The notes below the pieces were generated by a model that worked only from the letters and a program-made list of their open reading frames with translations, ran no database searches and had not been told where the DNA came from. A DNA stretch of 64,000 bases from Candidatus Nanohalarchaeota archaeon (GTDB lineage Archaea > Nanohalarchaeota > Nanosalinia > Nanosalinales > Nanosalinaceae): contig JALDAJ010000001.1 in NCBI GenBank assembly GCA_022729235.1, forward strand, positions 352,001-416,000, written 5' to 3'. Within the stretch, counting starts at the first letter, position 1; every line of letters starts with the position of its first letter. Made by a program: the position numbers and the translations under genes. Positions 1-64,000 of this stretch are shown in pieces.

Positions 1-264
1 CTCGTCCATCGGTAAAGCAGTGTAAACGTAGTAAACGGTCTTGTCAGTCTTACCCTCTCTCATAACCAGGTCCTTGTCGAGCATGTCCTGTAGTGCGCGC
101 TGTACCGTGGATCGGTTCCGGTTAACTCTGGATGCGAGTTCCTGGACGGTGAGTTTGGCATCACGTAATTCATCAAAAGCATCCTGCTGGAGATTATTAA
201 GGTCGAAAACATCGAAAACGATTTCCTCCTCATCCTTCCCGTCCAGATCAAGAAAGTCCATCAT
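1..264 (-). CDS. HTH transcriptional regulator (TrmB-like), runs off the window
   Basis: Manual translation from ATG at 264: MMDFLDLDGKDEEEIVFDVFDLNNLQQDAFDELRDAKLTVQELASRVNRNRSTVQRALQDMLDKDLVMREG...; wHTH pattern TVQELA..RSTVQRAL; not in ORF track. Confidence 0.8.
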   Translation of the reverse strand, partial: MMDFLDLDGKDEEEIVFDVFDLNNLQQDAFDELRDAKLTVQELASRVNRNRSTVQRALQDMLDKDLVMREGKTDKTVYYVYTALPMDE

Positions 265-293
265 CTAGAACATAGGATAATCAAGCATAAAAA

Positions 294-491
294 TCAGCCC
301 CCTGCGATGACATCAAGAATCTTTATCTCATCGCCTTCCTTAAGCTCGTGCTTCCCTGATATCACCGTGCCGTTTCTGGACACCAGTACTTCTTCTCGTT
401 CTATACCTTCCTGATCCAGTAAATCCGATACCGTCGAGCTTCCTTCCAGTTTTACCTCTCTCTCGACCTCTTCTTCGAGGTCGTCTCTCAC
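294..491 (-). CDS. Ubiquitin-like SAMP/ThiS/MoaD sulfur carrier
   Basis: Beta-grasp size, TVSDLL, NG, LKEGDEI and C-terminal IAGG; start may lie slightly upstream (see findings). Confidence 0.85.
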   Translation of the reverse strand: MRDDLEEEVEREVKLEGSSTVSDLLDQEGIEREEVLVSRNGTVISGKHELKEGDEIKILDVIAGG

Positions 492-808
492 TAGCGTGAC
501 CCTGATCCCGGATCACCTCTCTCCTCGATTCTCCTCTCGTATTTTTCCATCGCCGCCTCGAGCGCGTCCTCCACGCTGATGTCGAAACCGTTAGCGACCG
601 CAAGAAGCGAGAACATCACGTCACCTATCTCATCTTTCTTTACTTCCATCTCTTCCGGCGATAATCCGTAGTCGGAGGACTTCGTGACATCCTTTGCGAC
701 CTCTCCTACTTCCGAAACAAGATCGAGAATTCTGAACTCCAGTTCCGAATCCATGTCATGACGAGCCATGAACTCTTCAACCTTCTCCTGATGCGCTCCT
801 AGTTCCAT
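491..808 (-). CDS. MazG-like nucleotide pyrophosphohydrolase
   Basis: Motifs SEVGEVAK and DEIGDVMFSL..AN. Confidence 0.85.
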   Translation of the reverse strand: MELGAHQEKVEEFMARHDMDSELEFRILDLVSEVGEVAKDVTKSSDYGLSPEEMEVKKDEIGDVMFSLLAVANGFDISVEDALEAAMEKYERRIEERGDPGSGSR

Positions 809-843
809 GTACCTGTTTTACCGTTAATCAATAAAAATAGGTT

Positions 844-1017
844 TCACTCATTGCCCTTGACGCCATAGGCATACGCGTAAACGCCGGCTACTCCTCCCAC
901 GAGCGTAGCGTAGAAAACTGTCAACGCAGACATCTGGAATATAATCGCGCCCTCGCCGAGGATAGCCATGCCCAGTAGTGCGGACGCGGCGTACTTGTGT
1001 TCCTCTGATACGTCCAT
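844..1017 (-). CDS. Small membrane protein (57 aa)
   Basis: Manual: MDVSEEHKYAASALLGMAILGEGAIIFQMSALTVFYATLVGGVAGVYAYAYGVKGNE; two hydrophobic segments, GAGG upstream; below ORF-track cutoff. Confidence 0.7.
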   Translation of the reverse strand: MDVSEEHKYAASALLGMAILGEGAIIFQMSALTVFYATLVGGVAGVYAYAYGVKGNE

Positions 1018-1032
1018 AAACCTCGTTTCACC

Positions 1033-1896
1033 TCATACTTCAAGTATTTCCTGTCGCGCAGCGTGGAAAAGATACTCCTGCGCATAACCCGAGTAATCGC
1101 CGAAATAGGACCTCAGATTATGGGATGTCTTCTGGTAGTCCTCAGAATGCAAATCAGGATAATGCTGCTTCACCGCTTTCTGCGCCCAGGTATCGATAGG
1201 GTACGCCTCCAGAAAGTTGAGCGAGAACAAGAGTACGCAGTCCGCCACCTTATCGCCTACCCCGTGAAGCGCCTTCAGTTCTTCCCACGCCTCCTCGTAG
1301 TCTAAATCCTTCATCTCTTCCGGATCAACGACTCCCTCCTGCAGCATCTCTACTGTTTCGACTATGTATTTCGCCCGGTAACCGATACCGAGTTCTCTCA
1401 GCTCTTCCTCTGTCGCTTCCGAAAGCTCCTCCAGCGACGGAAACCTGAAAAGCTCGTTTCCGTCGACCTCTAAGGTTTCCCCGTACTTCCTCGCCATAGA
1501 GTTATGCATCGCCTTTATCCGCGGAATCCTCATCTGCGGCGAGCACAGGTAGCTGATCAGGCACGGGAAGAACTCATCCTGGACAATCCGGAGACCCCAG
1601 AGCTCTTCCTTTGCAAGATCCAGCATCCTGTCCTCAGGAAAAGTGGAGAAAATCTCTTCTAGATTGTAATCAAGTCCCAGCGCCTTTTTCACCTCTTCTC
1701 GTGAGAGTTCAGTCTCGACGAACAGCGTGTCGCCTTCCTGCTCGACAATCAGAGGTTCGCCTTTCCTAACAGTGTAGAATCTCGAACCTCCCTCGCCATA
1801 GAGCTCGCCGTCAATCCTGTGCCAGCAGAAGGTCTGCCCACAGGTCATCGTCAACTCGAGATCAAAGTCTTCAGCAGGAATCGAGAACTGGTTCAT
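1033..1896 (-). CDS. 8-oxoguanine DNA glycosylase (OGG1-type HhH-GPD)
   Basis: TMTCGQTFCW, GIGYRAKYI, GVGDKVADCVLLFSL, PIDTW, GYAQEYLFH; start moved to ATG 1896 (MNQF). Confidence 0.9.
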   Translation of the reverse strand: MNQFSIPAEDFDLELTMTCGQTFCWHRIDGELYGEGGSRFYTVRKGEPLIVEQEGDTLFVETELSREEVKKALGLDYNLEEIFSTFPEDRMLDLAKEELWGLRIVQDEFFPCLISYLCSPQMRIPRIKAMHNSMARKYGETLEVDGNELFRFPSLEELSEATEEELRELGIGYRAKYIVETVEMLQEGVVDPEEMKDLDYEEAWEELKALHGVGDKVADCVLLFSLNFLEAYPIDTWAQKAVKQHYPDLHSEDYQKTSHNLRSYFGDYSGYAQEYLFHAARQEILEV

Positions 1897-1921
1897 GAAG
1901 AATAAGAGATTGCCAATTATT

Positions 1922-2515
1922 TTAACTTCCAGAATCGATTTCAACCCTACTTCTGATTTCAGAGGCGACATCGTCTAAAAGCTCTTCTAGAGACTCTTGT
2001 CCCATTACAGACAGGTCTACGTCACTTCTCATCATCAGGTCTTTTTCCTCTCTGGAGCTTAAGTAGTTCTCATCGTAGCCGAACTCCTCTTCCAGACTAC
2101 AAGCTAGTGCCGCCTTAGCTCTCTCTGCAAAGTACTCGGATACAAGATACTCGCCATATCTTTCAAGCCGTTCTTCTGACCTCTTGGTAAGCTCCTGTAC
2201 CTCTAGTAGAACTTCTAATCTGCGTGACTTTACCGTTTGCCCCAGCCAGTGCCCTATCTCATGCGCCAGAACCTCCTTACTAGGCTCTTCAATAGCTATC
2301 CTTTCCTCATCCGGAATATACATTGCCTCAGTACCGGCTATATAGTAAGCTATAGCATCGTGACTGAAACCTTTGGACGCGTAGTATTCAGCAAGCTTCT
2401 TCCTGTCCCCAACGGTCATCTCATCTATTTCTGGATATCCGCATCTAGGAAAGCCAGATTGTATAGTAGTTCTGACTTCCTCAGACCACCCAAACAAATC
2501 ATCAGCGATTGACAT
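1922..2515 (-). CDS. Hypothetical protein with HExxH zinc-peptidase motif
   Basis: VLAHEIGHW plus downstream SEYFAE. Confidence 0.6.
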   Translation of the reverse strand: MSIADDLFGWSEEVRTTIQSGFPRCGYPEIDEMTVGDRKKLAEYYASKGFSHDAIAYYIAGTEAMYIPDEERIAIEEPSKEVLAHEIGHWLGQTVKSRRLEVLLEVQELTKRSEERLERYGEYLVSEYFAERAKAALACSLEEEFGYDENYLSSREEKDLMMRSDVDLSVMGQESLEELLDDVASEIRSRVEIDSGS

Positions 2516-2544
2516 ATAGAAACCGAGAAAAATTAATCTTTTAC

Positions 2545-2715
2545 CTATTCTTTCGTAAACTTGAAGAATCCCGTGCCCTCGTCCGCCGGCTTTTTCTTCG
2601 TCTTCTTCGCGTCTCGTTTGAGGTAGCTTCTACCGCAGCGGTGACACTCCACGCGTTTCCTCGCCTTGGACCGTTGCTTGAACCCGCAGTCAGGGCACTG
2701 GTAGTAGACAGGCAT
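2545..2715 (-). CDS. Small basic CPxCG zinc-ribbon protein (56 aa)
   Basis: Manual: MPVYYQCPDCGFKQRSKARKRVECHRCGRSYLKRDAKKTKKKPADEGTGFFKFTKE; not in ORF track. Confidence 0.8.
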   Translation of the reverse strand: MPVYYQCPDCGFKQRSKARKRVECHRCGRSYLKRDAKKTKKKPADEGTGFFKFTKE

Positions 2716-2777
2716 ACCTTACATTTGACAGGTAACGGTGAAAAACCTTAATATTAGTGATAATAAAACGGTTTTTG

Positions 2778-3068
2778 ATGAAGAAATCGATTATAAAGGG
2801 TTCAGCAGTAGGAATAGTATTTACAGGTCTCTCATATATCGTCGTAAGATTTATAGGTTTCAAATGGGAGAGTCTTACAGTTTTGATGTATCTCTACGTT
2901 GTTCTCGGCGTTTTAATGGCTGTTATATCCGAGACAGACAACCTAAGTCAGGATTTAGGAGGTATTTTGGACAGGATAGTAGTGGTTGTTGAGGGCGAAG
3001 AACTGGAGCTGAAGAAGCTTGTTTCCGGGGAAAAATATAGGGTGAAAGGAGAGCTAGAGAAGCTCTAG
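2778..3068 (+). CDS. Hypothetical membrane protein (2 TM)
   Basis: Two hydrophobic helices; stop overlaps that of the convergent gene. Confidence 0.55.
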   Translation: MKKSIIKGSAVGIVFTGLSYIVVRFIGFKWESLTVLMYLYVVLGVLMAVISETDNLSQDLGGILDRIVVVVEGEELELKKLVSGEKYRVKGELEKL

Positions 3069-3943
3069 TAGCTCTCCTCGGCGACTTTTACACCTTCAGT
3101 GTCGTAGAGTGTTGCTGTGTCACCACCAGTATTCCAGAGTATTCCTGAATTAAACTCTGCTGGCTCTACGGCATCACCTACTTCATCCGAGCTGCTGGTG
3201 TAGACGTGAAGCGATTCACGCGGCTCGAGAACCACATTCCCGAACTCATGTGAGTAATAGCCGTCTGTAAGCTCCCAGCCGTTAAGGTTCACTTCTTCGA
3301 ACTCGTTGTTGACCAGTACGGCGTGCTGTCTGTCGTTGTCACCGAAGCCTCCGGCAGTCGACTCATTTGCCACAATCTCTACATTAGGAAGCTCCTGTTG
3401 CCTGATCCTTTCGCTTTTATCTTCCAGTTCCTCCTTCTTCTCTTCTAGAATCGGTCTGAGTTCGTGTCGGATTCTCTCTATCTCCTGCCTGTCAGAACCC
3501 GAGAACTGTGTTTTCTCCGCACCGTTCCTGGTCTCTGTCTTCAGTTCTCCATACGGCGTTGAGACTTTCTCGACCTCGGCATCACTTGATTCAACAACCT
3601 TCAGAGTCCCTTTTGATGTGGTGAGAGTCCACTCTGTTCTAGAGGGATGTCTATCGACCTCCAGCTCCGATGTGGGATCTTCTATCGACGCGCTCGCAGA
3701 GTCCGAAGTTATCGATGTCGTGAACTCGCTGAACGCAGTCTTTATAGAAGCCTGGAAGCTGTCCGGAGAGGTGGACCTTGTAACTTTTTCCGGCACATCT
3801 CCCTGGGCGTCTACGTCCGGCATACCTGCAGATATATCTTCTGAAAAGCTTTCAGACATATCAACAGAGCTTGAAGCTGCCGGAACAGCCATTAATCCTA
3901 CAAGTACCGATGCAGCAATTGCTGCGTGATATATAGATGTCAT
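3065..3943 (-). CDS. Secreted/surface protein with C-terminal lamin-tail domain
   Basis: N-terminal signal peptide, coiled-coil segment, LTD motifs VNLNGWELTD and ILWNTGGDTATLYD. Confidence 0.8.
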   Translation of the reverse strand: MTSIYHAAIAASVLVGLMAVPAASSSVDMSESFSEDISAGMPDVDAQGDVPEKVTRSTSPDSFQASIKTAFSEFTTSITSDSASASIEDPTSELEVDRHPSRTEWTLTTSKGTLKVVESSDAEVEKVSTPYGELKTETRNGAEKTQFSGSDRQEIERIRHELRPILEEKKEELEDKSERIRQQELPNVEIVANESTAGGFGDNDRQHAVLVNNEFEEVNLNGWELTDGYYSHEFGNVVLEPRESLHVYTSSSDEVGDAVEPAEFNSGILWNTGGDTATLYDTEGVKVAEESY

Positions 3944-4098
3944 ATTTAGTTATAATACTACACTCTTCTTATAAAACTTTTCGGATTTATACAGCCTACA
4001 AAAACTATAAAATCTCTTTAAACATCAAAAAACTATTTTAAACCGTTTTTATATGCAAAAAATCCATATAAAGAGTTTTCAATACATATAATATCCAT

Positions 4099-5277
4099 TT
4101 ACATCAGACCAGTATAGAAAGCTATAGCCGGGACCAGAAGTACAGCCATGCACGGTGCGCGCTCGCCGCTTAATAGGGCAGCGTAACCTATACAGGTGGC
4201 GGTGAAAAACACCAGGAGCCCCGGAACACCAGTCAGGTACAGAGTTGATGCAGCAAGAACTAGAGCCACCACGTAGAAGATTTTCGCGAAGTCAACCACA
4301 CCGAGAGCCCTCACAAACAATCTAGAGGTCTTGAAAGCGATCAGGGAAGATACCGCGACCGCTACAAGAGAAAGTCCCGCGAGGAACATCACGGTGTAAG
4401 CACCTATCTCGGATATGCTAGCGAGCGCGACCGACGCCCCAGACCGGCTCTTACCGATCATATACAGGGCGAGAAACGAAGTGATTATATCTGACGTATT
4501 GACTCCTCCCATACCCGCAAGGAACTCTCTACGTGAAGACATGATGGGTGCGAGAAAAGAAGTCGAAACCGCCGCACCCAGACCAGGAAATATCCCTGCA
4601 ACGAGACCTGCAAGGAAGCCCGCAATACCGCCTCTGAAAGACTCTCCCGGTTCAAGAGCTACTTCTCGCTGGTCAGGGATATCAAAGCCCGATCTTAATG
4701 CATGTATAACCGCAGGCATCGCGAAAAGCCCTGAAAAAATAGGGACGAGTACGAACTGCTGGTTGACCTGCATGGTAAAAGAGATAACACCCAGCAGCCC
4801 GGAAAGCATAGCGACAACCGCAGAGAACCGGACGTTACTCCTGAAGACTATGAAGAACAGGAAGAATGCCAGCAGATACTCCATAACATCTTCCAGAACG
4901 CCATAAACAGACTCAAGAAAGAGCAGCAGAAACGGCATAGCCAGAGTTAGCGCAATAATCGAGAGCGCACCACCGACAACAGTGTAGTCGAAAGCCTCCA
5001 GCCCTCTCCCGTCAATCGCCATCTCAGTCCCAGGAGGAGACGATAACGCAGTTTCCGCCTCAGGAGCACCGAGAAAAATCGCAGGCAGGAAATCGTGGAA
5101 CGTGTGCGAAACCGATAGACCGGCGACAAGACTCATATAAACCATGAAATCGATATCAAAACCAAAATAAACCGGTAAAGTAGTGAAAACAACTGTATTA
5201 GGATGAATACCAGGAATAAGACCTGTAAAAATACCTATAGTTATTCCAATGCCTAAAAACACCAGGTATTCGAGCAT
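4099..5277 (-). CDS. TctA-family membrane protein (archaeal type)
   Basis: GIFTGLIPGIHPN, FLPAIFLGAP, repeated half with FPGLG. Confidence 0.85.
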   Translation of the reverse strand: MLEYLVFLGIGITIGIFTGLIPGIHPNTVVFTTLPVYFGFDIDFMVYMSLVAGLSVSHTFHDFLPAIFLGAPEAETALSSPPGTEMAIDGRGLEAFDYTVVGGALSIIALTLAMPFLLLFLESVYGVLEDVMEYLLAFFLFFIVFRSNVRFSAVVAMLSGLLGVISFTMQVNQQFVLVPIFSGLFAMPAVIHALRSGFDIPDQREVALEPGESFRGGIAGFLAGLVAGIFPGLGAAVSTSFLAPIMSSRREFLAGMGGVNTSDIITSFLALYMIGKSRSGASVALASISEIGAYTVMFLAGLSLVAVAVSSLIAFKTSRLFVRALGVVDFAKIFYVVALVLAASTLYLTGVPGLLVFFTATCIGYAALLSGERAPCMAVLLVPAIAFYTGLM

Positions 5278-5327
5278 ATTTACAGGGAGCCATCACGGAT
5301 ATAAAAAACACGCTTGAATGTAAACCC

Positions 5328-5639
5328 ATGTTTGGCGGCAAAGACATGTCGAAGATGATGAAACAGATGGGGATGGACCTCGAAGAAATCGATGCAGACA
5401 AAGTAGAAGTAACGGCGGGTGACAAGAAACTGGTTTTCCACTCGCCTGACCTGTCCAAGATAGAGGCGCAGGGACAGGAGATCTTCCAGCTACAGGGCGA
5501 CTACACCGAAGAATCAGCAGGCGTCCCAGACGAAGACGTTGAACTCGTCATGGACAAGACAGGCGCGAGCGAGGAAGAAGCCCGCGAAGCTCTTGAAGGT
5601 ACGGACGACGTCGCTGAAGCCGTAATGGAGCTTCAGTAG
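5328..5639 (+). CDS. nac: Nascent polypeptide-associated complex protein
   Basis: KMMKQMGM..., C-terminal UBA-like EDVELVM..TGASEEEAREAL. Confidence 0.95.
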   Translation: MFGGKDMSKMMKQMGMDLEEIDADKVEVTAGDKKLVFHSPDLSKIEAQGQEIFQLQGDYTEESAGVPDEDVELVMDKTGASEEEAREALEGTDDVAEAVMELQ

Positions 5640-5817
5640 CGTACTATAGAATTTTAAGAAAGATATTCAAAGAATAGTCTACAAGTACGCTATAAAGGTG
5701 TAATTTATCTCTGAACACCACGACATCCTTACTAAGGCTATAAACAAGGAGCTTCACAGGATAAGCGATAAGAAAACAGACTCTTCTTCTTTCAAATCCT
5801 CAAATATACGTTACCGG

Positions 5818-6348
5818 ATGAATGTCAGTGGTAAAACGTATAATGTACAGATAGGTGCGTTCAATCACGATCCCTTTGTCAGGATGTTCAAACAGATTCA
5901 AGAGGACTTCAAAGGCAAAACCGAGAGTTATGACGAATTCCTGCTGGAGAGACTTGAAAAAGTAGCTGTACAGGCAATTCTTTCTAAAGACTCTGAAGTT
6001 TTGAATTCCATTCATAGACTTATCGAGAAAATCCGGGAAATAAAGGAAGTTGATGACTTTGGTTCAGAACTACTGAACCGGATGTACTATCCTGCTTCCG
6101 TAGCAGTCTATATCCCTCGTTTTCCGCGAGCCAGAAAAATTAATTTCCTAGATAATTTACTTCAGAAAAGAGTTACTCCCGACTCAGTATCCATACACTT
6201 CGAGGGAGACAAAATCGGGGAAGTAGAGTCAAACATATTCACGCTCATTCCCGGCAATTACCGGATAGAAGCAATCTACGATGAGAACGAATATCAGTTA
6301 CAGAAAGAGATTTCGGGATCATCTGTTCTCATGCTGAACAAGAAATAA
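5818..6348 (+). CDS. Hypothetical protein, AT-rich, possibly a 5'-truncated remnant
   Basis: 176-aa ORF; frame stays open upstream to TAA at 5701 and again back to 5650. Confidence 0.5.
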   Translation: MNVSGKTYNVQIGAFNHDPFVRMFKQIQEDFKGKTESYDEFLLERLEKVAVQAILSKDSEVLNSIHRLIEKIREIKEVDDFGSELLNRMYYPASVAVYIPRFPRARKINFLDNLLQKRVTPDSVSIHFEGDKIGEVESNIFTLIPGNYRIEAIYDENEYQLQKEISGSSVLMLNKK

Positions 6349-6349
6349 T

Positions 6350-7975
6350 CTATCCGCTATCTTCCAGGTATTCGAGCATCTTGGAGTATGCCGGTCTGGT
6401 GATGGAGATTCCGATGATGATTCCGATAATGGTCGTGGTTGCGAACCCACGGATGTCGATCAGCGCATCGCCTGTTCCAGCAAGAGGGAATGACAGTACT
6501 GCAACCATCGCTGCCAGTGCTCCTATCGCGACGTAGTGCTTGTTGGTGCCGCGAGTGAAGAAGGTGTAACCTATCAGTCCAAGTCCTGCTGCTCCTACTG
6601 CGAGGTTGGCGAAGCTCGGTGAAAGGATAGGTGTCATCGCACCGATTGTCGAAGCGGCTGATGTGAAGATGACGAAGAACGCCTGTTTCATCCGCTCCGT
6701 CCAGGAGCGCACCATCTCACGCCCTGATTCGTCCGTGATGATTATCTGGTCGTCCACTCCTGTACCGACTGCTGCGATTATGCCTGCGACCGCGGAAAGC
6801 GTGAGTTCGCCGACCGTTGAGAACCATATACCGAGCATTATCAGTACCTCGGAAGATCCTGTTATGAACAGTGGTAGCACGATCTTCGGTCGTTTATAGC
6901 GGAGGAAGACTATCATCGCGACTGCTACAAGCGCGAGACCCACTGCAACTATTGAGACTCTCATAAAGTCCGCTCCCAGAGAGGAACCTAGAACCGTCTC
7001 GCTTTCAAGTGAAACAGTTACAGGCAGAGAACCAGACTTCAGGACTGTCTGTATCCTCTCCGCTTCCTGTCGGGCATCCTCTGCCTCGTCCCTTGTTATC
7101 TGTATAGACCGATCCGTACCAGCGCTACCCGGAAGCCCCAGAATATTCAGTTCCGCCCTCATGTCACCGTCAAGGAAGAACCTGAGACCAACGTTTGACC
7201 CGTCTTCGTGAGTCATAGGTGCATCCGGATCCAGCGAGTGGAAGTTGCTGGTTATCATACCGTACCGGTCTCCGGCTTCGTTACTAAGTGTTATCGGGAA
7301 TATTACAGTGGTGCCTTCAGTCCTCTGTCTCTCATCCTGTACATCTACTATCTCGTCCCCGGTGTAGGCCACAACTTCAAGGTTCGCGGTTCCGTCAGTT
7401 TCATTCACGTAGACGAATTCGACCTCGTCAAGCTCGAACCTGTCACCAGGCTGGTAGGTTCCGAGAAGTTCATCGGTTTCGCTGTAAACCTCTACATCAC
7501 TGTTGACACGGTCGAACCTGTACTCATCCTCCAGTTCAAAGTTCTTCGAGTCATGAACTGGCAGCGTCACGCGCGCCTCAAAGGTTCCTTCCTGTGTTAT
7601 AAGCTCCTGTAATGTTTCATCTGTATCCCCAACCTGTGCCGTCACTCTGACCTTCCAGCCGTCGATGTTAACAACGTTGACCGTTGGGTCCATCACCATC
7701 GGTATCTCGTTCGCTCTCAGGTTGAGTACTTCTGCGACGTCCTGCGCCTGCTCTCTCAGTTCCTCTCCTTCCTTGTCGGAGTCGAGCGACAGGAGTATCC
7801 TTGTTCCCCCAGTGAACTCTGTTCCGAGGTTGTCCTCGAGCCCCTTGAAAGCTATGCTGTAATCACCGTCCTCCTGCACCCATGTCGGCTGCATCCCGAT
7901 TATCGATATGCCTATGAAGAACAGCAGTAGTAGTATCCTCCATTCTTTCAGTAGTCCTTTCACATCTAGCTCCAT
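6350..7975 (-). CDS. secD: Protein translocase subunit SecD
   Basis: LGTEFTGGTR, LKSGSLPV, GTGVDDQIIITDE. Confidence 0.9.
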   Translation of the reverse strand: MELDVKGLLKEWRILLLLFFIGISIIGMQPTWVQEDGDYSIAFKGLEDNLGTEFTGGTRILLSLDSDKEGEELREQAQDVAEVLNLRANEIPMVMDPTVNVVNIDGWKVRVTAQVGDTDETLQELITQEGTFEARVTLPVHDSKNFELEDEYRFDRVNSDVEVYSETDELLGTYQPGDRFELDEVEFVYVNETDGTANLEVVAYTGDEIVDVQDERQRTEGTTVIFPITLSNEAGDRYGMITSNFHSLDPDAPMTHEDGSNVGLRFFLDGDMRAELNILGLPGSAGTDRSIQITRDEAEDARQEAERIQTVLKSGSLPVTVSLESETVLGSSLGADFMRVSIVAVGLALVAVAMIVFLRYKRPKIVLPLFITGSSEVLIMLGIWFSTVGELTLSAVAGIIAAVGTGVDDQIIITDESGREMVRSWTERMKQAFFVIFTSAASTIGAMTPILSPSFANLAVGAAGLGLIGYTFFTRGTNKHYVAIGALAAMVAVLSFPLAGTGDALIDIRGFATTTIIGIIIGISITRPAYSKMLEYLEDSG

Positions 7976-9000
7976 ACTTTCACCTGTGAAACGTCTATCG
8001 CAGGGATTTGCCAGTCGTCTTCAACGTATCTCTTGAGTATGTAGGCGTTACCGAACCATGTAAGAGGTATGTCCGCGAGTAGCCCTACCACCATGACCGC
8101 GGCGATCTGGGAGAACGTTGATGAGGCTCCTATCAGCATGTGTGAGGCGATGTAAAGTATGGAGAAGCCTGCTATACCTCCTACGCTCATAGTTATACCT
8201 GTCTTAACCGAGCTCCAGATACGCTCCTGTAGCGATCCACGGCGCTTCTTTAACACTCTAGTGGACAGCACGATGTCTGTGTCCACCGAGTAACCGATAA
8301 GCATCAGAAGTGCTGCGACCGATGCCAGTGTCAGAGGTATTCCGAGCACGTACATCGCGGCAAGCGAGATCATGATGTCGCCCGCCGCCGCGAATATGAC
8401 CGCTACGGAAGGTGTTATATCTTTGAACGCGACGAAAATCACTATACTCATTATGGTGAACGCGAGAACCACTGCCAGAATCGCCTGCTGGAAGAACGCG
8501 GCGGATACCGCGGCTGAAACAGTGTCGATACTTATCTCGTCTGCATCAAGTTCTATACCTAGCTCCCTGAACACCTCCATGATTTCTCCCCGGTCCTCCT
8601 GGTCGTCGATGTCATCCTTTATTGTAACCATAAGGAGTCGGTCGCCATCAGCAGTCTCACCGGTCCGGGCGTCCGCGTCATAGCCTCTGTCTGCAAACGC
8701 TCTCTCGACATCCAGGATTCCTATCTCTCCCTGTATAGGGACTCTTATCTCTGCGCCTCCCGCGAACTCGACACCTTTATCCATCATGTCGCTCGACGCG
8801 ACTGTTACAGAGCGGTTCTCATCTATCTGTATGTACGGCGAATCAGCCGTAGAGAAGTAGCCATACCCGAGAACCAGGACTGCAGCCAGCCAGAGGACTA
8901 CAGGAATGACTGCGTACCTGTCGTAGTTCTCGTAAACGTGGTTAAAGTATGTGTCAAAATCCACAGTCAGAGTTTCCCCATGGAATCCTTTTAAACTCAC
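7966..9000 (-). CDS. secF: Protein translocase subunit SecF
   Basis: GVEFAGG, LMLIGYSVDTDIVL. Confidence 0.92.
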   Translation of the reverse strand: MSLKGFHGETLTVDFDTYFNHVYENYDRYAVIPVVLWLAAVLVLGYGYFSTADSPYIQIDENRSVTVASSDMMDKGVEFAGGAEIRVPIQGEIGILDVERAFADRGYDADARTGETADGDRLLMVTIKDDIDDQEDRGEIMEVFRELGIELDADEISIDTVSAAVSAAFFQQAILAVVLAFTIMSIVIFVAFKDITPSVAVIFAAAGDIMISLAAMYVLGIPLTLASVAALLMLIGYSVDTDIVLSTRVLKKRRGSLQERIWSSVKTGITMSVGGIAGFSILYIASHMLIGASSTFSQIAAVMVVGLLADIPLTWFGNAYILKRYVEDDWQIPAIDVSQVKVWS

Positions 9001-9051
9001 TGGGGCAGTATAAGGGAGGGCATAAAAATATCCTGTTTAAAGAAGAAGATT

Positions 9052-11529
9052 ATGCGCGAGCGATTACAGGATATACTGCGTCAGGTAGACGATTTCTTCA
9101 CTGTTGAAGGGTTGAAGCGCAACTGGGATATTATCTCGATTTTCGTCATATTTGTACTCGCAGTATGGCTGCGCTACCTGCCCGCGGACGGGATGCAGTA
9201 CCTGCAGGCGCTCGATCCTTACCTAGGTTTCAGGCTGTCCCAGCACCTCGCATACGAGGGTAGTCTGCCTGCACTGGACTTTATGCGTTACTTCCCCTAT
9301 GCCTTCCCGGTATATACCGAACATATAGGCGCCATCCTCTTCCCGGCAGTGTTCTACTGGATGGGTCCTTTCCTGTTCTTTGAGAACTACCTCGCCTGGG
9401 CTCAGTTCTATCCTGCATTGATGGGTGGTCTCAGCGTTGTTTTCGCGTACCTCTTCAGCAAAGAAGTATGGAATAAAACCGCAGGAGTCTCGGGAGCATT
9501 CTTCCTCGCAACAATCGCAGGCGTGATGCAGAGGACGTCAGCAGGCTGGTTTATCAAGGAGTCCGCAGGTGTGATGTTCATGATGATGTCACTCTACTTC
9601 TTTGTCAGAGCCTGGAAAAGAAATGAATGGCTCCCCGGAATTATCTCCGGGCTCGCCCTCGCCGGTTTCACTATAACGTGGGGTGGTTCAAAGATGCTGT
9701 GGCTCCTGTACCCGTTAACAGTCGGTACAGTTATGCTGCTGGACGAAGATACTGAGCGACTGATGAAGGCGTACACACCTACTATAATAATCGGCGGAGG
9801 GATCGCTGCTACACTCCAACCTTCCCGGTTCTGGTTCACCGGACACCTTTTCATGGCGAATATCGCATTGGTAGGGTTCCTCTGGAGCCGTAAGCTAGTA
9901 GAAGAACTACAGATACTCGAAGATAACCAGTTAAAATACTACACACCAGGCACGTTAATATTCGGGCTTCTGGCAGTGGCGCTTTCTCCCCTGTACTCCA
10001 ACTTTATCGCAAGACAGGTTTCCAGGCTGATGACTGACGTACTGGCAGCCGGGGGAGGAGCAACCATCGCAGGAACTGTCGCGGAGAACCAGGCACCCTC
10101 CCTGGGACAGCTGGTCTCCCAGTTCGGCGCGCTCCCGGCAGCCCAGATCAATCCACTACTCGGTAATCTATCACACGTAACCGGTCCGTGGCCGCTTGCG
10201 TTCCTGGCTGTTGCTTTCATGGGAACGACCATCGCGTTCATGATTCTCCGGAAATACGGGATGGTTGAGAACGTAATAGACGACTCCGCTTACTACTCCG
10301 GATTCGGCGTGGTCCTGCTCGCATGGATAATCGGTTTCGCTATTTTCTTCCAGGAGAACGTGTTGTTCGCCATCATCCCTGCAATACTGATGGCTCTGGT
10401 CGGGATAATCTTTGTACACTCATTTGATGGTTACGGGAAACACGAAATCGAATTCAAATGGTACTACCTCCTGCCGTTCTTCTGGGTACTGACAAACGTC
10501 CTTGGCGCGGTCAACATGTCAAGGCTGATACCGCTAGCCTCATTCCCTGTCGCTGTAACCGCAGGCTACACGCTTTCACTGGCGATAAACAAGCTACCCA
10601 GATTCGAGCTCGAAGAACTATTTGTCGATGTGAATCACCGGCAGGTCTTATCAGTCGCGCTCCTGGTAATTCTAGTGCCAGTAGTAGCTGTGAACTTCGC
10701 CTCAGGCTACGCGACTGTGCAGAGTATCGGCGGATCACCCAACGCGCTCTGGATGGAAAGCCTTGAGTGGATGGATGAAGAGACTGAACCAGGGGAGACC
10801 ATCCTTTCATGGTGGGACTACGGGTACCACTTCCAGGCTATCGGGAGAAGCCCATCGATAGCAGACGGTGGTAACGCAGGTCACTATACCTCCGATCCGC
10901 GGACGAACAAGGTGAACTATCCTATAGCAGACTTCCTTACCTCAAACAATCCGGAAAATCATACCGAGTTATTCGAGAGACACTCCGCGGACTACCTGGT
11001 GCTCGACAACACGATGATAGGAAAATACTCGGCGGTATCACAGATTTCGAACCTGGACAACGAAGAATTCGAGTCGATGATACAGATAGGAAACCAGCCC
11101 TTGAGAAACGTACTTAGTGAAGGAGATGATAGGACAGTCGCAACCATCAGAGGAAGAGGGGTCAGCATATACGTACCCCTGTCAGTAGACGAGGAGGATA
11201 TAGAAATCTCGGACGCACCTACTTTCGATGTGCGTGGTCAGAGAAGTCCTATCGACTGCATCCTAACAGATGAGGGGCGGAAGGACTTCAACGTATCAGG
11301 TCAGACATCAGAGTACTGCCTGGCAGAAGACCCTTATTTCAGTTTTGAGAGATCGCTGACCACGAATGTACCTGCCCGTGTGGTACTGGTTCCGAAAGAT
11401 ATAGCCGATGTCAGCCTTGTAAGGCTCTACCTCATGGACGGGTACGATATGGATTTCGTGGAGAAAATACCCGAGGCATCCAATGACTACCTCAAGGTCT
11501 GGGACATAAACAAGGAAGAACTAGGATGA
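9052..11529 (+). CDS. aglB: Oligosaccharyltransferase AglB (STT3)
   Basis: DPY, TVAEN and SWWDYG motifs; many TMs. Confidence 0.95.
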   Translation: MRERLQDILRQVDDFFTVEGLKRNWDIISIFVIFVLAVWLRYLPADGMQYLQALDPYLGFRLSQHLAYEGSLPALDFMRYFPYAFPVYTEHIGAILFPAVFYWMGPFLFFENYLAWAQFYPALMGGLSVVFAYLFSKEVWNKTAGVSGAFFLATIAGVMQRTSAGWFIKESAGVMFMMMSLYFFVRAWKRNEWLPGIISGLALAGFTITWGGSKMLWLLYPLTVGTVMLLDEDTERLMKAYTPTIIIGGGIAATLQPSRFWFTGHLFMANIALVGFLWSRKLVEELQILEDNQLKYYTPGTLIFGLLAVALSPLYSNFIARQVSRLMTDVLAAGGGATIAGTVAENQAPSLGQLVSQFGALPAAQINPLLGNLSHVTGPWPLAFLAVAFMGTTIAFMILRKYGMVENVIDDSAYYSGFGVVLLAWIIGFAIFFQENVLFAIIPAILMALVGIIFVHSFDGYGKHEIEFKWYYLLPFFWVLTNVLGAVNMSRLIPLASFPVAVTAGYTLSLAINKLPRFELEELFVDVNHRQVLSVALLVILVPVVAVNFASGYATVQSIGGSPNALWMESLEWMDEETEPGETILSWWDYGYHFQAIGRSPSIADGGNAGHYTSDPRTNKVNYPIADFLTSNNPENHTELFERHSADYLVLDNTMIGKYSAVSQISNLDNEEFESMIQIGNQPLRNVLSEGDDRTVATIRGRGVSIYVPLSVDEEDIEISDAPTFDVRGQRSPIDCILTDEGRKDFNVSGQTSEYCLAEDPYFSFERSLTTNVPARVVLVPKDIADVSLVRLYLMDGYDMDFVEKIPEASNDYLKVWDINKEELG

Positions 11530-12650
11530 TACTGCTCGCGCTGTCACTGGCACTGGGGTTCCTCACAGTATTTATGGGAACACCTTACACCAGACGGTAC
11601 CTCATACACTCAGGGATAATCGCGGTCGACCAGCAAAAAGAGGGTAAACCAAGACTGGCGACCTCAGGAGGTATACCCGTATTGTTTGGTTTCCTGATTT
11701 CGGTAACCAGCTACCTCGCGCTCTCCGTTTTCTTTGACTCTTCAGAACTTAACCGTCTCGAGGCTCTCGCCGCCCTGAACTCGGTATTCATCATCGCGCT
11801 GATAGGGCTTCTCGATGATATACACATCGATATCAAGTCGGTGATAGAAGACGGGCTGGATCTTGAACCCGGCGAACTTGAGATAGATTCCTACCCAGAG
11901 GTAGACTCGCTCCCACACCAGGAGCTCGTAGAAAAGGTATCAATCGGAAAGAAAGAATCAGATGACTTAATAAGAAAAGGTATAGGACAGGTCCCAAAGA
12001 TGCTGTTCGTTCTTCCCGCCGCACTACCCCTGATTGCGGTAGGGGCTGGCTCATGGGTCATGGTATTGCCTGTTGTAGGGACAGTCAACTGGGGTGTCGT
12101 GTATCCTCTTGTCCTGTTACCGATAGGTCTGCTCTTTGTCTCGAACGTTGCGAATATGCTTGCAGGGACCAACGGACTCGCGGCATCTCTCAGCCTCGTG
12201 ACATCTACCTCCCTCGGAATAGTCGGAATTCTAGCAGGAAGCATGGAAGCTGCGCTTATAGCGTTCAGCCTCTCCACCGGTCTACTTGCTTTCCTATACT
12301 ACAACTTCTATCCCGCATCGGTACTGCCCGGTGATTCGCTGACCTACCTGGCAGGTGCGGCGATGTTCTCTGCCATGGTGATAGGTGACATGGAGAAATT
12401 CGGTTTGTTTGTTTTCACACCCTGGATCATCGAGTTCTTCCTAAAGGCGCGGAGCGGTTTCCAGGCGCATTCATGGGGTGTTTTACAGGATGATGGAACG
12501 CTAAAACCGCAACACAAAAAGAACTACTCGCTTACCCATCCGTTGATGAGGAGAGGTTTCAACGAGAAACAGGTAACCCTCGTGCTCACGGGGATACAAA
12601 CATTAATCTGTCTGACAGGTCTTGTATTATACACGCAAGGGATACTATGA
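11526..12650 (+). CDS. Polyprenyl-phosphate HexNAc-1-phosphate transferase (AglH/GPT/MraY family)
   Basis: SGGI, GLLDD, NMLAGTNGL, YNFYPASVLPGDS. Confidence 0.88.
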   Translation: MILLALSLALGFLTVFMGTPYTRRYLIHSGIIAVDQQKEGKPRLATSGGIPVLFGFLISVTSYLALSVFFDSSELNRLEALAALNSVFIIALIGLLDDIHIDIKSVIEDGLDLEPGELEIDSYPEVDSLPHQELVEKVSIGKKESDDLIRKGIGQVPKMLFVLPAALPLIAVGAGSWVMVLPVVGTVNWGVVYPLVLLPIGLLFVSNVANMLAGTNGLAASLSLVTSTSLGIVGILAGSMEAALIAFSLSTGLLAFLYYNFYPASVLPGDSLTYLAGAAMFSAMVIGDMEKFGLFVFTPWIIEFFLKARSGFQAHSWGVLQDDGTLKPQHKKNYSLTHPLMRRGFNEKQVTLVLTGIQTLICLTGLVLYTQGIL

Positions 12651-14422
12651 AGGATACAGCAAAAGAAATAATAGAAGAGACGAAGGAATCGTTCAGGAAC
12701 CCGTACTACCTGGTGCTCCTTATTATACTCGGGGTAGCGACATTCCTCAGGTTCAGGTATGCCTTTTTCGAGGGTATGTGGGTCGATGAGGGAAGACACG
12801 CCTACATAGGAGTCGAGATAGCACAGCACCTGTCCGAGTACGCTACGGAGCATCATGGACAGGTAACAGAGTTTCTCCCCCTGTACATGTACATGATAGC
12901 GTTCTCCACATACCTTTTCAGTACGGAATTTGCTGTCAGAGTTGTAAGTCCTGTGATGGGTGTCGCAGGGGTGGCGCTGACATACTTCCTCGGTAGGGAG
13001 ATGAAGAATAAAGAAGTAGGCTTAATCGCCGCCGCGCTTGTAGCTGTGAACCCGATTTACTGGTTCCTTAGCACCCGTATACTGACCGGGGCGACATTTG
13101 CCACACTTTATACTGCGACGGTGCTCGCGCTTTACTACGGTCTTGAAGACAGGGAGTTCTCCAAGTACGCTTTATGGGCTCTAGGACCACTGGTGGCGCT
13201 AACCCTGATGACCAGACAGGCTGCCTATACTCTGGGGCTCGTGATACCGCTGTACTTGCTCTATGTGAAGAGAGATGAGCTGAGAGAACTGATTCTGGAG
13301 GAAGTGAGTGTCAAAGAAACCCGGCTCTACCAGAACACATTAACAGATACTAATTACTACATAGCCGCTGCCCTGGGACTAGTAACTATAGCCCCGTGGG
13401 CGGTGAGAAACATGTTCACCTGCGGCGCCCCTCTATGCGGGGTTGAGCGAGCACTAGGGTTCGCCGGTGCGACCTCTATTCCTGCGTGGGCAAGTACAGG
13501 AGGAGCTTTCTACTACGTCTTCAACCTTCCCTCCATCGTGACGTTAGGTGTTTCCCTACTAGTAGTGTTCCGGGTAATCCAGTACTTCACCGAATGGACG
13601 GACAGAGATGCCGACACACTGGTGAAGTATGTATCCCTGACGATAGGAGCTGTACTGGCAGCCTACCTGGTACTGCCAGGTCTTGTCCCACTGGTTCTTC
13701 TCACCTCGATAGCCCTTTACGCTACAAACAACGCGGAGAAACTCCTCTGGCTAGTTATCGGGATAGGTATAGGTTTCCACTCTATCCCTGAGATAAAGGT
13801 GCCGCGCTACGCCGTGTTCGTAATACCACAGCTCCTTATAGTGGCCTCCCTAGCCATGTACTCCATCAGTGACTGGATATCACGACAACTAGAAAGTACG
13901 GTATTAACTCCCTGGCGAATCGCTGCAGTGCTTGTACTTCCGCTGGTTTTCATCTCATACAGCCAGGGAATGCACAACATCGCGCAGGGAGGCTTCGACA
14001 ACCTTGAACCGGCCGGTAACTGGTTGGTCGAGAACACTGACGAGGATGCGGAGATAATCGCGACCTCGCCCACACAGACAAGATATTACGCGTATCCAAG
14101 ATTTACTCACAGGATGCCTAATAGCGAAGAAGAGCTAAGATCTCTTATCAAGGATAACAATGTGAGCTACGTCCAGGTCGACGCCTATGAACGGGCGCAG
14201 GCGGACTGGACACAGACCGGGCTCCCGCCCTACAGGCTGAAAGTCTCGACCAGGCAGGAGCTCCAGGCAGGTAGTATATCACCGCAGGAAGTCGTCGAAG
14301 GTTACGGCGAACCACCGGAATACCTTGAACCAGTTGAGAGCTTTGGACAGACCCAGATACCTCTCACAGAGCAACCCCAGCCCATGGTTATAATCTACAG
14401 GGTTAACCAGTCAGTACCATGA
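12647..14422 (+). CDS. GT-C fold membrane glycosyltransferase (ArnT/PMT-like)
   Basis: MWVDE motif, multiple TMs, PRY motif, extracellular C-terminal domain. Confidence 0.85.
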   Translation: MKDTAKEIIEETKESFRNPYYLVLLIILGVATFLRFRYAFFEGMWVDEGRHAYIGVEIAQHLSEYATEHHGQVTEFLPLYMYMIAFSTYLFSTEFAVRVVSPVMGVAGVALTYFLGREMKNKEVGLIAAALVAVNPIYWFLSTRILTGATFATLYTATVLALYYGLEDREFSKYALWALGPLVALTLMTRQAAYTLGLVIPLYLLYVKRDELRELILEEVSVKETRLYQNTLTDTNYYIAAALGLVTIAPWAVRNMFTCGAPLCGVERALGFAGATSIPAWASTGGAFYYVFNLPSIVTLGVSLLVVFRVIQYFTEWTDRDADTLVKYVSLTIGAVLAAYLVLPGLVPLVLLTSIALYATNNAEKLLWLVIGIGIGFHSIPEIKVPRYAVFVIPQLLIVASLAMYSISDWISRQLESTVLTPWRIAAVLVLPLVFISYSQGMHNIAQGGFDNLEPAGNWLVENTDEDAEIIATSPTQTRYYAYPRFTHRMPNSEEELRSLIKDNNVSYVQVDAYERAQADWTQTGLPPYRLKVSTRQELQAGSISPQEVVEGYGEPPEYLEPVESFGQTQIPLTEQPQPMVIIYRVNQSVP

Positions 14423-15309
14423 TAGCGATAATAATACCTGCGCTTAACGAGGAAGAAGCCATAGAATCAGTTATAGAAGGATTCCCGGCGAGCTACAGAA
14501 ATCACAGTATGGAGACGTACGTGATAGACGGTGGTTCAACAGATGGAACCCAGGAACTCGCGGAGAGTGCCGGTGCAAAAGTTATCAAGCAGAGACGTGG
14601 AGGCGGAAAAGGGAACGGGGTCAGCCAGGCTCTGGAAGAGATAGACGCAGATATATACGTAATGATAGACGGGGACTCCACCTATGACCCAAAAGAGATA
14701 GACAGACTCGTCGACCCTATAATAGAGGGAGAAGCGGAACACGTCATAGGCAGGCGTTCTGACCGGGAGAAAGGTGCTATACCACGTATCAACCTTGTCG
14801 GGAACTACGTCTTCAACCTGATAACCCGCCTGATGACAGGCAAGGACATCCGTGACATGCTATCAGGTTACCGGGCGTTTACCAGGGAATCCCTGGAACA
14901 CACACATTTCACAAGACCGGGTTTCGGCATAGAAACTGAGATGACGTTTACAGCGCTCGAGAACCATGTGCCGATAAAAGAAGTTGAAATCAGCTACGGC
15001 AACAGGAAGGGTAATAGTAAGCTCCACCCGATGAGAGATGGTTGGCGGATAATCAACACGATAATCTGGAGTATAAGGGACATGAACCCGCTCAAGTTCT
15101 TCTCGACTATATCGCTTTTACTCCTGGTACTTGCGGCATATCCCTCCTACCTGACCATCCAGCAGAAACTGTCCGAGGGCATCATACAGCACCCAGGAAC
15201 CGCGATAGCTGCGGGTGTCCTGGCTATACTTGCGGTGCAACTCTTCGTCTTCGGTATGCTAGCCGACCAGATCAAAAACGTGGAGAAACGGCTCAGAAAT
15301 CGTCGATAA
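14419..15309 (+). CDS. aglJ: AglJ-like GT2 dolichol-phosphate glycosyltransferase
   Basis: IPALNEE, DGGSTDGT, DGDSTYDP, DMLSGYRAF, two C-terminal TMs. Confidence 0.8.
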   Translation: MIAIIIPALNEEEAIESVIEGFPASYRNHSMETYVIDGGSTDGTQELAESAGAKVIKQRRGGGKGNGVSQALEEIDADIYVMIDGDSTYDPKEIDRLVDPIIEGEAEHVIGRRSDREKGAIPRINLVGNYVFNLITRLMTGKDIRDMLSGYRAFTRESLEHTHFTRPGFGIETEMTFTALENHVPIKEVEISYGNRKGNSKLHPMRDGWRIINTIIWSIRDMNPLKFFSTISLLLLVLAAYPSYLTIQQKLSEGIIQHPGTAIAAGVLAILAVQLFVFGMLADQIKNVEKRLRNRR

Positions 15310-16795
15310 CCGATTCATCCATCTCAACATTCTCCGATGTTACAGGTAAAGCCCGCCCGTCCATGTCACCGGGCACGCTCTCACCAAGCATAGTCAGCAG
15401 GGTCGGTGCTACATCGGTTATGTGACACTTCTCCAGTTCACTTTCCTCAATATCCGGTCCCGCGGCAGCGATGACGCCCTCCAGCCGGTGATGTCCGGAC
15501 TCGGTGTTGAATGGTTCGGAGAACACGTTGTTGGAGCCGAACTCGAAGTAACGGTGTGCCTGGTAATGCATCCCTGTAGTATGGTAAACCAGGTCGGGGG
15601 CAGTATCAGAATTCCTGCCGTGGAACAGCTTCTCTCCTGGTTCTATGTTCTCGACCACTTTCTCTCCCCCGTCCTCAAGATCCTGCAAGAGCTCAACGAC
15701 CTCCTGTTCTGCGTCACCATCCAGCAGGAAGATAGGTCCGAAGTGCATCGCGGAGTAAGCTTTCGACCGCTGGAAATCCACGTCCTTAAAGGAGAGAAAC
15801 GGTAGCGACAGCAGCCTGCGGACCCAGTCCCTATCAGGGTTATCCGTATTTGCCTTGACAAGCACCTCTTCAAGCCCCAGCCTCCTGACTATGCGGTATA
15901 TGTTCTCCATTGTAAGACCCAGTTTGAACGCGAGGTATCTTACCAGCGGTAACGGTCTCCTCTTGATTTTCAGTAGTCCTTCGTCCATCAGCAGCTTGTT
16001 GGGGTTCATACCTCTGTAGAGACCCGTAAACCCATGATCCGAGACCAGAACAACATTTGTTTCTCCCAGTCCGCCCGCTTCTTCTATCAGTTCCCCGATA
16101 GCGGAGTCGATTTCCTGGTAGACACGTTCGACTTCTCCCCTGTAATCAGACTCCTCGAACTCCGGGTGCTCCTTATCGTGGTATTTCCAGAACCAGTGGG
16201 ATATCCTGTCACCGACAGTAAAAACCGGCATGAAAACCTCAGGGCTGCGCTCCTTCATGAGCCTTAACGCAGTTCTCTTCCGGGTCTCAAGCGTCTCATA
16301 GCACTGTTCAATTAATTTCTCCTCATTTGAACCGTTATACGTCCCCGGTGTCTCTATCCGGTAGTCTTCTTCCTCCAGTATAGTTACCACTTCAGAATCA
16401 CCAGACGCCTTTTCTATAGACGGCGTCATCATACCCGACACCATAAACCCGTTGACCTCGCGCGGCGGGTACGTTGCGGGAATGTTCAGCGTCCCGACAG
16501 TGTAGTCTTCTGAAAATATATCAAATATCGTATCATCCTCGACATCATCGAAGCTTACAATCTCCAGACCCTTCCTTGTGGGACGGGTAAAGTCGAATAT
16601 CCCGTGTTTCCCCGGATTTTTCCCGGTCAACATTGATGTCCAGGCAGAAGGCGTTATAGGTATCGACGTAGACTCGAGTTCGCCGAAGACTCCTTGCTCC
16701 GCTATCCTCTTGATGTTAGGCAGCTTTCCATCATCCATGAGTTCCTGCGTCAGTTCGTGGTCCGCACCGTCAAAACCTATGACAAGAAGCTGCAT
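15293..16795 (-). CDS. Alkaline phosphatase superfamily (type I phosphodiesterase-like) protein
   Basis: VIGFDGA, PITPSAWTSMLTGKNPGKHG, SDHGF, GHH. Confidence 0.9.
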   Translation of the reverse strand: MQLLVIGFDGADHELTQELMDDGKLPNIKRIAEQGVFGELESTSIPITPSAWTSMLTGKNPGKHGIFDFTRPTRKGLEIVSFDDVEDDTIFDIFSEDYTVGTLNIPATYPPREVNGFMVSGMMTPSIEKASGDSEVVTILEEEDYRIETPGTYNGSNEEKLIEQCYETLETRKRTALRLMKERSPEVFMPVFTVGDRISHWFWKYHDKEHPEFEESDYRGEVERVYQEIDSAIGELIEEAGGLGETNVVLVSDHGFTGLYRGMNPNKLLMDEGLLKIKRRPLPLVRYLAFKLGLTMENIYRIVRRLGLEEVLVKANTDNPDRDWVRRLLSLPFLSFKDVDFQRSKAYSAMHFGPIFLLDGDAEQEVVELLQDLEDGGEKVVENIEPGEKLFHGRNSDTAPDLVYHTTGMHYQAHRYFEFGSNNVFSEPFNTESGHHRLEGVIAAAGPDIEESELEKCHITDVAPTLLTMLGESVPGDMDGRALPVTSENVEMDESVIDDF

Positions 16796-16848
16796 ATGCC
16801 TTAATTATCTCCAATGCTTTTGTATCAGTTTGTACCTAACTAGGCGAC

Positions 16849-17766
16849 GTGAACTGGAAGAAAATAGCCAAGAACATTACAGCGATAGCGTTACTGGTAG
16901 CGCTTTTTGTCCTCGTTGACCCTCAGGAATTAGCAGGCAGTCTGTCAGGAGCCGACCCTGTCCTCTACTTGACGGGAGTAACCCTTTTTTTGACCACATA
17001 TATCGCTGCCGCTCTGAGGTGGCAGAGGCTGTCGAGATCGATAGGGTATGATCTATCTATTGGGGACGCATTCAAGATCATCGCGGTCTCCTACAGCTTC
17101 AACAAACTGTTCCCTGGCAATGCGGGAGATGTGGGTCGTTCGAAGATATTCGAACAGTTCCACGATGTGGAGAACCATGGAAATGTACTGGGGATAGTGG
17201 CGCTGGAGCGCTACCTTGGAATTGTTTCGCTTCTGGGGATAATAGGTGTCGCATTCCTTTTCATCGATTTTCCTGTCGAAGCTCTTGGGTGGATCCTGTC
17301 TCTGTTTGCTGGTATTTTAGTAGCCTTCAGCTTTCTGCTGCTCATGGATGAAGGATTCATAGAAAAAATCAAGGCACTGGTACCGATTGGATCCGGTTTC
17401 GTCAGTGATCTCTTGAAAGGGTACAGAAGTTCAAGTCGTCGAGATGTAACGGTAAACCTCATCTACTCGCTGTACATACGTTTAACCGAGGCACTGGTGT
17501 TCTACATCCTTATACTCGCCCTCACTCTTGAAACCGGGTTCTGGGAAGGCGCCTTTGTAACATCAATAATGAGTCTTGTATCCGGACTTCCTATATCACC
17601 TGGCGGGCTCGGACCGGTGGATGCGACAGGTACCGGTCTTCTGGTGGTCGCGGGCGTCACATATTCCTCGGCGCTCTCACTGGTGATTCTCCAGAGAAGT
17701 GTCGGCCTGGTATTGATGGCGGTGATAGGGGCTTTAGTATATCTGCTGCATGAGTACTTACTCTGA
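16849..17766 (+). CDS. Lysylphosphatidylglycerol-synthase TM / UPF0104 flippase-like protein
   Basis: ALRW, PGNAGDVGR, ERYL, PISPGGLG. Confidence 0.85.
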   Translation: MNWKKIAKNITAIALLVALFVLVDPQELAGSLSGADPVLYLTGVTLFLTTYIAAALRWQRLSRSIGYDLSIGDAFKIIAVSYSFNKLFPGNAGDVGRSKIFEQFHDVENHGNVLGIVALERYLGIVSLLGIIGVAFLFIDFPVEALGWILSLFAGILVAFSFLLLMDEGFIEKIKALVPIGSGFVSDLLKGYRSSSRRDVTVNLIYSLYIRLTEALVFYILILALTLETGFWEGAFVTSIMSLVSGLPISPGGLGPVDATGTGLLVVAGVTYSSALSLVILQRSVGLVLMAVIGALVYLLHEYLL

Positions 17767-18135
17767 TACTTCCTGTCTCTGCTCAACATAAGGGTCTTCT
17801 ACCCGGGTGATATCTTCGGGGCGGTACGGGAATGATATCTCAAGGATACGTGCGACCTCGCTCCCTATGTTCTGCACCTGGTGTTTCTGCCCGGAGCGTA
17901 TGACCATGGCTTCTCCTTTCTCAAGGTCTCTCATCTCCCCATTCACCCTTATCACGACATTACCCTCTTCAAGATAGATGATATCCTGTTGTTCATCGTG
18001 GTAAGAGTAAGAAGTCATCTCCTGTGCATTTATCACGAGCCTTCTCATACCGAGCATCCCTGCTCTATCTCCGACATCGACCTGGGTCATCAGAACCTGG
18101 TCTTCATACCCCCAGGGCTTATCTATCCTCCCCAT
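17758..18135 (-). CDS. Cupin (mannose-6-phosphate isomerase type II C-terminal-like)
   Basis: KPWG, H..N, DITRVEDPY. Confidence 0.8.
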   Translation of the reverse strand: MGRIDKPWGYEDQVLMTQVDVGDRAGMLGMRRLVINAQEMTSYSYHDEQQDIIYLEEGNVVIRVNGEMRDLEKGEAMVIRSGQKHQVQNIGSEVARILEISFPYRPEDITRVEDPYVEQRQEVSE

Positions 18136-18160
18136 ACGGCATAAAGAGAGGTCAAAACTC

Positions 18161-19099
18161 TTATACGTGACTGCGGTAGAACTTAACAGTCTTCTTTAGA
18201 CCTTCCTCAAAATCATATTCAGGTTCGAATCCCAGTACATCACTGGACTTGGAAATATCAGCTTTCGTTGCCTGGACATAGTTATCACGAGGATTCTCAA
18301 CATGTTTCGGCTCGATACTTTTCTCCAGTACCTCGTTTAACTTCTCCACTACCGAGTTGAATGAAACATCCCTACCGGTCCCGATATTGAAGTACCTGCC
18401 GTCAAGTTCTTCTCTTCTCTCCGCTGCCAGTATGTTGGCGTTAACGATGTCTTCTACAAAAGTGAAGTCCCGTGTCTGGTTTCCATCACCCCATATAACC
18501 GGTCTTTCATCATCCATCATCCTCCACAGGAACTGGGTCACTACATTCGCGTACTTATCCTTCGCCCGTTCACGGGGTCCGTAGACCGCGAAGTAACGTA
18601 GACCGGTGGTCTGAATCTTCTCATTGTATGAGTAAACCTGGGCATACCTCTCACGAGCCATCTTCGATGCGGTGTAAAGGTTTGTAGGCACCTCTCCCGT
18701 GTCTTCCCTGTGCGGCGGGTCGATGCTGCCGTACATAGAACTTGTCGATGCGTACACGACCTTCTCGACGCCTTCCTCTACAGCCACTTCCACTGTATTA
18801 ATGAAGCCTTCAACATTTACCCTCGCACCTTTCCGCGGATTATCCATGTGCATCGGTGCCGAGCTCCGGGCTGCCTGGTGGAACACTGTATCGCAACCTT
18901 TCACCGCGTCTTCTACCTTCTCACGGTCGAGGACGCTGCCTTCGATGAACTCGATATCGTTTCTCACTTCTGACAGGTTATCCTCGCTCCCGAGAAACAG
19001 GTCATCAAGGACCGTTACCTCCAAACCACGATCAACAAGTTCGTGGACAAGGTTCGACCCTATAAAACCTGCTCCCCCGGTGACTAGAACGTTCTCCAT
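18161..19099 (-). CDS. NAD-dependent epimerase/dehydratase
   Basis: GGAGFIGS, ASTSSMYG, YTASK. Confidence 0.92.
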   Translation of the reverse strand: MENVLVTGGAGFIGSNLVHELVDRGLEVTVLDDLFLGSEDNLSEVRNDIEFIEGSVLDREKVEDAVKGCDTVFHQAARSSAPMHMDNPRKGARVNVEGFINTVEVAVEEGVEKVVYASTSSMYGSIDPPHREDTGEVPTNLYTASKMARERYAQVYSYNEKIQTTGLRYFAVYGPRERAKDKYANVVTQFLWRMMDDERPVIWGDGNQTRDFTFVEDIVNANILAAERREELDGRYFNIGTGRDVSFNSVVEKLNEVLEKSIEPKHVENPRDNYVQATKADISKSSDVLGFEPEYDFEEGLKKTVKFYRSHV

Positions 19100-19155
19100 G
19101 TTAACGGTTTTTTAACAAAAACTTAAAACTCAATCTTCCGGAAACTTCTCTATAC

Positions 19156-19581
19156 ATGAGCCTCTCATACCTCCGTTCAGTGATGGTCGGCGAGTCAAAA
19201 GCCTATGGATTCACTATCGCGTTCTGGGGGTCCGGTATAATACTGGTAGACTTCCTGGGGATGCCAGGACTTACTGAGGCGCTTTTATTCGGTTTTGGAG
19301 CAGTCATGGGTTTTGGGTTGTTAGCGATCTTTGCATTTAGAGGTAACCTGATGGAGGAAAGTCCAACGAACCTGCTCGTCTTCAGCTCTGTCCACTACCT
19401 GTCTGCATTATTCCCTGTTGCAGTCTCCTACCTGATCGTACAGTACGTCGCCAGTACGGCAGCAGCTTTTTTCCTCGCCGGTATGAATGTATCGGTTTTC
19501 TATAACCTGTTGATGGTTGTAGAGAAGATGTTTGCCGATAAAGGTATTGCAATTGAGAGAAAGATTGAATCTTTCTTTTAG
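19156..19581 (+). CDS. Hypothetical membrane protein (4 TM)
   Basis: AYGFTIAFWG, hydrophobic profile. Confidence 0.7.
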   Translation: MSLSYLRSVMVGESKAYGFTIAFWGSGIILVDFLGMPGLTEALLFGFGAVMGFGLLAIFAFRGNLMEESPTNLLVFSSVHYLSALFPVAVSYLIVQYVASTAAAFFLAGMNVSVFYNLLMVVEKMFADKGIAIERKIESFF

Positions 19582-20327
19582 TCATCTATGTCCATCCAGC
19601 CCCCGCCGTAGATGTAGCCAGCAAGAGACCTCTCCGAGGCAAGTTGCTCGAATACGTCCTCAAGGCTGTCACTGTCAAGCCGGTCAAATATCTCCGGGTC
19701 AAGCACATAAGTCCCCGCGTTTATCAGCCTTGAAGGCTCTTTTCCAGGCTCAGGCTTCTCCTCGAAGCCCAGTATCCGACTCCCTTTCAACCGGGCGACC
19801 CCATACTTTGAAGGGTCTTCGACAGTTGTCAGCGCCATAGTCGCGAGCACGTCTTCCTCCCTGTGGAGGCTCATCATCTCGTTCAGGTCAACGTCGCTTA
19901 TCACGTGACCGTTCAGTACGGCAAACATACCCTCGACCGCATCCTCTACAGTTCTCAGCGCTGCAGCCGTTCCCCGTGGGTCTTCTTCAAATACGTAATC
20001 CAAAGCCATACCGGAACTACTGGAGCCGAAATACTCCTCTATACCCTCGTTCCGACCAGCCAGGAGCACGACCCGGTTAACTCCTTCATCGGAAAGGTGT
20101 TCAAGCACGTGTTCAAGGACAGGTTTACCCTCATACTCCTCCATGGAACGGTTCTCTTCGTCACCACAAAGGACAACCGCAGTATCTACAGATTTACCCC
20201 GGAAGTAACCGTCTACGAGGTCTTCAACCATCTGTGAACGGTTAAGACCCTTGCCCGACGCCTCCTCATCGATTTTCTCGACCAGTTCTTCCTCAAGTGT
20301 AAGGGAAACTCGTTTCTTGGGCATCAT
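19578..20327 (-). CDS. Ribbon-helix-helix domain fused to a degenerate sugar-phosphate nucleotidyltransferase
   Basis: N-terminal KKRVSLTLEEELVEKIDEEA...NRSQMVE; then NTP_transferase-like GKPVLEH, PRGTA, YGV, EKP, INAGTY, WMDI. Confidence 0.85.
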   Translation of the reverse strand: MMPKKRVSLTLEEELVEKIDEEASGKGLNRSQMVEDLVDGYFRGKSVDTAVVLCGDEENRSMEEYEGKPVLEHVLEHLSDEGVNRVVLLAGRNEGIEEYFGSSSSGMALDYVFEEDPRGTAAALRTVEDAVEGMFAVLNGHVISDVDLNEMMSLHREEDVLATMALTTVEDPSKYGVARLKGSRILGFEEKPEPGKEPSRLINAGTYVLDPEIFDRLDSDSLEDVFEQLASERSLAGYIYGGGWMDIDD

Positions 20328-20377
20328 GAAAAACTGAGGTACTCAGACTTTAATTATTCGTGCCCGAAACTCTTTCC

Positions 20378-21277
20378 GTGATAGCGGTAACAGGCGGTGC
20401 TGGGTTCATCGGTTCAAGGCTCGCGGAGAGACTGGTTGAAGAAAATGAAGTAATAGTGGTAGACAACCTGTCCTCTGGTAAAAAGGAGAATATTCCCGAA
20501 GGAGCAGAGTTCGTAGAGAAAGACATAAAGAACGCTGAACTAGACGTAATCTTCGATAAGGTCGATACAGTCTTCCACTTCGCAGCCAATCCCAAAGTCA
20601 ATACGTTCCCTGACGACAGAGGGAAGGATTTCGAGGAGAACCTGGTAGGAACCAAGAACGTTCTCGATGCATGTGTTGACGCAGATGTAGAAGAACTGGT
20701 GTTTGCATCTTCTTCCGTCGTGTACGGAGAAAACGCGGAGATACCGACACCTGAAACGCATGAGATAGATCCTATCTCAATGTACGCCGCGACGAAATGC
20801 GGTGCAGAACACATGTGCCAGGTCTACTCCCAGATATTTGGCATCGACCTGACGGTACTCCGGTACGCGAACATCATCGGACCAAGGAATCAGAAGGGTG
20901 TGATCTGGGACTTCATACACAAGCTGGAAGAGAGTTCTGAAGAACTTGAGATACTCGGCAACGGGAAGCAGAGGAAGTCCTACCTCTACATCAGCGATGC
21001 TGTTGACGCGACCCTGGAAGCGTGGAAGTCGCCAGAAACAGTGTACAACATCGGAAGCGGAGATGCGGTTTCAGTAGATAAGATAGCGGAGATAGTATCA
21101 GACGAGATGTCGCTGAATCCTGAACTCTCCTACACGGGCGGCGAGAAAGGCTGGAAAGGAGACGTACCCGAGATGCGGCTCAGCATCGAGAAGCTGAAGA
21201 ACGAGGGATGGTCACCGGAGGGAAACTCAGTGGAAAGTGTGAGGAAGACCGCGAGAAGACTTCTCGAAAACCGTTAA
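20378..21277 (+). CDS. NAD-dependent epimerase (UDP-glucose 4-epimerase-like)
   Basis: GGAGFIGS, SSSVVYG, YAATK; start GTG at 20378 or 20360. Confidence 0.9.
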   Translation: MIAVTGGAGFIGSRLAERLVEENEVIVVDNLSSGKKENIPEGAEFVEKDIKNAELDVIFDKVDTVFHFAANPKVNTFPDDRGKDFEENLVGTKNVLDACVDADVEELVFASSSVVYGENAEIPTPETHEIDPISMYAATKCGAEHMCQVYSQIFGIDLTVLRYANIIGPRNQKGVIWDFIHKLEESSEELEILGNGKQRKSYLYISDAVDATLEAWKSPETVYNIGSGDAVSVDKIAEIVSDEMSLNPELSYTGGEKGWKGDVPEMRLSIEKLKNEGWSPEGNSVESVRKTARRLLENR

Positions 21278-21648
21278 TCTTCTACTCTCTTCTCTAACTT
21301 GATCCTGTCTGTAAACCGGTCGTACTTTTTATCGCTCGACACAATCCGGTCACCCCCAGATCTTACGAGGTGTAGGGCATCAAAAGGCGTGAAACCATCC
21401 TCTTCAATGTATAAAGCCGCGACCTCTATCGCTTCACTATCTCCTTTCACCTCGATAAGTTCTACAGTCTCCGAGACCAGCTTTACAACATTCATGCCCT
21501 CCCTATAACCAACCATCATCAGCTCGACCAGAGTGTATTCCGAAGTCCACAGGTCATTCTTGTGCTCCCTGAAAACCTCTTCCGCAGCTTCTGTTAACCA
21601 GTCTTCTTCCTGTATGAGCGCCAGCAAGAAATCGGTATCAGCGTACAT
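21274..21648 (-). CDS. vapC: VapC-type PIN toxin
   Basis: MYADTDFLLAL, E, FDALH, SSDKKYD; ATG at 21648. Confidence 0.88.
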   Translation of the reverse strand: MYADTDFLLALIQEEDWLTEAAEEVFREHKNDLWTSEYTLVELMMVGYREGMNVVKLVSETVELIEVKGDSEAIEVAALYIEEDGFTPFDALHLVRSGGDRIVSSDKKYDRFTDRIKLEKRVED

Positions 21649-21649
21649 C

Positions 21650-21874
21650 CTATCTTCCTGCCTGCTCCTTTGCCTCTTCAAGAGCTTCTTTTTTGAGTTC
21701 ATCAACAGACTTATCTACATCAGAGAAATTTTGCCTGAGAGCTTCCAGCGGGTCGCTGGACACCGGTATCAGAACCAGTCTATCGCCCTTGCGAACTAGG
21801 TGAAACCGTTCACCCAGATCCCTCCGAACATCCTTCGGAATGTAAATCCGCCCATCTGATACATCCACTTCCAT
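21650..21874 (-). CDS. AbrB/MazE-type antitoxin
   Basis: DGRIYIPKDVRRDLG; directly upstream of the PIN gene. Confidence 0.88.
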   Translation of the reverse strand: MEVDVSDGRIYIPKDVRRDLGERFHLVRKGDRLVLIPVSSDPLEALRQNFSDVDKSVDELKKEALEEAKEQAGR

Positions 21875-21906
21875 AAAAACCCGTTATACTCCAAAATTTA
21901 AATATT

Positions 21907-21932
21907 TTTCCGAAAAGTTAGAAAATCGGAAA
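21907..21932. promoter_or_regulatory. Inverted repeat TTTCCGA-N12-TCGGAAA between divergent abrB and msrB
   Basis: 7-bp perfect inverted repeat in the intergenic region; operator role is inferred. Confidence 0.35.
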
Positions 21933-21970
21933 CCGTTAACCTGATGAGTGTTGGACATCAATTCACAGCC

Positions 21971-22366
21971 ATGACTCAAGAAGACTTACCGGAGAGCGAT
22001 GAAGAGTGGCGCGAGAAGCTGTCTGGGGATGAGTACCGCATCCTCCGCGAATCAGGCACTGAGCCGCGCGGAACCGGCAAATACCTGGAGAAAGACGATG
22101 AAGGAGTCTACCGCTGTAAAGCCTGTGGTCAGGAACTCTTCCCAAGCAACTACAAGTTCCCGAGCGATGGCTGGCCCAGTTTCTACGATGCAAAAGAAGA
22201 TAGCGTCGAGTTCAGGAAAGACGAGAGCCACGGCATGACAAGGACTGAAGTAGTGTGTTCTAACTGTAAGTCTCACCTCGGACACGTGTTTGAAGACGGA
22301 CCGGAACCTACTGGTAAGCGCTTCTGCGTGAACTCCGTAGCGCTAGAATTCGAAGAAAAAGGATGA
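21971..22366 (+). CDS. msrB: Peptide-methionine (R)-S-oxide reductase
   Basis: GTE, CKACG, GWPSF, RTEVVC..C.SHLGHVF, RFCVNS. Confidence 0.96.
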   Translation: MTQEDLPESDEEWREKLSGDEYRILRESGTEPRGTGKYLEKDDEGVYRCKACGQELFPSNYKFPSDGWPSFYDAKEDSVEFRKDESHGMTRTEVVCSNCKSHLGHVFEDGPEPTGKRFCVNSVALEFEEKG

Positions 22367-22395
22367 TAGAAAAGTAGAGGTATAGGCTCTCTACA

Positions 22396-23310
22396 TCACA
22401 TATATCCAAGCTGTCTCAGGCGATTCATTATCTCTTTGTCGTCCTTGTTCTGGGCTCTTCCAGCGCGTTCCTTAGTGTTCTCCACATCCTGGAGCCACGC
22501 CGGCATCTCATCGCTCTTGTCTGTCGAGACCTCCGAGCCGAGCGAGCGGTATCCTGCCCAGTACTTCGGGCTAATCGGGACATCCTCCTTGGAAACTCCT
22601 TCCGGCAGGTCGTCCTCGCTTTCAGGGTACTCGTCAAGTTCCACATCAGTCACATCCGGCACCATGTGGAACCAGGATACGTCCCAGACCTCTCTTTCGT
22701 CGAACTGAAGGATAGGGTGGACGCGCATGTGTCCGGGATTGTCTCTCGGAGAGTAGAAGTCCTCGTCACCTCTCGACTCGTGTTCATCCCACCGCACACC
22801 GTTGATTACCGCGTCGATACCATGGTTCTCCAGCAGTTCGTTCATCGGAACCGTCTTCAGAAGGTGGTTGCCCGCCTCAGTATCCATCAGCCACGGCACC
22901 TCCTCGTAGTCTCCAACGCGTTCCGCCTCTCTCTGGTTCCGTTCGTTTAACTCTTCGACAGGTACTTTGTCACCGGGCTTGTCAGCCTTTTCTATCAGGT
23001 CCTCGTTCTTCGCGACCATGATGTCGAAGCCCCATTTCTCCGCTATCTCTTTTACGTAGTCCTCCAGCTCGTCAAAGTGCTGTCCATGGTCCACGAACAT
23101 GAACCGTGGTTTCTCGAATCCTTCGTCCTCACAGACTCTCTTCACGAGCCACGCCGTTAAAGTAGAGTCTTTACCACCGGTGAAGCCGATGACAGTGTTC
23201 CCAGAGTCGTGCTCCTCAAGGGCGCGCTTAACGACTTCCTCGCCGGCGCGAATCTTGGCTTTTAACGGTGCGTTCTCGATCTCGTCACGTGTTACAGGCG
23301 GTTCAGGCAT
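22396..23310 (-). CDS. PAPS-reductase-family PP-loop protein, probably CysD-like sulfate adenylyltransferase
   Basis: FTGGKDS, GVRWDEHESR, RVHPILQF, GYRSLG, ERAGRAQ, C-terminal RLRQLGYM. Confidence 0.75.
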   Translation of the reverse strand: MPEPPVTRDEIENAPLKAKIRAGEEVVKRALEEHDSGNTVIGFTGGKDSTLTAWLVKRVCEDEGFEKPRFMFVDHGQHFDELEDYVKEIAEKWGFDIMVAKNEDLIEKADKPGDKVPVEELNERNQREAERVGDYEEVPWLMDTEAGNHLLKTVPMNELLENHGIDAVINGVRWDEHESRGDEDFYSPRDNPGHMRVHPILQFDEREVWDVSWFHMVPDVTDVELDEYPESEDDLPEGVSKEDVPISPKYWAGYRSLGSEVSTDKSDEMPAWLQDVENTKERAGRAQNKDDKEIMNRLRQLGYM

Positions 23311-24065
23311 TAGTTTTCACCAGTATTTTTTGTTGCATAGAGAATCCCTGTTCCGGAACTATGAGATACGAAATCTATCTCGAACCCGTTTTCCTCTAGT
23401 TTTTCGATTATCGGTTTCTCGGTGCTGTGAGTCTCCATGGCTATTTTCTGTATCTTCACGAGATTCTCGGGCGTGATAGCCTCGAATATATCGGCTTCAC
23501 TGCTTTCGCAGTCGACCTTGAGAAACTGTATTTCGCCTACCTCGTCCACAACATCATTTATTGAGACCGTTTCTATCTCCTGGTCGCCCTCATCTCTTAC
23601 CGAGTTAGTACCTGTCTGACCGGATTTTTTGAGTTTCTCAGTTCCTGTGGTGGCGTAAACCGCCTTATTCCGTGTATCAACGTTTTCTAGGTCGTTACGC
23701 CTCACGTTCTCCTCAAATATCTCGAAGTTCTCTTCCTCTGGCTCGAAGCTGTAGACTTTCCCGGCGTTCCTGGCAGCCAGGACAGTAAATGAACCTATGT
23801 GGGCGCCGATATCTACCACGGTGTCACCTTCTTCAACGCCGAAGTTCTTGGTGTAGTCTTCGTCTACAAAGATCTCTCTCAGGACGTACCTGTCATCAGT
23901 GTTCCCTCTCGCCAGGAATTCTTCGCCTTCACGCGTCCAGTAAGTAATCCTGTCTTTCCTGAGCAACTTGTTGAGGTAAAAATCATACCAGTTATCGAAA
24001 ACTCTTATACGTCCTTTAAACGCCTTTAAAGCCTCGGAAAACTTAACCACTACTTTCCACTCCAT
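23310..24065 (-). CDS. FkbM-family methyltransferase
   Basis: VVDIGAHIG, SFEP, LKVDCE. Confidence 0.9.
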   Translation of the reverse strand: MEWKVVVKFSEALKAFKGRIRVFDNWYDFYLNKLLRKDRITYWTREGEEFLARGNTDDRYVLREIFVDEDYTKNFGVEEGDTVVDIGAHIGSFTVLAARNAGKVYSFEPEEENFEIFEENVRRNDLENVDTRNKAVYATTGTEKLKKSGQTGTNSVRDEGDQEIETVSINDVVDEVGEIQFLKVDCESSEADIFEAITPENLVKIQKIAMETHSTEKPIIEKLEENGFEIDFVSHSSGTGILYATKNTGEN

Positions 24066-24825
24066 AGTAAGCTTTTATCGCTTTCCCGACGTCCTCAGGC
24101 TGTCCTATCTTGTAGTCAAGGTTTTTCTTGATAAGTACCGCGTCCTCGTGGTGGTCACCCTCCAGCTCTCCGTGAGGTGTTTCCTCCGGTAGAGTCTGTA
24201 CACGACCTTCTCCAAACTCCGCGAACCCGTGGTCGCTCAGGACTATCAGCGGCTCGTCAGAATCAAAGTCATAGTACTCCAGTAGTTCTCCGAGGACGTC
24301 ATCCATCCTCCGGTACCAGTCCAGGACAAGTTCTTTGTCGTTCCAGTAGAAATGACTGACGCGGTCGAGCTGCATGAAGACAACGGCGAAAAAGTCCGGC
24401 TCCTCTTCAAGGACTTCTCTGCATTTCCTGAGTAGTTTCCTGCGGTCTGCTTCCAGCTCGTCGAGGTCGCTGGATACGCCGAAACCTTCCGGCTCGTAAT
24501 CCGTATTATAGTTAATCGGCGGTATCACCGCAGGTACCTGTAGAACGCGGGCTTCAACCTCTTTGTCAAACTCCTCCCAGACAAATGTGCCGTCGATGTC
24601 TCCCTGTTTCTGTAGTTCGTCATCGACCACGAAGTCTTTATGGCCGTGTTCTTCCTGTCTCAACCCTGTGAAGATTGATGTCCAGAGAGGCGCGCTTTTA
24701 GGCGTTTCTTCGACGGTAATGGTCTTGTACTCGCACTCTCGCATGAGCCTGTCGAAGTTCGGTAACTCGTCCCTGTGAGGCTTGATGATATCCCATGTCG
24801 CGGCGTCTATCCCTATTACCTTCAT
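24043..24825 (-). CDS. Short alkaline phosphatase superfamily protein
   Basis: VIGIDAATW, SAPLWTSIFTG, LDRVSH, SDHGF, GDHH; 5' end ambiguous (see findings). Confidence 0.88.
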   Translation of the reverse strand: MKVIGIDAATWDIIKPHRDELPNFDRLMRECEYKTITVEETPKSAPLWTSIFTGLRQEEHGHKDFVVDDELQKQGDIDGTFVWEEFDKEVEARVLQVPAVIPPINYNTDYEPEGFGVSSDLDELEADRRKLLRKCREVLEEEPDFFAVVFMQLDRVSHFYWNDKELVLDWYRRMDDVLGELLEYYDFDSDEPLIVLSDHGFAEFGEGRVQTLPEETPHGELEGDHHEDAVLIKKNLDYKIGQPEDVGKAIKAYYGVESSG

Positions 24826-24882
24826 TCGAAAACTCGCCTCGCGTGTTTTCTGCAAGAAGATTTTGTAAATCTTCGTTCGAAA
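24823..24882 (-). repeat. Double-hairpin palindromic insert flanked by TTCGAAA direct repeats
   Basis: ttcgaaa at 24825 and 24876; hairpins gaaaac..gttttc (24828-24850) and gaagattt..aaatcttc (24856-24874). Confidence 0.65.
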
Positions 24883-24908
24883 CTCACCTGATTTTCAACC
24901 ATTATCCT

Positions 24909-25109
24909 CTACTCCATGTATCCTAGTTCCTTCAGTTTCTTCCCGATTTGTTTAGCTTCTTCCTCGGATATCTTTTCCTCGGATTCCATATCCTTGACCG
25001 CTACGTGCTCCAGGAAGCTCCTGACGGAGCCGAAGGACTGGTCCTCGATGTAATCTTTAACGTCTTCCACGAAATCTCGCTTGAATGAGACGGTCGTATA
25101 ATCCGACAT
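24909..25109 (-). CDS. Small RHH/CopG-like protein with C-terminal LGY tail
   Basis: YTTVSFKRDFVEDVK..F.SV..F; ends KKLKELGYME. Confidence 0.85.
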   Translation of the reverse strand: MSDYTTVSFKRDFVEDVKDYIEDQSFGSVRSFLEHVAVKDMESEEKISEEEAKQIGKKLKELGYME

Positions 25110-25204
25110 CTTAATTAAATTTAATTAACAACCGCTTATAAGTCCTTGGAGATCCTCTGTCCGCACTGGAACCCTATTAAATCCAGAAGACCGGAAACTA
25201 GTGT

Positions 25205-26737
25205 ATGTCGAACAGAACCCTGAATATACTGGTAAAGGGTGCAGGACTCGCCGCATTGGGAATGGTGATTTCCAAGTTCCTGAGCTACCTCTACCGCGCC
25301 GTAGTCGCCCGGATGATAGGACCGGAGGCTTACGGTCAGCTCTCGCTGGCGCTGATGGTTCTGAACGTTGTCGGCGTAATCGCTTACCTCGGGCTTGACA
25401 CAGGGATGCAGAAGTTTATCGCGAAGTACCGCGAAAAGAATGAACCGTCCTCTATCAGAGGTACATTTCTCTCCGCCTTCCACATCGGTATACCCGTTGC
25501 TCTCACGATGAGCGCTATCATGTTTCTTTCAGCAGACTTTGTCGCAATGAACATATTCGAGAGTCCTGAACTCGCACCTCTCATAAAGGTGCTGGCGTTC
25601 GTGCCGCCTTTCGGCGTGGTCTCCCAGATCAGTCTTTCAACCACTCTCGGCTTCGAGAAAATGAAGTACCGTGTACTGACAAAACAGGTATTCCAGAACA
25701 TCGTACAGCTACTGGCGACGGTAGGCTTCATCTACATGGGATACGGCGTCGTAGGCGCGGCAGGAGGCTGGCTTGTAGGAACAGTGCTTGGTGCATTCGC
25801 CATACTCTACTTCGCCTGGAAGTTGATCGGACCGTTGAAAGGCACCACCAGGGACTACAACCACCATGAGCTTTTCAACTACTCCTTCCCTCTTCTGCTC
25901 TCCGGCGTGATCGGCACTCTGCTCGGGATGGCGGATACCGCGCTGATAGGTTATTTCATGGACGATGCCTCGGTAGGATTCTACAACGCCGCTCTTCCTA
26001 TCGCTGCACTAATACTCCTGCCTTACAGCGCATTCAGCGGTCTCGCATTGCCCTCGATGTCCCGCGTGGTTGAAAGCGAAGAGCTGGAGCTGTCCTCGGT
26101 ACTGAAAACTCTTACACGGTGGACTTTCCTCGTATCATTCCCTGCAGCAGTCCTCATGATACTGTTCTCCGAGCAGGTCCTGCACCTGCTGTTCGGTCGA
26201 GAGTACACTGTCGCATCAACCGCATTAATCATCCTTTCTCTGGGCTACATGTTCTCGACAGCGGTAGGACACCTCGGAAAGGTCATCAAGGCGATAGGCA
26301 GGACAGAGATAATCTTCAGGAACACTGTCGGCAACCTATTTCTCAACATAATACTGAACGTGATACTCATCCCCCGGTACGGCATCGTCGGCGCGGCGAT
26401 AGCGACCGCCGTATCGACCGTTTTCGTCAATACTCTACTGTTGATAGAGACCTACTACTTCGAGAGAACGCATCCGTTCTCCCGGCACAACTGGAAACCC
26501 GTGGCGGCGGCGATACCTGGAGTCATACTGATCTACTTCGCGCTTGAAACCCTCTATACAACGGTGCCGTTCTGGACACTGGTACCCGGTGGAATCGCGT
26601 TCGGTGTAATCTACCTTCTCGCGGTGATAGGTCTCGGAGCTGTACGGGAAGAAGACCGCGACATAATCGTCGGCGGGTTCAGGATGATAAACCAGGAAGA
26701 ACTTGGCGAGAAAGTCGCCGACCTTTTAATTAGATAA
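25205..26737 (+). CDS. Oligosaccharide flippase (Wzx/AglR, MOP superfamily)
   Basis: Many TMs, GPEAYG, VGFYNAA, LIPRYGIVGAAIAT. Confidence 0.9.
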   Translation: MSNRTLNILVKGAGLAALGMVISKFLSYLYRAVVARMIGPEAYGQLSLALMVLNVVGVIAYLGLDTGMQKFIAKYREKNEPSSIRGTFLSAFHIGIPVALTMSAIMFLSADFVAMNIFESPELAPLIKVLAFVPPFGVVSQISLSTTLGFEKMKYRVLTKQVFQNIVQLLATVGFIYMGYGVVGAAGGWLVGTVLGAFAILYFAWKLIGPLKGTTRDYNHHELFNYSFPLLLSGVIGTLLGMADTALIGYFMDDASVGFYNAALPIAALILLPYSAFSGLALPSMSRVVESEELELSSVLKTLTRWTFLVSFPAAVLMILFSEQVLHLLFGREYTVASTALIILSLGYMFSTAVGHLGKVIKAIGRTEIIFRNTVGNLFLNIILNVILIPRYGIVGAAIATAVSTVFVNTLLLIETYYFERTHPFSRHNWKPVAAAIPGVILIYFALETLYTTVPFWTLVPGGIAFGVIYLLAVIGLGAVREEDRDIIVGGFRMINQEELGEKVADLLIR

Positions 26738-26759
26738 AAGCCTTCCATAAATAACGTAC

Positions 26760-27437
26760 GTGATAAAACGCAGATTAAAATCAGGGGTAAAGGAAAACAA
26801 AGCATCAGCACTGTTCCTGCTACAAATATACAAACACATCTTCCGGTTCTATTACAGGTTCAAGACATGGTGGATGTACGGCAGGAGATACGAGGCTGAC
26901 ATGGATCCTTTTAACCTGATCTGGGTAAATCCTGCGGAAATCGAGAACAAGTTGGAAAAGAAGGAACGGAAATACTTTTTTGCAAGCCATGTCCGGGGCG
27001 GAGACTGGGACCTCAAAACCGACGATTTTGAGAATTCAGGGCAGTTCAGGCGCGTAAAGAAAGTAGTGGAGGACGGAGATGGCGATGAAAAGACAAGAGA
27101 ACTCTACAATTCAATCAGGAAAAATGGGTACAAGACGCAGGAAGAACTCTCTAAAGAGACTGTCACAGCCACTTCCAAGGATACCACCATCGATCCCTAC
27201 CTGGGAGAGATAAACGAGATAATGGTATGCATAGGTAGAGAAGGAGACATACTATTCCGGGATGGCGGGCACCGTTTATCGATAGCTAAAATACTGGATA
27301 TAGAGAGCATACCTGTCAGAGTAGTCAAGAGACACCGAAAATGGCAGGAAAAAAGAGACAGGGCTATAAATAATCCTGAAAGCCTCGACGATAGATACCT
27401 GAGACATCCTGACATCAAGCCGCTTCTCAAAGACTAA
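26760..27437 (+). CDS. Hypothetical protein with ParB/Srx-like motif
   Basis: LYNSIRKNGY, IGREG, DGGHRLSIAKIL. Confidence 0.7.
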   Translation: MIKRRLKSGVKENKASALFLLQIYKHIFRFYYRFKTWWMYGRRYEADMDPFNLIWVNPAEIENKLEKKERKYFFASHVRGGDWDLKTDDFENSGQFRRVKKVVEDGDGDEKTRELYNSIRKNGYKTQEELSKETVTATSKDTTIDPYLGEINEIMVCIGREGDILFRDGGHRLSIAKILDIESIPVRVVKRHRKWQEKRDRAINNPESLDDRYLRHPDIKPLLKD

Positions 27438-27649
27438 TCCAGGTATCCCAGTCCGCGTAGCCGTTTCTTGACCTCTTCTTCCTCTTCCTCACTGTAAGAA
27501 GACTCCTGCTGTTCTTTCTCCTTCTTTATCTTATCGACGACCTGCTCAAGAAGGTGCTCGATGTATTCTCCCGTATCATCGAAGTCTTTTTCCTCTGCAC
27601 GCGCCTCTAGAACACTGTAAATATCATCGTCTACTTCAACTGTCGCCAT
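27434..27649 (-). CDS. Small RHH/CopG-like protein with acidic linker and LGY tail
   Basis: ATVEVDDDIYSVLEARAEEKDF..EYI; ends EEEEEVKKRLRGLGYLD. Confidence 0.85.
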   Translation of the reverse strand: MATVEVDDDIYSVLEARAEEKDFDDTGEYIEHLLEQVVDKIKKEKEQQESSYSEEEEEEVKKRLRGLGYLD

Positions 27650-27686
27650 CTTTTAACCACTACCTCTAGCTTGAAACACTCATCTT

Positions 27687-28286
27687 TTATAGGTCAAGGG
27701 AGCCGAGCTTCTCACGGAACTCCTCGTTTCTGAGTAACGGTTCCGAGTCCCTATACGCACTCACCAGGTCGTTCCTACCACTCATTTGCTCTTCCACATC
27801 CCGGAGTATTCTTTTTCCTTTCCCACCACCGTCGAAGTATTCGTACAGCGACTCACACATCGCCAGATAGTTGAACATCGGGCTTTCCTCCCTGTAACGC
27901 TTCATACCGATAAGGTGTAGCCCGTCGTCCGCCCGGATGATATTCCCGTAGTTGAAGTTCGGGAAGTACACCTCGACACCTTTTTCTTCCAGCTGTTCCG
28001 AGAACCTGTACGCAGCCTCCATCAACTCACCGATGTTCCGGGAACGCGGGCGGAACTTCCTGCCCTCAATGAACCTGTCCTCTACAAGGCAGTACCCGTC
28101 TACCTCTTTTACGACCTCGAAAGGTTGTACCTCTATCTCGCGGTTAGCGGAGTTAACCCTCTCTATACTCTCCGCCGTGGAGAAATCAATCCTGTTCTCC
28201 GGCACCATCTTCAGTACTCTACCTTTGTCCGGCTGTATACTGGTGAGCGCGTTGCCAGTCCGGATTATACCGTCCTCGAAACTCAC
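27687..28286 (-). CDS. Hypothetical protein with degenerate kinase-like fold
   Basis: VLK, FIEG, NFNYGNII..LHLIG resembling APH/kinase motifs without the catalytic Asp residues. Confidence 0.55.
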   Translation of the reverse strand: MSFEDGIIRTGNALTSIQPDKGRVLKMVPENRIDFSTAESIERVNSANREIEVQPFEVVKEVDGYCLVEDRFIEGRKFRPRSRNIGELMEAAYRFSEQLEEKGVEVYFPNFNYGNIIRADDGLHLIGMKRYREESPMFNYLAMCESLYEYFDGGGKGKRILRDVEEQMSGRNDLVSAYRDSEPLLRNEEFREKLGSLDL

Positions 28287-29185
28287 TGTCTCTCACCCAC
28301 GATAACATAATGCGGTGCGAAGAACCCTAGAAACCAGGAAGGCAGTAACGAAAACATTTTTGCACCTACACCCTGTTTCCGGTTCTCCGGCACGAACACG
28401 TTGCTGAAGAAGTACCTTAGTTTTTCCAGCGGCACCATGAAGCGCGGGAACCTGTAGCTCCTCAAGGGCGCATAGAACTTGACGTTTTCAAAACCTGATT
28501 CCTCCAAGAGTTCCTCGTAACCTTTTCTCGAATGCGTATAAACCTCGTAACCTCCTTTACCTCTCAGTTTAGAGTAAGCGTTAGCGAGCTTTCTCGGCAA
28601 CAGGTTAGTCCCCCAGAGACCGTTGTGGTCCTTCCAGCCCAGGAAGTACTGGGCGCCGAAACGGTTCTCGATACCGATCACAACCTTCCCGCCCTCATCC
28701 AGCTGGTCGTTCACGTGCTCTAGAAACTCTCTCTGGCTCTCCCTCGGATCTTCACTGTTCGTAGAAACCGGTATCCACTCCAGAACACCTACCATGTAGG
28801 CGGCGTCGAAATTATCGTCGAAATCCATCTCCGCGGCGTTTCCCGCCACTACTTCAACGTTCTCTCTCCCTTCATCTTCAGCTCTTAGCTCCGTTAATTC
28901 GGCGCACTTCTCGTTCACGTCGACCGCCGTGACCCTGTCGCAGATATCGGAAAGCTTCATAGAAAGCGCGCCGTAACCACAGCCGACTTCGAGTACGCGG
29001 TCGCAGTCATCGACCGCGAAGGCGAGGTAGCTGTCTATCAAACCATTATTGAACCTGTTAAGAAACCCTGGAAACTCCTTTCTACAATCACTTAGTGCTT
29101 CCGATAAACCATCCCTCCTAGCCTTTTCTATAAAATCTCCTAGAAAATCCTTCCCCGCCAGACCATAACGCTCAGACATAAACAA
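28283..29185 (-). CDS. Class I SAM-dependent methyltransferase
   Basis: VLEVGCGYG, AVD, GVLEW, IGIENRFG. Confidence 0.9.
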   Translation of the reverse strand: MFMSERYGLAGKDFLGDFIEKARRDGLSEALSDCRKEFPGFLNRFNNGLIDSYLAFAVDDCDRVLEVGCGYGALSMKLSDICDRVTAVDVNEKCAELTELRAEDEGRENVEVVAGNAAEMDFDDNFDAAYMVGVLEWIPVSTNSEDPRESQREFLEHVNDQLDEGGKVVIGIENRFGAQYFLGWKDHNGLWGTNLLPRKLANAYSKLRGKGGYEVYTHSRKGYEELLEESGFENVKFYAPLRSYRFPRFMVPLEKLRYFFSNVFVPENRKQGVGAKMFSLLPSWFLGFFAPHYVIVGERQ

Positions 29186-29214
29186 AACTTAGAACCCGGG
29201 ATTTGTATAGGCTT

Positions 29215-29940
29215 TCAGTCCCTGAGATCGTACTCCCTGTTAGCCTCTCTCAATCTTTCCGGAGTACCAACATCTATCCTGTCTCCCTTTATCTCCCTGT
29301 AACCGACTTTCTCTCCGTCCTCCCTCATCTTATCGATCGCGTCAGTTAACTGGTATTCTCCACCGGCACCCGTGCCTATCTTCTCTATAGCGTCAAATAT
29401 CGAGGGCTCGAAAACGTACATCCCCGAGATAGCTAAATCCGAAGGCGCCTCACCTTCAGATGGTTTCTCGACTAGACCATTAACGATACCGTCCTCACCA
29501 TCTATAACACCGTAGGAAGTTACATCGTCTGGGCAGAAAGCTCCAATCGTCGCCTCAAGACCGTTTTCCTGGTGGAAATCGACCAGGTCGGGCATCGCTC
29601 TCTTGTCATCCACGTAGTTGTCGCCGAGGATGACCGCAAAAGTTTCGTCACCTATAACGTGTTCCCCTGCTTTAACCGCGCCCGCGAGACCGTCCCTATC
29701 GTCCTGGACCACGTATGTCAGCTGTACTCCCAGTTCTTCACCGGAACCGAGATAATCGATTATAGCGTGCTGTTTCCAGCCGACAACGATAGTAATATCG
29801 GTTATACCCGCTTCCTTCATGTCTTCTATAGCGTGGTGGATAACGGCTTTCTCTCCAACCGGTAGAAGTTCCTTGGGGTAAGCATTGGTAAACGGCTCCA
29901 TGCGCGTGCCCTTACCCGCCGCAGGAATCAGACCCTTCAT
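29215..29940 (-). CDS. Sugar-1-phosphate nucleotidyltransferase (AglF/RmlA/GalU-like)
   Basis: IPAAGKGTRMEP..PKELLPV, EKP, GEYQLTDAI. Confidence 0.92.
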   Translation of the reverse strand: MKGLIPAAGKGTRMEPFTNAYPKELLPVGEKAVIHHAIEDMKEAGITDITIVVGWKQHAIIDYLGSGEELGVQLTYVVQDDRDGLAGAVKAGEHVIGDETFAVILGDNYVDDKRAMPDLVDFHQENGLEATIGAFCPDDVTSYGVIDGEDGIVNGLVEKPSEGEAPSDLAISGMYVFEPSIFDAIEKIGTGAGGEYQLTDAIDKMREDGEKVGYREIKGDRIDVGTPERLREANREYDLRD

Positions 29941-30051
29941 CAGTTGAAATTCAGGTCGAGAATCTTTTATGGTTAGTCATAGACGTAGTCCTGGAAGATA
30001 CATAGAACTATAGCCGTTAGAGATAAAAGTATCACGATAGTATAGAGATTT

Positions 30052-30252
30052 ATGACATCGAAGTCTGTTCCCACGAAATTCCCTGAAAAAATGCTAGAAG
30101 AACTCAATGAAGCGGTAGAAGAAGGATGGTATGCGAACAGGTCAGAGCTTGTTAGAGACGCTGTAAGAGAGAGGTTACGGGAGCTGAAGTCAGAAAGACT
30201 GGAAGAAGCCATCAAGGAAGACGTGGAATGGGGTCTGAAAAGTGATCGATGA
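30052..30252 (+). CDS. RHH antitoxin
   Basis: VEEGWYANRSELVRDAVR; overlaps the PIN gene. Confidence 0.85.
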   Translation: MTSKSVPTKFPEKMLEELNEAVEEGWYANRSELVRDAVRERLRELKSERLEEAIKEDVEWGLKSDR

Positions 30253-30724
30253 AGCTGTTCTGGACGCCGGACCAGTTATACATCTAGAGCAGATAGAAAG
30301 CCTGGAGCTGCTGGATTTTATCGGAAAGATGTACGTTTCTGGAGAAGTGGCGGATGAGATAGGAAAAGGCATTACAGAACAAATCAACGTGGTGGAAAAA
30401 CCGCTCGAAGGAGAAGCAAAAGACAACGCAAAATACCTCAGCAACAAGTACAACATAGAACTCGGTGAGGCAACCGCGATATCGCTCTGCCAGCAAAAAG
30501 GTGTAAAGATACTATTTACAGACGACCTAAACGCAAGAAAAGTCGCGGAGAGAGTCGGTCTGGAGCCTCACGGGACACTAGCCATAGTCACAAGAGCCTA
30601 CTCCGAAGGTATAATAGAGGAAGAGAAAGCAAAGACAGTGATCGAACAACTACGGAAAGACTCCCGCCTCTTCCTAACATCAGACCTTGTAAGATGGGCG
30701 AAAGAAAGGATAGAAAAACACTGA
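30242..30724 (+). CDS. PIN-domain toxin (DUF3368-like)
   Basis: VLDAGPVIHL, GEATAI, TDDLNAR, HGTL. Confidence 0.85.
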   Translation: MIDEAVLDAGPVIHLEQIESLELLDFIGKMYVSGEVADEIGKGITEQINVVEKPLEGEAKDNAKYLSNKYNIELGEATAISLCQQKGVKILFTDDLNARKVAERVGLEPHGTLAIVTRAYSEGIIEEEKAKTVIEQLRKDSRLFLTSDLVRWAKERIEKH

Positions 30725-30774
30725 AAAGTTCGAAGTCCCATATCGCATAACCAACAACCACCATGTTAGATTTT

Positions 30775-30799
30775 TCTATCAAATGATAGATTTTTATAA
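30775..30799 (+). promoter_or_regulatory. Palindrome TCTATCA-aa-TGATAGA adjacent to a TATA-like box of the MNT-HEPN operon
   Basis: Perfect 7-bp inverted repeat at 30775-30790 followed by TTTTATAA. Confidence 0.5.
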
Positions 30800-30820
30800 C
30801 ACCAGATATAATTTTTGAAC

Positions 30821-31342
30821 ATGTACAGCGAGAACAAGCTGAAAGTGTTAGAACAGTTCTTTGAGAGACCGACGCACAGGTTCCAGCTCAGGGAGTTATC
30901 CAGAGCGTCAGATGTATCTCTGCCATCGGTCAAGAACTACATCGAGGAATTCATGGAACAGAGCCTCGTTGAACGCGATGAGGACGGAGTATACCCTGGA
31001 TACTCGGCATCCATGAACCAGAAATTCAAGCTTGAGAAAAAACTCTACACAGTCCGGAAGCTCCACAAAACAGGACTGATCGATAAAATCGTCGATGAAG
31101 TAACACCTGATGCAGTAGTGCTTTTCGGCTCAGCGGCAAAAGGAGAGGACATAGAACAGAGCGATATCGACATACTGGCAGTTTCCTCCGAAAAACAGAT
31201 ACATCTAGAGGAGTTCGAAGAAGAGTTAAACAGGGAGATAAACGTTACATTCGTGAAGACAGAGGAGCTGAAAAAGAACGAAGAGTTCGCGAACAGCGTC
31301 GCGAACGGCATAGTACTAGACGGATACCTGGTGGTCAGATGA
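30821..31342 (+). CDS. HTH-fused minimal nucleotidyltransferase (MNT antitoxin)
   Basis: LRELSR..VSLPSV HTH; LFGSAAKGEDIEQSDIDI. Confidence 0.9.
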   Translation: MYSENKLKVLEQFFERPTHRFQLRELSRASDVSLPSVKNYIEEFMEQSLVERDEDGVYPGYSASMNQKFKLEKKLYTVRKLHKTGLIDKIVDEVTPDAVVLFGSAAKGEDIEQSDIDILAVSSEKQIHLEEFEEELNREINVTFVKTEELKKNEEFANSVANGIVLDGYLVVR

Positions 31343-31770
31343 ACTGGGGAGAATGCAAGGGAGAGAAAGTATTCGAAAGACAGGTCAACCCGGAGGAAGC
31401 CAGATCGCTCCTGAAAATGGCAAGGCTAAGGAAAAAAGATAATGAAAGAAGGGAAGTCAGGGACGAAAACGTATCACTGATAATCGAAAGCCACTGGGAA
31501 ACGATCAAACAACTCTCCACAGGACTCCTGATACTCGAAGGCTACAAATCATACTCACAGGAATGCCTCATAGAATTCCTGAAAGAGTTCCACGAAATAC
31601 CGGAAAAAGACATCCAGAAGATGAACCAGGTCAGAAAACTCAGGAACGACATCGACTACCGCGGAAAATTCCTCGACCAGGACTACCTCGAAAGAAACCA
31701 GGAACAGATACACAACATAATCCACAAACTCGAACAAAAACTCGAAACCAAGCTTGAAGATGATACCTAG
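31339..31770 (+). CDS. HEPN-domain protein (MNT-HEPN pair)
   Basis: EGYKSYS, RKLRNDIDY; ATGA overlap with MNT. Confidence 0.8.
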   Translation: MNWGECKGEKVFERQVNPEEARSLLKMARLRKKDNERREVRDENVSLIIESHWETIKQLSTGLLILEGYKSYSQECLIEFLKEFHEIPEKDIQKMNQVRKLRNDIDYRGKFLDQDYLERNQEQIHNIIHKLEQKLETKLEDDT

Positions 31771-31849
31771 CGTTCTCTATTATTTTCCAACCCTCTAATG
31801 TTCAAACAGAAACCAACATAGTTAAAACAAAACAAATTACCAACAAAAC

Positions 31850-34558
31850 ATGGAAATCTCGATAATAGGAACCGGATACGTAGGTCTTCCGGCAGGCGCC
31901 GGACTAGCTAAACACGGACATAACGTGCGGTGTGTCGATATCGACGAGGAGAAAGTCGAGAAGATCAATAAAGGTGAATGCCCGATCTTCGAGGAAGGTT
32001 TGCCTGAACTTCTAGAAGAAGTAGTGAGCGAAGGAAAACTGGAAGCCACAACAGATACTGGAAAAGCGGTTAAGGAGTCTGACATAACGTTTCTCGCGGT
32101 CGGAACACCGATGCGCGAGGACGGAAGTATCAACCTCGACTACATCAAGCAGGCGGCGGAAGACATCGCAGAAGGGTTGAAAGAAAAAGAGGATTACCAC
32201 GTTATCGTTGTGAAAAGCACCGTTGTGCCGACAACCACTGAAGAGGAGATTATTCCTGTACTCGAAGAAGTTTCAGGGAAGAAAGCTGGCGAGGACTTCG
32301 GCGTCTGCATGAACCCCGAGTTCCTCAGAGAAGGTACAGCGTTAAACGACTTCCTGGAACCTGACAGGATAGTAATAGGCGAACTAGACGGCAAATCAGG
32401 GGAAACTCTAGAACAGATTTACGAAGATTTCGATGCACCGGTGATGCGGACATCACTGAAGGCAGCAGAGTTAATCAAGTACGCTTCGAACTCATTGCTC
32501 GCGACCAAAGTATCCTTCATCAACGAGGTCGGCAACCTATGCAAGGAACTCGGAATCGATGTCTACGAGATCGCGGACGGTGTCGGGATGGACCACCGGA
32601 TAGAGAGAAAGTTCCTGAACAGTGGTGCAGGCTTCGGCGGGAGCTGTCTCACAGGCGACCAGGAGATACTAGTCAAAGAAGATGGCCAGACGCGCCTTGT
32701 CAGAATAGAAGAGTTCTTCGAGGAGAAAAAAGGAGAAAGTCCAGAAGGAGATATCAAGGCTATCAGCTGTAACGATGAAGGCGAGTTTGAATTCAAGCCT
32801 ATCCAGAAAGCTACTTCGAGAGACTACCAAGACGAGATATACACGATAAAAACCAGTATGAATAAAGAAGTGGAAGTCACGAAAGACCATCCTATGCTTG
32901 TCGTTGAGGACGGAAATCTGGAACTAAAGAAGGCAGAAGAAGTTGAGAAAGGAGACCGCATCCCTGTCTTATCAGAGATACCAGAAGACTCTATAGAATA
33001 CTTCGATCTTCTGGAGATAATATCTAACTCAGATGAGTTCAAAAACGATGAAGTATACCTGAAACCAAGTTTCGAGATTGAAGAGATAGAAAAGGAATTA
33101 CGGGAATACCTAGAAGGATACAACCAAAAATTCAGTTACGACAAGATCCGTGATTTCAGAAGAGGCAATTACATTCCTTTAGATGCGTTCCTGAAAGTAG
33201 AGAAAGAACTAGAACTCAAGCGTTCTGACTTCCGGATATACACATCAAAAGGAGCAACTACATATATTCCTGCGGTAATCTATACAGACCAGGATTTCTG
33301 GAGATTCATAGGCTACTACCTGAGCGAAGGCCACATCAACGAGGATAATTCAGGACATGGTCCCCGAGCCAGAGAGAGGATAATGCTGAGCTTCCATCCA
33401 GAAGACGAGCAGGAGTACGTCGAGGACGTGGAAGAGTATCTCGAGCAGCTCGGTATCAAGCACAGGACGGACTCCAAGGAGACAAGCACCCAGATATGCT
33501 TCTCAAGCCGTGCCTTCTCGTACTTCCTCCGGTGGCTTGGCTGCGGAACCGGCTCATACTCTGCCCAGATACCAGATATTGCCTATCAGGAGACAGAGGA
33601 AAACCGGAAAGCACTGCTGTCAGGACTCTTCAGGGGAGACGGATACATAGAATACACCAACCACTCCAACGCAGTAGTATACGACTACGGATCGGTGAGC
33701 GAAGAACTGATTCAGGGAATGAAACATCTGCTCCACAGCCTAGGTATAGTACCAAGCTACAAGGTATCAGAGTCCTCAAAATCAACCAAACCCGCGCATT
33801 TCATCCGAGTATCATCCAAACCACAGGTAGAGAAACTCCAAGAAATGTTTCTTGAAGGAGAAAGACAAAAAATAACCCAGCGACTGGATTCCTACGACAA
33901 AGAAATCAGACCTACTGGACACAAGAAAGACACCGACTTTACAACGGTCAAGGTGAAAGAGATCAGGAAAGAGAAAAGAGACACGGAAGTATACTCCCTA
34001 GAAGTCAAGGACACCCACAACTTCGTGACCACAGACGGACTGGTAGTCCACAACTGCTTCCCAAAAGATGTCCGCGCGCTGATATCCTTCATGGAGGAAA
34101 ACAGTATCGAACCTCGTATACTTCAGTCAACGATCGACGTCAATACAGATCAGAAGACAAAGCTCGTTGAATTACTAGAAAAACGTGTTGACGCTATCGA
34201 AGGAAAAACCGTAGCAGTACTAGGATTAGCATTCAAGCCAGGAACCGACGACGTCAGGAAAAGTCCGGCGATACCGATAATCCAGGAACTCAAAGACAAA
34301 GGCGCGGAAGTCAAAGCGTACGACCCGGAAGCCATGGAAAACATGAAAGAAAAGCACCATCCTAACATCGATTACTACGATACCTACCAGGAAGCGCTGG
34401 AAAACACAGATGCCGCTTTAATCGTCACGGACTGGGAAGAGTTCGACCAGATTACCAGAGAAGACATCAAGACCATGAACAACCAGCTCATCCTCGAAGG
34501 CATGAAAACCAACCATAATCTCCCTGAAGACAAAATAGAAGGGATTACTTGGTCATGA
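31850..34558 (+). CDS. aglM: UDP-glucose 6-dehydrogenase (AglM-like) with intein
   Basis: GTGYVGL, KSTV, NPEFLREG, GFGGS|...|CFPKD, GLAFKPGTDD. Confidence 0.93.
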   Translation: MEISIIGTGYVGLPAGAGLAKHGHNVRCVDIDEEKVEKINKGECPIFEEGLPELLEEVVSEGKLEATTDTGKAVKESDITFLAVGTPMREDGSINLDYIKQAAEDIAEGLKEKEDYHVIVVKSTVVPTTTEEEIIPVLEEVSGKKAGEDFGVCMNPEFLREGTALNDFLEPDRIVIGELDGKSGETLEQIYEDFDAPVMRTSLKAAELIKYASNSLLATKVSFINEVGNLCKELGIDVYEIADGVGMDHRIERKFLNSGAGFGGSCLTGDQEILVKEDGQTRLVRIEEFFEEKKGESPEGDIKAISCNDEGEFEFKPIQKATSRDYQDEIYTIKTSMNKEVEVTKDHPMLVVEDGNLELKKAEEVEKGDRIPVLSEIPEDSIEYFDLLEIISNSDEFKNDEVYLKPSFEIEEIEKELREYLEGYNQKFSYDKIRDFRRGNYIPLDAFLKVEKELELKRSDFRIYTSKGATTYIPAVIYTDQDFWRFIGYYLSEGHINEDNSGHGPRARERIMLSFHPEDEQEYVEDVEEYLEQLGIKHRTDSKETSTQICFSSRAFSYFLRWLGCGTGSYSAQIPDIAYQETEENRKALLSGLFRGDGYIEYTNHSNAVVYDYGSVSEELIQGMKHLLHSLGIVPSYKVSESSKSTKPAHFIRVSSKPQVEKLQEMFLEGERQKITQRLDSYDKEIRPTGHKKDTDFTTVKVKEIRKEKRDTEVYSLEVKDTHNFVTTDGLVVHNCFPKDVRALISFMEENSIEPRILQSTIDVNTDQKTKLVELLEKRVDAIEGKTVAVLGLAFKPGTDDVRKSPAIPIIQELKDKGAEVKAYDPEAMENMKEKHHPNIDYYDTYQEALENTDAALIVTDWEEFDQITREDIKTMNNQLILEGMKTNHNLPEDKIEGITWS
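32645..34054 (+). mobile_element. Intein with LAGLIDADG homing endonuclease (470 aa) in UDP-glucose dehydrogenase
   Basis: Starts CLTGDQ, block B TKDHP, FIGYYLSEG, LSGLFRGDG, ends VVHN followed by Cys. Confidence 0.95.
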
Positions 34559-34577
34559 TAGTAAGTTAAGACGAAGT

Positions 34578-35411
34578 TCAGTCTTCCTTGAAAGCTGTAA
34601 ACCATCCGATCTTGTCTTCATAGCCAAACTTTTGGCGATTTCTGACCTCAAAGGTGTGTACCTCGTAGCCCTTGCTGTCTAGAATATCTTTAAGTTTTTC
34701 TTCATCATACTCAAAAGATAATCTTCCCTGTCCTTCGCCCGCCCCATGATGTTCAACTATAATTATTTCAGGACTTGAAGATAAGTTCTCTAATAAATTG
34801 AATTCACACCCATCACAGTCTATAGCTAAAACGTCATCTGCTTCAAGATCGGAAGAATCTAAATACTCATCCGTAAGTTCAGATTCCCCCTGTAATTGTT
34901 TTACATCACACCCCACCACTCTATTTCTGACATCAATAATTTCTGAAACATCGTTCAGTTCTGCAACATCTCGAACTCTTTCCGCTCCTTTTTTTGTAGC
35001 CTCATAAGTAACAACTAATCCTTGTTCTCCTGTAAGCTTCGCTGCGGCTATGCTAGAGACGCCATACCAACCTCCAACAACTATGACCTTATCTCCCTCT
35101 GAAACATTACTTCTAATTAACTCGGTGTAGTTCTCTTCATAACTAGGTTTGTCTCTATAGATGCCTAAAATACCGTCTGCCGGCTTACGTCTTCTTATCT
35201 TTACATTGTTGTATGTCTGATAACCAGTGTAGGGCAGAATTCTTCTAATAGAGTTCTTCCAGATAAAGACGAAACAGTAACTAGCTAACCTTACTATGTA
35301 TTTGTAGGTTCTAAAGATGAGAAGGGTTATTCCGCCTTCATTTAGCGCCTTTCTTATTTTGTCTATTTTGAAGTATGTATGGAATTTATCAAGCATGCTG
35401 AATATATGCAT
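34578..35411 (-). CDS. FkbM-like methyltransferase
   Basis: VIVVGGWYGVSS, YEA, LAIDCDGCE, IIVEHH. Confidence 0.75.
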   Translation of the reverse strand: MHIFSMLDKFHTYFKIDKIRKALNEGGITLLIFRTYKYIVRLASYCFVFIWKNSIRRILPYTGYQTYNNVKIRRRKPADGILGIYRDKPSYEENYTELIRSNVSEGDKVIVVGGWYGVSSIAAAKLTGEQGLVVTYEATKKGAERVRDVAELNDVSEIIDVRNRVVGCDVKQLQGESELTDEYLDSSDLEADDVLAIDCDGCEFNLLENLSSSPEIIIVEHHGAGEGQGRLSFEYDEEKLKDILDSKGYEVHTFEVRNRQKFGYEDKIGWFTAFKED

Positions 35412-35430
35412 ATAACAACAAGCTAGCTTT

Positions 35431-36327
35431 ATGAAAGATACTGCTCTAGTCGGAGTCGGTAGATGGGGGAAGAATGTTCTCCGTAATCTGGATCATTTAT
35501 CGGATGTTTCTGTCTGCTGTCATAAGGGAGAGAAGGAGAACAGAGAGTTCATGGAGAAAAACTATCCTGAAATAGAAATGACAACTGATCTGAAGGATAT
35601 CCTTGAGGACGATTCAATCGATGCAGTCGCGGTTGCAACTCCGCCTGAAACTCATTTCGATATAGTCAAGCAAGTCTTGGAAAGCGGTAAGGATATATAT
35701 GTGGAAAAGCCGATGACGACGTCAGTTGAAAAATCAGAGAAGCTTGTAGAGCTATCCGATAAAACAGGAAATACTGTTTTCGTAGGTTACATATTCCTTT
35801 ATCATCCTGTCTTCAATAAGGTTCGAGAAATCCACAAGTCAGAGATTATAACCTCTATTAGAGCGGGCTGGAGGAAGACCGGCAGTTTCAGCGATAAGAT
35901 AACTCGCACCTTGACCTGCCACGATCTTTCGATCGTTTACCAGCTTTTCCAGCAGACACCTGAGAAATGCACCGTCACTTCGCAACATAGAACAGGAGAC
36001 CGTACAGATATTCTTGACGTCCAACTTGAGTTTGATAAAGGAAAATTACACGGAAGCTACAACAGAATTTTCCCTCAAAAGAGAAAGTCGATGACTTTCG
36101 AAACACAGGAAGGCAATTTCTACAACTGGACAGAGAATACTCTTTCAAAATTTAACGAAGAAGATAGAGAGTTCAAGGTCATATTTGAATCAACAAAAGA
36201 ACCTCTGAAACAAGAGATAGAAGCTTTCCTCAAATGTGTAGAAAAAGGCGAAAACCCAATAACTGACGCATCATTCGGGAATGAAATCGACTTAATCATC
36301 AACGAGATTGAGTCGCAGTTACACTAA
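35431..36327 (+). CDS. Gfo/Idh/MocA oxidoreductase
   Basis: GVGRWG, VATPPETH, VEKPM, HDLS. Confidence 0.9.
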   Translation: MKDTALVGVGRWGKNVLRNLDHLSDVSVCCHKGEKENREFMEKNYPEIEMTTDLKDILEDDSIDAVAVATPPETHFDIVKQVLESGKDIYVEKPMTTSVEKSEKLVELSDKTGNTVFVGYIFLYHPVFNKVREIHKSEIITSIRAGWRKTGSFSDKITRTLTCHDLSIVYQLFQQTPEKCTVTSQHRTGDRTDILDVQLEFDKGKLHGSYNRIFPQKRKSMTFETQEGNFYNWTENTLSKFNEEDREFKVIFESTKEPLKQEIEAFLKCVEKGENPITDASFGNEIDLIINEIESQLH

Positions 36328-37375
36328 GTTCCTTGATTTCCTGAGTAATTATATCTCCTGCCTTAACGCAGGCACTTAATTTGCCGGAGAATACCCTGAA
36401 GACATTACCTTCCCTGTCAACGAGGGTCGGTCTAGCATCAGTATCCTCTCTATCCGGCAAAGTAGTCCTGAAGGTATACATCGAACCTACATGTTCTGCA
36501 TCTGTAAGACCAGGTATGAATTCAGAACCGTGAGACTTGAACTCGTCTATATTCGTTACCTCAGGGTTCTCTACAACACCATTGTCCAGAAGGTCTTCAT
36601 ACTCCGACGGGATCTCCGGGACCTCACCTATCTGAGTATCGTGGATACATTTGATTACGTTTCCGAGCAGGAATTTATCTCCATCCTTATAGGGATCAAA
36701 ACACATGAAAGGTCCATCCATTACAACCAAGCTTTTACCCTCAAATTTTTCTGAAAGCTGAACAACAGGCTTCTCCACCAGTTCAAACTTATAGTCTCTA
36801 CGTAGACCTGAATCTTCATCGAATATCCAGTTGCTGTTGGCATAGGTCGCCACAACCACGTAATCGAAATCATCAAGTTCATCAACAGAGTCGATTCTAT
36901 GACCTGTTCTCACATCCACATTGTTCTCCTCGAGTCTTCTGAAACATATCTCTTTCAGCTTGTCAGAATCGATCCTATCTTCGTTGACTTTCAGAGTGAG
37001 ATCAACCTTCTCATCTCTAACAATATCCAGGTCGGAACGTCTGTACTCAAGCCCTATCTCGTCGCAATGAGCCATAAATTCTTCCGGAGTAGTTTTTGTA
37101 TCCTCACTGGCTATGCAGTAATAATGTTCATCATCCTCAACAATAGCCTCGCTGTATATCTCACGGAAAATCTTCTGCGTATCTCGGCACGTACGTGAAG
37201 TTTCCTTACTTCGAGGATAGTGGAAACCTTTGTGTAATCTCCACTGATTAACCTTAGAGGCGCTCATCATCAACTCTTCCTCTTTCTCGAAAACAGTCAC
37301 GTCAAAATCTCTAGAAGCCAACCTATTAGCAATATGGATTCCATATAAACCTCCGCCCACAATTGCAACTTTCAT
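36299..37375 (-). CDS. FAD-dependent oxidoreductase
   Basis: VGGGLYG, NQWRLHKGFHYPRS, MDGPF, SGK. Confidence 0.88.
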   Translation of the reverse strand: MKVAIVGGGLYGIHIANRLASRDFDVTVFEKEEELMMSASKVNQWRLHKGFHYPRSKETSRTCRDTQKIFREIYSEAIVEDDEHYYCIASEDTKTTPEEFMAHCDEIGLEYRRSDLDIVRDEKVDLTLKVNEDRIDSDKLKEICFRRLEENNVDVRTGHRIDSVDELDDFDYVVVATYANSNWIFDEDSGLRRDYKFELVEKPVVQLSEKFEGKSLVVMDGPFMCFDPYKDGDKFLLGNVIKCIHDTQIGEVPEIPSEYEDLLDNGVVENPEVTNIDEFKSHGSEFIPGLTDAEHVGSMYTFRTTLPDREDTDARPTLVDREGNVFRVFSGKLSACVKAGDIITQEIKELSVTATQSR

Positions 37376-37378
37376 TAC

Positions 37379-38221
37379 CTAAAACTCCAGAGTCACTAGA
37401 CGCTTAATAGCTTTTCCGAGCGTAGGAATCAAACCATCATTTTTGAAAGAACGCAGGAACCTGTACTTATAAGTTGGCTTTTCACTTAATATTTTTAGAC
37501 TTCCGCTCCTCAAGAGAAACACCCTCATACAAGAAGATTTATTTATTTTTTCGGCAGCCTTCTTAGCATCTACCTTTATCCTATCTCCTATTTCAGAATC
37601 CACCTCAGTCAATCTACCATGAAATATTCTAACTTTGTTACTGACAAATCCTGGCTTGGCAAACCGACAGTTATATTCTGGCGTCAGAGTAGCAACTCTC
37701 AGATCACTTTCATAAATAGCTTTCCTAAAAGAAGGCTGTTCTCTCATCTGACCTTCTCTCCCTTCAGCACGTTCAAGATAAATTTCCCTCCACCTAGATA
37801 GCAACTCTCTAAAACCAGAATTATTCCGATATACAATTACACCGGTATTAAATGTAGAAAAACTTCTTGGAACATCTTCTAACATTTCCTGAAACCTAGC
37901 GGTTTCATGAGCTAGAGCGATATCAAACTCATCGAGCAGGTTAAACAATTCCGAGAAATCCTGATCTACGTAGATATCTGTGTCGAAAAATACAGTTCTA
38001 TCATATGGTGTTCGTTGAAGATGATTTATTTTATTACTCATATTTTTCGCAGAGTCATCGATAATCTTGATATCATCGAACTGATTTGCAGCGAGCCTTT
38101 CCTCATCAGTGATAAGCGTTACATGGGTATCCGGCATTTCGTTCTTCAAAATTTCAACAGATTTATTTGCTTCCTCAATATAGTCCTCTCCTACCGCAAT
38201 ATAGAGAACTCCTTCATCCAT
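37379..38221 (-). CDS. GT-A glycosyltransferase (GT8-like)
   Basis: GVLYIA, FFDTD, FNTGVIVY, EQPSFR, PEYN. Confidence 0.82.
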   Translation of the reverse strand: MDEGVLYIAVGEDYIEEANKSVEILKNEMPDTHVTLITDEERLAANQFDDIKIIDDSAKNMSNKINHLQRTPYDRTVFFDTDIYVDQDFSELFNLLDEFDIALAHETARFQEMLEDVPRSFSTFNTGVIVYRNNSGFRELLSRWREIYLERAEGREGQMREQPSFRKAIYESDLRVATLTPEYNCRFAKPGFVSNKVRIFHGRLTEVDSEIGDRIKVDAKKAAEKINKSSCMRVFLLRSGSLKILSEKPTYKYRFLRSFKNDGLIPTLGKAIKRLVTLEF

Positions 38222-38272
38222 AATTAGAAATATCTTAACTGAAATAAAACTCTTAACTGCAGTTCCAAAAAA

Positions 38273-39334
38273 TTATCTATCGATGTCCCTATACACTTCT
38301 AGATACTCATCAGTTACACTTTCAGGATTGTAACTCTTGAGCTCCTTATTCTGATTTCTAATAACTCTACCTCTATCCAAATCCTTAATTCTGCTAGGCA
38401 CCTCCTCAACTTTACTTACCAACTGTTCATCGATCAAAGCATCTTTAGCTCCCCCTCTATTGGTCGCTATAATCGGTGTCTCCATCTGCATAGCCTCTAT
38501 CAAAGTCCTGTTGAATGGGTCAGACCACTGTCCCGGATGTATGAATATGTTCGCTCTTTCGTAGTATTGTGGGAGATCGCTATGATCTACGAAACCTTCA
38601 AAATTAACTCTACCTCCCAATTCCAGTTTCCTGACTTTCTGTTCCAGGTTTTTCATTCGCGGACCGTCCCCGACTACCCTAAGATGAAATTGTTCTGGTA
38701 CCTCTGTCATCTGTTCGATTAATTCTCCAACTCCCTTGTGTTTTCGTAAAGTTCCTACATAGAGCAGTTCATTTTCATCTGTCTCTACACTGTTGGATTC
38801 TGGAAACCCGGGGTCATACATGTTCGGGATGACCTCTATATCTGTCCGAAAGCAGTCACCGTAGAACTCTTTGACATCCGTTGAAAGAGTTGTTAGAGCA
38901 TTCATTCGGTCTATCGCCCTCCTGCAGAAGTAGTTGTAGGCTCTTCTGTAGGGAGGTAGTGCAGGATTTCTATCCTTACCTGGTACCTGTCTCGGGTAGT
39001 CATACAGGTAGTTATTGATAGTCGCGACCGTCGGCGTATTCCTAAGCATCCCTACCGATGGGTCGAAAACTCTGTTGTAGCTGTGAATCACGTCTTTGTC
39101 TTCCGCAAACTCTTTGATTCTCCTGTATGTGAGGAGCTGGAGGAGGTCGTTCCTCTCGCTCGGTAAATCCTCTCTTATCACGTATTCAGGGTCTCCTGGC
39201 TGCTCCTCCATAAAGCTCAGTACCTCGACCTCATGCCCTCTATCGCGGAGATTCTCTACAAGTAGCTGTGCGCTCCTGGGACCTCCCTGTTTAGTTCCTG
39301 GTGGGTATGATCCTGTAACTAATCCTATCTTCAC
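38273..39334 (-). CDS. GT4 glycosyltransferase
   Basis: YVG..KHKG, VGDGP, EAM, TNRGG. Confidence 0.9.
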   Translation of the reverse strand: MKIGLVTGSYPPGTKQGGPRSAQLLVENLRDRGHEVEVLSFMEEQPGDPEYVIREDLPSERNDLLQLLTYRRIKEFAEDKDVIHSYNRVFDPSVGMLRNTPTVATINNYLYDYPRQVPGKDRNPALPPYRRAYNYFCRRAIDRMNALTTLSTDVKEFYGDCFRTDIEVIPNMYDPGFPESNSVETDENELLYVGTLRKHKGVGELIEQMTEVPEQFHLRVVGDGPRMKNLEQKVRKLELGGRVNFEGFVDHSDLPQYYERANIFIHPGQWSDPFNRTLIEAMQMETPIIATNRGGAKDALIDEQLVSKVEEVPSRIKDLDRGRVIRNQNKELKSYNPESVTDEYLEVYRDIDR

Positions 39335-40368
39335 TCCCTTATTGCCTCCTTCAGCCGAGAATAGTGGTCTTGGTTTAGTTCTTCTATCGATAAAGGTTCT
39401 GGTATTTCATCGGATATCGGCACATGTAACTCATCCGGTATTACTTCTGCAGCGCCAATAGTTTCTTGCATAAAGCAAGGTGTTCCTGCAGACATCATCT
39501 CTAGAGGTACTAATCCGAATGTTTCGTGTTCAGAAGTGTAGATTCCAAACTTTGCATTTGAGATAAACTCATCAAGCTCATCATCTGGAATAAAACCTAA
39601 TATCTCTAGCTGTACACCATTGTCTTCCGCCAGTTCTTCAAGCTCTCGCTTATATTCTTCATCTTTGATAGTTCCAGCCATTCTGAGTTTCTCTTCTCTT
39701 CCCTGCATCTCTTCTATAGCCTTCTCTAGATTCTTGTTCCTAGCAACTCTTGAGAGAACAGCGACATACTCTTCTGTTTTTTCCGTCTTTTCAATATGTC
39801 TAATAGGAGGATGTAAAACCTCCAGTTTGTCGGATTTTCCTAGGTCTGGGATAACTCTTTCTTTCATTGTCAGTTCCGAGTTTACGAAAATCCTATCCAT
39901 ATTTTCAAATGCCCTTCTCTCCAACCTTCTCAAAATAAATCCCAAAGTCCAAGAAATAGTTCTGACAGGTATAGCCATATCATAGCCTCTGTATAGCAAA
40001 TCACTGGTGTTATGCATGTACCAGATTACCTTAGTCCCATATTTTTTCTTGGCTCTGTACGCTAGTATCTCCGTAAGATCCTGATGACATATTACTACTT
40101 CATACTCTTCCAGGAATGACGGGTCCGCAAAAGCCGGTGCAATAGTGTTGAACGTTGTAGAAAAAGCAGTATCGAGCGCCAGACTTCGACCGTATTCGTA
40201 TATATCAATCTCTCCAGCTATCTCTGGGAACACATCTTCATCATATCTTAAGCACCATAAATCAGCATCAAGTTCTCTAGCATGCATCATACTTACTATC
40301 TCAGCACCATTTGGCCGTATGATATCGTTCTGCAATATAGCAATATCTAGGTCTTCAAAATCCTCCAT
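39331..40368 (-). CDS. GT4 glycosyltransferase
   Basis: GAE, VNS, ETFGLVPLEMM; ATG 40368 overlaps the upstream stop (TAATG). Confidence 0.88.
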   Translation of the reverse strand: MEDFEDLDIAILQNDIIRPNGAEIVSMMHARELDADLWCLRYDEDVFPEIAGEIDIYEYGRSLALDTAFSTTFNTIAPAFADPSFLEEYEVVICHQDLTEILAYRAKKKYGTKVIWYMHNTSDLLYRGYDMAIPVRTISWTLGFILRRLERRAFENMDRIFVNSELTMKERVIPDLGKSDKLEVLHPPIRHIEKTEKTEEYVAVLSRVARNKNLEKAIEEMQGREEKLRMAGTIKDEEYKRELEELAEDNGVQLEILGFIPDDELDEFISNAKFGIYTSEHETFGLVPLEMMSAGTPCFMQETIGAAEVIPDELHVPISDEIPEPLSIEELNQDHYSRLKEAIRE

Positions 40369-41201
40369 TATTCGATTACCTCCCAAGGCACCTTTCTAAG
40401 CGGCTTTAAATCCATTCCATCAGGATGACCGTATAATCCTTTTTCTCCTACCAAGTTCCCGTGATCCGAAGTTATCACGGTTTTGCCATCAAATTCCTCT
40501 GCGATTTTCTGTGCATAAGGCAGTACTTTTTCTAGATTTCTTCTATACCCTTGCCATACTTTCTCTTTCTCTAGCTCTCCTCGTTCAGCCAAATCCCAGA
40601 CTGAAAGGCTTGAGTCTCCTAGCCATCCTTCGCTATCGCTGAATCCGTCGCCATATTCAAAGTCTAAAAAGGGGTAATGAGGCTGTATAAAATGGATTAT
40701 CAGTCTTTTATCCGGGAAAAGTTTCTTTGCTGTTTCTGCTCTTTCAAAAACGTCTTCGGGAAGTACAGTTCCTTCTTCGTCATCCCAGGCTTCATTGAAA
40801 ACATCGAATTTTGCCTCGAATAAGTCGCTCTTGCCTACAAGTTTTTCTAGGAAAGTGTCCGAGAAAAAGGGATTTGCGGAAACGTAGATGATATCATCGA
40901 ACTCACCTTCGGAAAAAGTTCGTTCGATATATTCTGAAGTTGTACTTCCCAGACTTAATCTAGAGGAAGTATCCTCTCCCCTGGCCTCTTCGTATAGGTC
41001 GTGGCGGCATGCATCCAAGATAATCAAGTTATCCCACTCACCAGCCTCAAAAATCGATTCGGGCTCACTATCAATTTTCTCAATACCTCTAGAAGCCAAC
41101 GATTTAAGCAGAATAAGCAAACGGTGTGAACCTCTTACATCCTTAATCCTGGGAAAAACTCTCTCTTTGTAGTTCAGGTAGAAAGATTTAGCTAAAGCCA
41201 T
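40368..41201 (-). CDS. AlkP/sulfatase-core protein
   Basis: WDNLIILDACRHD, SANP, HFIQPHYPF, TSDHGN, HP, VPW. Confidence 0.85.
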   Translation of the reverse strand: MALAKSFYLNYKERVFPRIKDVRGSHRLLILLKSLASRGIEKIDSEPESIFEAGEWDNLIILDACRHDLYEEARGEDTSSRLSLGSTTSEYIERTFSEGEFDDIIYVSANPFFSDTFLEKLVGKSDLFEAKFDVFNEAWDDEEGTVLPEDVFERAETAKKLFPDKRLIIHFIQPHYPFLDFEYGDGFSDSEGWLGDSSLSVWDLAERGELEKEKVWQGYRRNLEKVLPYAQKIAEEFDGKTVITSDHGNLVGEKGLYGHPDGMDLKPLRKVPWEVIE

Positions 41202-41244
41202 AGAAAATAGAGTTTATTTAATCTTGATAAGTGTTTGAATAATC

Positions 41245-42153
41245 ATGGCGGATTTAGAAATAGCTATAGTAACGATGAATCGCCCTGATGTCCTTCGAGA
41301 GACTTTAAATCACCTGAAAAACAGGGATATTGTTAATCAAGTCTTCATAGTTGACGGGTCTGACAGTGATGAGACTAAAGAGTTATGTTCAGAATATTCC
41401 GTTGAATACTACCGCCAAGAGTCTTCCGGCATGACCTCGGCGCGGAACGAGGCGCTGGAACACTGCGATTCCGAGTACATCGTTTTCATCGACGACGATG
41501 TGAGAGTCTCCGAGACCTGGCTTGAGTCTATAGAGGATGCTTTCAAAGATGAAGGTGTTGTCGGTGTCACAGGTAAGCTGGAGAATGATGGAACTGATCT
41601 AGATGGATTCGCGAAGAAGGTCCGTGACTTTCTTTTTGGCGGCAGAGATAGTTTCGGTGAGATAAAGGATAACAGTGTTATAAACGGTGATTTCTTCTAC
41701 GATGAGAGAAAGGAGGTTGATCACATGCCAGGATGCAACATGGCGTATCATGTCCCGACTCTAAAAGAGGCTGGTGGTTTCGATGAGAATATTGACGTCG
41801 GTAACTCTTATCGGGAAGATACTATCGCCTCCTACCGCGTCTCACAGAGAGGTAAAATCGTCTATGATCCGGATGCCTCTGTGAACCACCTGGCAGTTGA
41901 CGAGGAAGGTGATGAGAAGAAGTGGATGTTCTACAATCCGTACCTGACTAAGTACTTCCTAGCACAGAACGGTATTGTTAACGGGTTAAAGGGGAGGCTG
42001 AGTTACTTTGTCAACAAAATAGCGCGGCACACCTACTTCTTTGGGCGCAGCATCGCCAACCAGAATCTGATGTACCGTTACTATCTCTATGGCGAGTTGA
42101 TGTCGTTCAAAGACTTCGTATTGTTCGACAGGAAGCCTAGAGAGTACGTCTAG
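41245..42153 (+). CDS. GT2 glycosyltransferase
   Basis: ARN, FIDDD, GCNM, GGFDE, RED. Confidence 0.9.
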   Translation: MADLEIAIVTMNRPDVLRETLNHLKNRDIVNQVFIVDGSDSDETKELCSEYSVEYYRQESSGMTSARNEALEHCDSEYIVFIDDDVRVSETWLESIEDAFKDEGVVGVTGKLENDGTDLDGFAKKVRDFLFGGRDSFGEIKDNSVINGDFFYDERKEVDHMPGCNMAYHVPTLKEAGGFDENIDVGNSYREDTIASYRVSQRGKIVYDPDASVNHLAVDEEGDEKKWMFYNPYLTKYFLAQNGIVNGLKGRLSYFVNKIARHTYFFGRSIANQNLMYRYYLYGELMSFKDFVLFDRKPREYV

Positions 42154-43103
42154 AACCAGAGTTTCTGCCTGAAGTATCCGAGTGTAAAGGCTATGGACTC
42201 GAACGGTATCATCACCAGCCAATAGGGAACTGTTCTCAGTCCTCTCTGCCTTATACTTGACTTTAGAGAGCCCGTTTTGCTGGCGTACTGTGGTCCGAAA
42301 CCCGCCATAGCCAGTAAAACCAGCCAAGGTGATATCAGGGCTCCGAATAGCCCTAATCCTCCGATTACTGTGGTGGTAAGCCGGAGCACGGTCTTGGAGA
42401 TGCCGAAGACTTTCTCCGGGTACTCGGTCTGTGACTGGGCGTCTCCTTCCCCGTAGCGGTAGAACTGTTTGAAGTAACTCTTCCAGGAAGAACGCATGTC
42501 CCAGTAGACTACTGCGTCATCGACGACCTGCCACTCGTAGCCCGCTTCTCTTACGTTGGTGTTGAACTCAGAGTCCTCACCTGTGTAGAGGTATTCTGGA
42601 TACTTACCCGCGTCCGCCCATACCTGCCTGGTGAACCCGGCGGACCGGGAGCTAGGTGTGTGGTTGTTGGGAATGTTCTCTGGTTTCAGATGATGTCCTC
42701 GTATCTCTCCCTGCACGAACTCGAATAGGGTATCTGCTTTGGGACGCCATATACCAGTCAGTGCATCATAGCCCTCCTCGAAAGCCTCTAGCATCGACTC
42801 GATCCATTCCTCGTCAAGCACACAGCCGCCGTCGGTGCTGATTATGTAGTCGTGTGATGCGTTCTCGATCGCCGTGTTCCTACCCTCAGCGATGTTGCAT
42901 CCTTCCTCAACAACCAGGTTAATCCAGCCGTGCTTCTCTGCGTACTCTTCAATTATCTCCCGAGTACCATCCTCCGAACCGCCGTCAACTAATATAGCTT
43001 CATCAGGCTGTCGAGTCTGGTCAATTACCGAATCCAGTAGTTCTCTTATTGACTTGCCCTCGTTGTATACCGTGCAGATTAGCGATACCTTAACTTCCGA
43101 CAA
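42150..43103 (-). CDS. GT2 glycosyltransferase with C-terminal TMs
   Basis: TVYNE, DGGSEDGT, GRN, TDGGC, GED. Confidence 0.9.
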   Translation of the reverse strand: MSEVKVSLICTVYNEGKSIRELLDSVIDQTRQPDEAILVDGGSEDGTREIIEEYAEKHGWINLVVEEGCNIAEGRNTAIENASHDYIISTDGGCVLDEEWIESMLEAFEEGYDALTGIWRPKADTLFEFVQGEIRGHHLKPENIPNNHTPSSRSAGFTRQVWADAGKYPEYLYTGEDSEFNTNVREAGYEWQVVDDAVVYWDMRSSWKSYFKQFYRYGEGDAQSQTEYPEKVFGISKTVLRLTTTVIGGLGLFGALISPWLVLLAMAGFGPQYASKTGSLKSSIRQRGLRTVPYWLVMIPFESIAFTLGYFRQKLWF

Positions 43104-44214
43104 GTTCGTTCACCTCCTGGTCAAACTTCTTGACAAAACTGTTCCAGGTGAACTTCTTGGCTCTCTCATGAGATTTCCTAGAGAACGTATCGTATAGTTC
43201 ATCCTCCTTCAGGAGCTGGATGACATTATCTGGCATTTCGGAGACATTACAGAGGTAACCTGTTTCTCCATCAACAACCTGTTCTTTAGGTCCTCCTTCA
43301 TTAAGCGACACAACCGGTTTACCGTAGGACATCGCTTCTACAGGTATAAGCCCCCAGTCCTCCTTCCTTCCGAGGAACAATACTGTATGGGAATATCTGT
43401 ATAGCTCTTCCATTCTCTCATCGGACACGTTCTCTTCAAGACTCAGCCAATCCTTCTCCCCGGCTTCTTCACGGACTTCTTGAACATAATCTGTTTCCTT
43501 ATCAACCGCACCCGCCAGCTTCAGATCCATGTCAAATCCTTTGTCGCGTACCTCCTCGACGACTTCTACCGCTTCGAGTTGCTGCTTCGTCCTGTTTATC
43601 CGTCCGGGGTAGAACAGGTAGTCTCCTTTTTCTGCTCTCCCCTGCATCTCGATACCAGGATGAATCACGCCTACGCCCTCTTCATCCTTCAGCCCTGAAT
43701 CAACTATCCTCTCTCTCGTGTAATCGCTGTTCGCGTACACCCTGTCGAGGCGCCGCCACACCAGTCTTTCAACCATCGAGAATCCCCATATCAATGTCTT
43801 GTAAACCTGCCTCTCAAGAAATGATTTCTCCTCCACAACTGATTCAGGATCATAGGTCGCACGCAGGCTGTGACAGTAGCCGAGGTTGTAGTCTGCCGAG
43901 TTTCTTGTAAGTATTAATTCACCGATATCTCCCACAGAAGTCATCAGGACGTCAAAACCTTCAAGATCGATTTTTTCCTTCATCTCGGCGAACGCATACC
44001 TCAGACCACGCGTCAACTGCCCTTCAACACCTAAATCGCTGAGCACGTTAATCCTGTCCTCGTACACCTCCAGCTCCTCGAAAGTATTATCTAGATTAAA
44101 GTGGTGCGTGAACACTTCTATCTCATGCTCGCTCCTCTTCAGGAGCTCCAGAATAACTTTCTCCCCACCTCCTTTCAGGTGGATCCAGGGATGGTATATA
44201 GCGATTTTAGCCAT
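43090..44214 (-). CDS. GT4 glycosyltransferase (ALG2-like)
   Basis: HPW..GGGE, YCH, ANS, EDWGLIPVEAM, GGPKE. Confidence 0.9.
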   Translation of the reverse strand: MAKIAIYHPWIHLKGGGEKVILELLKRSEHEIEVFTHHFNLDNTFEELEVYEDRINVLSDLGVEGQLTRGLRYAFAEMKEKIDLEGFDVLMTSVGDIGELILTRNSADYNLGYCHSLRATYDPESVVEEKSFLERQVYKTLIWGFSMVERLVWRRLDRVYANSDYTRERIVDSGLKDEEGVGVIHPGIEMQGRAEKGDYLFYPGRINRTKQQLEAVEVVEEVRDKGFDMDLKLAGAVDKETDYVQEVREEAGEKDWLSLEENVSDERMEELYRYSHTVLFLGRKEDWGLIPVEAMSYGKPVVSLNEGGPKEQVVDGETGYLCNVSEMPDNVIQLLKEDELYDTFSRKSHERAKKFTWNSFVKKFDQEVNELVGS

Positions 44215-45331
44215 CGGCTACCTCATCTACTTTTTGGTCAAATCTTTCGATAAAGCTTTGCCAGCTGAAATCTTTTGACCTGTCCCTAGCCTTTTCTCCC
44301 ATGGTCCTGACCTGTTCTCTATCGCTCGCTATAGCCTCTATCTTCCTGGCGATTTCCTCAGCACCTGTACCAACCAAAAACCCTGTTTCTCCGTCGATTA
44401 TCTGTTCCCGTGGACCTCCTTCATCTACAGATATTACTGGTTTCCTGTGCGCCATCGCCTCTAGGGGTACGATTCCCCAGTCCTCGTTCTCTGCGAGGAA
44501 CAGTACCGAGTAGCAGTTCTGGTAAAGTTCTTCCCACCTCTCAGCGGGCACGTCCGTCTCAATTCTGACGTTTTCGCCGGCGCGCGACTTTATCTTCTTG
44601 ACATAGTCCTTGTCCGCTGAGGAGCCTGCGATAACCAGCTCAAAACCATCAGTATCCGCCTCCTCGAAAGCCTCAATAGCAAGCTCCATCCGTTTATACG
44701 GCTCGAACCTGCTCGGGTAGAAAAAGTAGTTCCCATATTTCCCGCTTTCTGTACCGTCAACATCGACTCCAGGGTTCAAGACCTCGATTTTATCCTCCGA
44801 GGTTATACCCTTATCCAGTATTCTACTCTTCGTCAGCGCGCTGTTCGCAAAAACGAAATCAAAGTTCCGCCATCCTGCACTCTCCAAGATATTGTAGCTG
44901 GAAATCATTACCGGGTAGAACGGTCTCAAAAGAGAGTGAAAACCGTTCCTGTATGTCTCCCTGAACTCGGGTAGAGCCGCCCTCAGCGGTGTGTGGCAGT
45001 AAGCGATTGTCGGCAAGTCATTATTACGTACAGTTATCGGAGATCCGAAACCAGCTTCCGAAACAACCAGTGCATCGAACTCCTCCAGATCAAGTTTCTT
45101 GAACGCCGGCTTCAGCCCGAAGTTGAGCGCCTGGGAGAAGAAAGAATCTGGGTTATCCTCACCCCCGACCTCTCTCACGTCGATATCCTGGAAACTGTCG
45201 AAGGTGCTCTCCTCGTCATAGAGGAGTGTCAATATAGTAACGTCGTGGGAAGAACGCTCAGCTATCTCTCTAACAACCTTCTCAGAACCACCTCGCTCCT
45301 TCAGGTAGGGTTGGTAAACAGCTAGTTTCAC
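44207..45331 (-). CDS. GT4 glycosyltransferase (ALG2-like), paralogue of the adjacent gene
   Basis: GGSE, YCHTP, SRFEPYK, EDWGIVPLEAM, GGPRE. Confidence 0.9.
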   Translation of the reverse strand: MKLAVYQPYLKERGGSEKVVREIAERSSHDVTILTLLYDEESTFDSFQDIDVREVGGEDNPDSFFSQALNFGLKPAFKKLDLEEFDALVVSEAGFGSPITVRNNDLPTIAYCHTPLRAALPEFRETYRNGFHSLLRPFYPVMISSYNILESAGWRNFDFVFANSALTKSRILDKGITSEDKIEVLNPGVDVDGTESGKYGNYFFYPSRFEPYKRMELAIEAFEEADTDGFELVIAGSSADKDYVKKIKSRAGENVRIETDVPAERWEELYQNCYSVLFLAENEDWGIVPLEAMAHRKPVISVDEGGPREQIIDGETGFLVGTGAEEIARKIEAIASDREQVRTMGEKARDRSKDFSWQSFIERFDQKVDEVADG

Positions 45332-45432
45332 ACTTTAATTATAATTGAGAAACTTATTATTGACAGTATAACGCTGTTATACAAGTATATTTGGCACTAA
45401 AAACATAAATAACCGCAATATAGTCTCTCTTA

Positions 45433-45540
45433 ATGAGAATAACTCATGACGCTATATCGGAAATTGATGAACTTAAAATAGCAGCTAATAAAGCAAAGGA
45501 AGAGGGCAGAAAAACCATAAGATTAGAAGATCTAACTTAA
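45433..45540 (+). CDS. Histone-fold-like micro-ORF or histone pseudogene (35 aa)
   Basis: Manual: MRITHDAISEIDELKIAANKAKEEGRKTIRLEDLT; archaeal histone signatures R-I-T-x-D-A and GRKTIxxED. Confidence 0.55.
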   Translation: MRITHDAISEIDELKIAANKAKEEGRKTIRLEDLT

Positions 45541-45552
45541 CCACTACTATTA

Positions 45553-45708
45553 TCAGACAACTGACCTGAGTATCTGGAAAATCAACTGCAGTATGGACCG
45601 GAAGATCTGGAAAAACGCTATTATAGTTCCTGCCACGAAGTTCGCCATAGTTTTATGGAGTTCGCTGGGTGCATACTCTGAATCAGAATTTCCGGTGTGA
45701 TCACTCAC
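45553..45708 (-). CDS. Small amphipathic/hydrophobic peptide (51 aa)
   Basis: Manual: (V/M)SDHTGNSDSEYAPSELHKTMANFVAGTIIAFFQIFRSILQLIFQILRSVV; TTTTAAA about 25 nt upstream. Confidence 0.45.
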   Translation of the reverse strand: MSDHTGNSDSEYAPSELHKTMANFVAGTIIAFFQIFRSILQLIFQILRSVV

Positions 45709-45787
45709 TGAAAGTTGATGAATAAATGATGTTTAAAACAGGTTGTGTTACTACAATCATGACAGAATCAAATTCACTAAGTTCAAG

Positions 45788-46080
45788 TTGTTCGAACAAT
45801 CTCCACTTGAAATAAGGGGGTTCTAGTACTATGATTTCTCAGCTCCAGGTGAAACATAGGTGTAAAACTGTAATACTGGAGGCTGGTTGCTGATTTCGTA
45901 ATCAACATAACCAACACCCCTACTGTTTCGGGTGGAAGTGTCTGGCGGCGGTAAGAAGTTACGGTATAACACCTCTATAATATATAACAGTGTTATACTA
46001 TTCAGGTTGTTGTATACAGTGTTTCCATATGAAATCAAGGGGTGGGGGTCCCGGCAACCCCTACTTCATCTGGAGAACTC
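45788..46080. other. oriC: Replication origin oriC with ORB elements and an AT-rich segment
   Basis: ORB-like TCCAnnnGAA..G-string at 45801(+), 45843(+), 45914-45938(-), 46023(+), 46057-46075(-); AT-rich 45960-46020; directly upstream of cdc6. Confidence 0.9.
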
Positions 46081-46121
46081 ATTTAAACCTTGGTTTCGAC
46101 TAGAGTTTACACGGCGATAAC

Positions 46122-47360
46122 ATGGATAGAAATGAGGGCGGGGGCGAGGTTTCAGTAGCGGATAGCGAACTGAAATCCAGGTTCTCCAATTACATCAATA
46201 AAGACACAGTTTTCAGGAATAAGGAGGCGCTCACTACTAACTGGAAACCAGAGACTATTCTACACCGAGACCAACAGGTCAATAACCTTGCGTCGATTCT
46301 GGCGCCAGCTCTCAAAAGAGATGATCCTAGTAATGTCTTCATCTACGGTAGCGTAGGGACGGGAAAGACATGTGTAACCAAACACGTTACAGAAGAGCTG
46401 AGGGCTGTAGCCCATGAGGAAGAGGTAGACCTCAATATTGTTTATATAAACTGTAAGATGAAGAAGGTAGCTGATACAGAGTACCGTCTGTTAGCGAAGC
46501 TTACCCGTCAGCTGGGTGAGGAAGTCCCTTCTACCGGCCTCCCTACGGATGAGGTTTACAACCGTTTCTTCGAGGCGCTGGAGAGCCAGGAGGGTGTAGT
46601 CATCATAGCTCTGGATGAGATAGACGCGCTGGTGAAGAAGGTTGGTGACGAGTTCCTGTACAATCTTACTAGAATAAACGATGACCTGAACGACACAAAA
46701 GTTTCTATAATAGGTATCTCCAACGACCTCAACTTTACCGAGTATATGGATTCTCGCGTCAAATCCTCTCTTTCAGAAGAAGAGATAATATTCCCTCCTT
46801 ACAACGCCCTGGAACTCCGGGAGATCCTGGATTCAAGGGCGGGGAAAGGGTTCGCGGACGAAGTTCTTGAGGACGGGGTTATATCCAAATGTTCTGCTTT
46901 AGCCGCCCAGGAACATGGTGATGCCCGGAGGGCGCTAGACCTTATACGTGTCGCGGGCGAGCTCGCGGAACGTGAGGGAGAAGAGCGAGTTGCCCGGTCT
47001 CACGTGGACAGGGCGCAGGATAAGATAGAGAAGGACCGTGTGGTTGAAACAGTCAGGGATCAACCAAAACACTCTAAACTCGTCTTATACACTATACTTG
47101 AGATGGCTGATGAGGATGATGAGGTCGCGACCGGGGATGTCTATTCTGAATACAAGGAGCTCTGCACCCAGGTCGATGTTTCTGAACTCACCCAGAGACG
47201 TGTTTCGGGTCTTATATCTGAGCTGGATATGTTAGGGGTTATCAATGCGAGAGTTATATCAAAAGGACGGTACGGTAGAACAAGGCAGATAAGTGTTGAC
47301 CTGTCACAGGATATTAGGACACAGCTACGTGAAATGGTCGAAGACAAGTTTTACATTTAA
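46122..47360 (+). CDS. cdc6: Orc1/Cdc6 replication initiator
   Basis: GSVGTGKT, LDEID, HGDARRALD, GRYGRT. Confidence 0.97.
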   Translation: MDRNEGGGEVSVADSELKSRFSNYINKDTVFRNKEALTTNWKPETILHRDQQVNNLASILAPALKRDDPSNVFIYGSVGTGKTCVTKHVTEELRAVAHEEEVDLNIVYINCKMKKVADTEYRLLAKLTRQLGEEVPSTGLPTDEVYNRFFEALESQEGVVIIALDEIDALVKKVGDEFLYNLTRINDDLNDTKVSIIGISNDLNFTEYMDSRVKSSLSEEEIIFPPYNALELREILDSRAGKGFADEVLEDGVISKCSALAAQEHGDARRALDLIRVAGELAEREGEERVARSHVDRAQDKIEKDRVVETVRDQPKHSKLVLYTILEMADEDDEVATGDVYSEYKELCTQVDVSELTQRRVSGLISELDMLGVINARVISKGRYGRTRQISVDLSQDIRTQLREMVEDKFYI

Positions 47361-47374
47361 GTTGGGGGAGGAAG

Positions 47375-48958
47375 TTGAACGAGAACGCTGTCAAACAGCT
47401 GACGGAGAAAGGATGCATTGTTGAGAAAGACGCAGCTGAAACGCTGACGCAGGAAGATGTTGACCGTATTGAGAAGCTTGACTCTCCTCCTATGTACATA
47501 ACTGGGAAGATGATATCTCGCCTGAGGGAGGAAGCCCCGGAGAAAGAAGTGGTATCTGACTCGCAGAAGCTTGTTATGAAAGAAGGTGATGGAGATGGGG
47601 GACAGGGAAAGGAAGAAAGCACCAGTTCAGAAGATAATGGACAAGACAGCTCAACTGAGAATGCTTCCGACGAACCTTCTGTTGACGGCTCTGAACCCCG
47701 CCCGAGTGCTTCTGCCGCAGCCATGAGAGATACCGGTTCCCGATCAATTGATACCAAGGTAGAGGTTCTAGACCAGGCTGAAATCTCGAAAGAGGAGAAG
47801 GATGTCCCCGAGTTCCTTGAATACTACAACGACCGTTACGACCGGATGAAGAAGATTTTACTTCGGCGTATGGAGATGAAGTCTGCAGTCACTATCCAGA
47901 GGCTGGACCGCAGGGATGAAGGAGAGGAAGCTGCCACGATAGGTCTCGTGAAGAACAAGTATTCCACACGTTCCGGGAAGTATATAGTGGAGCTGGAGGA
48001 TAAGACAGGGACGTTCAAGGCACTGGTTGATGAACGCGAGGGTGACCGTATAGTGCCGGATGAGGTGATAGGAGTCAGGGGTAGTATGGGTGATGATATA
48101 ATATTCGCGAACTCGGTAGTGAGACCTGACTTACCGATACCGGATGGCGTCAAGACCACCTCACAGAAAGTAAGGGCGGCGTACATATCTGACTTCCACT
48201 TCGGTTCTAAGGATACGATGTATGACCGGGCGGACAAGTTCGCGGAGTGGATGAACTCCGAACAGGCGAGGGATATAGGTTATCTGGTCATCCCGGGTGA
48301 TGTGGTGGAGGGTGTGGGCACATACCCTGGTCAGGAGGAAGAACTCGATATAACTAATATCTACGACCAGTATGCAAGGTTTGAGGAGTGGGCTGAACAG
48401 CTCCCGGAAGACCTGGAAATCATAATCGGACCAGGAAACCACGAGATAGTCAGGTTAGCGGAACCTCAGCCACAGATACCTGAAAAGGCGCTGCCAAACA
48501 TGTCGGACTGGAACAACGTCCACCTGGTTCAGAACCCGCAGTACGTCCGTCTACACGGTATACGCTCGAAAGGGATACTTAACCTGCTGTACCACGGATA
48601 CTCTTTTGATGAGCAGATCGACCAGATACAGGAGCTTAGAGAGAAGGCATACGACGACCCGCACCACGTCATGATAGATCTTTTGAAGAGGAGACACCTG
48701 GCACCAACTTACGGCTCCAACCTTCTTTCTCCTGAAGGGAAGGACCGGCTGGTGATAGATAGGAAGCCAGACATATTTGCATCAGGTCACCTCCACGCCC
48801 ACTCCAACGAGAGCTATAAAGGAGTCAATGTTATCTGCGCCTCAACATTCCAGGCACAAACCGATTTCCAGAAAAGGATGGGTCACGACCCACAGCCCGG
48901 ACTGGTAACTCTGGTGGACTACAAGAAGCGGAACACGGAGGTGAAAAGGTTCGCGTGA
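47375..48958 (+). CDS. polD1: DNA polymerase D small subunit DP1
   Basis: OB fold, SDFHFGS, GDVVEG, PGNH, YHG, GHLH. Confidence 0.95.
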   Translation: MNENAVKQLTEKGCIVEKDAAETLTQEDVDRIEKLDSPPMYITGKMISRLREEAPEKEVVSDSQKLVMKEGDGDGGQGKEESTSSEDNGQDSSTENASDEPSVDGSEPRPSASAAAMRDTGSRSIDTKVEVLDQAEISKEEKDVPEFLEYYNDRYDRMKKILLRRMEMKSAVTIQRLDRRDEGEEAATIGLVKNKYSTRSGKYIVELEDKTGTFKALVDEREGDRIVPDEVIGVRGSMGDDIIFANSVVRPDLPIPDGVKTTSQKVRAAYISDFHFGSKDTMYDRADKFAEWMNSEQARDIGYLVIPGDVVEGVGTYPGQEEELDITNIYDQYARFEEWAEQLPEDLEIIIGPGNHEIVRLAEPQPQIPEKALPNMSDWNNVHLVQNPQYVRLHGIRSKGILNLLYHGYSFDEQIDQIQELREKAYDDPHHVMIDLLKRRHLAPTYGSNLLSPEGKDRLVIDRKPDIFASGHLHAHSNESYKGVNVICASTFQAQTDFQKRMGHDPQPGLVTLVDYKKRNTEVKRFA

Positions 48959-51900
48959 AGACTGAAGAATACTTCGAGAGTTTGAGGTCGCAAACAGAGA
49001 GAGCTTACGATATCGCGGAGGAGGCGCGCTCCCAGTCGAAAGACCCTGAGGGTGGTGTAGATATCCCGGTCGCGGAGGATTTACCGGAGAAGGCATCATC
49101 CCTGGTAATCGCCGCGAAGTTCCCGGAACTCGAGGATAGTGGTGTCGCGGAACGTATACGTGAGCTGGAGGATGAGTACGGCAAGAACGATGAGCGTGTA
49201 TCTTTCGAAATCGCCCGCGAGATAGCAGAGGGAGAGTTTCATGAGTTTGACGACCTTGAGCGGGCGTGCGAGGCAGGTATCCGTGTTGGCGTCTCGTACA
49301 TGACAGGAGGTATCACTACAGCCCCGCTTGAAGGTATCGGGGATGTCCGGATACGCGAAAACAGTGATGGCACGGATTACCTCGCTATCTACTACTCCGG
49401 CCCTATCAGGTCCGCGGGAGGAACAGCTTCAGCGATGTCCGTCCTCCTGTCGGACTACGTACGCCTCAACGTAGGACTTGAAGAGTTCAAACCGTCGGAG
49501 AAAGTGGTGGAGCGCTATGCCACAGAGGTCGATGACTACTACAACCGTGTCACCTCGAAACAGTACTACCCAGACCGTGAAGAGACCAAGATGATAGCAG
49601 ATAACGTCCCTGTAGAGGTAACGGGCTCACCAACTGAACAGCTCGAGGTGTCGAACTACAAAGACCTGGAACGCGTCAAGACGAACCGGATCAGAGGTGG
49701 TATGTGCCTGGTCTACCTTGACGGTCTACCGTTGAAGGCGCCGAAGATCAAGAAACGTATCGAGAAATGGGGTGAAGCGTTCGGTCTGGAGCACTGGAAG
49801 TGGGTGGAGGAGTATCTCGAACTACAGGAAGAACTACACTCCTCAGGGGATGACGATGAGGAAGAAGAGGAAGAAGGCTTCAGTTACACACCTTCCGACA
49901 AGTTCCTGGATTCGATGACAGCAGGAAGACCTGTATTCGGTCATCCTGGGAAGAAAGGAGGTTTCCGGCTACGGTACGGTCATTCCCGGAATAATGGACT
50001 TGCCGCTACCTCGGTTCACCCTGCGTCGATGGAGATCACGGAACGTTTTATGGCGACAGGTACCCAGCTGAAGACAGAATACCCGATGAAGGGTACGGTC
50101 ACGACACCTTGTGACTCTATACATCCGCCGGTTGCCAGACTGGAGAACGGCGATGTAATCCGGGTGGAGACGCGTGAAAAGGCGCGTGAGATAGAGAATA
50201 AAATTGACGAAATACTTTTTCTCGGGGATATGCTGGTGGCTTACGGTGAGTTCGTGGAGAATGGTAAGCGCCTTCTACCATCTCCATACGTGAGTGAGTG
50301 GTGGGAGAAGGATCTGGAAAAGGCGCTCAAGGAGGGGGAAGTAAAGCTCGGGCGGGACTTCTCCGGGCGCGACCCGACACCGAAGGAGGCGTTCAAGATA
50401 TCGGAGAAACTGGATATACCGCTCCATCCCAGGTGGACTTATCACTGGCGTGAGACATCGGTCGAGCGGTTCGAAGCACTTTACGAGGCGGTCAACTCTG
50501 GAGAACTGGAAGGCGAGAAAGTCAAGAGGTGCCTGGAAGACATACTGCTTGAGCACAGGGTTGAAGACGGAAAAATAGAGCTGGAGAAGCAGGACTTGCT
50601 TGTCCTCCAGAGGCTATTGAAGGATAATGATGAGCCGGAAATCGATGACGCGAGGGAGATACCGGGTTACATAGAAAAAGAGACCAGGGTTGAACTAAGG
50701 GAGCAGGCTCCGCACTACGTCGGTGCAAGGATGGGGCGACCTGAGAAGGCAGAAAAGAGGACTCTAGAAGGGAGACCACAGCTTCTTTTCCCCTGTGGAA
50801 AACAGGAGGGTGGGAGGATGAGAAATCTTTCGGAGTCTTACCGCAAAGGTGAAGTGGAGCAGGAGATAATCCACAACAAGTGTCCTGAATGCTCCAGTTT
50901 CACCTATTTCTCCTACTGCGTGGACTGCGATGTAGCTGCAGATCCGGTCTGGTTCTGCTCTGACTGCGGAAAAGAGTTCGACGAGGAGATGGATAGATGT
51001 GGTTCTTGCGGCAACGAGGACTTCAACCGGCACCAAAGGACAGATATAGAAGTAGAGGAAGTAATCGATGATGCGCTTGACAACCTGGGTTCCCGGCTAC
51101 CAGAGCTCCTGAAGTCGCCGAGAGGTATGAGCGGTAAGCACCGCCACGTCGAACCTGTGGAGAAAGGACTTCTCAGGCAGAAATACGGTCTCTACGTCAA
51201 CAAGGATGGTACAGTGCGGTACGATGCCACAGATATACCTATGACTCATTTCAGACCGCGGGAGATATCTACGTCCGTGGAGAAACTGCGTGAAATCGGT
51301 TACACTGAGGACGTAAACAGCGAACCACTGGAGTCGGAGGACCAGGTTCTGGCGTTGAAGCCGCAGGATATAGTGATACCGGATACCGACAAGTCGCTTC
51401 CTGCCTCAGACTACTTTGTTAACGTCGCAAAGTTCATCGACGACCTACTGGAAGAGTTCTACGGTCTCAAACCTTACTATAACGCTGAAAAAAAGGAGGA
51501 TCTTATAGGCGAGCTCGTAATAGGTCTCGCACCGCACACCTCAGGAGGTACTGTAGGTCGCATAATCGGGTTCACGGATGCGAAAGGTATCTATGCACAT
51601 CCCTACTGGCATGCAGGAAAAAGACGTAACTGTCTACCTGGTGACGCAGAAGTGAAGATGGCTGATGGATCAACACAGAGGCTTAGAGAGCTATACGAGA
51701 GTGCAGGAGAGGAGGAAGAGGTCGACTCAACAGGGACTGTGGAGAAGGAGATGGATGAAGAGGTCCTGACGGTTGATGGGAAGAGTATCAATGCTTCAAA
51801 AGCATCTAAGGTTATCAGGACACCCGCCCAGGACTTCAAGATAGAGTTTGAGACTGAAGGGGGCAGAAAGTTCGAGGTATTCCCAGATCACCGGGTAAAG

Positions 51901-54900
51901 ACGGGTGAGGGTGTGAAGAAAGCCCGTGAGGTTGAGGAAGGAGATAAAGTTTTCACTCCTCTAGAGGTTGATGTCGAAACAGAGGACAAAAAATACCTGG
52001 ATCTAGCAGATATGCTCTTGAACTCTAAGAGGGTGATGGTAAGAGGTGTAGAGGAGAAGGCGGATGCAGCTATCAAAGACCTCGGCGGTCTAAAGGAGGC
52101 ATCTACAGAACTAGGAGTTTCAAAGAAATCTCTGGGTAATTACAAGTATCGAGATAGTATCCCTCTGGACCTGTACCGGGATTTAATGCAGGAGAGTTCT
52201 CAGGATGATAAATTACTGGAAGATACTTCTTTAGCTGCTAAAAGAGACACTGTAGAAATACCTGCTGCGATAGAAGCTGATTCTGACTTCATGAAGCTCC
52301 TGGGATACTACCTGGCAGAAGGCTACACCCGGAAGTCCGAGAAACAGGGAGAAGAATTCTATCAAGTATGCTTCGCGTTTGGAGAACAGGAGCTTGAGGA
52401 TAACATCCGAGAGGTGATAAACAGTGTCTTCGGTATCGAACCGTCCAGACAGGACCATGTCTTGGTTATCAGCTCCAGATTAGTCTATGAGCTCTTCAAG
52501 TCATTAGAAGTCGGAGCAGGTGCGAAAGAAAAGAGGGTCCCGGAATTTGTGAAATCTTTACCAAAAGAAAAAGTCGCTGATATGCTTTCAGCCTACTTTG
52601 CTGGAGACGGGTCAGTTGAAAAGGGAAGGCTCCATGTCCAGGCAACTAGTTCCTCTAGGAAGCTCCTTGATGATATCGACTTCCTGCTGAAGAGGTTCGG
52701 GATTTACACCAGGTACTATCAGAATGATAGAGAGGCAGGGGGAATACTTGTTGATAAGTACGGTGAAGAACACTATGAGGGGAGAACATTTACAACTAAC
52801 AAGCTTCATATCCGGTCTTCTCATGCGGTTACGTTCGGTAAAGAAATAGGCTTTGATCTGGGAAGAAAACAGAAAGCTCTAGAAGCTGATTATAAGAGGG
52901 AACGAAATCCGAGGATTGAGACGGACGGAGAACTTGTGAAAGAAGAGATAAGGTCAAAAGAAACCAGGGAATCTGAAGAACGCTTTATGTATGACATAGA
53001 AGTTGAAGAAACACATAATTTCGTTACAAGAGACAACCTGGTTACTAATAACTGCGACGGTGACGAAGACGCGATATTACTGCTTATGGACGGCCTCCTT
53101 AACTTTTCACGGCAGTTCCTCCCTGATATGACTGGCGCGCGCAGTATAACGAAGGATACACGTATATTTGTCAAGAGAAATGAAGAATTACTGGCTCCTA
53201 CAGCTGAGGAATTGATCGATGAAGTTCTTGAAGATGAAGGGTATGAAACCCGGTCTGACGGATTTGAGGTCTGCAGGAGTTTTGATGACGATATTAAGGC
53301 AGTTTCATTTAGTGAAGATGGAGATGTCGGGTTCACTGATGTATCTGCCCTTATTAGACATGAGAACGATAAGCAGGTTTTCAGGGTGAAGACCTCAAGA
53401 GGCGAGATATCTGTAACCGGAGATCACAGCGTTTTCGTCACAGAAGGAAGGGAGATAGAGGCTAAACCTGTGCGGGAGATAGAAGAAGGTGAATGTATAG
53501 TGGTTCCCTCAAATCCGGATTTAGAAGCTGAAGGACTGCCTGACAAAGTAGATCTATTTGAAGTGATTCCTGACGAAGAATGCTATGTAAAGGTTCCAGA
53601 GGAGGAGCTAGAGGAAATAGGACCTGAGATAAAGCAAGAGGTCACAGAGGATGTAAAGCAGTCCTACAGCGAACATAATATTTACAGGTACAGGACAGGA
53701 AGGAGAGATGCACCTCTCAAGTTCTATAAGGAGGTAGGGGTAGTACCATCCTGCAAGGTGAGACTTCGAGCTGATACTGACCCTGTTAACAGGTTCTTTG
53801 AAGACTGCGATGAACTATACCGCCTTCTAGGTTACCTTCTCTCAGAAGGAGCTCTTGACAGAGGAGATATCTACAACACGGATATAGAATTAATTGAGGA
53901 TGCCAGAGACTGTATCGAGAAGCTTACGGGAGTAAGACCGGATATCAAAGAAGATGTTAGAGAAGAGAGAAAGGTTTGCTATAGTGTCAGGGTTCCGGCT
54001 GCTTTCATGAAGGCTCTGGAAGAGCTTGGTCTTGCCCGGAATAAATTTGATGAGAAAAGAGTTCCCTCGTTTGTATTTGGAGCAGATAAGAGTAAGGTTA
54101 GGAGTTTCATCGAGGCATATAGAAGCGGTGACGGCTCCATATATGAGGAGAAAGGATTTTCCAAGCTCTATACTAAGAGCGGAGAAATGGCTTCACAACT
54201 CTCACTTCTCTTGAGAAAACTTGGGTACAAGTCATCCGCACGCCAGGCAGGAGAGACATGGGAGGTGCTTTATTCGGAGTGGAGGGATAAGGATCCTTAC
54301 TGGCCCCTATGGGATATACTAGATGAAGCTCGTGAAACGCTAAGAGAAGATGGTTTTGACTATGAGGATGTCAAGAGAGAGTTCTCTAACGATAGGACTA
54401 ATGAACGTATGAAAACCGCGTCCAAGGAGAGGGTGGAAGATCTCTATGAAAAAGGAGTTAGTTCTTTAGAGAAGGCGGCTGAAGGCGATATCTCTGTAGA
54501 AAGAGTGGTGGAAATTGAAGAAGCGGATTATGGTGATGACTACGTATATGACCTAGAGGTACCGGAAAAACAGAACTTCCTGTGCGGTCCTCATCCTGTC
54601 TTCGCTCATAACACTATGGATGCGCCATTGATTCTTTCAACAGTTCTCAACCCTGACGAGGTCGATGACGAGGCGTGGGCTATCGAGACGGTCAGTGAGT
54701 ATCCGAGAAGCTTCTACGAAGAGACGCAGGAGTACAAGTATCCGTGGGAGCTTGACACCGATATCGAGATAGGTGAAGATATCGTCCACAGCGATGAGCC
54801 TTTCCGCCACGGCTACACACACGAATCGCAAAATATAGAGAACGGGCCGATGCAGAGCGAGTACGTGACGCTCGACGAGATGAGTGAGAAGACCAGGCAA

Positions 54901-55308
54901 CAGCTCGGGCTTGGTGAGAAGCTGAAGGCGGTGGAGGAGAACAAGGTCGCTGATTTACTGCTACAGAAGCACTTCATCCCTGATATCAAAGGTAATCTCC
55001 GTTCTTTCTCCAGCCAGGAGATGAGGTGTGGTGACTGCAACACCAAGTTCCGTAGAGTGCCGATGACTGCCCAAACAATTGCTCCAACAGGCAAAACCAC
55101 AGCGGAGTGCCCCGAGTGCGGGGGTAAAGTGTTGCTGACGATTTCTGAAGGCACTATCAAGAAGTATATGGAGCCATCGAGAGATATAGTCGAGGAGTTT
55201 GAGGTATCTCCCTATGTCCGACAGCAGATTATAATCCTCAAAGATACACTCCAGAGCCTTTTCGGGAAGGACGACAGGCAGACTGGTATCAAACAGTTCA
55301 CTACATGA
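48955..55308 (+). CDS. polC: DNA polymerase D large subunit DP2 with two inteins (about 1153 aa spliced)
   Basis: GPIRSAGGT, GGFRLRYG, RMGRPEK, KRRN|CDGDED, MDAPL. Confidence 0.97.
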   Translation: MKTEEYFESLRSQTERAYDIAEEARSQSKDPEGGVDIPVAEDLPEKASSLVIAAKFPELEDSGVAERIRELEDEYGKNDERVSFEIAREIAEGEFHEFDDLERACEAGIRVGVSYMTGGITTAPLEGIGDVRIRENSDGTDYLAIYYSGPIRSAGGTASAMSVLLSDYVRLNVGLEEFKPSEKVVERYATEVDDYYNRVTSKQYYPDREETKMIADNVPVEVTGSPTEQLEVSNYKDLERVKTNRIRGGMCLVYLDGLPLKAPKIKKRIEKWGEAFGLEHWKWVEEYLELQEELHSSGDDDEEEEEEGFSYTPSDKFLDSMTAGRPVFGHPGKKGGFRLRYGHSRNNGLAATSVHPASMEITERFMATGTQLKTEYPMKGTVTTPCDSIHPPVARLENGDVIRVETREKAREIENKIDEILFLGDMLVAYGEFVENGKRLLPSPYVSEWWEKDLEKALKEGEVKLGRDFSGRDPTPKEAFKISEKLDIPLHPRWTYHWRETSVERFEALYEAVNSGELEGEKVKRCLEDILLEHRVEDGKIELEKQDLLVLQRLLKDNDEPEIDDAREIPGYIEKETRVELREQAPHYVGARMGRPEKAEKRTLEGRPQLLFPCGKQEGGRMRNLSESYRKGEVEQEIIHNKCPECSSFTYFSYCVDCDVAADPVWFCSDCGKEFDEEMDRCGSCGNEDFNRHQRTDIEVEEVIDDALDNLGSRLPELLKSPRGMSGKHRHVEPVEKGLLRQKYGLYVNKDGTVRYDATDIPMTHFRPREISTSVEKLREIGYTEDVNSEPLESEDQVLALKPQDIVIPDTDKSLPASDYFVNVAKFIDDLLEEFYGLKPYYNAEKKEDLIGELVIGLAPHTSGGTVGRIIGFTDAKGIYAHPYWHAGKRRNCLPGDAEVKMADGSTQRLRELYESAGEEEEVDSTGTVEKEMDEEVLTVDGKSINASKASKVIRTPAQDFKIEFETEGGRKFEVFPDHRVKTGEGVKKAREVEEGDKVFTPLEVDVETEDKKYLDLADMLLNSKRVMVRGVEEKADAAIKDLGGLKEASTELGVSKKSLGNYKYRDSIPLDLYRDLMQESSQDDKLLEDTSLAAKRDTVEIPAAIEADSDFMKLLGYYLAEGYTRKSEKQGEEFYQVCFAFGEQELEDNIREVINSVFGIEPSRQDHVLVISSRLVYELFKSLEVGAGAKEKRVPEFVKSLPKEKVADMLSAYFAGDGSVEKGRLHVQATSSSRKLLDDIDFLLKRFGIYTRYYQNDREAGGILVDKYGEEHYEGRTFTTNKLHIRSSHAVTFGKEIGFDLGRKQKALEADYKRERNPRIETDGELVKEEIRSKETRESEERFMYDIEVEETHNFVTRDNLVTNNCDGDEDAILLLMDGLLNFSRQFLPDMTGARSITKDTRIFVKRNEELLAPTAEELIDEVLEDEGYETRSDGFEVCRSFDDDIKAVSFSEDGDVGFTDVSALIRHENDKQVFRVKTSRGEISVTGDHSVFVTEGREIEAKPVREIEEGECIVVPSNPDLEAEGLPDKVDLFEVIPDEECYVKVPEEELEEIGPEIKQEVTEDVKQSYSEHNIYRYRTGRRDAPLKFYKEVGVVPSCKVRLRADTDPVNRFFEDCDELYRLLGYLLSEGALDRGDIYNTDIELIEDARDCIEKLTGVRPDIKEDVREERKVCYSVRVPAAFMKALEELGLARNKFDEKRVPSFVFGADKSKVRSFIEAYRSGDGSIYEEKGFSKLYTKSGEMASQLSLLLRKLGYKSSARQAGETWEVLYSEWRDKDPYWPLWDILDEARETLREDGFDYEDVKREFSNDRTNERMKTASKERVEDLYEKGVSSLEKAAEGDISVERVVEIEEADYGDDYVYDLEVPEKQNFLCGPHPVFAHNTMDAPLILSTVLNPDEVDDEAWAIETVSEYPRSFYEETQEYKYPWELDTDIEIGEDIVHSDEPFRHGYTHESQNIENGPMQSEYVTLDEMSEKTRQQLGLGEKLKAVEENKVADLLLQKHFIPDIKGNLRSFSSQEMRCGDCNTKFRRVPMTAQTIAPTGKTTAECPECGGKVLLTISEGTIKKYMEPSRDIVEEFEVSPYVRQQIIILKDTLQSLFGKDDRQTGIKQFTT
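51631..53052 (+). mobile_element. Intein 1 in DP2 (474 aa, LAGLIDADG)
   Basis: KRRN|CLPGD..., PDH, LLGYYLAEG, AYFAGDG, ends VTNN|C. Confidence 0.95.
53143..54612 (+). mobile_element. Intein 2 in DP2 (490 aa, LAGLIDADG, Ser1)
   Basis: GAR|SITKD..., TGDHS, LLGYLLSEG, AYRSGDG, ends FAHN|T. Confidence 0.93.
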
Positions 55309-55347
55309 CCGCAAGATTATTTAGCCTGGGACTCACGATAAGAAATT

Positions 55348-55881
55348 ATGAACGGAGATGTCGGAATCAAGGAGGTTATGACGGACGGCGTAATAGCCGT
55401 TGAAAAAGACAAGAGTGTAAAAGAGGCTGCACAGCTACTCAAGGAGGAGAACATAAGAGGTCTCGTTGTCGTGGACGGCGGTGAGGCGGTCGGTATCGTT
55501 GTCTGTAGAGACATCGCATACGAGCTCGTTGCAGAGAGCAGGCATCCCCAGGAAGTCAAGGTCAGGGACATAATGAGCACAGACCTTATCGTTGCAGAGG
55601 AAGGAGAACTCCTGAACGACGTTGCTATGGCGATGCTCCGGAACGACATCTCCCGCGTACCAGTTGTGAGAGAGGACATGCTTGTAGGTATTGTAACCCA
55701 GTCCGACATCCTCAGGGCGTGGCCTGGATTCGCTGAGATACTCGAGGAGCAGGAAGAACTTGATGCTCCTGCTGATCCCAGGGAAGAGACAAGGAGCGGT
55801 GTATGCGAGGACTGCGAGAATTACTCAGAGGACCTAAAAGAGGTCGATGGGTTATTGGTGTGTCCTGAGTGCCGATCCTAG
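55348..55881 (+). CDS. CBS-pair protein with C-terminal zinc ribbon
   Basis: Two CBS repeats; CEDC...CPEC. Confidence 0.9.
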   Translation: MNGDVGIKEVMTDGVIAVEKDKSVKEAAQLLKEENIRGLVVVDGGEAVGIVVCRDIAYELVAESRHPQEVKVRDIMSTDLIVAEEGELLNDVAMAMLRNDISRVPVVREDMLVGIVTQSDILRAWPGFAEILEEQEELDAPADPREETRSGVCEDCENYSEDLKEVDGLLVCPECRS

Positions 55882-55919
55882 AGTAGGCTTTTTTATCACG
55901 CCGCGACTAAACCTCTCTT

Positions 55920-56372
55920 ATGAGCATGGAAATAGTAGAGGAAATCAGGAGGCAGAGAAGCACTTTCGCCGTCGAGAATCCTGGCTCTGTTTACGCAGAG
56001 ATAAGAGACCTTCTGGAGCGCCGGATGAGCTTTGACAAGGTTACTGAGGAGAAGTATTTCCATGACGTGGAGGAAGGACGGGTAAGATCACATATCGTGA
56101 CAATAGAGTTTTTCGATAACGTGACTAGAGAGGAACTGGAGATATACCTCACAATAGATGAGACCTCGAATGAGCTTGACATACTTGTGAAGGGCAAGCT
56201 TGTAACTGAATACGATGTAGACGGCTGGAGAGATTCGGTCTGGTACTACGCCTATCGCGCCCTCTATGACAAGTTCCTTTACGGTAGTGTCCGGCACGGT
56301 TACGAACCAGCGGTCGAGGAGAAAATTGAGGAACTAATCGAACGTATACGCCAGAACGTGGAGGCGACGTAG
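55920..56372 (+). CDS. Uncharacterised protein, paralogue A of a tandem triplet
   Basis: Good ORF; shares motifs with the next two genes. Confidence 0.8.
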   Translation: MSMEIVEEIRRQRSTFAVENPGSVYAEIRDLLERRMSFDKVTEEKYFHDVEEGRVRSHIVTIEFFDNVTREELEIYLTIDETSNELDILVKGKLVTEYDVDGWRDSVWYYAYRALYDKFLYGSVRHGYEPAVEEKIEELIERIRQNVEAT

Positions 56373-56373
56373 G

Positions 56374-56997
56374 ATGGTCGTGTTCACAGAGAATGTGCCT
56401 CCGAAGGCAGACCACCTGTTCGTGCGCGAGGACCCTGCGAGACTTTACCGAGGGCTCAGAGAGCTTCTAGTTGAAGAGTTCGATGTGGACAGGATTGAAG
56501 AGGGCAGGATGGAGTTCAACGTCGAGAAGCCGAAGGACCGTGTCCGGCTACACGCTTACAAGGAGAAAAGCCCTCACACAGTACTTTACTGGAAGTTTTC
56601 GGTTAAAGCCAAGCCCCCTCGTGACGTGTACAAATACGACAGACCTGACGACATACTTAAGGCACGGTACAAGATAACACCCAAGGTCATAACCATGTAT
56701 CCCGGCGGAGAACCGCTATCGTGGATGCCCAAGATCCAGTCAGAGTGGCCGATGGAGAGAATCGGGGCAGGACACCCAGGTCTGACAGCGGAGGAGCTCA
56801 CTAATTTCCAGCGCTCCAAACTCTACGAGGTCCTCATGAATATCTGGTACAAAAAGTTTTATTCCAAGGAGATAGAACGATACAAGGAGGAGGCAGAGGA
56901 GTCCATGCTGCGTATGGTAAACCTGTTCCGCGAAAAATTCGGAGTAGAAAAGGCGGTCTGGAGATCCGGCGCCAGCCACTACGACCCGCCCTGGTGA
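56374..56997 (+). CDS. Uncharacterised protein, paralogue B
   Basis: 1 nt from A; shared motifs. Confidence 0.8.
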   Translation: MVVFTENVPPKADHLFVREDPARLYRGLRELLVEEFDVDRIEEGRMEFNVEKPKDRVRLHAYKEKSPHTVLYWKFSVKAKPPRDVYKYDRPDDILKARYKITPKVITMYPGGEPLSWMPKIQSEWPMERIGAGHPGLTAEELTNFQRSKLYEVLMNIWYKKFYSKEIERYKEEAEESMLRMVNLFREKFGVEKAVWRSGASHYDPPW

Positions 56998-57003
56998 TAG
57001 CCG

Positions 57004-57684
57004 ATGAGCGAAGACACAACCTGGTTCCAGAGAAATATACTGCCCTGGCTGCACACACCGGGGACGTACAAGACAGACCACGAGAAGAAGAATTTCAAGG
57101 AAGACGACAATATCTGGCACGAGTTCCATATCTTCGACGGGGAATGGATCGAAATCCAGAACAGGGTGGACTGGTACGAGAGCCCTAACCTACCGAGTAT
57201 ATACGAGGACCACAAGTACATAATGAAGCAGAACATGGGGATGATGAGACCGGAAGAGACGTTCTACCAGCAGAACGTGGACACCAATGCCTTCAAGTCG
57301 GATATGTATTCCCAGGAGGACCTGCCCAGCGGCAGGGGGAAAGTCAGGATAGAGACCAATATATGGACCAAGACCCCGCCCTCGGGGGAGAACGATTTCG
57401 GTATGGCGGAGTACCTGGTACGCACCAAGATACGGTACAGCATCCCAAACGGCGTGACATTCCTTCCGCGTATACTTGCGCGACCACTCAACAGGTTCTT
57501 CAAATGGGCTTTTCTCAAGTATATAGGAGAGGAAATGGTGGAGCGCGACAGTGAGTACGCCCTGGAAAAAGCGAGAGAGTACTACGACTACATCAGGAAG
57601 TACCACGGGGAGGAGCCGATACAGACCAAGTCCCGGCGCGCAGAGTTCGAACCAGCTATAGAGGACGGAGTGTTCTTCCGTTAA
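57004..57684 (+). CDS. Uncharacterised protein, paralogue C
   Basis: 6 nt from B; shared C-terminal helices. Confidence 0.8.
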   Translation: MSEDTTWFQRNILPWLHTPGTYKTDHEKKNFKEDDNIWHEFHIFDGEWIEIQNRVDWYESPNLPSIYEDHKYIMKQNMGMMRPEETFYQQNVDTNAFKSDMYSQEDLPSGRGKVRIETNIWTKTPPSGENDFGMAEYLVRTKIRYSIPNGVTFLPRILARPLNRFFKWAFLKYIGEEMVERDSEYALEKAREYYDYIRKYHGEEPIQTKSRRAEFEPAIEDGVFFR

Positions 57685-57695
57685 CGCACTTGGTG

Positions 57696-58122
57696 TTAGG
57701 GAGGACAGTGTTTCTTGAACCAGTCTGCTGTCAGGTCTGTTACTTTGTTCCAAGTTTCATCATAGTCATGACCTGTATCAGGAATCGGCTGTAGGTCTCC
57801 GTCCACGAGTTTCTCCACAGCTCTTCTTGACTCTTCCGGGGAGACCACCTCATCTTCTTCACCGTGGATAATACGGACAGGACATTCTATACCCGACAGG
57901 AGCTCATTCTGGTTTACTGAATTCAGTTCGTCTACTATTTCCGAGTCTATCCATATCAGCTTCCTCTTTTTCTTCAGATAACTGATACTGGGAACGACCC
58001 CACTCATCTTTGTCGCCCGTGAACCTGTGCGACACCACGACAAAAGCGTCGCTATCCGAATTCCAGTACGTTCCAACAAGCGTCTTCCTATGAATGTTCT
58101 CGAAACTTACTTTCTCCGGCAT
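57696..58122 (-). pseudogene. Alpha/beta hydrolase pseudogene (internal deletion and frame change)
   Basis: N-terminus MPEKVSFEN..VVVSHRFTGDK in one frame, C-terminus IIHGEEDEVV..TGHDY in another; GxSxG region absent. Confidence 0.8.
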
Positions 58123-58176
58123 AAAAATACTGAAGCCGGTAATAAGAAAAAGCTTCTCTTCCCAACGCTTTCTAGA

Positions 58177-58255
58177 GCTGCCCTACGGTCAGCAGCTGTG
58201 AGCGACCCCCTTAACGGGTAGGGTACATGATCGGCTGTGTTACAGGGCAGCAAAA
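58177..58255 (+). ncRNA. Probable H/ACA pseudouridylation guide RNA
   Basis: Stem gctgccct/agggcagc, pocket acggtca + gttac, upper stem with GUGA/AUGAUC K-turn-like motif, 3' AAA. Confidence 0.7.
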
Positions 58256-58262
58256 TCTTACT

Positions 58263-58514
58263 ATGACAGAGGTCTACATCAAGGTAAAACCGGGCGAGGA
58301 CGACAGGTTCAGGATAGAGTTCAAGGACTTTCCCACTATTTACCTGGAAAACGAGGCTGAAGCCGGTAGGGCGAATACAGAACTCGTGAACCGCCTGGAA
58401 CAGGTCCTCGGACAGAAACCGGGTATCGTGTCCGGGCACCAGTCCCGCAGGAAAAAGATACGTGTAGACCTCGAAAAAGAGGAGATAATGGAGAGGCTAA
58501 AAGAACATGGGTAA
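58263..58514 (+). CDS. DUF167/UPF0235 (YggU) protein
   Basis: VKPG, GRANTEL, IVSGHQSRRK; ATG at 58263. Confidence 0.88.
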   Translation: MTEVYIKVKPGEDDRFRIEFKDFPTIYLENEAEAGRANTELVNRLEQVLGQKPGIVSGHQSRRKKIRVDLEKEEIMERLKEHG

Positions 58515-59628
58515 GGTCGCCCAGAAATCGGCGAAGTACGTAATAGACGCGGAACTTGACGCTTCCGGGATAGTTGAAAAGCCGGACGTTGTAGGAGCGA
58601 TTTTCGGGCAGACAGAGGGTCTTCTTGGCGACGAACTCGACCTGAGAGAACTGCAGGAATGTGGGAGGATAGGGAGAATACAGGTTGACGTGAGTAGAGA
58701 AGGTGGCTCATCCTCCGCCACCATCAGGATTCCTTCATCTCTTGATTCCACGGATACTGCGCTTATAGCAGCTTCTCTTGAAACTATCGAACGTGTAGGT
58801 CCTACGAATGCAGATATCAAAGTCGGAGAAATCCGGGACGAACGTGTTTCCAAGCGCGACTACATCAAGAAACGGGCGAAACAGCTGCTGGAAGATCTGA
58901 ACTCGCAGTCACCCGACCACGGCAAGATAAACGAGGAGGTGAAGAAAGAGGTCAGGACGACCGAGATAACTGAATATGAGGGGTTCGAGGCAGGACCTGG
59001 AGCTGAACTCTCCGAGGAAATCGTCCTAGTAGAGGGTCGCGCTGATTTACTTAACCTGCTCAGGCATGGTGTCAAGAACGCCGTTGCGATAGGCGGTACG
59101 TCGGTCCCTGACAAACTCTCCGAACTGGTCGATGACAGGGAAGTGACCGCGTTCCTCGACGGTGACAGGGGCGGCGACCTGATACTGGAAGAGCTGAAGG
59201 AAGACGGACTGGTCTATCACATCGCGAGGGCGCCGGAGAACAAGGAGGTCGAAGAGCTTGGGAAGGAGGAAGTCCACTCACGGCTGAGAGACAGGGAGCC
59301 CGTAAAATTTGTCGAGGCAGAAGAGGTCGAAAGAGACGACGAAAAGATAACTGCGTTGCAAGAAAAACTTGAGGAACTGGTCGGAACCCGCGCAGCTCAC
59401 GCACTTGACAGTGAACTAGAGATTGTTTCGAAGATACCGGCGGGCAAACTACATGAACTAGAGAAGAATTGCCACGCAATCCTCATAGATGGAGAAATCG
59501 ACCGTGACAAGATTGATCGGGCGGAGAAACTTGATGCAGACTACATAGCAGGGATGGAGAAATCCGACATGGCGACCTCTTCAGAAGTAGAGCTGATAAC
59601 TAGAAGCGAGATGGCGGAAGTTAATTGA
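58507..59628 (+). CDS. dnaG: Archaeal DnaG-like TOPRIM protein
   Basis: DVVGAIFGQTEGLLG, VEGRAD, DGDRGG. Confidence 0.96.
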   Translation: MGKVAQKSAKYVIDAELDASGIVEKPDVVGAIFGQTEGLLGDELDLRELQECGRIGRIQVDVSREGGSSSATIRIPSSLDSTDTALIAASLETIERVGPTNADIKVGEIRDERVSKRDYIKKRAKQLLEDLNSQSPDHGKINEEVKKEVRTTEITEYEGFEAGPGAELSEEIVLVEGRADLLNLLRHGVKNAVAIGGTSVPDKLSELVDDREVTAFLDGDRGGDLILEELKEDGLVYHIARAPENKEVEELGKEEVHSRLRDREPVKFVEAEEVERDDEKITALQEKLEELVGTRAAHALDSELEIVSKIPAGKLHELEKNCHAILIDGEIDRDKIDRAEKLDADYIAGMEKSDMATSSEVELITRSEMAEVN

Positions 59629-59667
59629 TAAACTGGTTATATAAGCCGAGGCTACAGATAGAGATTT

Positions 59668-59886
59668 ATGGGCTGGGCGGAAAGACGTGTTGAAGAGTAC
59701 CAGGACGGTGATGACGCAACATGGATGGAGCTCAGAGTTTTAGAGCACGCTAACCCGGTACACCTACCTTTAGCCATTATCGGAACTGTTCTCATCGGAT
59801 ACGGGCTCTGGATGCACGACTTTCTATGGATGGGTGCCGGAGTCGGTCTTAACCTTGCAGGACACCTATACTGCTGGATAAAATAA
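59668..59886 (+). CDS. Small membrane protein
   Basis: LEHANPVH, two TMs, GHLYCW. Confidence 0.75.
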   Translation: MGWAERRVEEYQDGDDATWMELRVLEHANPVHLPLAIIGTVLIGYGLWMHDFLWMGAGVGLNLAGHLYCWIK

Positions 59887-60026
59887 GCCCCGCCCGGGAT
59901 TTGAACCCGGGACCTGTCCCTAGCTCGCTCGAAAATCAGAGATCACGATTTTCTCTGTCCTCGTTCTCTAAAAGAGAACTTGAGGCTTACGAGGGGACCG
60001 CTTTAGCCAGGCTGAGCCAGCGAGGC
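59886..60026 (-). tRNA. tRNA-Thr(CGT) with 66-nt intron at 37/38 (59922-59987); CCA not encoded
   Basis: Acceptor GCCTCGC/GCGGGGC, anticodon stem GTCCC/GGGAC, T-arm GGTTCAAATCC, BHB central helix CTCG/CGAG. Confidence 0.93.
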
Positions 60027-60158
60027 GTCTGCCAGTGAAGTTTCTTTCTGGAAGTTTTTTAACCGCTACGTGACTGGTTCGCGGAACTTTTCAAGGGCTG
60101 CTGTATAGGGAATTGATTTAAACGAGCTCTAGAAATTTCCTTGCACGGTGTATAATTT

Positions 60159-60356
60159 ATGCAGGGCAGAATAGGCGAGGTTGCTGGATATGTCTGGGAT
60201 TTCCTTGAAGACCAGGGGGATTCCTCTGTAACGGCTGTGGCGGATGCTATAGATGTTCCAAGCACGAAGGTGTACATGGCTATCGGGTGGCTTGCCCAGG
60301 AGGACAAGATAGATTTTGAAGAAGCTGGTAGAGGTCAGCGAGTCAGGTTGAAGTAG
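60159..60356 (+). CDS. Small winged-helix protein (DUF2582-like)
   Basis: IGEVAGYVW, AIGWLAQEDKI. Confidence 0.85.
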   Translation: MQGRIGEVAGYVWDFLEDQGDSSVTAVADAIDVPSTKVYMAIGWLAQEDKIDFEEAGRGQRVRLK

Positions 60357-60392
60357 CAGACTGTTTATATTTTTGAGCAACAACTGTTTTTC

Positions 60393-61349
60393 ATGGAGTT
60401 AAGAAAGGGAGCTGAGACTATAGTCGATCAATGCCTCGATATCTCTGAGAATGAAAAGGTCTTTCTGGTAAATGACGGTAACGATATGGAGCTTATCCGT
60501 GCGTTAAAAGATGTGCTTAATGAGTGGGTGAGAAACTATGAGTACTACGAGTATCCGGAACCACAGAACCATGGAACAGAGCCTCCGAAAAAAGTTGCGA
60601 AGGGTATGAGAGAATCAGATGTTTTTATCGCCCCGACGCAGAAATCGATATCACATACCAGGGCGCGTGTCAAGGCGTGTGAAAACGGTGCCAGAGGCGC
60701 CACGTTACCTGGGATAAACAAGGAAATATGGAACTCGTCTCTGAAGGCGGACTACCAGCGTGTTAAGGAGATATCAGAGAAGGTTTACGGGATTATGGAG
60801 GAGACTTCGGAGATAAGGGTCGTGACTGATTCGGGTACAGACCTCCGCTTCGATATGGATGCGGAGCATTTCCATACGGATACAGGTCTTATCCACGAAC
60901 CCGGGGAGTTCGGAAACCTTCCTGCCGGGGAAGCTGATGGAGGCGTTCTAAATGCGAGAGGCAAGCTAGTTATAGATCACATGCCGTTTGTGCCGGAGCG
61001 CAACTATGGCGGGGAACTGGTTATGGAGGGCTCAAGGATTGTTGACTGGAATAATTTGGGAGACGACTCTGAAATCGTCCAGGCGATTAAAAATGTAGAC
61101 GGTGTTAGAAACGTCGCCGAGTTCGGTTTCGGGACTAATCCTGATGCATCCATTATAGGCAACATTTTGCAGGATGAGAAGGTTCTCGGTACAGTTCACG
61201 TAGCTATAGGCGATAACACGTCTTACTTCCCTGAAGAGCACGAAAAAAGAGTTTCAAGCGATATTCACTGGGATACTTTGTGCATAGAACCTACGGTATA
61301 CTTCGACGACCGGAAGATGCTCGACAAGGGAGAACCCACGTTCCTATAA
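60393..61349 (+). CDS. Aminopeptidase (M29/AmpT-like)
   Basis: GNLPAGE, AEFGFGTN, DEKVLGTVHVAIG, HWD. Confidence 0.9.
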   Translation: MELRKGAETIVDQCLDISENEKVFLVNDGNDMELIRALKDVLNEWVRNYEYYEYPEPQNHGTEPPKKVAKGMRESDVFIAPTQKSISHTRARVKACENGARGATLPGINKEIWNSSLKADYQRVKEISEKVYGIMEETSEIRVVTDSGTDLRFDMDAEHFHTDTGLIHEPGEFGNLPAGEADGGVLNARGKLVIDHMPFVPERNYGGELVMEGSRIVDWNNLGDDSEIVQAIKNVDGVRNVAEFGFGTNPDASIIGNILQDEKVLGTVHVAIGDNTSYFPEEHEKRVSSDIHWDTLCIEPTVYFDDRKMLDKGEPTFL

Positions 61350-61435
61350 ATCAGCTTCAGAGGATTTTATCCGGATTTTAGGTTATGAAAATAGAGATAA
61401 TAAGATTTATAAACGAAGCTAAGCCCATTAAATCT

Positions 61436-61666
61436 ATGTCAAAAGACGAATCAAGCTCTGAATCTGGAGCAAAGCCTCCATTATTCCACAATAGAAACCA
61501 GGGAGTTACTCTCTGGGCTGAAACCGACAAAAATGGTAATACTTTCTTAAGAGTAAATCTACCCCTGAATTTAGGCAGTATTCCTGTGTTTGTTAACGAC
61601 TCGGGATACAAGGCTCTTAGGGATGAATTCAACGATTTCACGGAGAACCTTGAGCTGGAGAGCTGA
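61436..61666 (+). CDS. Hypothetical protein
   Basis: TTTATAAA about 25 nt upstream of ATG 61436; beta-rich LWAETDKNGNTFLRV segment. Confidence 0.65.
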   Translation: MSKDESSSESGAKPPLFHNRNQGVTLWAETDKNGNTFLRVNLPLNLGSIPVFVNDSGYKALRDEFNDFTENLELES

Positions 61667-61939
61667 AGTACAGGTAGGACTACTTGTAAATGAGCGCCCG
61701 GTGACGGTGTGTTAAAGCGTCTTCTTGGGCGTTCAACAGTAAGTTTTTATAACAGTTGTATCTTAACTCTGGTTTGATGGCAGCCCTTTCATGTTCACAG
61801 CTAACAACCTTTGAGTCCGTGAAGGTAGAGGCAGGGTTGCCGAAGTTTCTGCTGAATATTATTGGGACCAAGTTTAAGCTGTAGATAGGTCCCGGAGCCG
61901 CTTCACCTACAACCTGTTTTTACAGGTGTTCTCTGCATC

Positions 61940-62740
61940 ATGGTTCTGGATGATTTAACTGACGGCGCTTCACGGCATTTATACGATTTCTACGATGAAG
62001 GAACGCGCAAACTGGTCTTCATACTCTGTCTACCTATAATCGATGGAGTGTTCCCTGCCTTACTTGTTACAGGTGCAGTAGCTACCTTTTCAGACATGGT
62101 AGCGGTAGCTCTAACAGTATTCGCGGGCGCAGGAGCGTTAGCGATAATCTACTCTTACGCGGAGAACATCAGGGAGGCGAAGAGGATGGTGTTAAAGGCG
62201 TCGATACCGCTCCTTCTTGGAGCTCTAGCCGTAGCTCTGATCGCTCCTGTGTACAGCGAGTTGTTCCATGTTGAACGGCTTAAGTACGCGGCAGGACTCG
62301 CACTGCTTGTTATAGCAGGCCATCTCGCAGGTATAGATCTCGCGGAAAAATTCTCGACGCCAGCGATAATACTTACGGGGATGGTTTTATCTGTCAGGAA
62401 TCCTGGTGTATTGACATTCAATCTTGGTTATGTTGCGCCGGCGTTGATAACTACTGTTACAGCTATAGCCGGTCTCTATGCTGCGTCCTACCTGACGAAC
62501 ATGGAGATGAATCTGTCTTATGTGAGGAGAGGTGCAGCTGTAGTTCTAGCGTTAATCGCGATATCTCTCTTCGGCTATGACCTGCCTTCAGAACTCAGTC
62601 TCGCGGTTTTCGCAGTCGCATTAGTTGCGGCTCTGGAGACTAGAAGCGTTTTACCTCGACTTCGAAGTTTCCTTTCTCCTTCAGTCTCTCCGCAAGTTTC
62701 ACGACTAGTCTCTCCCGGAAAGGACGGAAAGCTAGGCTGA
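61940..62740 (+). CDS. Multi-TM membrane protein (DUF5794-like)
   Basis: LCLPIIDGVFPAL motif, about 8 TMs. Confidence 0.75.
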   Translation: MVLDDLTDGASRHLYDFYDEGTRKLVFILCLPIIDGVFPALLVTGAVATFSDMVAVALTVFAGAGALAIIYSYAENIREAKRMVLKASIPLLLGALAVALIAPVYSELFHVERLKYAAGLALLVIAGHLAGIDLAEKFSTPAIILTGMVLSVRNPGVLTFNLGYVAPALITTVTAIAGLYAASYLTNMEMNLSYVRRGAAVVLALIAISLFGYDLPSELSLAVFAVALVAALETRSVLPRLRSFLSPSVSPQVSRLVSPGKDGKLG

Positions 62741-63026
62741 CCCCGATCAGGTCAGTTACAATACCGGGGCTGATAAGCATAAGCCCTGCGGCTAGAAGTA
62801 TGGTGGTCTCCAGGAAGTTACGTGATACTTCTCTCAGGGTTACAGAGGAGCCCAGTTTACTCAGTACGAACCTTATCTCCCGTCGAGCTATCTCTGCGCC
62901 TATAACGCCAGTTACAAGTATGAGGGCGACTGTCCGCCAGAAGCCGATGGCGGAGGATATCTCGATAAGAACCAGTATATCTATGAACGGTAGTGCTAGA
63001 AGCGCCAGGAGTAGGTAGCGGAGCAT
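62640..63026 (-). CDS. fxsA: FxsA-family membrane protein
   Basis: LPFIDI, TGVIG, LISPGIVTD; ATG at 63026. Confidence 0.85.
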   Translation of the reverse strand: MLRYLLLALLALPFIDILVLIEISSAIGFWRTVALILVTGVIGAEIARREIRFVLSKLGSSVTLREVSRNFLETTILLAAGLMLISPGIVTDLIGVSLAFRPFRERLVVKLAERLKEKGNFEVEVKRF

Positions 63027-63078
63027 GTGAACTGATGTGTGTCTAGGATTTAAAGATTGAAGCTTCCCAGGTTTATAC

Positions 63079-64000
63079 ATGGGTTCAGTGCCGGAAAGGG
63101 AAGAGATAGAAGACAGGTACAAATGGAGTGTTGACGAAGTTTACAGCAGTAGAGAGGAGTGGGAGGAAGAAAAGGAAGAAGTAGAAGGTTTGCTCGAAGA
63201 GATCCAGGGCTTCAAGGGGGAGGTCATGGACTCAGGAGGTAACCTGTTCGAGGTTCTCCGGCTTTACGAAGAGGTGATGAGAAAAGTAAGCAAGCTCTCC
63301 CGCTACGCCAGCATGAAGAAGGATGAAGACACCCGGGTCCAGGAATACCAGGCGCTTTACTCCCGGACCAAATCTCTGTCTTCAAAGGCTGGCAGCGCAA
63401 CAAGTTTTATCGAGCCTGAGATACTTGAGGCAGGTAGGACGAGGATCAACGAACTGGCCAGTAAGAATAAGGACCTGGAGAAATATGATCACTACCTTGA
63501 CGAAGTTCTCCGGCTGGAGGAGCATACGCGCTCAAAGGAAGTTGAGGAAGTGCTTTCAGACCTCGGGGAAGTCCTGGGATCTGCAGGCGATATATACCAT
63601 GTCTTTTCAAATGCGGACCTCGAGTTCCCGGTCGTTGAGAAGCCGGATGGAGAGGAAGTCGAGATAACACAGAATAACCTGACGCGATTACTCAAGCACC
63701 GCGATAGAGACTTCCGGCGAGAGGTATATCACAAGCTATATGATCGGGTTTCCGAGTACAGGAACACACTAGGCTCGACGCTGGAGAATGCAGTAAAGTC
63801 GAACGTCAAGGTCGCAAGAATCCGGAACTACCAGACTGCAAGAGAGGCATCCCTGAAGAGCGACAATATCCCTGTAGAGGTCTACGACAACCTGGTCGGA
63901 ACAGTAAGGAATAATCTCGATGCTCTTCACCAGCACCTGGAGCTGAAGCAGAGACACCTTGATGTCGATAAAATCAGGATGTGGGATGTTTACATGCCCT
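63079..64000 (+). CDS. pepF: Oligoendopeptidase F (M3B), runs off the window
   Basis: Manual: MGSVPEREEIEDRYKWSVDEVY...YASMKKDEDTR...SFIEPEI...WDVYMP; not in ORF track. Confidence 0.9.
   Translation, partial: MGSVPEREEIEDRYKWSVDEVYSSREEWEEEKEEVEGLLEEIQGFKGEVMDSGGNLFEVLRLYEEVMRKVSKLSRYASMKKDEDTRVQEYQALYSRTKSLSSKAGSATSFIEPEILEAGRTRINELASKNKDLEKYDHYLDEVLRLEEHTRSKEVEEVLSDLGEVLGSAGDIYHVFSNADLEFPVVEKPDGEEVEITQNNLTRLLKHRDRDFRREVYHKLYDRVSEYRNTLGSTLENAVKSNVKVARIRNYQTAREASLKSDNIPVEVYDNLVGTVRNNLDALHQHLELKQRHLDVDKIRMWDVYMP

Follow-up and report, generated by a model that had tools for sequence, protein, structure and literature searches.

A ribbon-helix-helix-like mini-protein family whose C-terminal helix resembles the ends of sulfate-activation enzymes: candidate repressors in a nanohaloarchaeal genome

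Introduction

Why should an adenylyltransferase-like enzyme and two mini-proteins encoded beside it end in the same short peptide? This question is raised by a stretch of 64,000 nucleotides from a Candidatus Nanohalarchaeota archaeon (hereafter the window), in which three proteins within about 5 kb finish with an LGY motif, next to enzymes of the alkaline phosphatase (AlkP) superfamily that do not. The reading that we favor, at a probability of roughly one half, is that the mini-proteins are ribbon-helix-helix (RHH) repressors with a tail that mimics the termini of the pathway enzymes and serves as a helix for docking or oligomerisation. The features on which the argument depends are as follows.

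15293..16795, minus strand: long tailless AlkP of family PF01663 (110.2 bits, cut-off 23)
22396..23310, minus strand: PP-loop adenylyltransferase, 304 aa, from the halophile subfamily of the PAPS_reduct/CysD lineage, ending ...DKEIMNRLRQLGYM
23310..24065, minus strand: FkbM-family methyltransferase within the operon (family profile match)
24043..24855, minus strand: short tailless NPP-type AlkP, PF01663 (88.5 bits, cut-off 23)
24909..25109, minus strand: RHH-LGY mini-protein 1, 66 aa, operon head, putative autorepressor, ending ...EEEAKQIGKKLKELGYME, with the tail ...SEEEAKQIGKKLKELGYME
25112..25127, no strand assigned: candidate operator TAATTAAATTTAATTA, core of an 18-nt perfect palindrome (25111-25128), proposed from sequence only
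25205..26737, plus strand: Wzx/MurJ-type flippase, divergent from the operator region (family profile match)
27434..27649, minus strand: RHH-LGY mini-protein 2, 71 aa, paralogue of 24909, ending ...EEEEEVKKRLRGLGYLD
40368..41201, minus strand: 277-aa SDHG-motif protein, possibly AlkP-like, tailless, with no Pfam match

Distribution of the Tail and Organization of the Cluster

The three reading frames and their endings are as the preliminary description gave them: 22396-23310, 24909-25109 and 27434-27649 bear the same C-terminal motif, and all match a module composed of an (S/T)xEE start, [KR]LxxLGY and 0-3 residues before the stop. Across the genome of 1.03 Mb (1,027,595 nt searched), [KR]LxxLGY is located within 2 residues of the C-terminus in four proteins, compared to 0.012 expected from composition (1278 ORFs), and five occurrences of [KR]L..LGY at any position were counted in a crude whole-genome set of 1278 non-overlapping ORFs. 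Three of the four C-terminal carriers cluster in the 5-kb stretch 22396-27649, and the fourth, outside it, is a sulfatase-like protein with a membrane anchor (459 aa, G000 106734-108113). Since this fourth carrier is extracellular, no one partner in the cytoplasm can serve every carrier. The presence of carriers on both sides of the membrane, the basic, hydrophobic and amphipathic character of the helix, and a cluster containing glycan and flippase genes could all be understood if the tail were a membrane-targeting amphipathic helix that brings enzymes and regulator to lipid-linked glycan assembly on either face. We regard this as very unlikely, because the invariance of L, L, G and Y is far stricter than such helices need, and because this sequence, where it occurs in APS kinase, closes a soluble fold as its last helix.

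The order RHH-AlkP-FkbM-CysD-like, headed by 24909, does form the tight operon that had been proposed: the first two genes stand 53 nt apart, and the next two junctions overlap by 23 nt and 1 nt. The second mini-protein gene, 27434, is the final gene of another operon that encodes an NTP-transferase, a methyltransferase and a 199-aa protein of unknown type. No Pfam or NCBIfam match was found for 26760-27437 or 27687-28286, leaving a ParB/Srx-like assignment of the former unsupported.

Two of the three genes that had been described as tailless AlkPs belong securely to PF01663. Judged by its homologues, 24043 probably starts in truth at Met11 (24825), and its metal-ligand set (D17, D164, H168, S207, D208, H209, H235) is invariant among 34 sequences, while 15293 represents the type of AlkP that is found elsewhere inside Sat-AlkP-CysC operons. 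The LGY tail is indeed absent from 15293, 24043 and 40368, but AlkP membership of the last is doubtful, as hhalign gave a probability of 9% confined to the SDHG motif; its Atlas neighbours are mostly unnamed, with one cluster carrying PF00884 on 11% of members. Like the Xanthomonas NPP phosphodiesterase (2GSN), the window AlkPs match PF01663 with conserved metal ligands; unlike it, enzymes of this type are cytoplasmic and lie within sulfate-activation operons. The assertion that AlkP enzymes may carry the tail in cis holds for 38 of 117 PF01663 homologues of the long type and for 2 of 33 of the short type. The acidic C-terminal motif of relatives' long AlkPs was found in none of the 1278 ORFs of this genome.

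RHH-LGY Mini-Proteins and Their Operons

In a direct BLASTP comparison only the tails of 24909 and 27434 align, and homology becomes evident in the family alignment, by which the two are paralogues within a widespread family. The tail is the best-conserved portion of these proteins, invariant down to 41% identity, and L59, L62, G63 and Y64 are retained in all 34 RHH-LGY sequences. Neither window mini-protein is matched by Pfam or NCBIfam. Weak matches to Pfam RHH-type models were obtained for 4 of the 34 family members (FitA-like 2, CcdA 1, RHH_1 1), hhalign to the Pfam-positive RHH protein 30052-30252 gave a weak alignment in register (E 9e-4, probability 22%), and the NikR N-terminus matches the family weakly at E ~0.15. 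On such weak profile scores the mini-proteins are tentatively assigned to the RHH proteins. They share with the Arc/MetJ/CopG autorepressors a small size, a probable N-terminal strand followed by two helices, the operon-first position, and palindromic half-sites one turn apart over the promoter. They differ from them in falling below every Pfam RHH cut-off, in a long acidic linker, and in a C-terminal helix that is common to pathway enzymes.

In many archaea and some bacteria the family occupies the first position of an operon, heading sulfate-activation operons (Sat-AlkP-CysC or CysD-CysN-AlkP) with a tailless PF01663 AlkP; with R for the RHH gene, the orders seen are R-Sat-AlkP-CysC, R(R)-(TauE)-CysD-CysN-AlkP and R-AlkP-CysD-like. 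Among 52 related loci having at least 5 kb downstream, a tailless PF01663 AlkP follows on the same strand in 42 and a sulfate-activation gene in 41. None of the 75 PF01663 AlkPs that partner RHH-LGY genes possesses the LGY tail. Co-occurrence with sat, cysC, cysD or cysN and with a tailless PF01663 AlkP is thus far beyond chance, in agreement with what had been predicted. Class-wide, RHH-LGY and CysD-like genes occur together in 30 of 61 genomes, RHH-LGY alone in 6, CysD-like alone in 5, and neither in 20. AlkP is missing from three or four RHH-LGY Sat-CysC operons (L018, L035, L043, L071), and in four nanohaloarchaeal genomes the RHH gene adjoins the CysD-like gene with gaps of 30-90 nt that leave no room for an AlkP gene.

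A Candidate Operator

The sequence TAATTA-N4-TAATTA occurs at a single site in the 1,027,595 nt (0.012 expected), 3 nt upstream of the 24909 ATG, where it is flanked by a TATA-like CTTATAAG (25135-25142) on one side and the start codon at 25109 on the other, within the intergenic region common to the 24909 operon and the divergent flippase gene. It recurs upstream of RHH-LGY homologues in distant phyla, where the candidate operators are made up of TAATTA half-sites, two to four in number, in 10-bp phase. One or more sites with no more than one mismatch are located within 120 nt upstream of the RHH-LGY gene at 45 of 76 loci, whereas the remaining 1,063,482 nt of these loci give a background of 68 sites; chance TAATTA sites arise more easily in the AT-rich Asgard loci, though the background came from those loci, and kinship among Asgard loci inflates these statistics. 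The site also correlates with the N-terminal strand of the protein: it is present for 43 of 50 genes with the strand motif [YH]TT[VI][ST] and for 3 of 39 without it. The N-terminal strand of 24909 (YTTVSF) is of the operator-associated type. These sequence patterns predict that 24909 binds, at its own promoter, to an operator that is repeated or palindromic. The mini-proteins appear to be genuine DNA binders. Instead of being something other than simple repressors, as had been suggested, they resemble ordinary promoter binders with a conserved operator.

It is possible, although we hold it for a minority view, that the tail serves the repressor alone, joining RHH dimers on TAATTA half-sites 10 bp apart, and that its likeness to enzymes is convergence. 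Mnt is an RHH repressor with a C-terminal tetramerisation helix, and tetramerisation of this type would suit operators built from phased half-sites. Capped helices of unrelated proteins, among them the final one of ribosomal protein L7/L12, are also hit by the tail profile, so that the resemblance of the tail to the CysC and CysD termini could have arisen by convergence upon a generic capped helix. On the other hand, the same module of 15-20 residues, including its (Y/F)(S/T)xEE start, is found on 38 of 117 PF01663 enzymes, CysD and APS kinase, in the same pathway and operons; the long, acidic and flexible linker is unlike Mnt; and the paralogue 27434 keeps the tail, although no TAATTA operator was found upstream of it. 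The N-terminal strand of 27434 has diverged (MATVEVDDD) while its tail is the same as in 24909, and this protein may therefore not bind DNA, or may bind something else.

The Tail as a Module

The consensus of the tail is a capped amphipathic helix of 15-20 residues, (Y/F)(S/T)xEE...(V/I)xx(K/R)LxxLGY, followed by a hydrophobic residue. APS kinase (CysC) ends in the same module, (S/T)xEE...L..LGYL, and in the structures 7YQ0 and 8A8H ...LGYL forms the last residues of the fold; there the helix is integral to the kinase, whereas in the tails it is an appendage on a linker. Among 39 APS kinases of the operons, 33 end in L..xG[YF]L and none matches the strict tail pattern.

The position of the tyrosine bears on the idea that it becomes sulfated or phosphorylated and passes the group on from the CysD-like enzyme to transferases of the AlkP type. 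The RHH family has Tyr without exception (89/89 cluster members, 3 of them with a longer extension after LGY, and 45/45 database homologues), as do the 38 PF01663 tails that match the pattern, with no Phe variant seen, suggesting that its hydroxyl may matter; acidic residues lie near it, and the genes neighbour sulfate-activation genes. Small size and a conserved C-terminal Tyr also recall DltX, a small membrane-embedded peptide that acts with an MBOAT protein as a C-terminal Tyr carrier. Nevertheless, this Tyr is part of a helix-cap motif that is the structural end of APS kinase, where Phe replaces it in 4 and Phe or Leu in 5 of the 39 operon enzymes. Moreover, both mini-proteins are highly charged and on sequence inspection contain no hydrophobic or membrane segment, unlike DltX, their context is a conserved candidate DNA operator, and the genome lacks Sat, CysC and CysN. 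We found no support for a Tyr group carrier, and consider it highly improbable.

The tail helix of a cis-tailed AlkP has a confidence of ~72 in the AF2 monomer model, compared to >90 for the core, and that of the CysD-like protein reaches 66-71 after a hinge below 50; such moderate confidence fits an element needing a partner. No PDB chain matched by the PF01663 profile covers the tail positions.

The CysD-Like Enzyme

The designation of 22396-23310 as CysD-like stands at the superfamily level but not at the level of CysD itself. The protein shares with CysD (1ZUN) the PP-loop GGKDS, the PAPS_reduct fold (Z 17.7) and the C-terminal ER.GR...GY(F/M); it differs in scoring far below the curated CysD models (76.3 bits vs a cut-off of 195, 54.3 vs 413, 52.9 vs 396.6), in lacking the CysD insertion in the family alignment, and in having no CysN in the genome. 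In structure, FMN adenylyltransferase and PAPS reductase resemble it just as closely (Z 21-22). No CysN partner is encoded in the window, and the best match of a CysN query in the genome is a 434-aa EF-1-alpha-like gene 220 kb away that adjoins an EF-2-like gene.

Its C-terminus follows the pattern ER.GR.Q.K..(4)M..LR.LGYM, and 92 of 120 sequences end in LGYM. G46, K47, D48, S49, E281, R282, G284, R285, Q287, G302 and Y303 are invariant in the CysD-like alignment (A5), which takes in CysDs adjoining CysN, and the end of 1ZUN CysD, ...MEEKKRQGY(F), aligns to ...MQKLRALGYM; chain A of that structure models 204 residues only (5-211), so that the CysD end is not visible in it. The tail of this enzyme had been taken for an added tag shared with the mini-proteins, but the alignment to 1ZUN and the invariant segment indicate that it is the ancestral CysD C-terminus. 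Neither Sat, APS kinase (CysC) nor CysN was found in this genome, hence activated sulfate may not be made here and PAPS synthesis is doubtful.

Discussion

Two sulfate-activating enzymes naturally finish with the LGY helix as well, which makes it look like a device for coupling regulator to enzyme rather than a chemical carrier. In the favored reading, 24909 would bind the unique TAATTA-N4-TAATTA site, and as this overlaps its own promoter and that of the divergent flippase, it would repress the operon of RHH, short AlkP, FkbM and CysD-like genes. The LGY helix, native as the last helix of APS kinase and as a mobile C-terminal segment of CysD, would have been copied onto many AlkP-family enzymes and onto the RHH-LGY repressors, tying repressor activity through the tail to the amount or state of pathway proteins; its Tyr would carry neither sulfate nor phosphate. 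An analogy is offered by cysteine synthase, in which the C-terminal tail of CysE inserts into CysK, and by CymR, which uses CysK as partner. Both settings are those of sulfur assimilation, and in both a short C-terminal peptide on unrelated proteins may couple enzyme state to transcription, yet the peptide here is a helix ending LGY instead of ...GI, and the receptor is only putative.

As partners of the tail we infer three candidates, the tailless AlkP, another tail, or the CysD-like enzyme. A complex model of AlkP 24043 (residues 11-270) with the 24909 tail (37-66) and 2 Zn scored 0.66, 0.69 and 0.66; controls with the partner replaced gave 0.02 and 0.02, and an unrelated protein in place of the AlkP gave 0.50; taken together, these scores weigh neither for nor against such a complex. 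One could imagine that the tail is supplied in trans: the tailless AlkPs would offer the LGY helix a docking site, which in relatives with a cis tail is occupied by their own, and RHH and CysD-like proteins would dock there, forming an APS-channelling complex and sequestering the repressor. The constant partnership with tailless AlkPs, the cis tail of their relatives, and the fact that this tail is not confidently packed in the AF2 model are in line with it. As APS formation is energetically very unfavourable, coupling CysD or Sat to a consumer would also make sense. We nonetheless find such a complex rather unlikely, considering the RHH-LGY operons devoid of AlkP and the genomes in which RHH directly abuts the CysD-like gene. 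Somewhat more doubtful still is an extension of the favored reading, in which the LGY helix would be a pathway-wide docking code that APS kinase, CysD and repressor present to one receptor, the tailless NPP-type AlkP, acting as the long-sought archaeal non-canonical APS/PAPS-dependent sulfotransferase; free receptor would titrate the repressor off DNA, so that enzyme stoichiometry sets transcription.

Literature searches on a C-terminal LGY motif and on ribbon-helix-helix proteins with archaeal sulfate adenylyltransferase found nothing related, and one on AlkP-superfamily sulfotransferases or PAPS in archaea gave nothing relevant among the matches listed. A structural study of methanogen sulfate assimilation explicitly left open which “non-canonical sulfo-transferase” uses PAPS in such archaea (PMC10322725). 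The tailless NPP-type AlkP, an uncharacterised cytoplasmic enzyme built into both kinds of sulfate-activation operon, is a concrete candidate for this role. If the favored reading is true, the mini-proteins would represent a regulator family not described before, which has TAATTA-N4-TAATTA as its readable operator and controls sulfate activation in Asgard archaea, Thermoprotei, Nanohaloarchaea, Dehalococcoidia and others, and their tail would show something rare, a regulator that copies the end of the enzymes under its control.

Distribution of the C-terminal tail

The genome of the window is a single contig of 1.03 Mb with acidic proteins, assigned to the Nanohaloarchaea by the names that its nearest homologues bear in the databases, and re-reading of its ORFs bore out exactly the three LGY-ending genes, with their endings, that had been reported in the preliminary description. 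These three and the tailless genes considered with them are:

22396-23310 (-): CysD-like protein, with tail
24909-25109 (-): RHH-LGY mini-protein 1, with tail, heading the operon RHH/AlkP/FkbM/CysD-like
27434-27649 (-): mini-protein 2, with tail, paralogue of 24909
24043: short PF01663 AlkP, without tail
15293: long PF01663 AlkP, without tail
40368: SDHG-motif protein, without tail

The pattern [KR]L..LGY has five copies among 1278 ORFs crudely called across the genome, and four of these copies lie at most two residues from the C-terminus, against 0.012 expected; their carriers are the three window genes and a membrane-anchored sulfatase-like protein encoded outside the window. The surroundings are a surface-glycan cluster containing a PMT-like transferase, GT2, epimerases, nucleotidyltransferases, a Wzx-type flippase, methyltransferases and the AlkPs 15293 and 24043. 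Three AlkP genes had been claimed here; these two do belong to PF01663, whereas 40368 is only doubtfully AlkP-like. Other features of the window are:

19578-20327 (-): sugar-1-phosphate nucleotidyltransferase with RHH_1 at its N-terminus (residues 6-38; E 2e-6); within the same glycan cluster, an enzyme thus comes fused to a domain of DNA-binding type
21274-21874 and 30052-31770: small gene pairs resembling toxin-antitoxin systems, three in all, which break up the glycan cluster (MazE-like and PIN; RHH and PIN/DUF3368; NTP_transf_2 nucleotidyltransferase and an unannotated 143-aa partner)
31850-34558 (+): UDP-glucose 6-dehydrogenase split by an intein (Intein_splicing E 6e-25) that contains a LAGLIDADG homing endonuclease (LAGLIDADG_3 E 4e-16)
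34000-42000: glycosyltransferase block with GC 0.41-0.43 against about 0.50, a fall pointing to a section that came in by horizontal transfer or can be swapped

The mini-protein family

Among homologues of 27434, whose alignment took in 16 of 31 matches, EEEE.VK.RL..LGYL is invariant down to 41% identity and the N-terminus drifts. An alignment of 34 sequences unites 24909 and 27434 through a strand, two helices, an acidic linker and a closing (Y/F)(S/T)xEE...(K/R)LxxLGY, with L59, L62, G63 and Y64 invariant. Judged by these alignments, the two mini-proteins form one family and the tail is its most conserved part; for the RHH fold itself, the profile evidence is weak but consistent. Three small ORFs elsewhere in the genome (15591-15764, 74642-74797 and 1027147-1027284) resemble the family profile in its N-terminal (RHH) part alone and lack the tail.

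Tails of the enzymes

The same ending recurs on enzymes of sulfate activation. Of the APS kinases encoded in the operons, 33 of 39 end like ...L..MGYLPN (loose pattern L..xG[YF]L), and the solved kinases 7YQ0 and 8A8H stop at ...LGYL, which belongs to the final helix of their fold. Likewise, LGYM closes 92 of 120 homologues of the CysD-like protein; a bona fide CysD adjoining CysN (L014) aligns with PDB 1ZUN up to the last residues, and their invariant C-terminal segment is also present in the CysD-like protein of the window. By these sequence comparisons, the tail is the same as the ends that CysC and CysD natively possess, and the enzyme tails are native parts rather than tags. The full module stands in cis on 38 of 117 long and 2 of 33 short PF01663 homologues.

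The window protein was rejected as a true CysD, falling below all cut-offs and having neither the CysD insertion nor a CysN, and its predicted model is equally near to FMN adenylyltransferase, PAPS reductase and CysD in structure comparison. Sat and APS kinase were not found in the genome (completeness 95%).

Other endings exist among the long PF01663 enzymes. In nanohaloarchaeal loci (L003-L010, L013) the tailless ones end in a conserved acidic motif of their own, roughly (S/T)EVxD(L/I)(D/E)(F/I/V), the like of which is found at none of the 1278 C-termini in the genome of the window, and several database homologues (P0115, P0143, P0145, P0148, P0176, P0182 and others) show a second C-terminal variant: where other long enzymes have ...LGY, their helix is rich in lysine and ends ...LKxxGKI/GRI.

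Operon orders and co-occurrence

A scan for relatives matched 602 stretches, 185 of them encoding a relative, and the best 80 loci were used. Clustering of their neighbour genes gave three recurring orders around RHH-LGY genes, the window locus belonging to the third.

Recurring gene orders around RHH-LGY genes (best 80 loci)
Order 1: RHH / ATP sulfurylase / long PF01663 AlkP / APS kinase; mostly Asgard archaea
Order 2: RHH (at times two) / TauE / CysD / CysN / short PF01663 AlkP; Halobacteriota, Dehalococcoidia, Bathyarchaeota, Thermoplasmata
Order 3: RHH, several AlkPs and a CysD-like gene within glycan clusters; Nanohaloarchaea

The expected co-occurrence of RHH-LGY genes with sulfate-activation genes and tailless AlkPs held when checked: of the 52 loci that extend 5 kb or more downstream, an AlkP follows in 42, a sulfate-activation gene in 41 and either in 45, and none of the 75 AlkPs of RHH-LGY loci carries the tail. 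Of 61 genomes from the class, many of them incomplete, 36 have an RHH-LGY match (in one, G050, solely via the tail on a larger ORF) and 35 a CysD-like gene; 30 have both, 6 the former alone, 5 the latter alone and 20 neither. The two genes lie less than 5 kb apart on one contig in 22 of the 30 genomes having both.

A candidate operator

Directly upstream of 24909, flanked by a TATA-like box and the ATG, is the perfect palindrome TTAATTAAATTTAATTAA. TAATTA-N4-TAATTA is present as a single copy in the whole genome (0.012 pairs expected, with 109 single TAATTA); allowing at most one mismatch, there is one in the window, a count reached in 7 of 100 shuffles. A family member is present in 76 of the best 80 loci, and in 45 of these 76 at least one site (at most one mismatch) lies within 120 nt upstream of the family gene, against a background of 68 sites per 1.06 Mb elsewhere in those loci. 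Site-bearing loci extend beyond AT-rich Asgard DNA to GC-moderate Nanohaloarchaea (L004, L009) and Thermoprotei (L016). The site goes with the N-terminal strand motif [YH]TT[VI][ST]: it is found at 43 of 50 genes carrying this motif and at 3 of 39 lacking it, a test inflated by kinship; 24909 has both motif and site, and 27434 neither. Mini-proteins of the 24909 type thus appear to be promoter binders. In tandem RHH-LGY pairs (L011, L014, L060, L064, L072, L077), the first gene ends ...RLRRLGYL and has a conserved ACTACAATTAGAGTGTAA-like sequence upstream in place of the TAATTA repeats.

Possible role of the tail

AF2 monomer models show the tail as a helix, predicted with only moderate confidence, that follows a flexible hinge, as would fit an element seeking its place on a partner. 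The preliminary description had proposed the terminal Tyr as a group carrier from the CysD-like enzyme to the tailless AlkPs. No positive evidence speaks for such a carrier, Phe or Leu in place of the Tyr in 5 of 39 APS kinases speaks against it, and we regard it as highly improbable. In the RHH and AlkP tails the Tyr is invariant, and its hydroxyl could therefore contribute to binding. The main rival to docking and pathway coupling is an Mnt-like cooperativity of the tail, to which we give perhaps one chance in four. We favour the tail as a docking or oligomerisation helix, which would couple the repressor to proteins of its pathway.

A literature search found nothing in print on the LGY tail, the RHH-LGY regulator family or the embedded AlkP. 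A Halorubrum protein (P0043) is 64% identical to 24909, and proteins of several Halobacteria (P0285-P0315) are about 53% identical to the CysD-like enzyme; given these identities, the module is common to nanohaloarchaea and to the haloarchaeal lineages able to host them.

Follow-up and report, generated by a model that had tools for sequence, protein, structure and literature searches.

A putative box H/ACA guide RNA for helix 69 of 23S rRNA encoded upstream of dnaG in a nanohaloarchaeon

A 64,000 nt stretch of DNA from Candidatus Nanohalarchaeota archaeon (GCA_022729235.1, JALDAJ010000001.1:352001-416000; hereafter called the window) very probably encodes, at positions 58177-58255 of the plus strand, an archaeal box H/ACA guide RNA that consists of a single hairpin of ~80 nt. 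The predicted target of this nanohaloarchaeal RNA is the uridine equivalent to E. coli U1915 in helix 69 of 23S rRNA. We infer that the guide is transcribed and acquires a defined 3′ end and, by analogy with known guides, it should be bound by proteins and should direct the formation of a pseudouridine at the U1915 equivalent.

Hairpin architecture and genomic setting

The hairpin lies within a 140 nt gap. The original prediction had described an 8-bp basal stem, two pocket strands, an upper stem and a GUGA...AUGAUC cap at this site, and all of these elements are present in the sequence where they had been placed. The hairpin and its immediate surroundings comprise the following features.

58140..58152, plus strand: A/T-rich, putatively TATA-like stretch (TAATAAGAAAAAG) located 25-37 nt before the hairpin
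58177..58184, plus strand: 5′ strand of the lower stem P1 (GCTGCCCT), a perfect 8-bp complement of 58244-58251; seven of the eight pairs show double-sided changes (n = 11)
58185..58191, plus strand: 5′ strand of the pocket, ACGGUCA, antisense to 23S UGACCGU (E. coli 1917-1923)
58192..58198, plus strand: 5′ strand of the upper stem P2, GCAGCUG, partner of 58232-58238; six of the seven pairs show double-sided changes
58199..58201, plus strand: non-bulged strand of the K-loop, with the U of a U.U pair followed by the G and A of a tandem sheared G.A; resembles box D (GUGA) when G58198 is included
58202..58225, plus strand: apical insert of variable length containing a small hairpin (58205-58211 with 58216-58224), from folding and RNAalifold
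58226..58231, plus strand: bulged strand of the K-loop (CAU, G229, A230, U231); resembles box C (AUGAUC) when C58232 is included
58232..58238, plus strand: 3′ strand of P2, CGGCUGU, from the sequence, pair counts and RNAalifold
58239..58243, plus strand: 3′ strand of the pocket, GUUAC, antisense to 23S GUAAC (E. coli 1910-1914)
58244..58251, plus strand: 3′ strand of P1 (AGGGCAGC), complement of 58177-58184, from pair counts
58253..58255, plus strand: ANA box AAA, within an A run at 58252-58255, at offset 14 from the P2-closing nucleotide U58238
58263..58514, plus strand: DUF167 (YggU family) gene (Pfam PF02594, E = 5.7e-08), with MTE/MSE start residues shared by relatives
58507..59628, plus strand: archaeal dnaG (Toprim), assigned by Pfam Toprim families; the closest named proteins are nanohaloarchaeal DnaG

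Two of the seven base pairs of P2 (58192-58198 with 58232-58238) read as G.U, and opening of the closing G.U would enlarge the pocket from strands of 7 and 5 nt to strands of 8 and 6 nt. Above P2, the sequence alone places a U58199.U58231 pair followed by G58200.A58230 and A58201.G58229, the latter two forming layers 9 and 10 above the pocket-closing pair. Because three nucleotides of the non-bulged strand (58202-58204) are unpaired, the apical part reads as a K-loop carrying an inserted hairpin rather than as a textbook K-turn. The box is AAA, whereas ACA is the commonest form.

These dimensions can be compared with rules given in three publications. Archaeal guides are described as having a lower stem of 7-9 bp, a box located 14-15 nt (up to 16 nt) from the pocket-closing pair and a ‘GA stem’ of 10 layers, the latter a feature of every solved RNP and of productive guides (PMC4652768). 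Pocket strands measure 5-11 nt and the box has the general form ANA (PMC2377435); its two A's are recognized by Cbf5, and the distal G:A pair follows 9-10 pairs above the bottom of the upper stem (PMC7075261). The lower stem of the window hairpin, which directly precedes the 3′ box, has 8 bp and its pocket strands have 7 and 5 nt, all within the published ranges. Likewise, the ANA box lies at offset 14, and a K-loop with tandem sheared G.A pairs is placed at 10 layers, insofar as this can be read from the nucleotide sequence. The distances within the hairpin fit the archaeal H/ACA architecture that had been proposed for it.

Folding with ViennaRNA recovered the same stems with a minimum free energy of -33.9 kcal/mol. 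The folding z-score is modest (-2.17), and 7 of 200 shuffled sequences fold at least as well. When the window was searched with an H/ACA descriptor that ignores the target, the hairpin was the sole locus found, and at least one match was also obtained in 7 of 20 shuffled windows. The shape alone is therefore no evidence for a guide, the architecture by itself being within chance; the argument for one is built on the comparison of relatives and on the target match. A pocket-specific descriptor gave 23 raw matches in nine sources (window plus loci, 1.33 Mb, both strands) versus 1-2 per shuffle; one of the nine sources, L036, is probably a false match.

Searches with Rfam models gave no match at the gathering score in the whole window, be it to rRNA, tRNA or any other family. 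Between positions 57900 and 58600, three unrelated weak matches were seen at E ≤ 10, none of which overlaps the hairpin and none of which is to HgcG (RF00064). Because no covariance model matches it, the hairpin is not filed under an existing Rfam family. Genes for cbf5, nop10, gar1 and L7Ae were not found by Pfam among the window ORFs of at least 50 aa (scans of 16, 57 and 5, within 64 kb of a contig of 1,027,595 bases), nor in 46 of the 135 ORFs, chosen by length, of seven related loci. A protein-coding origin of the conserved segment was also considered and rejected: the ORFs over the hairpin (58027-58221 on the plus strand and 58110-58439 on the minus strand) match no Pfam family, and the length of the segment differs among relatives by non-multiples of 3.

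The TAATAAGAAAAAG element is a possible archaeal promoter, as judged from its composition and location. Among the 28 family members described below, many have TTTAA-type elements ahead of their lower stem (flanks judged by eye, uncounted), and these elements suggest that the guide may have its own promoter. Downstream, the DUF167 gene overlaps the start of dnaG at 58507. The closest non-self match of the DnaG protein is 73% identical, and its best named relatives are primases labelled ‘Nanohaloarchaea’, which supports the earlier view that the host genome is of DPANN type.

Other features of the window concern its neighbouring genes. Two overlapping ORFs in different frames lie upstream of the hairpin on the minus strand (57696-58079, with weak alpha/beta-hydrolase matches, and 57904-58122, with no Pfam family). 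Because they are jointly shorter than a normal hydrolase, this pair (57696-58122) probably represents the decayed remains of one gene; no gene occupies the corresponding place in L001, L002, L003 and L005. Farther upstream, at 55920-57684, are three successive genes of 150, 207 and 226 aa without a Pfam family. In L001, a sequence recognizably related to the end of the third gene precedes the hairpin, and suggests that a block of uncharacterized genes next to the guide is conserved.

Genes for cdc6/orc1 and for the small and large subunits of PolD are arranged in a row at 46122-55305, and dnaG follows within 3 kb. This cluster of replication genes suggests that an origin may be nearby. In the PolD large subunit (DP2, 2117 aa, 48955-55305), intein-splicing and LAGLIDADG domains each occur in two stretches, and a UDP-glucose dehydrogenase of 902 aa (31850-34555) carries an intein with a LAGLIDADG domain, so that at least two intein-bearing genes occur in one 64-kb window.

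Conservation and covariation in relatives

Related loci were collected by a scan based on an alignment of 60 DnaG proteins, which yielded at least 80 loci, with six loci of nanohaloarchaeal title among the matches listed. The window and the 80 loci listed constitute the 81 sources used below. The hairpin is present upstream of DUF167-dnaG in L001, L002, L003, L004 and L075, corresponding to five of the six nanohaloarchaeal loci among the matches listed. In the sixth, L058, the spacer upstream of DUF167-dnaG is short and lacks the hairpin, and a model search with filters off found no copy in its 21 kb.

In a MAFFT alignment of the six nanohaloarchaeal sequences, the pocket letters GTCAGC (58188-58193) and GTTA are invariant, as are the K-loop letters G58200, A58201, A58227, U58228 and G58229. 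The pocket letters are constant among the nanohaloarchaeal copies with the exception of the divergent L075, whose pocket reads CGUCA. The stems vary, and in L003 three pairs of the lower stem carry changes in both partners in this alignment. The apical insert differs in length between copies and is missing in L075, leaving a plain K-loop of 6 nt. Only one of the two G.A pairs is retained in L003 and L025; K-turns may tolerate a variant second G.A pair.

RNAalifold, when applied to the six-sequence MAFFT alignment, which was not fitted to any model, predicted the same two stems and the apical hairpin, with 13 of the 21 predicted pairs kept through double changes. A covariance model built from these six sequences (R1) gave 11 matches in the 81 sources listed, six of which were its own training sequences. 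A second model built from the 11 (R2) gave 28 matches in the same 81 sources, 11 of them again training sequences, with a single match within the window. All 28 matches share the strand of dnaG and lie upstream of it, their ends 129-1083 nt before its start; this uniform placement validates even those with weak E-values.

Besides the window, the family comprises L001-L005, L011, L014, L017, L021, L023, L025, L032, L034, L038, L039, L041, L044, L047, L048, L055, L065, L066, L068, L069, L072, L075 and L080. The members added by the model searches are mostly labelled as Woesearchaeota and Nanoarchaeia-type DPANN, together with one Bathyarchaeota, one Colwellia and several named only ‘archaeon’. 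The Colwellia entry (L005, titled Colwellia polaris MAG) encodes an archaeal DnaG that is 47% identical to that of the window, a DUF167 gene and the hairpin (9634-9724); the contig is thus archaeal, although it was binned with the genome of a bacterium.

Base pairing is maintained across the family. In the 11-sequence alignment, 92.7% of 164 cells are paired and 13 of 15 pairs are changed on both sides. When partners were slid by 1-3 columns only 31-50% were paired, and none of 500 shuffles attained the observed values. The 28-sequence alignment has 89.0% of 418 cells paired. The 11- and 28-sequence alignments were fitted to the model and hence lean towards it, and the RNAalifold analysis of the MAFFT alignment serves as the unfitted check. 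The pocket-closing G58192.U58238 never covaries (G.U in eight of the 11 sequences, unpaired in three) and may therefore belong to the pocket. Covariation upstream of DUF167-dnaG in relatives, which had been proposed as a check, is thus seen, with compensatory changes in both stems and a hairpin at five of the six nanohaloarchaeal loci among the matches listed.

The unpaired parts of the RNA are constrained as well. GTTA of the pocket is present in all 28 family members. Of the 11 best members, 10 have the A-N-A at offset 14 and the remaining one has it at 15, and in 27 of the 28 an A-N-A lies at an offset of 14-16. This regularity defines the box of the window as 58253-58255, and sets the distance from the top of the pocket, which had been given as 13-14 nt, at 14. 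The triplets observed are AAA, AGA, AUA and ACA, so that both A's are kept while the middle base varies; this pattern agrees with the recognition of two A's by Cbf5 that is described in PMC7075261. Pocket, K-loop and box A's, the conserved unpaired parts, are those that a guide would be predicted to preserve.

Model searches with filters off were also carried out on 11 loci without matches, which include L058 and loci labelled Aenigmatarchaeota, Methanobacteriaceae, Archaeoglobaceae, Hadarchaeota, Micrarchaeota, Nanoarchaeia and, in three cases, only ‘uncultured archaeon’. Nothing was found upstream of dnaG in these loci, and the best scores of 15-16 bits fell inside dnaG or RNase P RNA.

A different pocket is seen in the Woesearchaeota-type members (L034 8460-8541, L048 3881-3962 and ~15 more), in which the 5′ strand reads GAGAGUA and the 3′ strand AGUUAG.... 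Their K-turn letters are GGAG...AUGAG, and their box, ACA or AUA, lies at offset 16. From its sequence, this pocket is predicted to pair with ACUCUC, with four bases remaining unpaired in the manner of H. volcanii sR-h45.

The helix 69 target and alternative explanations

The predicted pairing was evaluated with the rRNA of L058 (Candidatus Nanoanaerosalina halalkaliphila), the only locus with a 23S gene among the loci listed and a distant relative, its DnaG being 46% identical to that of the window. Rfam places the 23S gene of L058 at 13271-16222. It belongs to an rRNA operon (16S, tRNA, 23S) that is followed by RNase P RNA and another tRNA, all within 11428-16910 and directly downstream of dnaG. 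Helix 69 of L058 reads GGCGGTAACTATGACCGTC, and nucleotides 1986-1999 of its 23S rRNA read GTAACTATGACCGT.

When the pocket was compared with the 16S and 23S rRNAs of L058, one best site emerged at 23S U1991, with 7 + 5 Watson-Crick pairs (12 of 12) and no G.U. The runner-up site in these rRNAs has seven pairs, four of which are G.U, and with G.U allowed, 12 pairs were attained by 8 of 2000 shuffled pockets. A gapless alignment to E. coli rrlH equates U1991 with E. coli U1915, the position that had been expected to remain unpaired. L058 and E. coli differ at 1909, 1918 and 1921, and the guide agrees with L058 at 1918 and 1921. In particular, C1921, a G in E. coli, is matched by G58187 of the guide, so that a lineage-specific position fits as well. 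From the guide alone it had been predicted that helix 69 continues as UGACCGU, and exactly this sequence, GUAAC-UA-UGACCGU, is found in the 23S rRNA of L058, that is, in a relative from the same phylum. Helix 69 of the window genome itself would be expected to have the same sequence.

In the mechanism that we propose, which is modelled on archaeal RNPs that have been solved or reconstituted, the RNA would fold into a lower stem, pocket, upper stem and K-loop. L7Ae would bind the tandem G.A K-loop, and Cbf5-Nop10-Gar1 would associate with the lower stem and with the 3′ ANA box. The pocket would then open helix 69 of the pre-23S rRNA by pairing GUUAC with GUAAC (1910-1914) and ACGGUCA with UGACCGU (1917-1923). 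U1915 and A1916 would be left unpaired at the base of the upper stem, where Cbf5 could isomerize U1915 to pseudouridine. Because U1917 and G1918 are predicted to pair with A58191 and C58190 of the guide, a single guided pseudouridine is expected, located at the U1915 equivalent, with no guided modification of U1917.

As an alternative, the hairpin could serve mainly as a cis-acting leader in the DUF167-dnaG transcript, such as an L7Ae-binding K-turn or a structure controlling translation or stability, with its likeness to H/ACA RNAs being secondary. In the window, no T run comes after the box and DUF167 begins 7 nt past the A run, and for these reasons the hairpin may belong to an mRNA leader. 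So short a distance leaves no room for a separate promoter, and the placement of all 28 matches on the dnaG strand, at 129-1083 nt and in several phylum-level lineages, likewise favours a leader. Read-through into the DUF167-dnaG transcript, or processing from it, is possible. However, a leader function would leave unexplained both an invariant pocket that is a 12-bp bipartite complement of helix 69 with a 2 nt gap, and the combination of an A-N-A at a fixed 14 nt offset with a 10-layer G.A spacing. Furthermore, a T-rich run is located 3′ of the box and before the next gene in L001, L002, L004 and L005, which is compatible with termination. We consider a primarily cis-acting leader very unlikely; such a leader would also be compatible with a guide role, since the guide could be cut from it. 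Instead of being a free-standing gene, the helix 69 guide could indeed be a processed 5′ leader of the (DUF167-)dnaG transcript, an arrangement older than the divergence between Nanohaloarchaeota, Woesearchaeota-type DPANN lineages and one or more contigs labelled Bathyarchaeota; this seems to us unlikely. If true, the output of a guide for the most conserved rRNA pseudouridine would be coupled to DnaG expression. Archaeal DnaG is also a subunit of the RNA exosome, and it could then even help to trim the 3′ end of the guide.

It is also conceivable that an RNA of H/ACA type binds helix 69 without directing its modification, either as a chaperone of rRNA folding or as an inactive relic, or that a stand-alone enzyme modifies U1915. 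The AAA box and the non-canonical apical region deviate from the commonest form, and PMC7075261 reports that the equivalent guide of H. volcanii is dispensable for viability. Nevertheless, the hairpin conforms to all of the spacing rules that separate productive from non-productive guides, its pocket is under strong purifying selection, and ANA variants are counted as functional boxes in the literature (PMC2377435, PMC7075261), which makes a role without modification very unlikely. An accidental hairpin in a divergent intergenic region would be in keeping with the modest folding z-score and with the matches of the generic descriptor in 7 of 20 shuffled windows. This explanation is scarcely credible given compensatory changes in 13 of 15 pairs, 28 matches at the same position and a unique rRNA match, and the comparative data refute it as far as computation allows. 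A productive guide for the U1915 equivalent is the reading that we favour.

Significance and relation to known guides

Guides for the U1915 site are already known in other archaea, and the window hairpin is a further RNA of a familiar type; our understanding of H/ACA guides is unchanged by its discovery. In the literature searched, outside of which most subscription journals lie, no description was found of an H/ACA RNA in Nanohaloarchaeota or of a linkage between a helix 69 guide and dnaG. The covariance model finds the RNA in 28 of the 81 archaeal sources listed, while Rfam finds nothing in the window, and annotations of DPANN genomes probably miss this RNA. Its constant place upstream of dnaG provides a simple landmark for finding the guide and raises a modest question of co-transcription.

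The presence of a guide in a DPANN genome is no surprise because H/ACA RNAs have been reported for Nanoarchaeum equitans (PMC4652768) and homologues of Cbf5 and Nop10 have been noted in that organism (PMC2584109).

According to PMC2584109 and PMC2377435, the helix 69 uridine equivalent to U1915 is guided by motif 3 of Pab40/Pf7 in Pyrococcus and by Afu-4 in A. fulgidus. The P. abyssi site is 23S U2016, and in vitro only the U1915 equivalent, and not the U1917 equivalent, is reported there to be formed (PMC2584109, PMC2377435). The window guide is predicted to share the target of these RNAs and would likewise pair with U1917, leaving only UA unpaired. Pab40, which is the Rfam family HgcG (RF00064; PMC4652768), belongs with Pf7 to a type of RNA with three hairpins. 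In contrast, the window RNA has a single hairpin, and neither R2 nor the generic descriptor located a second motif nearby. The window hairpin also differs from Pab40 in giving no match to RF00064 at E ≤ 10 and in having AAA as its box.

A second archaeal precedent is H. volcanii HP2, that is, stem-loop 2 of sR-h45, which guides the equivalents of both U1915 and U1917 (PMC2584109, PMC7075261). Like the putative window guide, this stem-loop is of H/ACA type. It has a K-turn and an ACA form of the box where the window has AAA, and it serves pseudouridylation of the helix 69 loop in the 23S rRNA of a halophile, for which genetic and in vitro proof is given in PMC7075261. According to the same source, sR-h45 is a double stem-loop of ~200 nt, whereas the window RNA is a single hairpin. 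Stem-loop 2 of sR-h45 leaves UAUG unpaired and yields pseudouridines 1940 and 1942, whereas the window guide would leave UA and address one site. The dual-site layout of sR-h45 (double stem-loop, UNUN unpaired) is accordingly absent from the window hairpin. Common descent of the window guide with Pab40, Afu-4 and sR-h45 may be supposed from the shared target alone.

Beyond the archaea, human U19 and yeast snR191 guide the same pseudouridines, at the 1915 and 1917 equivalents (PMC2584109). As described in PMC7075261, these eukaryotic snoRNAs have two hairpins, an H box and no K-turn, with Nhp2 in place of L7Ae, and in these respects they differ from the single K-loop hairpin encoded in the window.
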